Positions 1 to 55,805 of a DNA stretch of 55,805 nt are shown here, piece by piece (positions within the stretch are counted from its first letter, which is position 1; every line of letters begins with the position of its first letter). This stretch comes from Chiloscyllium plagiosum (Eukaryota), in contig NC_057752.1 in assembly GCF_004010195.1 (NCBI RefSeq), positions 4,709,834 to 4,765,638 of the forward strand, written 5' to 3'. Both the position numbers and the translations under genes were made by a program. Under the pieces are notes generated by a model, which was not told where the DNA came from, made no database searches, and saw only the letters and a list, made by a program, of their open reading frames with translations.

Positions 1-270
1 GGTGTTAGGGTTTGGGGACAGGGGTGCGGGGTTGGATGGGGTTGAGGGGGTGGGTTTGGGGGACGGGAGCGGTGTTAGGGTTTGGGGACAGGGGTGCAGG
101 GTTGGACGACGGGGTCTCACTGTGTGCTGCTGCTAGTCTCCTGGACGGGGAGCAGACTTTAAAAACGCCGAGTCCCAGAGGAAAGGCAATTAATCGATTA
201 ACCGAATAATCGATTATCGGAACGAAATAGTGCCTGGCTATCACGTTCAGGTAGTTGACCTTCCCCTGTA
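1..270. mobile_element. Right end of a Tc1/mariner (Tigger-like) non-autonomous DNA element
   Basis: G-rich internal repeats, then subterminal palindromes TTAATCGATTAA and ATAATCGATTAT, ending in CTG|TA. Family recognised from memory. Confidence 0.5.
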
Positions 271-1344
271 TATCTTCTCTGTTAATCCCCTTTCACATCT
301 TCTATCCCTCAATTAGATCTCATCTCATTGCTCTGAACTCCAGGCCTGAACTGCTCAACCTCTCTTCATGAGACAGACCTCTCAGCTCTGGAGTCAATTG
401 TGTGAAGCTCCTTTGATGTAGCTGCATCCCTGCTCAAGTCCAGGGTCTGTAAGTGTATGCAGTTCTCCCAAGTGTGGTCTCTCGCATGCCTGGTACAGTT
501 ACAGCACCACTTCCCCACTTTAACACTATTCCGTCAGTGACAGATGCCAATATTCCATTCGCCTTCCTTCCTTGTTGAAACACAAACACCACACTGCCCT
601 TTATTGAAAGGTGACCGTGAAAGTCAATGTACAATAACAAACGCCAGCATCAGACGCAGATAAAGCCTAGTTTCCAGAATGACTCCAAATAACCGGATGT
701 GTGGCTGGAATGTATATCAAAAGATTTTCCTTGGATTCAGCCCAGGATGGAACAGATACAGGAGGACCCAGACTGGATCTGATTTTCTCTCTATGTTAAG
801 TATTATTTACCGCACATGGTGTAGAACTGAGCTCTGCGTTTCAGATAAACCACCCACCGCCTGGGCCTCTGAGACACTGAAGAGTTTGAGCTCCATTTCC
901 TGGCCAACACACCCTGATCTCATGGAGACAAAGAGTCTTCAATTCAGTTCAGTGTTTTAATTCCAGTGCTTTTGTCCTCTTTCAGAGTTCATTGCTGTAT
1001 TGCACGGATCCCCGCCATAAATACGTGGCTTATATGGGCATGGCACAAGCCTTTCAATGGCAAGGGGAAGAGGAACATGGTGACAAACCTGTCATCCTGC
1101 ACTCATCAGGACAAATGCAAGAATGCCCCATTTCGAACCATTATAACAATTTGTCCTGTAGGCGAAAAGCATGGTGACCGCCAGGTTAACAGTAGCCAGC
1201 GGAAAACAGAATGGGGGAGCCATGGGCTGGATCATTCCAAAACATTGCAAGGCACAGAACAGGTACCTGCAGGTGAAATGTGTGTCACCTCCAGCAATTG
1301 TAAATGACCCACACTACGGACTCAACTGATTGCCTTGAAGATAC

Positions 1345-1748
1345 TTACACACACATGCGCACTCACACACACATACGCACACTCCCTCTCTTACACACAC
1401 ACACACTCATTCACTCACACAGACACATGCAGATAGACATGCACACACACACACACACACAGACACTGTCACACAGACACATTCAAACACACACACTCAT
1501 TCACTCACACAGACACACTCCCACTCTCTCACAGACACACACATTCTCTTTCACACACACTCTCTCTCACACAGTCACTCTTTCTCTCTCACACTCAAAC
1601 ACACACTCTCTCTCTTACACACACATTCTCTCTCTCTCACACTCACACACACACACAGTCTTTCTCTCACACACACACACTTTCTCTCACACTCAAACAC
1701 ACTCTCTCACACACTCTCTCTCTCTCCCTCACACACACACACTCGCAC
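1345..1748. repeat. Compound (CA)n/(CT)n microsatellite
   Basis: About 400 bp of imperfect CA and CT runs; explains the His/Thr/Ser ORF 1304-1786. Confidence 0.95.
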
Positions 1749-3084
1749 AGATCAATGAGTTTCATGAATTTTTAAAAATCAGGTAATGGATCCAAAAACC
1801 CTTGAGTTTTCTCCATGTTGCAATGAGGAAGCCTGGAGAGATGGGCTGACTGGCCTTGCTCAATCCAGGAATAAAGTGAGGGGAAGGAGCACATTTGAGA
1901 CAATGTCATTTAAAGATATGATTGAGCCAAGGTTCATAAATACAGAAAATCCCAACAGTGGAATCCTGTGGAATTTTACAAATATTGACACTAACCAATA
2001 CGGTCGTTTAAAAGAACAAAAACCTCCCAAAAATGTGCTCCTCTTGTCAGTGTGGAAGTTTCCCTCATGATCACTGTCCCCCTCCTCCCCTTTTCCTGAT
2101 TCACTTTTAGTGCTCCCCTCCACTTGTGCATTGATCGCTCTCCCATCTCATTTGTCATGTTCGGCTGGCCTCTCTGTGTTCCCTTTCTTACCGACAGATG
2201 TGCTGCTTCTGGCCTACCTGGGCCATCCAACCATCCATTCCCCACCTGGCCTTTCAGCCCGGGGTGGTGTGGGATAGTTTGTGTCAAACCGGACCCAAGC
2301 TTTTACAAACAGAGTTTATTAACTAACTCAGTCTTCAAACTCCTCCCACACTTCAGTCCCACCCGCCCCACCTACCCAGTCAATGAAGTGGAGTAAACTG
2401 CCAGATTCATAGTTTGGACATCCGTTCCTCGGCAAATTAAACCCGGCCAGTTTGTAAACTAAAATGGATGGGATTTTCAAAAGCTGCATGAAATACAGGG
2501 AGGTGGGAGGCTTTTGCTCAGAATGAGAGATGCGTTTAAACAGGGTCTTGTAGTCAGGATGGTTCCAGTGACTTTGAGGATTCAATCAGAGGGCAATTTG
2601 ACACAATGATGATGACCAGCTTCCAAAGCACAGTTAGTATTCATACAAGGCTGGCATTCAAGGCCTTCGGTGGTGTGGTGGCAGTGTCAATGCCTCTGGC
2701 CTTGGAAGCTCTCGGTTCAAATCCCCCCTGCTCTGTCAGTGTGTCGAACGTATTCAGGAAGGTTAACCTTCAGCCCAGCTAAGTGGGATACCTGGGAATA
2801 ATGTCCATTAACACTCCTGATGATTCCGAAACGGCCAGACTGTTACAAGTCTCAACAACCAGGGGCCAAAGCAATATTATAACGGTCTGGTGAATGGCTC
2901 ATAGCCTGACCTATGAACTCTTGCCCTCTCTCCTCAGGTGTGGCCTGACTAATTCATTTTTGTTTTCTGTGTTTGTGTTAAAAGTGCCTGAGATTTGCTT
3001 GGTCTCTCAAGACACCTAGTGGAATATCTACGTCATTGCGTCACGTTTGTTCAACATCCATTTGGAACCTTCCATCAGATCTGA

Positions 3085-3520
3085 AAAAACAGGGGCCAGT
3101 ATAGGCCACTCAGTCTGCTCAACCCCTCCATGTGGATCATGCCAACATCACCTTTCCTCATAATCTCTCAATTCACTTAGTGCCCAAAGATCTAACCATC
3201 TCTACTTAAATATCTTCAATGTCCGAGCCTCCATGTGCCCCCCCCGGGGTAGAGAATTCCAAAGATTCACCACCCTCTGAGGGAAGAAATCCCTCCTCAC
3301 CTCTGTCCAAAATGGCCGCCCCCGATTTGGTCACTGTATCCTGTGTTCAACAATCCCCAGGGGAGATATCCTCTCGATACCGTGACGTCCCTTCAGAAAT
3401 GTAATTGTTTCAATTTGGTCATTTCACATTCTTCTAAACTCCAGGAAATGGAGACTAAGACAGGACAATCCCATCATTCCCAGGAGCCGGTCTTAGCCAA
3501 CCTTCGGGCAAATCCTTCCT
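3085..3520 (-). mobile_element. Old CR1-type LINE 3' fragment
   Basis: Degenerate similarity to the 3' ends of the other CR1 copies (gtagagaattccaaagattcaccaccctctgag...). Confidence 0.55.
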
Positions 3521-5120
3521 TATCTTCCAGAAGTGGATGAAATCTAATCTTTCCTGACCAAAATAAATGGATCATGTTAAAATATCACATCAACATGCCA
3601 AGGGCTGTTGATTGACAAAACTTTGTCTTTTCCATTTGTTGATGCTATTGTGATGGTGTAATCAAACTAAAAAAAACCATCACCCCACACGTTTGTACTA
3701 CGCTCTTACAACACACACAGTTCTTGGAATGCTGACAGCTCCCCTGCTAATGTTTGATCTGATAATATTATCTGTTTATTGTCAAATCCAGCTCCATGCC
3801 ATCTCTGAGGCCCATTCTGTACAGATTGAGGGCGTATCCCTGCTGTTGCTGGTAGGACGACAGAAGGATCATGCTGATGGGGCCACAGGAAGGATAAACA
3901 AAGAACGCTGAAGATCCAAAACAACAACAGGAATGGTTGGATGAAGACGTTTCACGTGGAGAATAAACACTAGCATAAACACTAGGTGGGCCGAATGGCC
4001 TGTTTCTGTTGCGACATGGGGGGGGTGTAATTGACCTCAGCGTCACTGGTCTTTGGGAGGGGCTGTTCGCTCAGGGCTCCTTTGACACTGCCCGACAACT
4101 CCAGACTCTGGCAAAGTTAGCTCCTATTCACAGGACATGGGCGTCAAAAAAACAGCCAACGTCTGTTGCCCACGAGAAGGTGGTGGTGACTGTTGCTGAG
4201 GGGAAGTTGGGAGTTAAATATGTTGCTGTGACTCTGGAGCCAGATGTAGGCCAGAATGGGTGCGGACAGGAGAAAGGGAGGAAAAAGACATTTTTTTGAA
4301 GGAAACATGCTGTTTTCTTCAATGGGTTGCTGTTGGGGTGGGGGTGGGGGCAACTCTGAAGTGGAGCCTGCGGCCTAACACACCAGAACGGAAAAGCTGC
4401 TGGCTATTTCTAACTCATTTAAAATCCTGACAAGCTTATTGCCACCTGGCAACTTGTGGTGTGTTTGAAGCACTGGCCTCTTTTTTTTTCTTGTCGTCCA
4501 ATTATCCTGAAAAGCAATTTTTAAAAAAAAAACAAGTGCATCAAGCTACAGGAGTTGTCCTCGGCAAATATTCTGGATTTATTTTGGCAGTGGTTTCCTG
4601 GAATGGGATGTGGAAAGATGGGATGTCTGTAATGGGATGAAAGGGAGTAAATATTTTCAATAGAGGTGTTCCCCCTGCTCCCCCCACCCAAGTGTTGCCA
4701 GGCAACCAGGAGGTGGTAACACTGTGACGTGAGAGGAGAAAAGTGGCAAAGACATGATATAAGATAAAAACCCTGTGCAGAGAAAACAGTTAACGTGTCG
4801 ACATTAATAACCCTTCCTCAGAACTGATAGGAGCTTGCTGTAGGTGGTAATTGTGCTAATGACAGCCAGTGGAGGGGCAAATAGGCCGTTAGCTGCAGAT
4901 GGAGCCCAGAGAGAGAGTGTGACAGTTATGGACCCAAAAGGATGGATAATGGCAAGCCAGGGAAGGAGAAAAGCTGATCAAGAAGCCCCAACCAGCAATT
5001 GGAGGCAGTGGTGCCATGAGACTTTACAAGATGGCAGCACTGGCAAGGCAACATCTCGGAGGAGGGCCGCTGCAATGGGACTCTCGGCAAAAAGGCTGTG
5101 CTGCCTTGGTCTGGCAGTTG

Positions 5121-7577
5121 GGCAGGGACTCCTGGCTGCAGTGGACCTGGAGCGGGGACCCCTGGTTACAGTAGACCTGGAGCAGGGGAGTCCTGGCTGC
5201 AGTGGACCCGGAGCAGGGGACCCCTGGTTACAGTAGGCCCGGAGCGGGGGACTCCTAGTTACAGTAGACCCGGAGCAGGGGAGTCCTGGCTGCAGTGGGC
5301 CCAGAGCGGGGACTCCTGGTTACAGTAGGCCCGGAGCAGGGGAGTCCTGGCTGCAGTGGACCCGGAGCAGGGGACGCCTGGCTGCAGTGGACCTGGAGCG
5401 GGGGATTCCTAGTTACAGTAGACCCGGAGCAGGGAAGTCCTGGCTGCAGTGGACCTGGAGCGGGGGACTCCTAGTTACAGTAGACCCGAAGCGGGGGATT
5501 CCTGGCTGCAGTGGGCCCAGAGCGGGGACTCCTGGTTACATTAGGCCCGGAGCAGGGGAGTCCTGGCTGCAGTGGACCCGGAGCGGGGGAGTCCTGGTTA
5601 CAGTAGGCCCGGAGCGGGGGACTCCTGGCTGCAGTGGACCCGGAGCAGGGGACTCCTGGTTACAGTAGGCCCGGAGCGGGGGATTCCTGGTTACAGTAGG
5701 CCCGGAGCGGGGGAGTCCTGGTTACAGTAGGCCCGGAGCGGGGGACTCCTGGCTGCAGTGGACCCGGAGCGGGGGACTCCTGGCTGCAGTGGACCCGGAG
5801 CAGGGGACTCCTGGTTACAGTAGGCCCGGAGCGGGGGATTCCTGGTTACAGTAGGCCCGGAGCGGGGGACTCCTGGTTACAGTAGGCCCGGAGCAGGGGA
5901 CTCCTGGTTACAGTAGGCCCGGAGCGGGGGATTCCTGGTTACAGTAGGCCCGGAGCGGGGGACTCCTGGTTACAGTAGGCCCGGAGCAAGGGACTCCTGG
6001 TTACAGTAGGCACAGAGCAGGGGACTCCTGGTTACAGTAGGCACAGAGTGGGGGACCCCTGGTTACAGTGGACCCAAAACGGGGGATTCCTGGCTACAGT
6101 GGACCCAAAACGGGGGATTCCTGGCTGCAGTGGACCCAAAACGGGGGATTCCTGGCTGCAGTGGGCCCGGAGCAGGGGACTCCTGGTTACAGTAGGCCCG
6201 GAGTGGGGGACTCCTGGTTACACTGGACCCGAAGCACAGACTCCTGGCTGCAGTTGTCAGAGAGCGGGGGACTCCTGGTTACAGTGGGCCTGGAGCTCGA
6301 GTGTCCTGGTTACAATGGGCCCGGAGCAGGGGACTCCTGATTACAGTGGGCCCAGAACAGGGGACTCCTGGTTACAGTGGGCCTGGAGCTCGAGTGTCCT
6401 GGTTACAGTGGGCCCGGAGCGGGGGATTCCTGGCTGCAGTAGGCCCGGAGCGGGGGATTCCTGGCTGCAGTGGTCCCGGAGCGGGGGATTCCTGGCTGCA
6501 GTAGGCCCGGAGCGGGGGACTCCTGGCTGCAGTGGGCCCGGAGCGGGGGATTCCTGGCTGCAGTAGGCCCGGAGCGGGGGACTCCTGGTTACAGTAGGCC
6601 CGGAGAGGGGGACTCCTGGTTACAGTAGGCCCGGAGCGGGGGATTCCTGGCTGCAGTAGGCCCGGAGCGGGGGACTCCTGGTTACAGTAGGCCCGGAGCG
6701 GGGGACTCCTGGTTACAGTAGGCCCGGAGCGGGGGACTCCTGGTTACAGTAGGCCCGGAGCAGGGGACTCCTGGTTACAGTAGGCCCGGAGTGGGGGACT
6801 CCTGGTTACAGTGGGCCCGGAGCGGGGGATTCCTGGCTGCAGTTGTCAGAGAGCGGGGACTCCTGGTTACAGTAGGCCCGGAGCGGGGGACTCCTGGCTG
6901 CAGTAGGCCCGGAGCGGGGGACTCCTGGTTACAGTAGGCCCGGAGTGGGGGACCCCTGGTTACAATAGGCCCGGAGCGGGGGACTCCTGGTTACAGTAGG
7001 CCCGGAGCAGGGGAGTCCTGGCTGCAGTGGACCCGGAGCAGGGGACTCCTAGTTACAGTAGGCCCGGAGCAGGGGAGTCCTGGCTGCAGTGGACCCGGAG
7101 CGGGGGACTCCTGGTTGCAGTGGACCCGGAGCAGGGGAGTCCTGGTTACAGTAGGCCCGGAGCGGGGGACTCCTGGTTACAGTAGACCCGGAGCAGGGGA
7201 GTCCTGGTTACAGTGGGCCCGGAGCGGGGGAGTCCTGGTTACAGTGGGCCCGGAGTGGGGGACTCCTGGTTACAGTGGGTCTGGAGCAGGGGACTCCTGG
7301 TTGCAGTGGGCACAGAGCGGAGGACTCCTGGTTACAGTGGGCCCGGAGAGGGGGACGCCTGGTTACAGTGGGCCCGGAGAGGGGGACTCCTGGTTACAGT
7401 GGGCCCGGAGCAGGAGACTCCTGGTTACGGTGGGCCCGGAGCAGGGGAGTCCTGGTTACAGTGGGCCCAGAGCGGGGGACTCCTGGTTATAATAGGCCCG
7501 GAGCAGGAGACTCCTGGTTATAGTAGGCCCGGAGCAGGGGAGTCCTGGTTACAGTGGGCCCAGAGCGGGGGACTCCT
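5121..7577. repeat. GC-rich 31-bp minisatellite, roughly 79 units, consensus GGAGCGGGGGACTCCTGGTTACAGTAGGCCC
   Basis: Directly visible tandem array; source of the repetitive ORFs at 4844-7599. Confidence 0.97.
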
Positions 7578-8584
7578 ATGTTGGATCTGGCTCTGGTGAT
7601 GGCAAGGTGGTGGAGGAAGGTGATGGTACACGTGTCGTTGGTGAGCTGGCTCAGGGCTCTCCTTCAGTTCTGTCTGTTATCGTTTGTATTCTTAAACTAT
7701 TCGAAATGGCGCTGGATTGTGGTGACACCTGAAGCTTTTTGCTGTATTCTTACTGTTTGGTTCACTTAAAAGTGCAAGTCACAATAAATAAATAATTTGT
7801 TCATTTATTCAACCTGTGAAAATGGCCTGTGTGTGTGTGTCTCTCTCTCTCTCACACACACACACATCAGAGAGCCTGCAATTAGACAGAATGTCAGTGG
7901 TTATTTTGAAAAAGCACAATTTCCAGCCAATCTGAAGTTTCAAACTGTGCAGGTGCCCCATGAATTAAAGAAAACTTTTTTTTTGCAGACAACGAGGGAA
8001 TTGATGAAAGTATAATAAAGGTGCTTTGCAGGAGTGCGATAAAATTGAGCCACAAACTGAGGTAAAGAGACAGGGATTAACAGTTTGGTTAAAGAGGGTG
8101 CTTGGAAAGGAGAGAGAGAGCTGGAGAGTTCAAGCCTAAAGTGCTCCACCTGCTGGTTGCTGTGCCTCTCCTGCACCTCCCTTTTACCTCACCAATGTTG
8201 CAATATTGTTACTTGTAATACAAGTCGCATTGTGTGGTCTTAATTTTAAATCGCCCCCTTGAGTGCATCCTGTGCAGGGTTCGAATGGGGGCCTTGTTGT
8301 AAAGGCGGTGTTCAGAAAGCACACACAGATTGGTTCAAATCAGAAAGAAACAACTTGCTCTTCGATAGAGGCTGGCCCAATTTCACAAAGTGTGTGTTAC
8401 ACTCTGCTCAAAGTGCAGTCACTGTCGCCAATGTCGAAACTGTGGCACTAGTTTGCACACCAATATGGTCATGATCAGATAAACTGTTTTAATGATGTTG
8501 ACACAGATGAAGTTTGACCAGGATGCTGGCATAATTCCCCTGCTCTTCTTCCAACGATTTGATTTGCTCACAGGATGTGGGCTT

Positions 8585-9440
8585 CATGGGATAGGCCAGA
8601 ATTTATTGGCCATCTCTAAATGATGACTAGGAAGTTGAATGCCTGCATCGACCCATGATGCTCTTGGGGAGGGAAGTGACAGATCGTGACTCAGCGACAC
8701 GCTGAAGGAACAGCGATCTATTTCCAGGTCAGGATGGTGAGGGGAACTTGCCAGGGGTGGTGTTCCCACATATCTGCTGCCCTTGTCCCTTTAAATGGTC
8801 GTGGTCATGGGTTTGGAAGGTGCTGTTGAAGGAGCCTGGGTGAATTGCAAGTTGAAAGTATTGGTGGTGGAGGGAGGGGATGTTGAAGGAGGTGGATGTG
8901 TTGTCAATCAAGCGGTGGCTACTTTGTCCTGGATGATGTCGAGCTTCTTGAGTGTTGTTGGAGCTGCCCCCATTCAGGGCAAATGAGGAGTATTCCATCA
9001 CACTCCTGATTTCTGCCTTGTCAATGGTGGACAGGCTTTGGGGAGTCAGGAGGTGAGTTACTCACTGCAGTATTCTTAGCCTCTGACCTGCTCTTGGAGC
9101 CACTGTGTTTATGTGGCTACTCCAGTTGAATTTCAGCTGGTCAATAGTAACCCCCAGGATGTTCATAGTGGGGAATTCAATAATGGTCATACCATTGAAT
9201 GCCAAAAGATTCTATCTCTTGGTTGGTGATGGTCATAGCCTGGCATTTGTGTGGTATGAATGTTACTTGCTACTTGTCAGCCCTAGCTTGGATATTGTCC
9301 AGGTCTTGCTGCATTTGAACATGGACTGCTTCAGTATCTGAGGAGCCGCGAATGATGCTGATCATCGGCGAACATCCCCACATCTGACTTTGTGATGGAG
9401 GGAAGATCATTACTGAAGCAGCTGGAGATGGATGGGCCTT
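8585..9440 (-). mobile_element. Degenerate LINE (CR1/L2-group) reverse transcriptase C-terminus and 3' tail
   Basis: Minus strand reads MFADD at 9375-9361, followed by a QMQQDLDNIQA-like segment; ends with ...CAATAAATTCTGGCC near 8595. Confidence 0.75.
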
Positions 9441-9957
9441 GAACAGCAGTGATTCTGAGAAACATTAACATTCTCTGAAGAGGGCAGACAAAGCTGCCGT
9501 TTCACCTCACATTTTGAAGCCTAATTTGAGAACACTAACAGCCAATCCCGAATGTCCTTAACCTTTGAAAGTGAAGCCGTATTGAAACAGACCTGCAGCC
9601 ACCGAATGAAGATTGAATTTTGTTTTGTTTAGGAATGAAATAATTCAAAATGAAATTCTGGACGACCTCCTGTTCAAACAGGAGCAAGTCCCAGAAGGAG
9701 CGAGGCTCCACGTTTTCCGTTGCTCGCTGTGAACAGGTTGACTCCTGGGTTTGGTGCCATTATTTTTGCGTGGAGATTTGGGGAGGCTACAATATACCTC
9801 ATCACAAAGATCCTGAGGCCAGAGAAACTGAAGGTGCCAACATTGATAGGTGCCTCTATTCCAGGCTCTGAAAAGCCATTTTTTTCGGGATAGTGTGGAC
9901 AAGGGTGTACCTGGAGCATTACCAAGCTCAGGGAATGTGATGTGATGTGATTCCCTC

Positions 9958-10298
9958 TGGTGGGTTGATGGCCGAGTGTTATTATCATGGGGCTGTTAAT
10001 CCAGAGACCCAGTTCAAATCCCACCATGGTAGATGGTGGAATTTTAATTACTTTTTTAAAAATCTGAAATTAAGAGTCTAATGGTGATCATGAATCTATT
10101 GTCGATTGTTGGGGGAAAAAAAACCCATCTGGTTCACTAATATCCTTTAGGGAAGGAAACTGTCATCCTTACCCGGTCTGGCCTATATGTGACTCCAGAC
10201 CCACGGCAATGGGCTTGACTCTTAAATGCCCCCTGGGTAATAAATGCTACCCTTGGGCAGTGACGCCCTCATCTCATGAATAAAGAGAAAAAAAAACT
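9958..10298 (+). mobile_element. tRNA-derived SINE with a conserved central domain (MetaSINE-like) and a LINE-derived A-rich tail
   Basis: B-box-like GTTCAAATCC at about 10013; core TCCTTTAGGGAAGGAAACTGTCATCCTTACCCGGTCTGGCCTATATGTGACTCCAG; tail AATAAATGCT...GTGACGCC...ATGAATAAA followed by an A run. Confidence 0.6.
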
Positions 10299-10677
10299 GA
10301 CCTTCCATGACCTAAAAAGACAACTCACTGTCTCTTCTTGCACTTTTTTTCCTCACGGAAGAATTCCTGTCGAAAGTGCTGGGAGAGGGAGAGCTCAATA
10401 TTTCACTGAAAATGCTGGGCAGCACGGGGGCGTGATACACCTCTCCTCCCCCCGCCCCCCATCAATCCCTCAGAGAATATGCCGTGCCAAAATCCCTCAC
10501 CTGGAGAATTTCGGTGCAAATTGCTGCACCCACCTCATTCAGACTCGAAACAGCAATCCTGAACAAATGGAACAGGCCACTCATGAAGCAATAGTTGCTC
10601 GCTTTATTTCAGAAATGTTCACACTGCAGCAGAACTGACCATGTCACCATGGACAGGGAGATCCGCCAAGACCAAAT

Positions 10678-11070
10678 CCTGGAGCGTCGGAGGCAGAGGG
10701 GGTGACCTTATAGAGGTTTACAAAATTATGAGGGGTATTGGTAGGATAAACAGACTGGGTCTTTTCCCTGGGGTGGGGGAGTCCAGAACTAGAGGGGCAT
10801 AGGTTTAGGGTGAGAGGGGAAAGATATAAAAGAGACCTAAGGGGCAACCTTTTCACACAGAGGGTGGTACGGGTGTGGAAATGAGCTGCCAGAGGAAGTG
10901 GTGGAGGCTGGTACAGTTACAATATTTATAAGGCATCTGGTTGGGTATATGAATAGGAATGGTTGGGACGGATATGGGCCAAGTGGGACTAGATTGGGTT
11001 GGGATATCTGGTCGGCCTGGGGGAGTTGGATCGAAGGGTCTGTTTCTGTGCTGTATAGCTCTAGGACTCT
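10678..11070 (+). mobile_element. CR1-type (HER1-like) LINE 3' end
   Basis: [18 protein letters not shown] ORF2 terminus plus the 3' UTR shared by many copies in this window. Confidence 0.85.
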
Positions 11071-12099
11071 AATCTCCGCGATACATCGGAGGCAAGTGTT
11101 CCCCAATGTTGCTTCACAGCTCCCTAAAACCTGCTCTTGCTCTCGCTGCTCTGATTTTCCAATGTGCTAACTAGAATAGCCCGAGGTTTGTTTGATTTGT
11201 GCTCAATTGTTGTGCTCGCTACCGATAGAGAACAGAAGTGTGGCGGGAGCTGTAGTGCCTCAGAACAGTGTTGGGGCCAGTGGTTAGAAATGTCACCTCC
11301 ACAGGCCAGTCGAAATACTGAGACCGGGCTTTCGGTGAATTCACAATGTGATGTGGCCAAAACTTTCCCCATTGCTGCAACAAAGCAAGGAGATAAAAGG
11401 ACTGGGACTGAATGGCGAGTAAAGTCTATCGCTGTGTACGCATTGTGTCATTCCAGAAACAGAGATGTCAAACATTTACAAAACAGCTCTCTCATGTAAA
11501 TCAGATCCTCAAGTGCCTTGTACAGTATTTTGATATTTAAAAAAGTATGATTGCTCACATCAGAGCAATAAACCCCTCAAACTGTCCTCTATCTGTTTGA
11601 CTTAGTCTAAACGAAGCAAAGAAGTGCTGATGTGGGTGGTGTTCTCTACCTGCTTTAGATCTCCATGTGCACCTGAGGCTTCCGTCTCTGCACCCAAACC
11701 TTCAGCAGACATTGGAACACAGCAACAGAAGTAGACCATTCAGCCCCTCAAGTCTGTTCCACCGATCAGAGAGCTCGTGGCTGATCTGTGGCCTAATTCT
11801 GTGCACCCTTCCACGTTCGTGTCTATCCCCCATGTGAACAGCACGCCTTATCCTCGACCCCTTTACTCAGTCAACCATTCGGAAAGTAGAGAATGCTGGA
11901 GAATCTCAGCAGGTCTCAGTGTGGAGAGAAACAGAGACAATGTTTCAAGTCCAGTCCGACTCGTCTTCCGCAACGTTCACCCTGTTTCTCTCTGCTGCCA
12001 CACCTGCTGAGTTTCTCCAGTGCTTTCTCTGCATTTATTTCAGATTCCCAGCCTCCACCTATTTTTCCTTCAGTCAACCATAATGAAATATTAAGAACA

Positions 12100-13070
12100 A
12101 AAGACAAGTACAGCACACGAACAGGCCCTTCGGCCCTCCAGGCCTGTGCTGATCATCACGCCCTAACTAAACTAAGCAACAAACCGTCTGCCCTTATTCG
12201 GACCGTATCCCTCTATTCCCTCCATATTCATGTAACCATCCAATGTTGCCCATTTAAATGCTTCCATCATCTCTCCTGGTAATGCATTCCAGGCTCCTAT
12301 CACTCTCTGCATGGAAAACCTCCTTTGCACATATCCCTTCAACTTGCCCCCTCTCACCATGAACCTGTGCCCTCTTGTAATTCAAAACTCAACCTTGGGG
12401 GGAAAAGCCTATCCATGCCTCTCATCATTTTGTAGACCTCTATCAGGTCTCCTCTCAGCCGCTCTCTTTCCCAGTCTTTTGAACCTCCCCTCACAGCCAA
12501 AGCCCTCGAGACCAAGCAACATCCTGGTGAACCTCCTCTGCACTCCCTGTGCCAAAGCTTCCATGCCCTGCTGGTAGTGTGGCGACTGAAACTGCACACA
12601 AAACTCTGAATGCGGCCTAATGAGGGTCTTATATCACTGCTATGTGGTCTGGCGACATGGTGGCTCAGTGGTTAGTACTGCTACCTCATAGCGCCAGAGT
12701 CCCAGGTTCGATTCTAGCCTTGGGTGACTGTCTGTGTGGAGTTTGCATATTCTCCCCATGTCTGCGTGGGTTTCCTCCCGCAGGCCAGTTGGATTGGCCA
12801 TGCTAAATTGCCTATAGTGTTAGGTGCATTAGGCAGGGGGGAAATGGGTCTGGGTGGGTTACTCTTCAGAGGGTTGGTATGGACTTGTTGGGCTGAAGGG
12901 CCTGTTTCCACACTGTGGGGAACCTAATCTAATCTACTCCATTCCCCAGCCAATGAAGCGAGCATGCCATGTGCCTTGTGTTGCCACTTTTCGGGAACTA
13001 TGGACCTGTACATCAGTCTGTACGTTAACGTTCCAAAGGGTTCTGCTGTTTACAGTAGAATTCACCTCTC
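12100..13070 (-). mobile_element. CR1-type LINE 3' fragment interrupted by a plus-strand tRNA-SINE (about 12652-12935)
   Basis: Minus strand reads VQRRFTRMLLGLEG and [15 protein letters not shown]. The SINE has A-box TGGCTCAGTGG, B-box GTTCGATTC and an (AATCT)n tail. Confidence 0.75.
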
Positions 13071-13499
13071 CTTTGACCACACACTCCAGCTCTGGGCAAT
13101 AACTCTGTCATTTTGTCCTGCTCTCTGTCCAGACTCGCTAACGTTTAAAATCCCTTCCGATCTAAGATTAGAGTGATGCTGGAAAAGCACAGCAGGTTAG
13201 GCAGCATCTGAGGAGCAGGAAAATCGACGTTTCAGGCAAAATCCTTCCTATCCAGCACACTGGGGATCCACTCGTCACACAGTTTCCTCTCTCAAAACCT
13301 TCACCCTCTCCCCCCCCCCACCAAAATTCTCAGGAAAATGGCTCTGACTTCCTTCATGCCTGCCTTTGTATCTCCCTGCAACAGGCTGAGGGTAACCAGC
13401 ACTTACTGTGTCACCTCATTGGGTGAGGGCACTCTGTCTTCAGCTGCTCAGAGGGGACAGCTACAGGCCGCAGGCTGCAAGATCTACCAACAGAAAAGA

Positions 13500-13670
13500 A
13501 GCCAAAAGAGCTGCCGATACTATCAATCAGAAACGACAACTAAAGCTGATGGAAAAGCTCAGCAGATCTGGCAGCATGGGTGGACAGGAATCAGAGTTAA
13601 CGTTTCGGATCGTTAACTCGGATTTCTCTCCACAGGGGCTGCCAGACTTGCTGAGCTTTTCCAGCAAGAT
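13500..13670. mobile_element. Penelope-like terminal-repeat fragment in head-to-head inverted arrangement
   Basis: GGAAAAGCTCAGCAGATCTGGCAGC (about 13550) and its inverse GCTGCCAGACTTGCTGAGCTTTTCC (about 13637) flank GAGTTAACGTTTCGGATCGTTAACTC. Confidence 0.6.
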
Positions 13671-13774
13671 CTATTAAAGTTTTGGATCATCAGGCGGGTG
13701 CAGGGTATGGAATCTCTGCATGGGAAAACCTTCTCCCTTACTTACCCTCCTCCTGCTGCTCTTTTCCAGATAAA

Positions 13775-14165
13775 GCCGGATATTAGGAAGCTGGCGAGCG
13801 TTCAGAAGAGATTTATCAGGATGTTGCCGGGTATGGAAGGTTTGAGTTATAAAGAAAGGCTGGAGAGGTTGGGACATTTTTCACTGGAGCGTCGGAGGTT
13901 GAGAAGTGACCTTTATAGAAGTTTATAAAATAATGAGGGGTATAGATAGGGTTCATGGTAGCTGTCTCTTTCCGAGGGTGGGGGATTTCAAGACTAGGGG
14001 GCACATTGTTAAAGTGAGAAGAGAAAAATTTAAAAAAGACATAAGGTAAATTTTTCACACAGAGTGGAGTTTGTGCGTGGATTAAACTTCCTGAGGAAGT
14101 GGTGGATGTGGGGACAATCAAAAGACACTGAGATAAGTACATGAATAGGGAAGGTTTGGAGGGTC
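13775..14165 (+). mobile_element. CR1-type LINE 3' fragment
   Basis: Reads [35 protein letters not shown]. Confidence 0.85.
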
Positions 14166-14204
14166 ACACACTCTTGTCAGGATGTCACCAAAGTCAGGTT
14201 GGAA

Positions 14205-14520
14205 ATCCCGCAGTGCGGAAACAGGCCATTCGGCCCATTAAGTCCCTCACTGACCCTTCAGAGAGCATCCCACCTTCTCCATCCCTGTAACCCCGCATTG
14301 CCCATGGCTAACCCACCTAGCCTACATTTCCTTGGATACGATGGGCAATTTCTCATGGCCAATCCACCATAACCTACACACCTTTGGACCGTGGGAGGAA
14401 ACTCACGCAGTCACGGGGAGGACATGCAAACTCCACAGACAGTTACCAGAGTCTGGGATCAAACCTGGATCGCTGGCAACACGAGGCAGCAGTGCTACCC
14501 ACCGAGCTAGCATGCTGCCC
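14205..14520 (-). mobile_element. tRNA-derived SINE (HE1/V-SINE-like)
   Basis: Reverse complement of the SINE at 30095-30395. Confidence 0.75.
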
Positions 14521-15161
14521 ACAACAGACTGCTTGCCCTAACTGTCTCCTAACACTATCTTTCCTCTGAGGCTCATCCTGATTTTTTTTTCACCTTCAAA
14601 GCCCTTTTGTGATTCATGTGTCGAAGATGCACAACAGCAGCTCTGTAAACATGGTTGCAGCAAACTCATACTTGACTGAAATCCCTCTCAGTGCTGCTTC
14701 AGTGGCGAAACAACACTCTCCTTTATCTCCCCTAAAACAGCAGCGAGTTCCCCCAGGCAAACCTCGTAAGTGAGCTGTCCGACAAACCAAGTTCATCCTG
14801 AAGGCACCAGTGATGTTCAGGTGATCGTGATGCCTGGATCGCAGGTGGGCTCAGCTCAGGGCTAGTGAGGAAGAGGCCATTCAGCCCCTCGAGCCTGGAT
14901 CAGCAGGATCATGGCCATTCCAGTGGAGTTCCCGTTCTCGCCATCCCCCTGGCATTCCAAGTTTGATAAAGTTGACAGGATGATGGCAAAGCACGGGAGC
15001 TGAGATGGAGACCAGCTGTGATCTAATTGGAGGACGGAAACAGGCCCAGGCAGGGGCGGGTGGGAGCTGAATGGCCTCCTGCCCTCTGTCCATTCTGTGG
15101 AAGGTGCAAGCTGAGCAGCCCATCAGAGGCGAGGGGAGGAACACACTGTCACTGTCAAACG

Positions 15162-15396
15162 TGTCGGGATCAGAACGAGGCCAGTCCAGTGGCCCTCATA
15201 GAATCTGAGTTCCCTGATTGGGGCTGTTAATCTGGTTCAATCAGGGAGCCCTGGCTGACAGATAGAAACAGGAGGGTCAGAGATTCTGTTCACTCAGTGC
15301 TGGCTCTGAGGGAGCTGGATCAGTGTCAGGGACTCTGTGCGTGTAAATAAAGGGTGACTCGGTGACAGGAGACCAGCCCCTGGTGAGTTATATCCA
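15162..15396 (+). mobile_element. Solo LTR of a Gypsy-type retrotransposon
   Basis: TG...CA-bounded copy of 34123-34350, with internal inverted repeat CCCTGATTG/CAATCAGGG and AATAAA at about 15346. Confidence 0.7.
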
Positions 15397-15629
15397 ACCA
15401 GGGTTTGAATAAGGAAATGAGGCAGTGTTTGAATTGAAAGAGAGCGTATCAGGCGTTCGATTCGCTCGCTGCAATTGAGTGCGACTCCTGGGGTTAGAGG
15501 ACAAGGAACTGATTTGGAACTTTCGACCTCTGAACAGAAAGGGAGTGGGAAATGGAAAACTTCGGGCAAACGGAAAATCAGAACTCTCTTCCGCTTCCAA
15601 ATGCAAACCGTCTCCAGGCTGCCCCGGAT

Positions 15630-15677
15630 TCAATGCTCTTGCTCGTTCTGTCGCTCCTTCCTGGATTCATTTATCAC
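15630..15677 (-). CDS. prph: prph exon 9, coding part with stop; absent from the ORF track
   Basis: Long pyrimidine tract tttttttgttttgtctctgcag|GTG ATA AAT GAA TCC AGG AAG GAG...CAT TGA. Reads [15 protein letters not shown]. Confidence 0.9.
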   Translation of the reverse strand: MINESRKERQNEQEH

Positions 15678-18600
15678 CTGCAGAGACAAAACAAAAAAAG
15701 GAGAGAGGAGAGTTTTCTACATAGCGGGCAACGAGCGAAAGAGCTTTAAAAATGTGCAGTGGAGGTGCAGAATTCTTCATTTCTTTCACTGGGTGTTTCT
15801 GCATAACAGTGTGATTTAATTTAAACTGACATCCCCAGTGTTAAGACTCTGGAGTCAATAAATGTGAGGCTGGAAGAGCACAGCGGGTCAGACAGCATCT
15901 GAGGAGCAGGGAGGTCCTTACGAAGGGTTTTGAGCCAAAGCATTGATTTTCCTGCTCCTCGGATGCTCTTCCAGCTCCACACCTATTGACTCTGTCTTCC
16001 AGCATCTGCAGTCCTCACTGTCTTTAAGATTCTGGGTTTGGTTCGAGCTGGTTCTATTACATAGAACATTCCAGCACAGTACAGGCCCTTCGGCCCTCGA
16101 TGTTGCGCCGACCTGTGGAACCAATCTGAAGCCCAACCAACCCATACTATTCCATTCTCGTCCATATATTTATCCAGTGACCATTTAAATGCCCTTAAAG
16201 TTGGTACGTCTACTCCTTTTGCAGGCTGGGAGTTCCACGCCCCTACTACTCTGAGGACCTACCTCTGACATCTGTCCTCTATCTACCACCCCTCAATTTA
16301 AAGCTATGTCCCCTTGTACTAGCCATCGCAATCCGAGGAAAAAGGCTCTCACTATCCACCCGATCTAACCCTGATTATCTTACATGTCTCAATTAAGTCA
16401 CCTTTCATCCTTCTTCTCTCTAACGAAAACAGCCTCGAGTCCCTCAGCCTTTCCTCATCTTGTTGGGGAAAGGACCTGATTTACTGACGTCCCACAAAAC
16501 CAACTTCCCTTTTGAAGCAATCTTTTTTTAATCCCCCTCTCCAAAATACAGCTGCTCTCGAAATCAGTAAGATCCTCACCTCTCCGTCCTGTGTCTCAAT
16601 GGTTTTGATTAACACTGTCTTCCTGCTCGGAATCTCCGAACTGAGATCGTAATCTAAAGCATGACAGCCAACACACAAAAGAAAGAGAATTACCCAGCCA
16701 CCTCCGTCGCAAAATACAATGATCTCAAAACAGTTTAGAATGCTCGCCAATTTTTATAGGACTCACCTCTGAGGCTCAGGGAAGTAAAGGATTGAACTGG
16801 GACTGCAATCCTATTGAGGGAACAAGACACACAGTCACTGCAAATTCCAGAATATCTTTTTTTCACAAATCTAGCTTGAAAGGAATGTCACAAAGCAGTG
16901 GTGGGAATCTGGGAATATTTTGGACACTGGCGATGCTATTCGAATATGTCAGAACCAATGCTGCGAGCTGAATTCAGACAGGTCCGACCATTCAGTTTGT
17001 CAGTGGTTACAGACCCTTACTCCCTGTTCTCATCTCAAATCTGCAAATATCTGAGCTGAGGCTTGGCTTCACTGTTGAGGGGGTATGGCATCGCCAGGGG
17101 TGCCACCAGTGAGGTGGAGTGCCAGGTTCTTGGAATCTCATATCCCAATCAAACATTCCTCCTCCCCCTGGCTATCCGACGTGCTTATGGGATCTCACCT
17201 TCTGCAAGGGTTTGTTTACAACATGAACTGTGGTCAGAGAGTCACAGAACTGCACAGCACAGAAACGGACCCCTCGGTCCAACTCATCCATGCTGACCAG
17301 ATATCCTAACCTAATCTAGTCCCATTTGCCAGCACTTTGCCCATATCCCTCTAAATCCTTCCTATTCATGAACCCATCCAGATGCCTCCACCACTTCCTC
17401 TGGCAGCTCAGTCCGTACACGTACTACCCTCTGCATGAAAATGTTGCCCCTTAGGTCTCTTTTATATCTTTCCCCCCCTCACTCTTAAACCTATGTCCTC
17501 TAGTTTTGGACTGCCCACCCCAGTGAAGAGACTTTGCCTATTTACCCTCTCCATACTCCTCTTGATTTTATAAACCTCTGGGAGGTCACCCCTCAGACGC
17601 TCCAGGGAAACCAGCCCCAGCCTATTCAGCCTCTCCCTGTAGCTCAAACCCTCCAACCCTGGCAACATCCTTGTAAATCTTTTCTGAACCCTTTCAAAAG
17701 TTTCGCAACATCCTTCCTAGAGGAGGGAGACCAGAATTGCACGCAATATTCGGTTGCGGGGTGGGTAGTTTGTGAACTTTGGCAGAGGGAGGGGGGGAAC
17801 TGCTGCTGGGGTACAAGTTCTTCTGTTTCTATTATGTCTCCCTGGGTGAACCCATCACGTTTGGCTGTGCCACAGGAAAGCCTCTCAGCTTCAGAGCTGA
17901 AGCACGAATCCATGGTGAGGCAGAGAAACACAGAACAATCACAGGAAGGGTAGGCCCTTCGAGCCTCCTGCACCACTCCCCCCCCCACCCCCTCCCCCGC
18001 CCACCCTGATTCAATAGGATCATGGCTGATCATCCAACTCAGCCCCCTGCTCCGGATTTCTCCCCCATACCCTTTGATCCCTTTAGCCCGAAAAAACTAT
18101 TAAAATGGAGGCAGCACAGGGAGATATCCTTGGAAATGAGGGAAACCAGCTCCTGGTTTTGAATATCTTGTCACTCAGTACTGCAGCTCTAAAAAACAAA
18201 GGAGCTCTCACTCCAGTGTGTTTGCTTAAATAGACGTCAAAATGATGGGAATAAAACTGCTCTAAATACAAGCACACAGGATTTCTTTCGCCAGCCCCTT
18301 TGGTCTTATCCTCAGCAACGACACAAAAAAATCTTCAGTGGGCCTCCGGACGAAGCACTGCTGATAATCACCACAGGAAATGGCATAACCAACCGAAAGA
18401 AACCCAAACATATAAATAGAAAGCAGGAATTATCAGCAGTGCTTCATTCGGAGGCGCACTGAAGATGTTACCTAGTAGGATGATGAAACGTCTGGAAATG
18501 AACCTTCCAGCTCAGCGAGCAAACCTACATCCAGAACCTTAACCTGAGCTACAAATCTTCTCAAAACTTGCTACAAAAAAAAATCCCCATTTATGTGTGA

Positions 18601-21600
18601 ATTTACAGCTCAAGTATTAATGCCTTTTTGACAGGCTGCTTCCTCGTTCAATCAGACAGCAAGATGCTGTCGGTTGGCAGTGCCGTGTCAAAGGTCAAGG
18701 TCAGTCTTGCAAATGAGGAAAACCACGTCAAAACGACAAAGGCCTGACTAGTTTCGGTTAGCTTTTTCATTTATTCTGGTAAATGGAAGAAGATTGGTCT
18801 TGAAATGGTTTTCTAAGTGGAGATTATAGGCCAAAGCTGAGCGGCCTGGTCAGAACAGCTCAAAGGCAATGCTCCCAAACACGTGGCCACTCCCGACATC
18901 AGAAAAAGGAAGCAGCAATTATTTAAACAGTTTTACTATCAATGTCTTTTCTGATGAACAGACAAATTTTGAGTGCTTTTGGACAAGAGCTATTTTTACT
19001 GGGTTTGAGTCTCACTGACTGGGTCACCACTTATTGCCAGTCCCTGGTTGTCCCTTGAGAAGGTGACGGCGGGCTGCCTTCCTGAACCACGGCAGTCCAT
19101 TTGGTGTCGGGTTAGTCAGGATAAGGAGGGAGGCTGTTCCCGGATTTTGACCCAGCGACACTGAAGTAACAGTGCTATCGTTCTGAGGCAGGATGGTGAG
19201 CGACCTGGATGGTGATTGGAAGTGACATTCATAGAATCATCGAATCCCCACAGTGCAGCAAGGGGCCATTTGGCCCATCGAATCGGCACAGACTGTCGAA
19301 AGAGCATCCTACCCAGACCCAAATCCCTACCCCCATCCCCATAGCCCTCCATTTCCGAGGCCAATCCAACTAGCCTGCACATCCCTGGACACTATGGGCA
19401 ATTTAGCACGGACGATCCACCTCACCTGCACATCTTTGGACTGTGGGAGGAAACCGGAGGATCCGGAGGAAACCCACGCAGACACGGGGGAAGAACATGC
19501 AAACTCCACACAGACAGTCGCCCGAGGCTGGAATCGAACCCGGGTCCCTGGCACTGTGAGGCAGCAGTGCTAACCACATTGTATCAGAAGTCACACGACA
19601 CCAGGTTACAGTCAAAACGTGTGGTGCTGGAAAAACACAGCCAGTCAGACAGCATCCAAGGGACAGGAGAATCGATGTTTCAAACATAAGCTCTTCATCA
19701 GGAAAATAGGACAAGTCATGAGAACGGTGCTGAGTTGGAGGGTTGGATCTGGGATGAGATGGGGGGGGGGAAGGGGAGATGAGGAAACTGGTGAAATCCA
19801 TGTTGCTCCGGTGTGGTTGGAGTAAACCTGTTGGACTGTAACCTGGTGTCGTGTGACTTCTGTCCTTGTCCACCCCAGTCCAACACCGTCACTGCCATAT
19901 CATGGCCACCATATTGTGGGCAGCTTTAAACCAGATCCACGTTAGAAGCTTAATATTCGTTCCCAAACAGAAACCGTCCACCTCTCAACACCAAAAGGAG
20001 ATAGGATTTCCCTCCCCACAGTAAGTCAGCCATCGGTACACATCACCCTGGCACCCTGGCAGAGAATGGCCTCCGAGGTGGGATGCTGAAGTGGCCTTCC
20101 CCATAGCAACAGGAGCCTGAAGCCTCTGATGCCTTTGGCTCGATGGGGCCAATCCCCGTCCAGCTCACCTGCTCTCTTCCCCTTCCAGAAGTTTCCTGTA
20201 GGTGGCGATTTCGATATCCAGCGCCATCTTGACATTGAGCAGGTCCTGGTACTCTCTCAGGTGTCTCGCCATCTCATCCTTCATGTGATGAACCTCTTGC
20301 TCCAGCCGGGCAATGGTATCCTGGTAACCAGACGCTTCAACGGAGAACTGCTCCTCCAATTCCCGGAGCTGCCTCAGCAGGGAGTCGTTCTGTCGGCAAA
20401 TACTCAATAAATGTGACAGAGAGCCGAGACCCACCCGTATACAGACAGCACTCTCTGAGGGATACACCACCTAACCCTGAGGGAGCGAACAGACTGAGAA
20501 GCATGACAAACCCCTCATGAACTGGATATTTTTACTTCTAACTGAGCTGATCGATGCTATCTCAAACAGAAACAACTAACACGGTCAGAAAAAAAAGTTA
20601 GCATCAAACTACGTTTCTAAATATGCCTCTCAATTTAAACAACCAGCGAACGGCATCACTTTTCGTCCCCCTGATGTTTTGAAAAAAATTGAGAGAAAGA
20701 TGCATAATCCGCAGCAACAGTTTACATTTATGTAGCCCCTTTAATACAGCAGAATGCACCCCACCCACCCCCCTCCCCAAGGTGCTTCATGAAAACACAG
20801 TCGACCTCACGTTGACATCGAACCACAGAAGGGGATATTTCGATAAGTGACAAAACGTTTGGCCAAGGAGGTAGGTTTCAAGAATATAATTGAAACACAG
20901 AAATTAGGAGCAAGCGTAGGCCATTCAGTCCCTAGAATCCCTACAGTGCGGTAGCAGGCCATTCAGCCCATTGAGTCCACACCAACCCTCCGAAGAGCAT
21001 CCCACCCAATCCTTGTAACCCCACATTTCCCCATGCCTAACCCTCCCAACCTGCACATCCCTGGACACTATGGGACAATTTAGCATGGCCAATCCACCCT
21101 AACCTGCACATCCCTGGGCACTACGGGACAATTTAGCACGGTCAATCCACCCCAACGTACAAATCCCTGAGCACTATGGGTAATTTAGCATGGCAAATCC
21201 ACCCCAACCTGCACATCCCTGGGCACTACGGACAATTTAGCATGGCCAATCCACCCTAACATACACGTCCCTGGGCACTACGGGACAATTTAGCACGGCC
21301 AATCCACCCCAACGTACAAATCCCTGGGCACTATGGGTAATTTAGCATGGCCAATCCACTCCAACCTACACGTCCTTGGGCACTATGGGACAATTTAGCA
21401 TGGCCAATCCACCCTAACCTGCACATCCCTGGGCACTGTGGGATGAAACCGGAGCACCTGGAGGAAGCCCACGCAGACAAAGGAAGAATGTACAAACTCC
21501 ACACAGACAGTCACTCAAGGCTGGAGTCGAACCCGGGATCCCTGGCACAGTGAGGCATCAATGTTAACCACTGAGCCTGGTCTGTCGTTCAACAAGATCA

Positions 21601-24600
21601 TGGCTGGTCATCCAACTCAGTCCCATATTCTCCCTTTCTCCCCATACCCTTTATTCCCTTTAGCTCTAAGAACTATATTTAACTCCTTCTCAAAAACATG
21701 CAATGTTTTGGCTTCGACTACTTTCTGTGACAGAGAATTCCACAGGCTCCCCACTCTCTGGGTGAAGACATTTCTCCTCATCTCAGTCCAGAATGGCCTA
21801 CCCCATATCCTTACAATGTGACAGGAGAATCGACGTTTCGGGCATAAGCCCTTCTTCAGGAAATGTCGATTCTCCTGTTCCCTGGATGCTGCCTGACCTG
21901 CTGCGCTTTTCCAGCAACACATTTCCAGCTCTGATCTCCAGCATCTGCAGACCTCACTTTCTCCCCTTACAATGTGACCCCTTGTTCTGGATTCTGGTCA
22001 TCGGGAATATCCTTCCTGTCTAGTCCTGTTCAAATTTTACAGGTTTCTATGAGATACCCCCCCCCCTTCATTCTTCTAAACTCAAGTGAATATAATCCTA
22101 ACCGATTCAGTGTTTCTTCATACGTCAGCCCTGCCATCCCAGGAATCAATCTGGTAAACTTTTTTTTTTTTTTTTTTACAGGCGTGGTCTCAGCAAGGCC
22201 CTGCACAATTGCAGCAAGACCCCCAACTCCTGTACATGAATCTGTTCGCTATGAAGGCCAACATACACTTGCCTTCTTCACCACCTGTTGTACTTACAAG
22301 TTTACCTTCAGCGACTGGTGTACAAGGATATTCAGGTCTTGATGCACCTCCCACTTTCCCAATCTATCACTATTTGGATAATAATCTGCCTTCCTGATTT
22401 TGCAACCAAAGTGGATAACCTCATATTTATCCACATTATATTTCATCTACGTTGCATTTACCCACTCAACTTGTCCAAGTCACACTGAAGCATCTCTGCA
22501 TCCTCCTCACAGCTCACCCTCCCACTCAACTTTGTGTCATCTGCAAACTTGCAGACACTCCATTTAGTTCCCTCATCTAAATCATTAATATATTTTGTGA
22601 ATAGCTGGGGACCAAGTACTTACTACTCACTGCCTGCAACTTGGAAAAAGACACATTTATTTCTATTCGTTTTGCTGTCTGCTGCTAGTTGTCTATCCAT
22701 GTCAGTACACTACTCCCACTCCCATGTGCTTATATATTTTATACGCTAATCTCTGATATGGGACATCATTGAAAGTGTTCTGAAATTCCAAGTAAACCAC
22801 ATCCACTGACTCCCCCTGATCAACTCCACTAGACACATCTTTGAAAAATTCCAGAAGATGTGTCAAGCATAATTTCCCTTTTGTAAATCCATGCTGACTG
22901 TCTAATCCTGTCACTGTTTTCCAAGTGCTGTACTATTAAATCTTTTACAATGAACTCCAGCATTTTCCTCACCACCAATATCAGAGCAACAATCTATAAT
23001 TCTGTTTTCTCTCCACCTCCTTTTTGAAATAGTGAGTTTTCATGAACTACCCTCCAATCATACAAACTAATTCAGAGTCTATAGAATCTAGAGGTGACCA
23101 CCAATACATTCACTATTTCTAGAGTCTTTCAGTACTTTGGGATGTAGACTATCGAATCTTGTGAATTCATCGGCCTTTAATCCCATTGATTTCCTCAACA
23201 CCATTTCTCAACTAATACTGATTTCCTTCACTTCCTCTCTCACTAGACCCTGTGTCCCCCAACACTTTTTAGGATGTTATTTGTGTCTTCCTTTGTGAAG
23301 ACAGAGCCAAATTATGTATTTGATTGGTCTGTTATCTCTTTGTTCTCCACTATAAACCTTCCCCTGTTTCTGACTGTAAGGGACCTATATTTGCCTTCAC
23401 AAGTCTTTTCCTTTCCACATGCCCATCTTAAGGGAGGAAAGAGAGCCAGAGGTTTAAGGAGGGAATTTCAAACACACAGAGGAATGCAGCAGGCCTGGAC
23501 ATACATGTGGAGAGAAAAAGAGAGTTAACCTTTTGAGGGTGGTGTGGCTCTTCCCCAGAACTGAAGACGTTCTGACATTTTTGACCCAAACTGTACAGCC
23601 AGCGTGGGAGTGTTGAACACTGCTCTTCCCCGGCTGTCATTACTGATTGGTCAGTGCTTTCAAAAACCGGACTTTCTTTCGCACTTACGGTTCCTCTCAG
23701 GGCATCCAGGTCACAGGTCAGGGTCTGGATTTGACGCCGCGACTCATTCAGGTCCTGCTTTGTCTGTCTCAGGGTTTCATTGTGTCGGTTGGCGGCTTCG
23801 GTCAGGTCAGTGAACTGCCGAACGGAACAAGGACAGAGGTAGGTTACAGTACATAGAATCCCTACAGTGTGGAAACAGGCCCTTCGGCCCACAACGACCC
23901 TCTGAAAAGCATCCCACCCAAACCCATTACTCTACATTTCCCCCTGACTAACGCAGCTAACCTACACATCCCTGGACACAATGGGGTAATTTAGCATGGT
24001 CAATTCACCCTGAGCTGCACATCTTTGGACTGTGGGAGGAAACTGGAGCAAACCCACACAGACACGGAGAGAATGTGCAAACTCCACACAGACAGACACC
24101 CGAGACTGGAATCGAACCCGGGTCGCTGGTGCTGTGAGGCAGCAGTGCTAACCACTGAGCCACCATGCAGAAGACAGTGGGGATAGCGCAGTGTAAACAC
24201 ACTGAGAGGAAGGAGCTAACCACTGCCCCCTGCCTTTCCCTCCCTTCCACCATCCAGCCTGGAAACTCTGCCCCATGGAGAGACGGCTGGGTTTGGCTCT
24301 GTTCAAATCGAGAGAGGGAGACCAAGGTGGGGGAACCTGGAACCCAACATGAATGCCCATTAGCCGAAGTGGGGAAAAGGGAAAATCTAGTGGAAACTAA
24401 AGACCGAGACTCGGGTGACACTTGGGGGCTGGTATCAGATGGAAACGATGACTGATGCAGCTCACTGGATTGCTGTAAATAGCTCAAAGAAAGCTCCAGG
24501 CAACGTCAGTCCCACTCTACATTGGCCACTCTTAAAGGTATCGGGCTAACGGAGGACGGGCAAGCAATGTTAACCATGCCAGTGTCACCCACATCTCAAA

Positions 24601-27600
24601 ACAGATGAGCAGAAATATTCATTTTAAACAGGGCCCTTTGTGAAGGATCTGTGTCAAACTGCTTCACAGAGGTTTATAAAATCAAGAGGGGCATGGATAG
24701 GGGGGATAGACAAAGTCTTTTCCCTGGGGTGGGGAGACCAGAACTCAAAGGCGTAGGTTTAGGGTGAGAGGGGAAAGATATAAAAGGGACCTAAGGGGCA
24801 ACTTTTTCCACACAGAGTGTGGTACGTGTATGGAATGAGCTGCCAGAGGAAGTGGTGGAGGCTGGTACAATTGCAGCATTTAAAAGGCATCTGGATGGGT
24901 ATATGAATAAGAAGGGTTCAGAGGGATATGGCCAAATGTTGGCAAATGGGACTAGATTAGATTAGGGATATCTGGTCAACATGGACAAGTTGGACTGAAG
25001 GGTCTGTTTCTGTGCTGTATAAGAGAGACAACACTGAGGTTTTATTGTTGCCATGGGACACCAGAGGCCTATAGTGAAAAGGCTTCACAATGGGACTCAT
25101 CACTGGGAGCTCTGGGCAGCTGTGCTGAGTTGTTACCTTAGACTTGTACCACTCTTCAGCTTCCTGCACGTTCTTGGTGGCAATGGTTTCGTACTGGGTG
25201 CGGATCTCTTTCAGAGCTGCAGTCAGGTCAGGCTTTACCACTTCCATCTCGAGCTGTAGCTGTGAAGCCTGCATGTTCGCCTGCAGGTCCCGCAGCTCCT
25301 GGGATTACAACAGGGAAAACGTAACTCCCCCATCCGTCATGTTTACACCCACCACATAAAACCCACTATTGACCATCCAGTTCCCCCTTTGCAACGCTCT
25401 TTAAGAGAAAAACACCAGAAATAGATGACCTTACAGGAGTTAATTAAAATCATGAGGGCTACAGATAGAGTTAATGGCAGTTGCCTTTTCTCCTAGGAAG
25501 GGGGGTTTCAGAACTGGGGCAGGGGAGGCATTTTTAAGGTGAGAAGAGAGAGATTTAAAATAGCCATGAGGGGCAAGGTTTTTACACAGAGGATGGTTCT
25601 CCCGTGGAATGAGGAAGTGGTGGATGTGGATACAGTTACAACATTTAAAAGACATTTGGATAAGGACATGAAGAGGAAAGGTTTGGAGGGATATGAGCCA
25701 GGAGCAGGCAGGTGGGACTAGGTTAGTTGAGGACTATGGTCAGCATGGACTGGTTGGGCCGAAGGATCTGTTTCCACGCTGTACGACTCTATGATTCTGT
25801 AAAAGGACTGATCATCATTCCAAAACTGGACCCACAATCCTCTGACTCAGAGGCAAGAGCAAACTGAACCACTCAAAGACGGAAATGCTGACAATTCAAT
25901 CAAAGCATGGAAGTCAACGGTTACAAGATGGAGAGCTCTGACCTGCATCTGGGCCCAGCCGAGAATGCAGAGTGTGGATACAGGAAAAGGCTTTCATTTC
26001 CCACGACCGAGGCCCCTTGAGGGAGGCAAGGAACAACCCCGAACCTCCAACGGCCCAGCTCACCTCATTGTGTATCTTCTTGAGAAACTCGATCTCGTCT
26101 AGCAGAGATTCCACCTTTCTCTCCAGCTCCAGCCGAGTCAAAGTCGCATCATCCACATCCTGTGGGGGTTCACGTTAGGGGACGGGGGGGTGCAGGGAGT
26201 AAGCCAGAGAGGGAGAGAACAGGAACATGCAAAGGGCATTCAGGGGGAAGGGGTAAGGGGCCAAAGAACGGAAGACATTTTAATTTCTGTCTTCGAGCTG
26301 GTTGTTATCGTTGTCAGAGCAATGCTCAGTTTCAATTGCTGACTCGGATTCAGTTTTCGAGAGAGTATTTTGCTAAAAATGGTCGCTTTGATGCTCAAGT
26401 TTAGGGCAAAATGTCCCACTTTAAGTCTCCATGGCAGCTGAGGCTTTGCTGCTTGCTGTGATACACTTGCAGTGTCTCAAAAGCAAGGTTCACAAACCTT
26501 CCTCTGAAGGCATGACACACTAGACTCAAAACCATAACTCGGTTCCTCACTCCACACTTGCTGCCAGACCTGCTGAGTTTCTGTTTTTTAATTCACCCTG
26601 TGTTGTGCAAATTATGACATCGTTTCCAGCACAAATATTTCTTCCACCTTCTAATATCTTGGAATGGATGTGCTGGTGGCCCAGTGGTTAGTACTGCTGC
26701 CTCACAGCACCAGGAACCTGGTATTGATCCCACCCTTGGGCTGTGTGTGGAGTTTGCACATTGTCTCCGTGCCTATGCGGGTTTGCTCCGGTTTCCTCCC
26801 ACAGTCCAAAGATGTGCAGGTCAGGGTGGATTGGCAGGGCTACAGGGACAGGTTGGGCAGGTGGTGGGTCTCGATGGGATGCTTTTCAGAGGGTCAGTGT
26901 CGACTTGATGGGCCGAACGGCCTGCTTCTACACTGGAGGGATTCCATGATAATATCTGCTGCAAATCTGGTGAGCCCCACTCCTCAGGGGCAGCTGAGAG
27001 AAGGCTGACAGATTTAACAAGCCATGGCCCCTCCGACAGTGCAGCCTCCCACCAGCTCTGCGCTGATCGATCAGGCACAATTTATTTGGTCAATCTTCCG
27101 GTCTGAAGCGGAGGGAAGTGTGTTACAACTTAAACTGCAGCGGTTCCAGAAGGCAACTCACTACCAACTCCTCCAGAGCAACTGGGGACGGGCAATAAAT
27201 GCTGGACCCAGCCACATTCCACAACCACATATTAAAGACAGAGCCACACCAAGAGCCCAGGCAAGTGCAGAGAACAAGGCTGCGAGATTTTTAATTTTTG
27301 TGATGGCTCACACCCTCCCATCAAATCACAATTTAACCCCTTAAATTCCAGGAAATACAACCTTTTCTTTTGTAATTTAAGCCCTGGGAGTCTAGCTATT
27401 AGTTTGGTGTATCTGTGCTGCGCTCCCTCCAAGGTCTGACACCCAGAACTGCTCATGGTTACTCTAGGTGTGGTCCAACCAGGGCTTTGTATAGGAAGGA
27501 TGTTGTGAAACTTGAAAGGGCTCAGAAAAGATTTACAAGGATGTTGCCAGGGTTGGAGGATCTGAGCTAAAGGGAGAGGCTGAACAGGCTGGGGCTGTTT

Positions 27601-30600
27601 TCCCTGGAGTGTCGGAGGCTGAGGGGTGACCTTATAGAGGTTTACAAAATCGTGAGGGATATGGATAGGGTAAATAGACAAGGTCTTTTCCCTGGGGTCG
27701 GGGAGTCCACAACTAGAGGGATGAAGGAGCAGCACTCTGAAAGCTTGTGATTTCAAATAAACCTGTTGGACTATAACCTGGTGTCATGTGACTTCTGACC
27801 CTGTCTGGAATGAGAGTGAAATGCGTAAATTACAGACACCTTTTTTTTTGTCAATGTCTCTACTTCCCAACCATTACTGTGTGTACTGTAACCATTTTCA
27901 GTAGAGCACAGAATTATTTAGATAGGGTCCAGCAGAAAACCTCTATCAATCACTGGGACAGAGCCACACCAGCTCCATTCCCAGGGATGCAGCACTTTCT
28001 CGGTCACAAAGTCTACATTCTGCAACATTTCTTTTCCCTTGCTAGCAGCTCGTGCTAGCTCTGTGTTGTGAGTTCTAGAAAGGTTTGGTGCAGATATCTG
28101 CTGTTCAGGATTTGAAAAATGCCTCTTGTATATTCTACCATGCTGAGCATTTGGCTCTCCCAATATGTGCCAGCTTTGGTCGGAGTGTTTATCTTCGGGG
28201 AAGTGGTGGCAGACGGGAAAGCGATAGGTAATTGCAGACGGTGGTATTACCAGTGGCCAGCAGTCTGGACCAGTTTACTCACCTTCCTGAACAGTAACAG
28301 ATTACTCTCAGCATCCTCCCTCTTCTGAGCTTCCTCTTCCAACCTGCAGCACAAATACACACGACCATTACTGATCTCCCGGCCTGACCGCAAAACCGTC
28401 ACCACCCCATGCTGCAGCAGTGACCTGTGGCATTGCTGGACCTCTCCTTTAAGTGGTGCATGTTGACGTACCAACACAACTGGTATGCATTTCAACAGCA
28501 CCACCTCCCATCTCGTCCATCAGCCACTCTGGAACATGGCTGTATTTCTCTTTTGTTTGTTTGCTTTCCCCACACGTAGCATAGAATCCTGACAGGCCCT
28601 TTGGCCCAACATGTCCACACCAACCTTCCAAAGAGTATCCCACTCAGTGCCCTACCCTACATGTACCCCAGACTAATAATCTAACTTACACATCCCTAGA
28701 AACTACAGGACAATTTAGCATGGCCAATCCACCCTAACTTGCACATCCCTGGGCACTACGGGACAATGTAGCACAGCAATCCACCCTAACCTGCACATCC
28801 CGGGGCACTATGGGACAATTTAGCATGGCCAATCCACCCTAACCTACACATCCCGGGGCACTATGGGACAATTTAGCATGGCCAATCCACCCTAACCTGC
28901 ACACCTTTGGACTGTGGCAGGAAACCAGAGCACCTGGAGGAAACCCACACAGACACAGGGTTCCCACCCTGAGGCTGGGATCGAACCCGGGTCCCTGGTG
29001 CCATGAGGCAGCAGTGCCAGCCACTGTGCCACCCATCCCACTAAACAAGCTGCAAAGTGAGGATCTGGGTGAGCGGTTTTATGGCAACTGGGGGGCAGGG
29101 TGGTGGTTGGCAAGGGCACCAGGCAACCCTCCCCACTCTTGTGGGAACATTTACAGCCCTGAGTTGACGAGAGGCGGCACTTCCCTTCCCTCTCCACCCT
29201 TAGGACCCTTCCCCCCACCCCCTTCGGCGCTTTAGCACCCGCCGAGATAATCAAGCGTTCCCCTGGAGCTAGATGTAACCTTGTCTCTGGCCATCTCACT
29301 TAGGGAGTGCCCAGTGAAGGGCAGGTTGGTGCTGGGAAAGCTGGTGCGCGCTCTCTCTCTCTGCGCGCGGGAGAGGGCGAATGTCAGGATTACCTCAGCT
29401 GTCCGCCACCCACCACCAGGGGCCTCTGCTGGCCATCTGTTTCGGAAGGTGGTTGCGAAGAATTCGGATTTCTAACAAAGCCATGTGCCCTCCCACCCCC
29501 TTCTCCCGCGGGCATTGTATGGGTGGCAGCTGCCATCTGGCATCCCAGCAACCCCGGCTCCTTTCAGCCCTCGCTGGTCCAGGGCCTTTGGAATTGATGC
29601 CAAGGTTCGGTCAAAGCGGCGCTTCCTGAAACCTGCAGCCTCCCTGCTCTGCGTCGTGTCATTAAACCTTCGAGGAACCCATTAATAATAGGGGCACACA
29701 CCAGTGATTGAGGCCTTTAGTTTGCATCCAGAGGCTTGCGAACACGATGCCTGAAGGGTGGGAGGGGGTGTTTAAAAAGAAAGTAGCTGGCCCTGTGAAA
29801 GACCACAGCTTCCAGGGCTACAGGACACAAAGGGCCTCTCTCTCTCTCTGTGCTGTGACGCAGGGTCAGGCCTGTGGGGATGATGTTCGGGAAAGTGCAC
29901 AGTGATGGAAGACACCTACCTTTTAAAACTCTGCTGTGACAAAAGGAGCTCTTGACTTCAACAGGGAATCCACAGAACATCACGTGGAACAGATTTGCAA
30001 GAGGATATAAACCTTGAGCTCAGAGGTAGTGTCCCTACCTATGAGCAAGGAGGCCTGGGTTCAAGTCCCACCTACTCCCAAGGTGTGCCAATACAGGGCG
30101 GCACGGTGACTCAGTGGTTAGCACTGCTGCCTCACAGCACCAGGGACCCACGTTCAATTCCAGCCATGGGCGACCGTCTGTGTGGAGTTTGCACATTCTC
30201 CCCGTGTCTGCGTGGGTTTCCGCCGGGTGCTCCGGTTTCCTCCCACAGTCCAAAGATGTGCAGGTTAGGGTGGATTGGCCATGCTCAATTGCCCATAGTG
30301 TTAGGTGCATTAGTCAGAGGGGCGTGGGTTACTCTTCGGAGGGACTTATTGGGTCGAAGGGCCTGTTTCCACACTGTAGGGAATCTAATCTAATCTCTGA
30401 ACAGCCTGATGCGAAATTATCGAGAAATCCTGTCCGACATTAGTGAGGGGCCCAGCATATAGGATTCACCTCCAACTGACCTTATTGGAGGGAAATCATT
30501 CGACCCAAACTCCCCCCCCTGAACATGTTTGATCTGTCAGCTTCAGCAAACTGAAGAATATTGGAGAAGGAGCAGTCCTGATCATTTACAAATGTGCTTC

Positions 30601-33600
30601 TACTATTTTACAATGTTGCCTGGTGACTCTGGGTTTAAAATTCAATAAAACTAAGCTCTGAGCCTTGACTGCATAAAATGTGGTCCCACATGCAGGGGTA
30701 ATTAGACAAAGTCCGTTCCCTGGGCTGGGGAGTCCAGAACTAGAGAGCATAGGTTCAGGGTGAGAGGGGAAAGATATAAAAAGGACCTAAGGGGCAACTT
30801 TTTCATGCAGAGGGTGGTACATGTATGGAACAAACTGTCAGAGGAAGTGATGGAGACTGGTACAATTACAGCACTTAAAAGGCATCTGGATGGGTATATG
30901 AATAGGAAGGGTTTGGAGGGATATGGACCAAGTACTGGCAAGTGGAACTAGATTAGGTTAGGATATCTAGCCAGCATGAAAGAGTTAGACTGAAGGGTCT
31001 GTTTCCATGCTGTACGTCTCTATGACTCTAACAAGGACAAGAATTTTCAAATGAGTGCCATGCTTCACCAATGTAGGTCAGAGAGCATAGGGCTGGTATA
31101 TGAACCCAGGATGTGGTGGGAGTCAGGTCATGGGGTAGCAGAGGTTTGGGTGAGTTGAGGTTGATGGAGGGTAGAATGTGGGGGAAACCAGCTGAGAGTG
31201 TGCTGAAATAACTTTGAGGGAACAGAGGTTTGAGGGAGGGTTTCAGCAGGCAGGATGTTGAGTGATGTTGCAGCGACGTGGTGATTCGTGGCCATAAGAA
31301 ATGGAGTGAAGGTACAAACAGAATATCTCCCCAGTGTGAACCGAGACGCTGTCTGGCCAAGCCGCAGACAGATGCCACGGAGAGGGATGGAGTTGTTTTG
31401 CAGTCAGGGATTGAAGGCAGTGGCCTCGGTCTTCTCACTGTTGACCAGATCACCCCCAGCACTAAATCAATGATGAGCTGCTCTGGATGATTTCTCTCAC
31501 CTCCCACCACTCCCCACACCCCCCCGCCACTTGCCTGCATCAAAGTGGCTCCAACACCCCCATTGTGTTGAGCGACTGGAAGAAGGATTCAATCTGAGAC
31601 CGTATGGTGTCCACTTGAGGTGTCTGGAATTGTGTGTGTCTCAGTGACTCAGAAAAAAAATCAAGATGGCACCCTTCTGCATTCTGATAGAAACAGTGTG
31701 GCTCAGTGGTTAGCATTGCTGCCTCGCAGCACCAGGAACCCAGGTCCGATTCCAGCCTCAAGTAACTGTATGGAGTTTGCTCCCAGTGTCTGCGTGGGTT
31801 TCCTCCCACAGTCCAAAGATGGACAGGTTAGGAGGACTGGCCATGCTAAATTGCCCATAGTGCCTATGGATGTGCAGGCTAGGTGGGTTAGCTATGGGAA
31901 TGCTGGGTTAGGGTGGGATGCCCTTTGGAGGGTTGGTGGCAGCTGAATGGCGTCTATCTGCACCTTCGGGGATTCTCGGTGTACACCCTCGGCAGGACAA
32001 GCTGCTGTCATGTAGCCCCGGGTTGGAGGGGGAAACTGGAATTCCTCAGCACTCAACAGTCAAGCTGCCGTTGGACAGTTGACAATTTGTACTCCTATGG
32101 ACGAGCAAGGAGCCAAATACTTGGTATCATTTCTGACCAACGGCAATAACTGGTCAATAACTGGCCTCATCCTGACTGAAGGCTCTCAGTGATCTCAGGT
32201 TAGAGAGGAGAGGAAAATAATCTGTGACTCCTCCTTGCCGCAGCACTCCCAGGGCTGCTGCATTACTGTGTGCAAATTATAGAGGCCTTGAATCTGGAAA
32301 GTTCTGCCTTAGAAGGCCAGAGTCATGCCAACCATTGTATATCCTATCCTTTGCTTGTTGTGGGACAGTGTTTCATCTAAGTTTCAGAGGGAGAAAGCAG
32401 CAAACTCCATCATCCAACATCAACCTTCCTTCTCCCCATCACCTGGAATATTCCCTGCATTGGTTCTGCAGCATTCAGAACCTGACAGATAAAATCAAAG
32501 AGTTTATGAAGCAATGCTTGCTCCTGTATTATTGAATAGATCAGAAGGCTAAACTACGAGAAAGATTGACACTGAATGGTTATTGATAGCACAGGTCAGT
32601 TAGCTGAGGGCCAGTAATGATGGAATAGGAACTTGGCTCAGTTCGGAGCCAGAAGATCCAGGGGAGACATTGCAAGCCAAGGAGAGTGAAAGGTTATCAA
32701 GGGAAGACGGGAATGTGAGTAATTAGATCAGCCCTGATCCTATTGAATGGCAGAGAAGGCTCAAGGGGTTAATTAACCTATTCCTGTCATATATTCATAT
32801 TGAAGGATTTGGGCTTGTTTCAAGACTAGAAATGGTTATAGAGTCATACAGCATGGAAACAGACCCTTTGGTCAAACTCATCTATGCTGATCAGATATCC
32901 CAATCTGACCTAGTCCCATTTGCCAGCACTTGGTCCATATCCCTCTAAACCCTTCCTATTCATATACCCATCTAGATGCCTTTTAAATGTTGTAATTGTA
33001 CCAGTCTCCATCACTTCCTCTGGCAGCTCATTCCATACACACACTACCCTCTGTGAAAAAGTTACCCCTTAGGTCNNNNNNNNNNNNNNNNNNNNNNNNN
33101 NNNNNNNNNNNNNNNNNNNNNNNNNNNNNNNNNNNNNNNNNNNNNNNNNNNNNNNNNNNNNNNNNNNNNNNNNNNNNNNNNNNNNNNNNNNNNNNNNNNN
33201 NNNNNNNNNNNNNNNNNNNNNNNNNNNNNNNNNNNNNNNNNNNNNNNNNNNNNNNNNNNNNNNNNNNNNNNNNNNNNNNNNNNNNNNNNNNNNNNNNNNN
33301 NNNNNNNNNNNNNNNNNNNNNNNNNNNNNNNNNNNNNNNNNNNNNNNNNNNNNNNNNNNNNNNNNNNNNNNNNNNNNNNNNNNNNNNNNNNNNNNNNNNN
33401 NNNNNNNNNNNNNNNNNNNNNNNNNNNNNNNNNNNNNNNNNNNNNNCTGGGCTCCCCCACCCCAGGGGGAAAAGACCTTGTCTATTTATCCCATCCATGC
33501 CCCTCATGATTTTATAACCCTCTATAAGGTCACCTCTCAGCCCCCGATGCTCCAGGGAAAACAGCCCCAGCCTATTCAGCCTCTCCCTATAGCTCAAATC

Positions 33601-36600
33601 CCCCAACCCAGCAACATCCTTGAAAATCTTTTCTGCACCCTCTCATGTTTAACAACACCTTTCCCATAGCAGGGAGACCAGAATTGCATGCAATATTCCA
33701 AAAGTGGCCCAACCAACGTCCCGTACAGCGACACAATGACATTCCAATTCCTAACATTTCAAGAGAAAGCCGTTAATTGTTTAATTACATCTAGACTTTT
33801 GTTTCACTTGACAAAGCCCACTTAACTACACCGTAAGTTTTTCCCATCTCGATTTGATGCTAGGTCACTTTTCCCTGTCACTTTTAATTCTTGGGCTCCT
33901 CATTAATTACTGCTCTCTCTGTGTCAGGACCTCTGGAGAAACCTTACTGTGCAGCTTTTAAAAAGAATCATTTTCATAATGTCTTTAAAACAGAAGGCAA
34001 ATGTTACTGTTTGGTTTCAAGCATCCCCAAATTCTGCTTGTTTGTTCTTATAAAGGAAACATACAACTTTTGCAGAAGTAACATTAGATTATATGCAACT
34101 TTTCTTTCTTTTAAAATGATCCTGTAGTGATTGTAACAAGGTCAGGTAGGTCGACCTCATAGAATCTGAGTTCCCCGATTGGGGCTGTTAACCTGGTTCA
34201 ATCAGGGAGCCCTGGCTGACAGGTAACCACAGGAGGGTCAGATCACACTGAGAGCTGGCTCTGAGGGAGCTGGATCAGTGTCAAGGACTCTCCACATGTA
34301 AATAAAGGAGGACTTTGTGACTGGATACCGGCCTCTGGGGAGTTATTTCAGTGGCGACGAGAGTAAAGCACGTTCCTGAAATAACTCGCAACAGTTCTCT
34401 GTAGATTGGGGTGAGCACCATGCTGTTATTTGGGAAGCTTGTTCTGACACCTCTTATGGCCCTGAGTGGAGAGACCCAGGAAACTGCAGGCCAAGGATAC
34501 ACAGGCTAGATAACAACCAAGAGTGGAGAATGACTGAAGCAGCACATCTAACAACAATGGACTGAATTCATCTAGCCCTATCAACAATGTGAAACTGACA
34601 GGTTGGAATTCAGTCACAGTAAGAAGCTAGGTCACTTGGTTCAGGCCTGTGGCCAGTGGAGTGCCACAAGGGTCTTTGCTGGGTCCACTGCTTTCCGTCA
34701 TTTATATAAATGATTCGGATGTGAGCATAGGAGTTACAGTTAGTAAGTTTGCAGATGACACCAAAATTGAAGATGTAGTGGACAGCGAAGAAGGTTACCT
34801 CAGATTACAACGGGAGCTTGATCAGATGGGCCAATGGGCTGAGGAGTGGCAGATGGAGTTTAATTTAGATAAATGCGAGGTGCTGCATCTTGGGAAAGGC
34901 AAATCAGGGTAGGATTTATACACTTAATGGTAAAGTCATGGTGAGTATTGCTGAACAAAGAGACCTTGGAATGCAGGTTCATAGTTCCTTGAAAGTAGAG
35001 TTGCAGGTAGAGAGGGTTGGGGGATTTGAGCTATAGGGAGGGGCTGAATAGGCTGGGGCTGTTTTCCCTGGAGCGTTGGAGGCTGAGGGGTGACCTTATA
35101 GAGGGCTATAAAATCATGAGGGGCATAGATAGGATAAATAGAGTAGGGGAGTCCAGAACTAGAGGGCATAGGTTTAGGGTGAGAGAGGAAAGATTTAAAA
35201 GCTCAGTACTGAACAGGGCAGTGTACAATTTTTCACTCGAGTTCAGTGAAACCCCATGCTGTTTAAAACCACAGTGAAGAAGGTTTCACTCATTTCCCAG
35301 AAGCTGACCCAGTCACTGTAACAATGCGAGAAGCATCCAGAAGATAGTTTGCTTCTTTGATTCAACTCATGTTTTTTCTCATTTCAAATGATTTCTGCTT
35401 AGAAAGCACAGGAAACTGCACCATGCAATGCGAGGTGTGAGTCAAGTATTTTGCCTGAATAGAGATGATTTCTGACAATATTTGAGTCAGTCAGATCACA
35501 GTTCCTACCTGACCTGACAGATATTGAAGGCCGGTGTGCAGGATGGACTTTAAAATAGTCAACATCCTCCTTGCTTTCACTTTGTTTCTGGATGTTTGCA
35601 CAGATCTAGCTTTGAGTAGGGACCATCTGTGGAAGACCATGCAGAATGGACAACTAGGCAAAAGAAGCGGACTTCAATTAGTCACCATTTCACGGATAGA
35701 ATAAAGAAAATGGTGTGTGTGGAGAAATGATGCATCTAAGCAGGAGATCACAGCTCACACAGGGCTTAGGGTTAATGGCTCATGGAAAGTACTTGCTCAA
35801 TACAGAATCCTTCAGTCAGGATCAAAGACAACTCGAGGCCAATTCACAAAACAGGAAATCCAGATAAGTATATATAGCCATAGAGCCTAACACTGAGCTG
35901 AATGTATACACAGCGTTCAGAAGACCAGGAGAATCGACGTTTTGGGCAAAAGCTCTTCATCAGGAATGAGGCTTGTGAGCCGAGGGGGTGGAGAGATGAA
36001 TGGGAGAGGGGTGGGGCTGGGGGGAGGTAGCTGCCTTGTAGAGAGAGGAGGAGAACTTCTTCAAGGTAGGCATCCTTGCAAGAGGATTCGCAGTAGGGTT
36101 AAAATCAACTAGGAGAAAGGTGAGGACTGCAACTGCTGGAGATCAGAGTAGAGAGTGTGGTGCTGGAAAAGCTCTGTTCCCCCCCAGCCCCAACCCCCCC
36201 TCCCATTTATCTCTCCACCCCCTTGGCTCACCAGCCTCATTCCTGATGAAGGGCTTTTGCCCAAAACGTCGATTCTCCTGCTCCTCGGATGCTGCCTGAC
36301 CTGCTGTGCTTTTCCAGCGCTACACTCTCAACTCTGATCTCCAGCAGCTGCAGTCCTCACTTTCTCCTGAGGAAGTCTGTAGAACATGTTTATGACTGAT
36401 GGTATCGTGTTGCTATCTTTGGCCATCAGAAACCTAACAGTATTGGCCGTGATGGGGGCTGAAGAATTCAGAGCAGTTGGTTTAAGTCTTTGTCAATGTG
36501 GCTTCCCTTGTTTCCAAACTGCAGGGCCAGCAGAACCTGACTGTGGCCTGCAAAACGCCAAGGAAATCACTTCAACATCTCCACTGGACAAGGTCCTATT

Positions 36601-39600
36601 AGGTCAACTCTCCTCAGACAGCACCTTCCAAACCCACGACCACTTCCATCTAGAAGGACAAGGGCAGCGGATACATGGGAACATCACCCCCTGCAAGTTC
36701 CCCTCCACTCACTATCCTGACTTGGAAATATATCGCCGTTCCTTCACTGTCACTGGGTCAAAATCCTGGAATATCCGCCCTAGGGGCATTGTGGGTGTCA
36801 GTACACCAGTAGTTCAAGGAGGCAGCTCACCACTGCTTTCTCAGGGGGTAACTGGGGACAGGCAATAAACGCTGGGCCCAGCCAGTGATGCCCATGTCCC
36901 ATGAGTGAATAAAAGTGCTCCTCAGTTCTTGACAAACACAGAACAATATCAGTTCACTACTGGATTGATGTTTGCATGGGGCAGTCAACTTAGGACAGAA
37001 ACAGACCTTTCAGTCCAACCAGTCAATGCCAAACATAATCCCAAACTAACCTAGCCCCACCTGCCTGCTCCTGGCCCATATCCCTCCAAACCTTTCCTGT
37101 TCATGTCCTTGTCCAAATGTTTTTCAAACATTGTAACTGTACCCACATGCACCACTTCCTCAGGAGTTCAGAAAAGATTTACAAGGACGTTGCCAGGGTT
37201 GGAGGATTTGAGCTACAGGGAGAGGCTGAACAGGCTGGGGTTGTTTTCCCTGGAGCGTCGGAGGCTGAGGGGTGACCTTATAGAGGTTTATAAAATCATG
37301 AGGGGCATGGATAGGGTAAATAGGCAAAGTCTTGTCCCTGGGCTGGGGGCATCCAGAACTAGAGGACATAGGTTTAGGGTGAGGGGGGAAGATATAAAAG
37401 AGACCTAAGGGCCACGTTTTGGGTGGTGCGTGTCTGGAATGAGCTGCCAGAGGAAGTGGTGGAGGCTGGTACTATTGTCACATTTGAAAGGCATCTGGAT
37501 GGGTATATGAATAGGAAGATTTAGAGGGATATGGGCCAAGTGCTGGCAAATGGGACAATATTAGGTTGAGATATCTGGTCGGCATGGACGCATTGGACTG
37601 AAGGGTACATCTCTATGACTCTAAGTCCTTTCCACACGTGAACCACCCTCTGTGTAAAATATTTGCCTCTCATGTCTTTTTTTTTAAACTCTCTCTCTCC
37701 TCTCACCTTAAAAGTGTGCCCCCAGTCTTGAAATCCCCCATCCTAGAGCAAAGACAGCTACCATTAACTATCTATACCCCTCATGATTTTATAACCTTCT
37801 ATAAAGGTCACCTCTCCACCTCCTATGCTCCAGTGGAAAAAGCCCTTGATACACCCAGTCGATATGTGACGCAAACTTCAAAATGGGCGTAACTCCCAGA
37901 GGTGAGGCTTGAACCACAGCCTTCTCAATGGAAGGCCAACAAAGCCAAGCCTATGCTTTATCAGCATCTGACTTTAGAACATAATGGGACCATGTGCAGC
38001 CATGTTGGAGAGTGACACTTCAAAACCCGCTCTGAGCAGCGCGGGGAAAAGAATGAAATGATAGAATGAGGGATGGAGTGCACTTTATGCTGAAAATAAA
38101 AGAAACCAAGTGGCCCAGATATGGTTAATTGATACCACAATGCGTCTGCATATTCGGACTAAAACAATGGCCCCATCAAAAATCTTCCACAACCAGCAAA
38201 GACTTTCAATTTAAATGATACACAGACTAAAGCTGAAGCCAATTTTCCTTTTAGCTTCGTGGATTGAGTTCCAGCCTTCAATAATTCGCTTTTGCAGCAC
38301 TTTGGCTTTGAAATGTTTCGGTTTAGAAGGATCTCGATGAAATGGAATCGCCCGGATTTTGTGGTCCTGGGTGAAAGAATGGTGCCAGCTGGTCAGTACG
38401 ACTTAAACTTACCCCCAGGCTTTTTCCAGAGAACCTGGAGAGAATAAAAGACTTGCATTTCTGTCACGCTTTTCACAAGCACCAGGCATTTCAAAGTGCT
38501 CTGCAGCCAAACAGGTACTATTGTAACATCAGTGCTAACTTCTGTTCAGCAAAACCCCCCCCAATAGCAATATATGGGCAGCATGGTGGTTAGCACTGCT
38601 GCCTGACAGCGCCAGGGTCCCCGGTTCAATTCCAGCCTCAGGCAACTGTCTGTGTGGAGTTCTCTGGTGCTCCGGTTTCCTCCCACAGTCCAAAGATGTG
38701 CAGGTTAGGGTGAATTGGCCATGTTAAATTGCCCCATAGTGTGCAGGCTAGGGGAATTGCAGGGATAGGGAGGTGGGTCTTTGGAGGTTCAGTGTTGACT
38801 TGATGGACCAAATTGCTGGCTTCCACACTGTAGGGGTCTTGTCTGAACCATTGATTCTCCTGACCCACTGTGCTTTTCCAGCCCCACTCTCATCCTGGTT
38901 CTGTGATCATGACCAGTCAAATTATTTCTTGTGTGATGTTGATTGAGGGATGAATATTGACCTAGACACTGGACTCAATTGTCTGCCTCTACTTTGAAAC
39001 AATGCAGTGGGACCTTGCACGTTCACCCAAGCAAACAGCTGGGATCTGAGTTGAACGGTTCGTTCACACGACAGCACAATGCTCCCTCAGGACTGCAATG
39101 GAATAAAAACCTCGAATTTTGCACTGAAAGTCCAAGAGAGAGACCTGAACCCAGAGACAAGTGGTGCGACCACTTGAACCATGAACTGACATGGTCGTAG
39201 CAGAGCTGAATTGAAATCAATATCTGCATGCTGTCTTCTGCAGGATGTAGAACACCGAACAATACAGCACAGTACAGGCCCTTCGGCCCATGATGTTGTG
39301 CTGAGCATTTATCTTAATCTAAGATCAACCTAACCTACACACCCCTCAATTTACAACCATCCATGTGCTTGTCCAGCAGTCACTTTAATGTCCCTAATGT
39401 CTCTGACTCTACTACCACCGCTGGCATTCCATGCACCCATCACTCCTACATAAAGGACTTATCTCTGACATCTCCCTGATACCTTCGTCCAATCACCTTA
39501 AAATTATGACCCCTCGTGACAGCCATTTCTGCCCTTAGGAAAAGTCTCTCGCTATCTACTCTATCTATGCCTCTTATTACCTTGTACACCTCTATCAAGT

Positions 39601-42600
39601 CACCCCTCTTCCTCCTTCTCTCCAGGGTGAAAAGCCCTAGCTCACTCAACCTCTCTTCATAAGAGATGCCCTCCAATCCAAGCAGCATGCTGGTAAAACT
39701 CCTCTGCACCCTCTCTAATGCATCTACATCCTTCCTATATTGAGGCGACCAGAACTGAACACAATATTCCAAGTGTGGTCTAACCAGGGCACTCAATCCC
39801 CCTGTTAATGAAAGCCAACACACCATACACCTTCTTAACAACCCTATCAACTTGGAACTTGTGTGAACAGGGGAAGCAATAATGTGCCTTCTCAACCAAC
39901 CAAGCAGAGAGAGCCTGAGTCAGAGAGTACTTATGCCAAATCCAGTGCAGAATGCAACACAAAGAGAATTACATCATGAATGTGTTACGAAAAAAAAGGG
40001 ACTAAAAAAGACTGACAGAAAAAAAAAAAGTTTATTTCAATAAATCTCCAGTAATAATTAAAGTCTGAAGGACTGTGAATCTGCACTTGGACAAATTCAT
40101 TTTCACTTCCAGCGAGGTGGTCTGCTGTTAATTGTGCTGGTAGCCTCACTGTTCATTTTAATCACAAAATCTGAGCCAATGCACTGAGGGGTTGACTGTT
40201 GCCACAAAGTCACCTCATCTAGAAGACAGACAGCATGCATCTCTTCAGCATTAGGCAGCACGGTGGCTCAGTGGTTAGCACTGCTGCCTCAGTGCCAGGG
40301 ACCTGGATTCAATTCCAGCCTCAGGCGGCCGTCAGCGTCGAGTTTGCATGTTTTCCCCATGTCTGGGTGGGTTTCCTCTGGGTGCCCCGGTTTCCTCTCA
40401 GTCCAAAGATGTGCTGGTTGGGTGAATTGGCCAAGCTAAATTGCCCATAGCGTTCAGGGATGTGCAGGTTAGGTGCATTAGTCAGGGTTAAGTGTAGGGG
40501 GATGGGTCTGGTGAGTTATTCTTCAGAGGGTCGGTGTGGACTTGTAGGGTTGAATGGCCTATCTCCACACTGTAGTGATTCTATGTTTAAATTGATTGAT
40601 CATAGCTGGATGATGGGCTTTTGCCCGAAACGTCGATTCTCCTGCTCCTCGGAAGCTGCCTGACCTACTGTGCTTTTCCAGCACCACACCCTCGACTCTG
40701 ACTCTCCAGCATCTGCAGTCCTCACTTTCTCCCGATCCTAGACCTTTCAAGTGAGCTTATTCTAGCCCACTAAAGGGGTGCAATGGTAGTGCCCTCACCT
40801 CTGAGCCAGGAGGCCCAGTTTCTAGTCCCACTTGCTCCAGCAGTGAGTAATAAATCTCTGGACTCGTTGATTTCCAATTTCCCCTCCCAGTGGGAAAGAG
40901 TTAGGTTGCCTCAGTTCACCCTTATCCCACCGCCCCACCCGAACTCAGCACCCCCTCCCCACTACTTCACCATTCCCAGTCTCTTTCCTGAATTTCTGCG
41001 GGGAGTCCTGTCCCATAGGCAGCATGGCTGAGAACTCACCGAGAAGGGAAACACCACCACACCTTCACACCTCCCTGCTCCGCGGTGCAAGGGTGGGTGC
41101 ACGGATTCCATTTGCATCGGTGTTACCACGCCTGCGCCAAGCAACAAATGTGCCTGTTGTCAACCGGGTTCAGAATTTGACTCTTTAACAACAGAATTAG
41201 GTCACTTGTCCTCTTCACAGTGATTGATCCAGCCAGCTCCCTCGGGTTCCTCTTCAAAACTCATACACAGAAATCAAACTTACAAGGGAAATAGATGGTG
41301 ACATCTTGCAAAATGTCCAGATTACAGAGGAGCAAGTGCTGGATGCCTTGAAACGGTTAAAGGTGGATAAATCGCCAGGACCTGATCAGGTGTACCCGAG
41401 AACTCTGTGGGAAGCTAGAGAAGTGATTGCTGGGCCTCTTGCTGAGATATTTGTATCATCGATAGTCACAGGTGAGGTGCTGGAAGACTGGAGGTTGGCT
41501 AACGTGGTGCCACTGTTTAAGAATGGTGGTAAGGACAAGCCAGGGAACTATAGACCAGTGAGCCTGACCTCAGTGGTGGGCAAGTTGTTAGAGGGAATCC
41601 TGAGGGACAGGATGTACATGTATTTGGAAAGGCAAGGACTAATTAGGNNNNNNNNNNNNNNNNNNNNNNNNNNNNNNNNNNNNNNNNNNNNNNNNNNNNN
41701 NNNNNNNNNNNNNNNNNNNNNNNNNNNNNNNNNNNNNNNNNNNNNNNNNNNNNNNNNNNNNNNNNNNNNNNNNNNNNNNNNNNNNNNNNNNNNNNNNNNN
41801 NNNNNNNNNNNNNNNNNNNNNNNNNNNNNNNNNNNNNNNNNNNNNNNNNNNNNNNNNNNNNNNNNNNNNNNNNNNNNNNNNNNNNNNNNNNNNNNNNNNN
41901 NNNNNNNNNNNNNNNNNNNNNNNNNNNNNNNNNNNNNNNNNNNNNNNNNNNNNNNNNNNNNNNNNNNNNNNNNNNNNNNNNNNNNNNNNNNNNNNNNNNN
42001 NNNNNNNNNNNNNNNNNNNNNNNNNNNNNNNNNNNNNNNNNNNNNNNNNTGCGGCTGTACAGGACATTGGTTAGGCCACTGTTGGAATATTGCGTGCAAT
42101 TCTGGTCTCCTTCCTATTGGAAAGATGTTGTGAAACTTGAAAGGGTTCAGAAAAGATTTACAAGGATGTTGCCAGAGTTGGAGGATCTGAGCTATAGGGA
42201 GAGGCTGAACAGGCTGGGGCTTTTTTCCCTGGAGCATCGGAGGCGGAGGGGTGACCTTATAGAGGTTTACAAAATTATGAAGGGCATGGATAGGATAAAT
42301 AGGCAAAGTCTTTTCGGGGAGTCTAGAACTAGAGGGCATAGGTTTAGGGTGAGAGGGGAAAGATTTAAAAGAGACCTAAAGGGCAACTTTTTCACGCCGA
42401 GGGTGGTACATGTATGGTATGAGCTGCCAGAGGATGTGGTGGAGGCTGGTACAATTGCAACATTCAAGAGGCAGTTGGATGGGTATATGAATAGGAAGGG
42501 TTTGGAGGGATATGGGCCGGGTGCTGGCAGGTGGGATTAGATCGGGTTGGGATATCTGGTTGGCATGGACAGGTTGGACCGAAGGGTCTGTTTCCGTGCT

Positions 42601-43722
42601 GTACATCTCTATGACTCTAATTCCTGATGAAGGGCTTATGCCGGAAACATTTAGTCTCCTGCTCCTCTGATGCTGCCCGATCGGCTGTGCTTTTCCAGCA
42701 CCACACTCTGACTCTGATCTCCAGCATCTGTAGAGTGATAGAACATGCCGAGTTGAGAGGGTAGTGCTGGAAAAACACTGCAGATCAGGCAGCATCCGAG
42801 CAGCAGCATGTTTTAAACATAAGCCCTTCATCAAGAATCTGACATGGATCAAACATTCGAGGTTAGACTAAGAATGACCTTTCACCCCTGCTTTCTGCAG
42901 AGCTCCCCCATCCCTGCAATGTGGCTTTTCCCCACTCTGTCCATCTTGCAACTTTGTCCATCTCCCCTCAACCCCCCCCCCCCCCCCCTCCTTACGTCCA
43001 TCTCCCTCTTTGCTTCGCCCATATCTCCCTACATTGTGCAACGTTTCCACCCCCCGTTACAAGGAGGAGTGCAAACTCTCCAACCCTGCAGTAAATGATG
43101 CAAGTTGACCATTGGATTGGGCTGGGAGCAGGAACAAATCAGCATTGGAAAACGAGCAATAACAGAAAGAGTTTGTGCTCTCTCTCTCTCTCTCCCTTTG
43201 AAAACAACAGGGGCCAGTGCAAGAGTTCTCTTACCGTTGTCTGCAGCTCTGGAGATCATCCAGTAAGTTCTCTTTCTCCATCTGGATCCGGTCCTTGTCC
43301 TTGACCACCAGCTCCAGCTGTCTCTTCAGCTCCCTGACCTCCTGCAGATAGACCTCCCCGGCTCGGCTCGGCTCCTTCGCTCGGAGCTGCCTCAGCTCGG
43401 CCAGTAGCACCGCGTTCTGCTGCTCCAAGCCCCTCACTTTGTCGATGAAATTGGCGAAGCGGTCGTTCAGTTCCTGCAGCTGCACCTTCTCGCTGGTCCG
43501 GGTGGTCAGGAACTCCTGGCTGAGGGCATCGGCGACTGAGAAGTCCGCCCTGTCCAGGTAACTCCTGGCGGCTGGGGTGCTGGACCGGGGCCGGTAGGAG
43601 CCGGTGCTGGTCCTCAGGAAAGCTGCAGGCGAGCTGAGCAGCCGGGAGCCGGAGATAGGGGAGATGGAGGCTCCCCCGAAACTCCTCTTGGAAGAGGCGG
43701 TGCTCACACGGTAGGAAGACAT
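15630..43722 (-). CDS. prph: Peripherin (type III intermediate filament), 9 coding exons, 439 aa; this span includes introns
   Basis: Spliced exons give head, coil 1A ([20 protein letters not shown]), coil 1B/2, the rod-end motif ([21 protein letters not shown]) and tail ([14 protein letters not shown]). Exon sizes 61/96/162/126/221/44 match the type III layout. Stretches resembling peripherin more than desmin, vimentin or [67 protein letters not shown]. Confidence 0.88.
16060..16460 (-). mobile_element. CR1-type LINE 3' end in prph intron 8, preceded by a PLE fragment (about 15850-16025)
   Basis: Typical tail (catagaacat...acaggcccttcggccc) and an ORF2-terminal remnant. Confidence 0.7.
16580..16653 (-). 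CDS. prph: prph exon 8 (74 nt)
   Basis: atgctttag|AT TAC GAT CTC...GGA GAG|gtgagg. Reads [25 protein letters not shown]. Confidence 0.9.
16767..16810 (-). CDS. prph: prph exon 7 (44 nt); absent from the ORF track
   Basis: ttccctcaatag|G ATT GCA GTC CCA GTT CAA TCC TTT ACT TCC CTG AGC CTC AGA G|gtgagt. Reads [15 protein letters not shown]; phases 2 and 1 fit the neighbouring exons. Confidence 0.92.
17235..17750 (-). mobile_element. CR1-type (HER1-like) LINE 3' end
   Basis: Reads EYCVQFWSP and [19 protein letters not shown]. Confidence 0.88.
18331..18573 (+). mobile_element. Penelope-like terminal-repeat insertion with a 5' inverted segment and hammerhead-type motif
   Basis: 38-bp inverted repeat 18331-18368 / 18429-18466; CTGAAGA...GAAACGTC at 18459-18492; ACAAAAAAA(AA)TC on both flanks (probable TSD). 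Confidence 0.7.
19230..19578 (-). mobile_element. tRNA-derived SINE (HE1/V-SINE-like), followed by PLE fragments to about 19910
   Basis: Minus strand GTGGTTAGCACTGCTGCCTCACAG...GGTTCGATTCCAGCC. Confidence 0.8.
20169..20389 (-). CDS. prph: prph exon 6 (221 nt), end of the rod domain
   Basis: cgacag|AAC GAC TCC...GAG AGC AG|gtgagc. Reads [15 protein letters not shown]...[28 protein letters not shown]. Confidence 0.96.
20935..21578 (-). mobile_element. tRNA-derived SINE with an internal ~53-bp unit amplified about 8 times
   Basis: Unit AACCTGCACATCCCTGGGCACTATGGGACAATTTAGCATGGCCAATCCACCCT repeated over 21048-21440. Confidence 0.85.
21823..21964. mobile_element. Short Penelope-like insertion with an exact 14-bp target-site duplication
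   Basis: CCTTACAATGTGAC at 21809-21822 and 21965-21978; inverted head followed by a direct tail. Confidence 0.85.
21828..21860 (-). ncRNA. Minimal type I hammerhead ribozyme motif (PLE-associated)
   Basis: C-CUGAAGA-A-GGGC-UUAU-GCCC-GAAAC-GUC-GAUU on the minus strand. Confidence 0.65.
23689..23814 (-). CDS. prph: prph exon 5 (126 nt)
   Basis: cggcag|TTC ACT GAC...GGA ACC|gtaagt. Reads [42 protein letters not shown]. Confidence 0.95.
23853..24167 (-). mobile_element. tRNA-derived SINE (HE1/V-SINE-like)
   Basis: A/B boxes on the minus strand (TGGCTCAGTGG, GGTTCGATTCC) and a CR1-like tail. Confidence 0.8.
24665..25020 (+). mobile_element. CR1-type LINE 3' end (intron 4); a related copy lies at 25445-25795 (intron 3)
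   Basis: Shared tail aggggcaactttttcacacagagggtgg...gaataggaagggtttggagggatatgg. Confidence 0.85.
25137..25298 (-). CDS. prph: prph exon 4 (162 nt)
   Basis: atcccag|GAG CTG CGG GAC...TCT AAG|gtaaca. Reads [54 protein letters not shown]. Confidence 0.95.
26064..26159 (-). CDS. prph: prph exon 3 (96 nt)
   Basis: cccacag|GAT GTG GAT GAT...AAT GAG|gtgagc. Reads [32 protein letters not shown]. Confidence 0.95.
26670..26950 (+). mobile_element. tRNA-derived SINE
   Basis: TGGCCCAGTGGTTAGTACTGCTGCCTCACAG head plus the conserved core. Confidence 0.75.
27490..27805 (+). mobile_element. CR1 fragment (27490-27720) abutting a PLE terminal fragment (27720-27805)
   Basis: CR1 ORF2-terminal sequence, then GATGAAGGAGCAGCACTCTGAAAGCTT...AATAAACCTGTTGGACTATAACCTGGTG. 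Confidence 0.65.
28283..28343 (-). CDS. prph: prph exon 2 (61 nt)
   Basis: tgctgcag|G TTG GAA GAG GAA...TTC AGG AAG|gtgagt. Reads [20 protein letters not shown]. Confidence 0.95.
28580..29035 (-). mobile_element. tRNA-derived SINE with about 5 tandem copies of the internal 53-bp unit
   Basis: Repeated GGGACAATTTAGCATGGCCAATCCACCCTAACC at 28680-28910. Confidence 0.82.
30095..30395 (+). mobile_element. Well-preserved tRNA-derived SINE (HE1/V-SINE-like)
   Basis: GGGCGGCACGGTGACTCAGTGGTTAGC (A box), GTTCAATTCC (B box), core GTCTGTGTGGAGTTTGCACATTCTCCCCGTGTCTGCGTGGGTTTCC, and an (AATCT)n end. Related copies at about 31695-31950, 38575-38840, 40254-40585 and 51820-52115. Confidence 0.85.
30690..31030 (+). 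mobile_element. CR1-type LINE 3' end
   Basis: Reads [23 protein letters not shown]; tail ends CTATGACTCTA. Confidence 0.85.
32835..33750 (-). mobile_element. CR1-type LINE 3' end spanning an assembly gap
   Basis: [26 protein letters not shown] to the right of the gap and the 3' UTR to the left. Confidence 0.85.
33076..33447. other. Assembly gap (372 N)
   Basis: Run of N. Confidence 1.
34123..34442 (+). mobile_element. Gypsy-type 5' LTR (34123-34350), primer-binding site and truncated gag start
   Basis: TGTAG...TTTCA, then G-TGGCGACGAG (PBS), then ATG CTG TTA TTT GGG AAG CTT at 34420. Confidence 0.72.
34645..35200 (+). mobile_element. CR1-type LINE RT fragment with internal deletion
   Basis: [13 protein letters not shown]...SKFADDTKI...[19 protein letters not shown] joined directly to the [15 protein letters not shown] segment. 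Confidence 0.88.
35925..36370. mobile_element. Penelope-like fragments in inverted arrangement with two mutated hammerhead motifs
   Basis: Minus copy at about 35933-35968 and plus copy at about 36238-36274; both have GAAA changed to AAAA. Confidence 0.7.
36600..36915 (+). mobile_element. 3' tail of the LINE family seen at 8585-9440
   Basis: CAGCACCTTCCAAACCCACGACC...GAAGGACAAGGGCAGC...GGCAATAAACGCTGG...ATGAGTGAATAAAA matches the reverse complement of 8590-8830. Confidence 0.75.
36990..37845. mobile_element. Nested CR1 tails: a plus copy (37165-37625) inserted into a minus copy
   Basis: The minus-strand tail is split at ...CCACTTCCTCAGGAG and resumes at TTCCACACGTGAACC after the plus-strand copy. 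Confidence 0.75.
38449..39185 (-). mobile_element. Ancient DeuSINE (SacSINE1-like) interrupted by a younger SINE and a PLE remnant (about 38575-38900)
   Basis: GACTTGCATTT...TCAAAGTGCT...AGCCAA tail, TGATGTTGATTGAGGGATGAATATTG...AGTGGGACCTTGCACGTTCACC central domain, and a tRNA-like head near 39150-39185. Recognised from memory. Confidence 0.55.
39250..39855 (-). mobile_element. CR1-type LINE 3' fragment
   Basis: Reads [29 protein letters not shown]...RGDLIEVYK. Confidence 0.88.
41283..42620 (+). mobile_element. Young 5'-truncated CR1-type (HER1-like) LINE in prph intron 1, antisense to the gene, spanning a gap
   Basis: ORF2 RT N-part ([11 protein letters not shown]...[11 protein letters not shown]...[16 protein letters not shown]) and an open C-terminal ORF 42067-42540; tail CTATGACTCTA. 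Confidence 0.92.
41648..42049. other. Assembly gap (402 N)
   Basis: Run of N. Confidence 1.
42620..42840. mobile_element. Two PLE terminal fragments tail-to-tail with degenerate hammerhead motifs
   Basis: CTGATGAAGGGCTTATGCCGGAAAC at 42624 (plus) and the inverse ...CATAAGCCCTTCATCAAG at about 42818-42836. Confidence 0.65.
43235..43722 (-). CDS. prph: prph exon 1 (488 nt): head domain, coil 1A, start of coil 1B
   Basis: ATG at 43722 (context AGCGGCATGT). Reads [17 protein letters not shown]...[19 protein letters not shown]...QSCRQ, ending at a phase-2 donor CG|GTAAGA. Confidence 0.93.
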
Positions 43723-43773
43723 GCCGCTGTGACTTAAGGCGAGCCCACTGCAGGGATGGAGCTGCTCAGGTTC

Positions 43774-43781
43774 CTTATATA
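43774..43781 (-). promoter_or_regulatory. TATA box of prph
   Basis: TATATAAG on the minus strand, 52-59 nt upstream of the ATG. A GC-box-like GGGGGCGG lies at about 43838-43845. Confidence 0.75.
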
Positions 43782-43979
43782 GGGAGCCCAGCCTGGCCAC
43801 GCCTGAAGCTCACGGTTCAATCCCAGCCCATGGCACACCGCCCCCTGGTCAGTGGGGAGAGAGGGTCAGAACTGAAATAATATTGAAGGTGCTCCTGCAT
43901 CCCCACGTCGCTTTTCAAAAAGTTTGCAGATTTCTTTCTCCCCGCCAACCAAAGACTGGTATTAAACTCCAAATCAGAG

Positions 43980-44180
43980 GATGTGTGTGTATGGAATGAG
44001 CTGGCAGAGGATGTGGTGGAGGCTGGTACAATTGCAACATTTAAAAAGGCATCTGGGTGGGTATATGAATAGGAAGGGTTTGGAGGGATACGGGCCAAGT
44101 GCTGGCAAACGGGACAAGATTGGGGTTGGGATATCTGGTCGGCATGGACGGGTTGGACTGAAGCTGTACAGCTCTCTGAG
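43980..44180 (+). mobile_element. CR1-type LINE 3' tail about 200 bp upstream of the prph TATA box
   Basis: TATGGAATGAGCTGG...GTATATGAATAGGAAGGGTTTGGAGGGA. Confidence 0.85.
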
Positions 44181-44362
44181 TCCAGAAGTGAATGGGACTC
44201 TGTGGCTCCATTAGGGACAGCGTCCAAGCCCTCCACACTTTCAATGAGCTCAACACAACGGCAAAGGGAGCACAGGCTCCTGGGGTCACAGAATCTTCCT
44301 CTGAGCAGGAACAAAAGACGAAAGCACCGCTAGTCAGAGTTGTCCTGGGTCCTTTTCCCCTT

Positions 44363-47300
44363 CCTGTACACCGTGTAAAACCCAGGCTCCTGTACACCGT
44401 GTAAAACCCAGGCTCCTGTACACTGTGTAAAACCCAGGCTCCTGTACACCGTGTAAAACCCAGGCTCCTGTACACCGTGTAAAACCCAGGCTCCTGTACA
44501 CCGTGTAAAACCCAGGCTCCTGTGCACCGTGTAAAACCCAGGCTCCTGTACACTGTGTAAAACCCAGGCTCCTGTACACCGTGTAAAACCCAGGCTCCTG
44601 TACACCGTGTAAAACACAGGCTCCTGTACACTATGTAAAACCCAGGCTCCTGTACACCGTGTAAAACACAGGCTCCTGTACACCGTGTAAAACCCAGACT
44701 CCTGTACACTGTGTAAAACCCAGGCTCCTGTACACCGTGTAAAACCCAGACTCCTGTATACTGTGTAAAACCCAGGCTCCTGTACACTGTGTAAAACCTA
44801 GGCTACTGTGAGCTGTGTAAAACCCAGGCTCCTGTACACCGTGTAAAACCCAGGCCCCTGTACACCGTGTAAAACCCAGGCTCCTGTACACCGTGTAAAA
44901 CCCAGGCTCCTGTACACTGTGTAAAACCCAGACTCCTGTACACCGTGTAAAACCTAGACTCCTGTGCACCGTGTAAAACCCAGGCTCCTGTACACCGTGT
45001 AAAACCCAGGCTTTTGTACACCGTGTAAAGCCCAGGCTCCTGTACACCGTGTAAAACCCATGCTCCTGTACACCGTGTAAAACCCATGCTCCTGTACACC
45101 GTGTAAAACCCATGCTCCTGTACACCGTGTAAAACCCATGCTCCTGTACACCGTGTAAAACCCATGCTCCTGTACACCGTGTAAAACCCATGCTCCTGTA
45201 CACCGTGTAAAACCCATGCTCCTGTACACCGTGTAAAACCCATGCTCCTGTACACCGTGTAAAACCCATGCTCCTGTACACCGTGTAAAACCCATGCTCC
45301 TGTACACCGTGTAAAACCCATGCTCCTGTACACCGTGTAAAACCCATGCTCCTGTACACCGTGTAAAACCCATGCTCCTGTACACCGTGTAAAACCCATG
45401 CTCCTGTACACCGTGTAAAACCCATGCTCCTGTACACCGTGTAAAACCCATGCTCCTGTACACCGTGTAAAACCCATGCTCCTGTACACCGTGTAAAACC
45501 CAGGCTTTTGTACACCGTGTAAAGCCCAGGCTCCTGTACACCGTGTAAAACACAGCTCCTGTACACTGTGTAAAACCCAGGCTCCTGTACACTGTGTAAA
45601 ACCCAGGCTCCTGTACACCGTGTAAAACCCATGCTCCTGTACACTGTGTAAAACCCAGGCTCCTGTACACTGTGTAAAACCCAGGCTCCTGTACACTGTG
45701 TAAAACCCAGGCTTCTGTACACTGTGTAAAACACAGGCTCCTGTACACCGTGTAAAACACAGGCTCCCGGAACCGTGTAAAATCCAGGCTCCTGTACACC
45801 GTGTAAAACCCAGGCTTCTGTACACTGTATAAAAACCAGGCTCCTGTACACCGTGTAAAACCCAGGCTCCTGTACACCATGTAAAACCCAGGCTCCTGTA
45901 CACCGTGTAAAACCCAGGCTCCTGTAACCGTGTAAAATCCAGGCTCCTGTACACTGTGTAAAAACCAGGCTCCTGTACACTACGTAAACTCAGGTTCCGG
46001 TACACTATGTAAAACCCAGGCTCCTGTACACTGTGTAAAACCCAGGCTCCAGTACACTGTAAAACCCAGGCTCCTGTACACTGTGTAAAACCCAGGCTCC
46101 TGTACACCGTGTAAAACCCAGGCTCCTGTACACTGTGTAAAACCCAGGCTCCTGTACACTGTGTAAAACCCAGGCTCCAGTACACTGTAAAACCCAGGCT
46201 CCTGTACACCGTGTAAAACCCAGGCTCCTGTACACCGTGTAAAACCCAGGCTCCTGTACACCGTGTAAAACCCAGGCTCCGGTACACCATGTAAAACCCA
46301 GGCTCCTGTTACCGTGTAAAATCCAGGCTCCTGTACACCGTGTAAAACCCAGGCTCCTGTACACCATGTAAAACCCAGGCTCCTGTACACTGTGCAAAAC
46401 CCAGGCTCCTGTACACTGTGTAAAACACAGGCTCCTGTACACTGTGTAAAACCCAGGCTCCTGTACACCATGTAAAACCCAGGCTCCTGTACACTGTGTA
46501 AAACCCAGGCTCCTGTACACCGTGTAAAACCCAGGCTCCTGTACACTGTATAAAACCCAGACTCCTGTACACCGTGTAAAACCCAGGCTCCTGTACACTG
46601 TGTAAAACCTAGACTCCTGTACACCGTGTAAAACCTAGACTCCTGTACACCGTGTAAAACCCAGACTCCTGTACACCGTGTAAAGCCCAGGCTCCTTACA
46701 CCGTGTTAAAACCCAGGCTCCTGTACACCGTGTAAAACCCAGGCTCCTGTACACCGTGTAAAACCCAGGCTCCTGTACACCGTGTAAAACCCAGGCTCCT
46801 GTACACCGTGTAAAACCCAGGCTCCTGTACACTGTGTAAAACCTAGACTCCTGTACACCGTGTAAAACCTAGACTCCTGTACACCGTGTAAAACCCAGAC
46901 TCCTGTACACCGTGTAAAGCCCAGGCTCCTGTACACCGTGTAAAACCCAGGCTCCTGTACACTGTGTAAAACCCAGGCTCCTGTACACTGTGTAAAACCC
47001 AGGCTCCTGTACACTGTGTAAAACCCAGGCTCCTGTACACTGTGTAAAACCCAGGCTCCTGTACACTGTGTAAAACCCAGGCTCCTGTACACTGTGTAAA
47101 ACCCAGGCTCCTGTACACTGTGTAAAACCCAGGCTCCTGTACACTGTGTAAAACCCAGGCTCCTGTACACTGTGTAAAACCCAGGCTCCTGTACACTGTG
47201 TAAAACCCAGGCTCCTGTACACTGTGTAAAACCCAGGCTCCTGTACACTGTGTAAAACCCAGGCTCCTGTACACTGTGTAAAACCCAGGCTCCTGTACAC

Positions 47301-47887
47301 TGTGTAAAACCCAGGCTCCTGTACACTGTGTAAAACCCAGGCTCCTGTACACTGTGTAAAACCCAGGCTCCTGTACACTGTGTAAAACCCAGGCTCCTGT
47401 ACACTGTGTAAAACCCAGGCTCCTGTACACTGTGTAAAACCCAGGCTCCTGTACACCGTGTAAAACCTAGACTCCTGTACACCGTGTAAAACCTAGACTC
47501 CTGTACACCGTGTAAAACCCAGACTCCTGTACACCGTGTAAAACCCAGGCTCCTGTACACCATGTAAAACCCAGGCTCCTGTACACCGTGTAAAACCTAG
47601 ACTCCTGTACACCGTGCAAAACCCAGGCTCCTGTACACCGTGTAAAACCCAGGCTCCTGTACACCGTGTAAAACCCAGGCTCCTGTATACTGTGTAAAAC
47701 CTAGACTCCTGTACACCGTGTAAAACCCAGGCTCCTGTATACTGTGTAAAACCCAGACTCCTGTACACCGTGTAAAACCCAGGCTCCTGTACCCTGTGTA
47801 AAACCCAGACTCCTGTATACTGTGTAAAACCTAGGCTGCTGTGAGCTGTGTAAAACCCAGGCTCCTATGAGCTGTGTGAAATCCAGG
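44363..47887. repeat. 26-bp minisatellite, roughly 135 units, consensus CCTGTACACYGTGTAAAACCCAGGCT
   Basis: Directly visible tandem array; source of all the YRSLGFTRCTG ORFs. Confidence 0.98.
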
Positions 47888-48136
47888 AAAATGTCCCATC
47901 TCTGCACTCCTTGAAATGCTTTGTTCCCTCATCTCTTGCGTGTCTTCAAGGCCTGACATACAGCAGGCATCGTTTCCACTGGTACTGACAGCTCTCCTTT
48001 CACCATGGGCATCCACTACTGTGCGGGAGGCTGAACACCCTCTGTGGAAGCCATCACATATCCTCAAATGCCTTCCAGCTGGAGTCACAATAAATTGAAC
48101 AGAGCCTAAAGTTGGCTCCTTCTTGTTTCGCTTCTG

Positions 48137-48688
48137 ACCTGCAGGACATTGAGGCAAATATTACCTCCTCTCGTGATCTGACTGGTCTCAGAAATGAGTG
48201 AAACCCATGAGGAGTCGGGACCAGAGTCTGGGAGTCTGGGTTTTACACAGTATACAGGAGCCTGGGTTTTACACAGTACCTGCAGGACATTGAGGCAAAT
48301 ATTACCTCCTCTCGTGATCTGACTGGTCTCAGAAATGAGTGAAACCCATGAGGAGTCGGGAACCAGACCAAACGGGAAAGAGACATTATATTGAAAAATA
48401 TATTGATGGCAACATATATATTTAAGACTGAGGTAGATAGGTTCTTCAGTTTTAAGGGAATCAAGGGTTACAGGGAGAAAGCAGGAGAATGGGTTACACG
48501 GTGTACAGGAGCCTGGGTTTTACACAGTATACAGGAGCCTGGGTTTTACACGGTGTACCAGACCAAACGGGAAAGAGACATTATATTGAAAACTATGTTG
48601 ATGGCAACATATATATTTAAGACTGAGGTAGATAGGTTCTTCAGTTTTAAGGGAATCAAGGGTTACGGGGAGAAAGCAGGAGAATGGG
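48137..48688. repeat. Two local direct duplications (~89 and ~132 bp), each pair separated by inverted 26-bp satellite units
   Basis: A at 48137-48225 and 48278-48367; B at 48362-48493 and 48557-48688; inserts 48226-48277 and 48494-48558. Confidence 0.9.
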
Positions 48689-48840
48689 GTTGAGCAACGT
48701 ATCAGCCATGATTGAATGGCGGAGCAGACTCAATGGGCTGAATGGCCTAATTTCTGCTCCTATGGCTTCTGGTCTTATAACATAAACTTTAGTTATAAGT
48801 ATACAATCCACAGCACGATTGGCAGTTCAGGACAGATTGA

Positions 48841-49712
48841 AGGATATGGGGTGCCCATTCCAGGTGTGTGCCATGTATAAGGGTATGATTCCTGATGAAG
48901 GGCTTTTGCCCGAAACGTCGATTTTCCTGCTCCTCGGATGCTGCCTGACCTGCTGTGCTTTTCCAGCACCCTCTGATCTAAACTCTGGTTTCCAGCATGT
49001 GCAGTACTCACTTTTGCCTTAGGAGTATGGGGTGTCCATTCCAGGTGTGTGCCATATATAAGGGTATGGGGTGCCCATTCCAGGTGTGTGCCATGTATAA
49101 GGATATGGGGTGCCCATTCCAGGTGTGTGCCACGTATAAGGGTATGGGGTGTCCATTTCAGGTGTGTGCCAGGTATAAGGGTATGGGGTGTCCATTCCAG
49201 GTGTGTGCCAGGTATAAGGGTATGGGGTGCCCATTCCAGGTGTGTGCCATGTATAAGGATATGGGGTGCCCATTCCAGGTGTGTGCCACGTATAAGGGTA
49301 TGGGGTGCCCATTTCAGGTGTGTGCCAGGTATAAGGGTATGGGGTGCCCATTCCAGGTGTGTGCCAGGTATAAGGGTATGGGGTACCTGTTCCAGGTGTA
49401 TATCAGGTAGAGGGATATGGGGTGCCCATTCCAGGTGTATGCTAGGTACATGGGTATGGGGTGCGCATTCCAAGTGTATGATGCTAGGTACATGGGTATG
49501 GGGTGCGCATTCCAAGTGTATGCTAGGTACATGGGTATGGGGTGCCCATTCCGGGTGTATAACAGGTAGAGGGTTATGAGGTGCCCAATCCAGGTGTGTA
49601 CCAGTAGAGGGGTATGAGGTGCCCAATCCAGGTGTATGCTTGGTACATGGGTATGGGGTGCCCAAACCAGATGTGTGCCAGTAGAGGGGTATGGGGTGCC
49701 CAATCTAGGTGT
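48841..49712. repeat. 39-bp minisatellite (GGGTATGGGGTGCCCATTCCAGGTGTGTGCCATGTATAA), interrupted by a PLE fragment at 48888-49020
   Basis: Period 39 (units at 49062, 49101, 49140...), producing 13-aa repeats in the ORF track. Confidence 0.93.
48888..48923 (+). ncRNA. Minimal type I hammerhead ribozyme motif (PLE-associated), best-preserved copy
   Basis: AUUC-CUGAUGA(48892-48898)-A-GGGC-UUUU-GCCC-GAAAC-GUC(48917-48919)-GAUU. Confidence 0.7.
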
Positions 49713-50334
49713 ATGAGCCCAGGCAGGTACAACTGCACGGAGTGTCTCTAATTGAGATTCTGCAAGCCCAGCAGCTGCAGATCTGAAAATAGAAGCAGAA
49801 ACATCCAGAGCAAGTGGCTGAAGTTGGAGAGGGCGGAAATGACCAATTCAACTGGAGGAATACAGTCAGAATAGGAATCTGAGTCCAGACGGAGGCCACA
49901 ATCCCTTTTCAAGTCCAGATAGACTCACAGAGGGGTAACCGCTGGATGCCGGGACAAGAGACAGTTTGGAGTGAGTGGAAGAGGTTACAGAACAGAAAGA
50001 AAATTCTTCCAGGTCGATGTGGGAACCAGTGATCCCAGAAAGGAAACGAAGAACAGTACAGCACAGAAAAGGCCCTTCAGCCCACCATGTCTGTGCTGAC
50101 CACGATGCCATTCTAAACTAATCCCATCTGCCTGCACGTGGTCCATATTCCTCTATTCCCTGCCTGTTCATGCATCTGTCTTCATACCTCTTCACTTTGC
50201 TAACATATTTGCTTCCATGATCTCCAGGGAAAATATAAAGTGTTGAAAAATAGCAAATAGGAATACAGAAAGTAGATGCCCATGTGAATATATGGCAAGA
50301 TTGATAGAGATGCATCAAAGACGTTCTTCCTCAC

Positions 50335-51120
50335 AGACAGAGGGTGGTAGTGGAGGGTTGTTTTTCAGACTGGAGGCCTGTGACCAGTGGAGTGCCACAA
50401 GGATCGGTGCTGGGTCCACTGCTTTTTGTCATTTATATAGATGACCTGGATGTGAATATAGGAGGTATGGTAAGTTTTGGTAAGATGACACCAAAATTGG
50501 AGGTGTAGTGGAAAGCGAAGAGGGTTACCTCAGATTACAACAGGATCTTGACCAGATGTTGCGGCTGTACAGGACATTGGTTCGGTCACTTTTGGAATAT
50601 TGCGTGCAATTCTGGTCTCCTTCCTATGGGAAAGATGTTGTGAAACTTGAAAGGGTTCAGAAAAAATTTACAAGGATGTTGCCAGGGTTGGAGGATTTGT
50701 GCTATAGAGAGAGAGGCTGAACAGGCTGGGGCTGTTTTCCCTGGAGCATTGGAGACTGAAGGGTAACCTTTTGAAGTTCATAAAATCACAAAAGACACAG
50801 ATAGGGTAAGTAGACAAGGACTTTTCCCTAGGTAGAGGAGTCCAGAACAAAACGGAAAAGGTTTAGGGTGAGAGGGGAAAGATATAAAAGGGACCTAAGG
50901 GGCAACTTTTTCACACAGAGGGTGGTACGTGTATGGAATGAGCTGCCAGAGGATGTGGTGGAGGCTGGTACAATTAAACATTTAAGAGGCATTTGGATGG
51001 GTATATGAATAGGAAGGGTTTGGAGGGATATGGGCCAAATGTTGGCAAATGGGACAAGAGATATCTGATCGGCATGGACGAGTTGGACCAAAGGGTCTGT
51101 TTCCGTGCTGTGCATCTCTG
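50335..51120 (+). mobile_element. CR1-type LINE fragment with internal deletion
   Basis: [16 protein letters not shown] segment joined to [21 protein letters not shown] and the 3' tail. Confidence 0.88.
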
Positions 51121-53271
51121 TGTATCCGTTGCCTAACACCATGTGCAATTAGCTATTGGGAGTGGCTTTTCTTTTGCCTCAACCTTATCTAAACCGAGCT
51201 AAGCCTCCTGTTTTGTAAACATTTGAATTGGAAGCTGGAGAATTCTACTCAAACACGCCCCTCAACACACGCAAAAACACTACTCTGCCATCCAGTAAGA
51301 TCATGGCTGATCACAGTACTCCACATTTCCACCCGCTCTCAAAAACGTTTCACCCCTTTACTGATCAACAATCTATCTACCTGTGCCCTGAAAACATTCA
51401 AAGTTAATGTGGCAAAGTAAAGCTGGAAAATGTGGACACCGCCCCTCCAGCCCTACGTCCAAACCTTTGCTGTCGATAATGAATGTTCAAAAGCACAGAA
51501 AGCAAAAAGGTCTTTTCTAAGTGTATTGATAGAAAGATAACTGAGGAGAGGAGAGTTAGTTCCATTTCAGGAGTTCGAATTATGCAGATGTATTCTGGGA
51601 TCATTGGCTAATGTAATGTGCTTTCTCACAAAAAAGAAATGCAGTATCAGCTCGTTAGAGTTTAATATCTGTAGTAGGCATGATTCGGCTATCTTTAATA
51701 ATTAAAGATTAAATTATGAAATATGTAGAGGAGGAGAAAATTGTTTGAAACAGCCAACATGGACTTCAGAGAGGAAACTCCTGCTCCAGAGTCGCGATAG
51801 ATTCTGAGGTGGCAATAAGGTAGCACGGTGGCTCAGTGGTTAGCACTGCTGCCTCACAGCGCCAGGAACCTGGGTTCGATTCCAGCCTCGGGTGACTGTG
51901 TGGAGTTTGCACATTCTCCCCATGTCTGTGTGGGTTTCCTCCCACAGTCCAAAGGTGTGCACATCAGGTGAATTGGCTGTCTAAATGTTAGGTACATTAG
52001 TCAGGGGTAAAGATGGGGTAGGGGAATGGGTCTGGGTGGGTTACTCTTCAGAGGGTGGGTGTGGACTTGTTGGGCTGAAGGGCCTGTTTCCACACTGCAA
52101 AGATGTTTAATCTAAACAAGCTGCTATGGGGATGGGGTGATGCAATGGATGTGGTGGGTAGGGCATTAGAACAAGCCTTTGGCAAGTTCTGAGGAAAAGT
52201 CACTCGACCTGAGACGTTAACTCTGATTTCTCTTCACACGTGCTGCCCAGATCTGCTGAGTTCTTGCAGCAGCTTCTGTCTTTGTTGTCTTTGACCGGGT
52301 ACACAGTAGATCGCTGGAAGCGAGTAAGGGGCATGGGATTATCGGGAGGCAGAAAACTGGATCACCAATTGTTTAAAGAGAGCAAGAGAACAGAAATTAA
52401 AGACAGTTTCAGTTGGAAACGATGATTAGTCCTTCAGAGTTCCGATCACTGTGTACAGCCGTGGTTTGGATATGGATTAGAGGGACTGACATTTAAATTT
52501 ATCAGTAAAAAATAGGAAGCACAGTAAATTATTCTGAGGATCAAGGAAGCTGTAAGGAGAGATGACAAGATAGCAGTAAAAATATGGCAGATGGAATTCA
52601 ACATCTATAAGTGTCAGGTGCTATCTTTTTACCTTAAGAATCAATTGTATTGACGTAGGCTAGGCTCAGCGATATAGAACAGCTGAGGGATTTGGAAGTT
52701 GAGCTTCGCATGACATTAAGTGGATCAAATAAAAGCTAATGGAATGCTGGGTATTGTGCCAAGAGGTATGAAATATAAATGTTGAGATAAAACCTCTATA
52801 AAACTGCAGTTGTAGTCACCTGCAATTTGGCCTCCAATTGGAAGAATGTTGAGGGAATAGAGAGGATACAGACGAGACTCACAATGATACAAATCCACTC
52901 TCCACTTTGGAGTCTTACTATGAAGCAAATTCACAGGGATGTTTCCTGGTGTGAGGAAGTACAAGTCACAACTACATTTTGAAGAAAGATTGGTGCTGTT
53001 TCTCATAGAGAGGAGCATTGATGGTTATGATGAGTTAGGATAGTACTAATAGAAACAGATTGTGTCCCAGTGATTGAGGGTTCTCAACTGAGGACCATGT
53101 CAACTTCACATTAGTTGGAAGTATTTTCAGATCGAGAGAAGGAGAAATCTTTTCGTACAAAGGACTACAGAGTGCGTGGCTGGAGTTGGCCGCCGAGACT
53201 AGATCCACATTTAAGTATTGTTTAGAACAGAGGAGTGGGAATAGAGAAAATGAGAACATGACTTCTTTAGG

Positions 53272-53613
53272 CACTCTTCTCACAGAGCGCTTTAGGGAAC
53301 ATCTCCGGGACACCCGCACCAACCAACCCCACTGCCCCGTGGCCCAACATTTCAACTCCCCCTCCCACTCTGCCGAGGACATGCAGGCGCTCCACCCTCC
53401 CCTTCGACCTATCACCTTTACCCCCACCCCCAATCACCTATTGTACTCTTTGCTATCTTCTCCCCAGCCCCACCCCCCTCCCATTTATCTCTCCACCCTG
53501 GAGGCTCCCTGCCTTCAATCCTGATGAAGGACTTTTGCCTGAAACATCAATTTTCCTGTTCCTTGGATACTGCCTGACCTGCTGTGCTTTTCCAGCACCA
53601 CTCTAATCTAGAC
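53272..53613 (+). mobile_element. Penelope-like element 3' fragment: GIY-YIG endonuclease C-terminal part plus terminal repeat
   Basis: LTERFREHLRDTRTNQPHCPVAQHFNSPSHSAEDMQ, followed by CTGATGAAGGACTTTTGCCTGAAAC and the shared tail. Confidence 0.8.
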
Positions 53614-54957
53614 AGGGCTTCTTTACTCAGAGAATGTGGAGGTTTGTATCACAGGGGAGGCGAAACAAGGAAGGGGAGGGGGTGACAATGCTGGATTCAG
53701 ATTCGCAAAGTTCAGAAGAGGCTGCAGTGGAGCATAAACATCAGCATTTCCTGGATGGATAGAATGGCCTTCATCCAAGGCCATCCATCCGACATAATCC
53801 CACATAAAGACAGGTACATGGCATCAGGTCTCCAGCTGGTTACCAGAATTCCACAAACTAATACCAAGACTAATACCAGTGCAAAAGCAAACAAGCAAAT
53901 AGCCTCCAAAGTATTTATTTCAAATGTTAGTACAATCCTTCCTTCCTCCCAATGCAGAGGTTCACTTTCAGAAGTAAATCAGATGTTTTGTCCTTGTAAA
54001 TGGGTGCTGAATGTGACTGTTTATTGTGATGTTTCCTCCAGCTCCTCAGTACCACGGCATGTGTGACCATCAATCTTCCTAATCTCCTGCAAGTCTGGAA
54101 TGCCAAACTGAAAGGAGAGATTTTCCAAAGTGTGTGGGCACCTTCCTTCGATGCAGAGTCTTGTTTCTTAAACACTCTCACACTCGGTCTCTTCATTACA
54201 AGCTAGTATTGCAGAATGCCTCAAAACCCTATCATATCTTTCGACCTCGTCGAGAATTCTGAGATTGGCCGGCGTATTTGCGCTCAATTATTGCATGGGC
54301 AAAGATGGACTGCAGAACAGACAGAGTAGAGATTCCTGCCATCTATTCTGGGCTTATTTGAGGTCGAGTGAAGTTAGTCCTGGGTATTGGAGCTTTTCAG
54401 ATTTCTGAGTTCATTTCTGATATTAATGGAGTTTTTAAGGCTTTTCTTTGAAAGGGACAGTTGGATAACCAATGCTACCAACCCCAATTTCAGTTACTGT
54501 TGGCGTGTCCTGTGGTTGTGAAAGGTGTTATATAAGATTCATAGTCATTACGGCAGAGAGGAAAGTCAATTGGGCCATCAAGTCAAAGCCTTTTCTCTGT
54601 CAAACCTATAGACATAGAGTTGTACGGCATGGAAACAGACCCTTCGGCCCAACTTGATGATGCCGACGCAATATCTTAAATAAATCTATTCCCATTTGTC
54701 AGCGTTTGGCCCAGAATCCTCTAAACCTTTCCCATTCATATACCCACCCAGATGCCTTTGCACTGCTGTAATTGTAACCAGCCTCCACCACTTCCTCTGG
54801 CAAAAAATTGTCCCTCAGAATTTCACTGTTTATTTTTCTTAGAATGAACTCCAGAGGTACTTGAAACTAAACAGCAGCAGTCAGCTGTGAAGGATCACTG
54901 TCTGGTCAGACAACTCTGTGGCTTTACTGCTCCATTTTGTTACACCTTCCACATGGA

Positions 54958-55152
54958 ATACATTGTACTGCTATAATGCGAGTTTTGTTAGTGCAAATTT
55001 GCTATCACATGATTGACGAATTGCGGATACTGTCTCTAAACAACAAACTTTTAAAGCGTGTATTAGTTATAACGCCATTCTGGCCCATTAGTTTAAATGG
55101 TGCCGCTATTACACGGGATTGCATGAGAACAGAACTACTGAGCTATAGCAGA
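54958..55152. mobile_element. Degenerate Tigger-like MITE
   Basis: TACATTGTACTGCTATAATGCG at the left and inverted CTATAGCAGA at the right; the right end is interrupted by a PLE fragment. Confidence 0.4.
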
Positions 55153-55448
55153 TTCTGGATTAGAGTGGTGCTGGAAGAACACAGCAGTTCAGGCAGCATC
55201 CGAGGAGCAGTAAAATCGACTTTTCGGGCAAAAGGCCTTCATCAGGAATACAGGCAGAGTGCCTGCAGGGTGGAGTGATAAAAGAGAGGAGGGTGGGGGA
55301 GGGGAGAAAGTAGCATAGAGTACAATAGGTGAGTGGGGGTAGGGATGGAGGTGAAAGGTTAGGGAGGAGGGTGGAGTGGATAGGTGGAAAAGAAGATAGG
55401 CAGGTAGGACAAGTCATGGGGACAGTGCTGAGCTGGAAGTTTGGAACT
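55153..55448 (-). mobile_element. Penelope-like terminal fragment with a near-intact hammerhead motif
   Basis: Minus strand CTGATGAAGGCCTTTTGCCCGAAAAGTCGATT at about 55245-55214; same family as 53400-53613. Confidence 0.75.
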
Positions 55449-55449
55449 G

Positions 55450-55805
55450 TTAGTCACAGGTGAGGTGCCAGAAGACTGGAGGTTGGCAAACGTGGTGCCA
55501 CTGTTTAAGAAGGGCACTAAAGATAAGTCAGGGAACTATAGACCAGTGAGCCTGACGTCGGTGGTGGGCAAGTTGTTAGAGGGAATCCTGAGGGACAGGA
55601 TGTACATGTATTTGGAAAGGCAAGGACTGATTCGGGATAGTCAACACGGCTTTGTGCGTGAGAAATCATGTCTAACAAGCTTTATTGAGTTTTTTGAAGA
55701 AGTAACAAAGAAGATTGATGAGGGCAGAGCAGTAGATGTGATCTATATGGACTTCAGTAAGGCGTTTGACAAGGTTCCCCATGGGAGACTGATTAGCAAG
55801 GTTAG
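55450..55805 (+). mobile_element. Young CR1-type LINE RT fragment, running off the window end
   Basis: Stop-free frame [21 protein letters not shown]...NYRPVSLTS...DSQHGF...YMDFSKAFDKVPHGRL. Confidence 0.92.

Follow-up and report, generated by a model that had tools for sequence, protein, structure and literature searches.

Minimal hammerhead motifs of a probable Neptune-type Penelope-like element in a bamboo shark, and what its copy ends suggest about transposition

Minimal hammerhead ribozymes (min-HHRs) in the pseudo-long terminal repeats (pLTRs) of metazoan Penelope-like elements (PLEs) were described in 2014 by Cervera and De la Pena (PMC4209133). There, the motifs are defined by an extra base after A9, a G10.1-C11.1 pair and a palindromic 15.2/16.2, they amount to 4,000-9,000 per genome in coelacanth and Xenopus, they occur as solitary copies and as opposite-strand pairs, and they are reported not to cut as monomers and to cut weakly as dimers. 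A second point of reference is the Poseidon element PAc of Anolis carolinensis (Frangieh et al. 2024, PMC11167929), the hammerhead of which is situated at the junction of pLTR and ORF and cuts only in the presence of the element's protein, while insertion does not need cutting. Reverse transcription of PAc uses uncut RNA as the template and starts about 110-120 nt into the ORF with fixed 3' ends, and none of the RNA-seq reads reported ends at the cut site. Endonuclease-bearing PLEs have in common 5' truncation, inverted 5' copies, target duplications of 8-14 bp, junction palindromes read as self-priming, and solo pLTRs (Arkhipova et al. 2013, PMC3846280; Craig et al. 2021, PMC8557442). Finally, the non-LTR retrozymes of animals are non-coding repeats that stem from PLE pLTRs and contain a type I hammerhead (PMC7229834; bioRxiv 10.64898/2026.07.22.740005).

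The class of motif treated here has thus been known since 2014, and its occurrence in a shark is an extension. Neither a shark nor any other cartilaginous-fish min-HHR was found in the accessible parts of PMC4209133 and its supplement, and a limited literature search yielded no published shark PLE min-HHR, so that one may exist. The shark motif shares with the described min-HHRs the type I core, the extra nucleotide, the palindrome, a putative short helix I and the lack of a helix III loop, and it is likewise found mostly in solitary copies of truncated PLEs and in opposite-strand pairs 100-700 bp apart (PMC4209133). The nearest of the motifs listed there, from a Neptune element of Acropora digitifera, is laid out in the same way, its 4-bp helix II beginning with GGGC and its loop counting 4 nt. 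The shark motif differs from the described min-HHRs in its short helix II (4 bp) and in an internal U-U mismatch in helix I.

The motif lies at positions 48888-48923 on the plus strand of the window, that is the whole analyzed stretch of 55,805 nucleotides (56 kb) from Chiloscyllium plagiosum, and comprises all parts of a minimal type I hammerhead, with C3 at 48892 (44.7 bits). It is present as put forward in the preliminary description, and core and helix II can be read directly from the sequence. The 5' strand of helix I (48888-48891) is followed by C3-A9 (48892-48898), the extra A after A9 (48899), a helix II of 4 bp with a U4 loop (48900-48903/48908-48911), G12-A15.1 (GAAA, 48912-48915), C15.2-G16.2 (48916-48917), U16.1 (48918), C17 (48919) and the 3' strand of helix I (48920-48923), the predicted cut being located between 48919 and 48920. 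Helix II is closed by G10.1-C11.1 and consists of four Watson-Crick pairs with a probability of ~1.0, leaving one A unpaired between positions 9 and 10.1. Helix III is replaced by the palindrome ACGU (48915-48918), and the putative helix I is made up of C-G, U-A, a U-U mismatch and A-U. The core boxes CUGANGA and GAAA, followed by U16.1-H17, are kept at 48892-48919 and once more, on the minus strand, at 21859-21832. A strict core pattern matches twice in the window and the 31-mer with at most three mismatches six times, compared to zero matches in every shuffle in both cases; the 48888 motif is therefore not a product of chance. As had been anticipated, standard annotation misses it: an Rfam scan of the window at E<=5 reports no hammerhead family. 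Rfam matches to MIR1858 and mir-471 were rejected, as they correspond to an inverted PLE pair and a minisatellite.

Evidence from other genomes was sought in metagenome contigs, where a scan for the core, with core letters taken from the window, gave at least 121 loci from unrelated families, uncorrected for kinship. Helix I was left unspecified in the pattern, and the 95 distinct variants among the loci listed nevertheless form a mean of 3.0 pairs in this helix vs 1.14 +/- 0.11 after shuffling (0/2000). In 43 aligned variants among the loci listed, covariation amounts to 0.449 vs 0.131, with slid controls at or below 0.096. A PLE protein match is present at 16 of the 121 loci listed, long flanks having been fetched for 80 only, and at 14 of these 16 the motif is situated 179-721 nt downstream of the PLE protein on the same strand; the flank examined contains no PLE protein at the other 105 listed loci. 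In viral contigs, the shark-type pattern had no match and no PLE locus could be confirmed. At two of the metagenome loci (L047, 1501-1581, and L053, 1501-1589), invertebrate-type motifs are paired head to head in inverted orientation, with the joint situated 25-31 nt upstream of C3, and these pairs resemble the shark fold-backs described below.

A covariance model was built from 43 metagenome motifs, the core letters of which are by construction the same as those of the window. It recovers eight of the 13 motif-bearing window copies at E 0.002 or better, places the copy at 19701 (minus strand) at E 0.26 and finds one copy of a second family at E 0.43. Among eight window copies, changes affect 3/79 non-CpG core positions vs 30/375 tail positions and 2/8 CpG core positions, counts that are too few and biased by copy selection. 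In one public sequencing run, 11-19% of the aligned depth differs at each of five CpG positions of the motif including G12. Since copies decay after insertion, conservation among copies within one genome is the wrong test of selection, and covariation belongs between families or species. That the hammerhead likeness is accidental is an extremely improbable proposition: the absence of a hammerhead from the Rfam results and a core conservation not clearly in excess among eight copies could be quoted in its favor, but it is opposed by the position of the site downstream of a PLE endonuclease, the exact min-HHR anatomy and the covariation in unrelated PLE families. In substance, accidental resemblance is already refuted by the covariation and the PLE linkage at the metagenome loci.

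In the window itself, the link to PLEs rests on protein remnants. The peptide said to precede the copy at 53517 is real (53270-53392); it is located just C-terminal to the YIG motif, a placement made by homology, and on its own gives no Pfam match. With 36 of 41 residues identical (88%), it matches a protein of Chiloscyllium punctatum (P0001), and a second peptide (55430-55365) matches the C-terminus of the same protein with 82% over 22 residues. In both cases the motif follows the protein remnant on the same strand (53392 to 53521; 55365 to 55245). P0001 contains RT-like and GIY-YIG regions with RVT_1 and GIY-YIG matches below the Pfam cut-offs; relatives clear these cut-offs (GIY-YIG in P0003, RVT_1 in P0005). 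A single ORF with RT and C-terminal GIY-YIG is assigned by homology only, as the window holds no whole ORF. Close relatives occur in whale shark, zebra shark and rays, followed at about 50% by coral and mollusc records. In a PLE protein of the zebra shark (P0007), the reading frame continues past the endonuclease into LMKGLRPKRQL, which is the window motif's own frame. A Zn-finger-like CX2-5CXXC linker between RT and endonuclease is present in P0001 and in 100 of 106 fetched proteins with a YIG motif, the linker region itself being outside the window remnants. PMC8557442 gives the CX2-5CXXC linker as a feature of Neptune and mentions a Zn-finger-like linker for Nematis as well. By its linker motif, rather than by a tree, the parent element would be a Neptune-type PLE. 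There is no full-length PLE in the window. An ORF start candidate (36109-36032, minus strand), where one arm runs past the tail into an open frame, did not match the fetched PLE proteins, which themselves appear to lack a true N-terminus. The anatomy, the PLE remnants joined to two copies, the covariation elsewhere and the published definition (PMC4209133) all support the earlier proposal that a PLE terminal repeat carries the min-HHR. Taken together, it is highly probable that the bamboo-shark motif is a minimal, dimer-type hammerhead in the pLTR of a Neptune-type, endonuclease-bearing PLE, copies of which are short and mostly decayed.

The repeat headed by the motif measures about 130 bp (BLAST and nhmmer, within the window). 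All nine places listed in the preliminary description hold a copy, with boundaries off by a few bases, and its figure of about nine was too low: the window contains 13 motif-bearing copies and three inverted arms without the motif's front. Two of the 13 are fully intact (C3 at 48892, plus strand, and 21859, minus strand), four keep the core boxes and lack either one pair of helix II or the 15.2/16.2 palindrome, and seven have a broken core, among them 36243 (plus) and 35963 (minus), in which G12, the general base (PMC6155905), is changed to A. Most copies in the window are dead relics.

The insertion at 48888..49019 (plus strand) is a short PLE end-piece of about 132 bp comprising the motif and a tail of ~95 nt, its 3' end being approximate (49019-49023). 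The second intact motif (C3 21859) resides in the minus arm of a fold-back insertion at 21822..21964, the plus arm of which starts from G12 and which is bordered by an exact 14-bp target duplication (21809/21965). Another fold-back insertion (15853..16023) has a plus arm from motif position 3, a minus arm from position 39 and a 12-bp target duplication with one mismatch. The longest PLE remnant (53262..53612, plus) consists of the endonuclease-domain peptide, a pyrimidine-rich upstream region, a decayed motif at 53517-53552 and the tail; a further one (55140..55450, minus) combines the ORF 3'-end peptide with a decayed motif (C3 55245). The complex inverted locus at 35917..36372 unites the two motifs with altered G12 and a third arm (36176-36032) that extends past the tail, and a convergent pair of decayed motifs at 42620..42838 (42624, plus, and 42834, minus) starts on both sides from the motif's first base. 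At 19615..19751 (minus) a decayed copy (C3 19701) abuts a piece of the ORF's 3' end, the stretch between the two being skipped. The remaining copies are a short one that starts from near C3 and has an altered 5' half-core (40606..40735, plus), one truncated within the core that starts near G8 (13160..13247, minus) and a strongly decayed one (38830..38900, plus).

A second, older family is represented by a decayed motif with another helix I (GUU/AAC) and helix II at 52184..52290 (plus), with relatives at 26504 (plus), 11879-12069 (an inverted pair with a 12-bp duplication) and 13511-13700 (an inverted pair). Its tail is the same as that of the first family; helix I consists of three different pairs, and helix II differs as well. 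All copies of the second family in the window are decayed.

Three of the stumps (42620, 40606 and 38830) are found directly 3' of the 3' end of another dispersed repeat, which we take to be CR1/SINE-like, and possibly reflect a preference for its AT-rich tail. Remnants of LINE reverse transcriptases, presumably CR1-like, are present at 41228-42540 and 55450-55805 (both plus strand), one of them broken by an assembly gap. Tandem expansions of 53 bp occur within copies of a dispersed SINE-like repeat (21045-21443 and 28681-28903).

With respect to abundance, a 171-nt query aligns with 82,074 contigs from one run and with 9,665 from a second; these figures are not a copy number, and they show a very large repeat family. 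In the window there is one motif-bearing copy per 4.3 kb. In a multi-gigabase genome, this density would mean hundreds of thousands of relics, though the window may not be typical. At 13 copies in 56 kb, the shark density appears to exceed by far the 4,000-9,000 per genome given for coelacanth and Xenopus, a comparison affected by the fact that the counts in PMC4209133 refer to intact motifs only.

Whether such motifs cut is a separate matter. The best predicted fold of the monomer (-11.4 kcal/mol) has the core boxes paired with each other, compared to -5.2 kcal/mol for the hammerhead fold; helix I, with two pairs, the U-U mismatch and one further pair, reaches pair probabilities of at most 0.03 in the predicted monomer. 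A dimer paired through the palindrome without helix I is predicted at -18.9, vs -24.6 for the best dimer fold. In the window there is no intact same-strand partner for the 48888 copy. As published min-HHRs are not cut as monomers and the Anolis motif needs its protein, solitary window copies are probably inert, and the cut site after 48919 is a prediction. In one RNA run, 3204 of 12,955,460 records fall on the repeat in both directions, a fraction of 0.99 of them continuing into other sequence, and the same-repeat reads do not pile up at any start or end. This run stems from a poly(A) single-cell library, possibly of another species than that of the window, and is not counted against activity because such a library is unsuited to reveal cut ends; a second RNA run with zero reads on the repeat is no test of activity.

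It is conceivable, if rather doubtful, that the motif shares the same PLE origin and is uncut in the shark lineage even in the parent element, being kept as a protein-binding or promoter structure. The very weak helix I and the competing fold would agree with this, as would the lack of any copy that ends at the cut site, the finding that hammerhead mutants do not impair insertion of the Anolis element (PMC11167929) and the spread of Naiad PLEs without the motif (PMC8557442). On the other hand, the family's majority letters keep a complete catalytic core, the helices I and II of the second family differ from those of the first and still pair, and min-HHRs with a 2-bp helix I exist within the published range of 2-6 bp (PMC4209133).

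The genomic surroundings bear on a possible host role. The window contains a peripherin-like gene on the minus strand (16577..43722) with eight coding exons, in which residues 1-425 of 439 have been located and the last 14 not placed; its exon 1 is 100% identical to a C. plagiosum peripherin-like protein. The 48888 copy lies 5.2 kb upstream of this gene on the opposite strand, within a 39-bp minisatellite (48846..49712, plus) with about one unit before and an array (49025-49712) after the insertion, and a target duplication cannot be judged within this minisatellite. The other intact copy (21859, minus) is located in a peripherin intron. Very improbably, one of the two, the intronic copy or the one at 48888, would have been co-opted by the host: two of 13 copies are intact and the intronic one is in sense orientation in the pre-mRNA, but an intact motif agrees with a young insertion, the 48888 copy departs little from the family majority anywhere along its length, 21859 is locked by its inverted arm in a long predicted hairpin that pairs the core's 3' half as well as the cut site, and neither has an intact same-strand partner in the window. 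The 48888 copy is probably a young, solitary insertion, without a host role and inert.

The same region is rich in other tandem repeats. Just upstream of peripherin, a 26-bp minisatellite forms a 3.5-kb array (44362-47866) of 135 copies with 93% matches, a three-unit inverted piece of which is found 600 bp from the array (48482-48558), flanked by a direct duplication of ~115 bp (48361-48480 and 48558-48675). A GC-rich 31-bp minisatellite with 79 copies occupies 5125-7577. A short open frame at 54024-54167 (minus), without a significant Pfam match, may be the last coding exon of a neighboring gene.

The ends of the copies are informative about how they arose. Six of the 13 motif-bearing copies start at motif positions 1-3 (48888, 42620, 42838, 21862, 15915 and 19704), one starts near position 5, one at position 10 and four 64-254 nt upstream, and one is too decayed; none starts at the cut site (position 33). 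Seven of 13 starts within 7 nt correspond to a scan-corrected chance of 1e-3 to 2e-6, depending on the span, for a pattern noticed after the fact. The 3' ends of the ~130-bp units are similar, near positions 127-134. Loose ends at 48887-48889 were seen in 1380 contigs of run X1; such ends are expected at 48888 for any copy, the query repeat beginning there, and only the low agreement of 0.31-0.33 (near random), vs 0.44-0.46 at the 3' side, is informative. Repeated joints in the same run connect 48888 to the opposite strand at 48922-48937. Exact duplications of 14 bp (21822-21964) and 12 bp (near 11.9 kb) exceed all 293 random pairs, and the remaining target duplications are borderline or not above chance. 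From these copy ends we infer that the template RNA was uncut and that its 5' end coincided with the front edge of the motif, a reading drawn after the fact from 13 copies, four of which extend further upstream.

A sharp common 5' start, similar 3' ends and target duplications would also be expected of an independent non-autonomous element, SINE-like or a monomeric retrozyme, with own transcripts and mobilized in trans by the PLE protein, and animal retrozymes do derive from PLE pLTRs and are present in the sole chondrichthyan sampled (bioRxiv 10.64898/2026.07.22.740005). This origin of the ~130-bp unit is nonetheless unlikely. Retrozymes form tandem arrays with a motif per unit (PMC7229834), whereas in the shark the copies lie scattered or in inverted orientation, and PLE coding sequence is retained in some; the motif occurs in none of the 22 tandem-repeat rows of the window and in no tandem array. 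Moreover, four of 13 copies extend into upstream PLE sequence and one arm past the tail, and the cut site does not bound the units, unlike in retrozyme monomers.

Transposition of the PLE itself would account for the ends as follows. In the parent element, two motifs would pair through the ACGU palindrome or get help from the element's protein, and motifs paired or assisted in this way would cut slowly after C17 and thereby process tandem transcripts. On uncut RNA, the element's RT would prime internally about 95-100 nt downstream of the motif and run to the RNA 5' end at the motif's front edge. The outcome would be stumps of ~130 bp, 48888-49019 being an example, to some of which a second, inverted arm was added. 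The use of uncut RNA as the template and the internal start of RT would be a likeness to PAc, a member of the Penelope/Poseidon clade as opposed to the Neptune-type linker in the shark protein; that copies begin so abruptly at the front edge of the motif is a shark feature that was not found described for PAc in the accessible part of PMC11167929. The 5' truncation, the inverted 5' copies and the target duplications are as in other endonuclease-bearing PLEs, from which the shark element differs in that its junctions fall on the hammerhead and most insertions measure only 130-200 bp (PMC3846280; PMC8557442).

The sequence TCATTC spans the motif boundary in two of the four copies with upstream sequence. 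We take it to fit the initiator consensus. An initiator-like site is described in a rotifer pLTR, where junction palindromes are read as self-priming (PMC3846280). Drosophila Penelope speaks against an RNA start at the motif: its start is placed 46 nt upstream of an intron of 75 nt, the end of which coincides with helix I (PMC2377424, PMC4209133). We tentatively suggest, as a possibility that may well prove wrong, that the stumps record transposition in the following manner: transcription begins on an initiator-like A, which doubles as the first base of helix I, the hammerhead makes up the transcript's first 36 nt, RT primes about 130 nt into the RNA and continues until it runs off at the cap, and the inverted arm arises when the cDNA folds back on the helices of the motif. 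A DNA fold of the cDNA end revealed no significant fold-back structure (z -0.41), so this last step is without folding support. Bolder still is the idea that inverted arms beginning 2-5 nt past the cut site (joints of 48888 to 48922-48925) are copies of cleaved RNA and would constitute a genomic trace of cleavage in vivo; against this step, there are arms in the window that start at positions 25-28, upstream of the cut. If the suggested course of transposition were true, the ribozyme would be a 5' switch, removing a capped 32-mer, and a fold-back template, not a monomer-length cutter.

As a ribozyme, the shark motif adds little, since min-HHRs are on record from PLE terminal repeats throughout the animals. 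With it, their range comes to include sharks, at an apparently very high density and in copies that Rfam misses. The more useful point is provided by the copy ends, which constitute a large natural record of PLE transposition.
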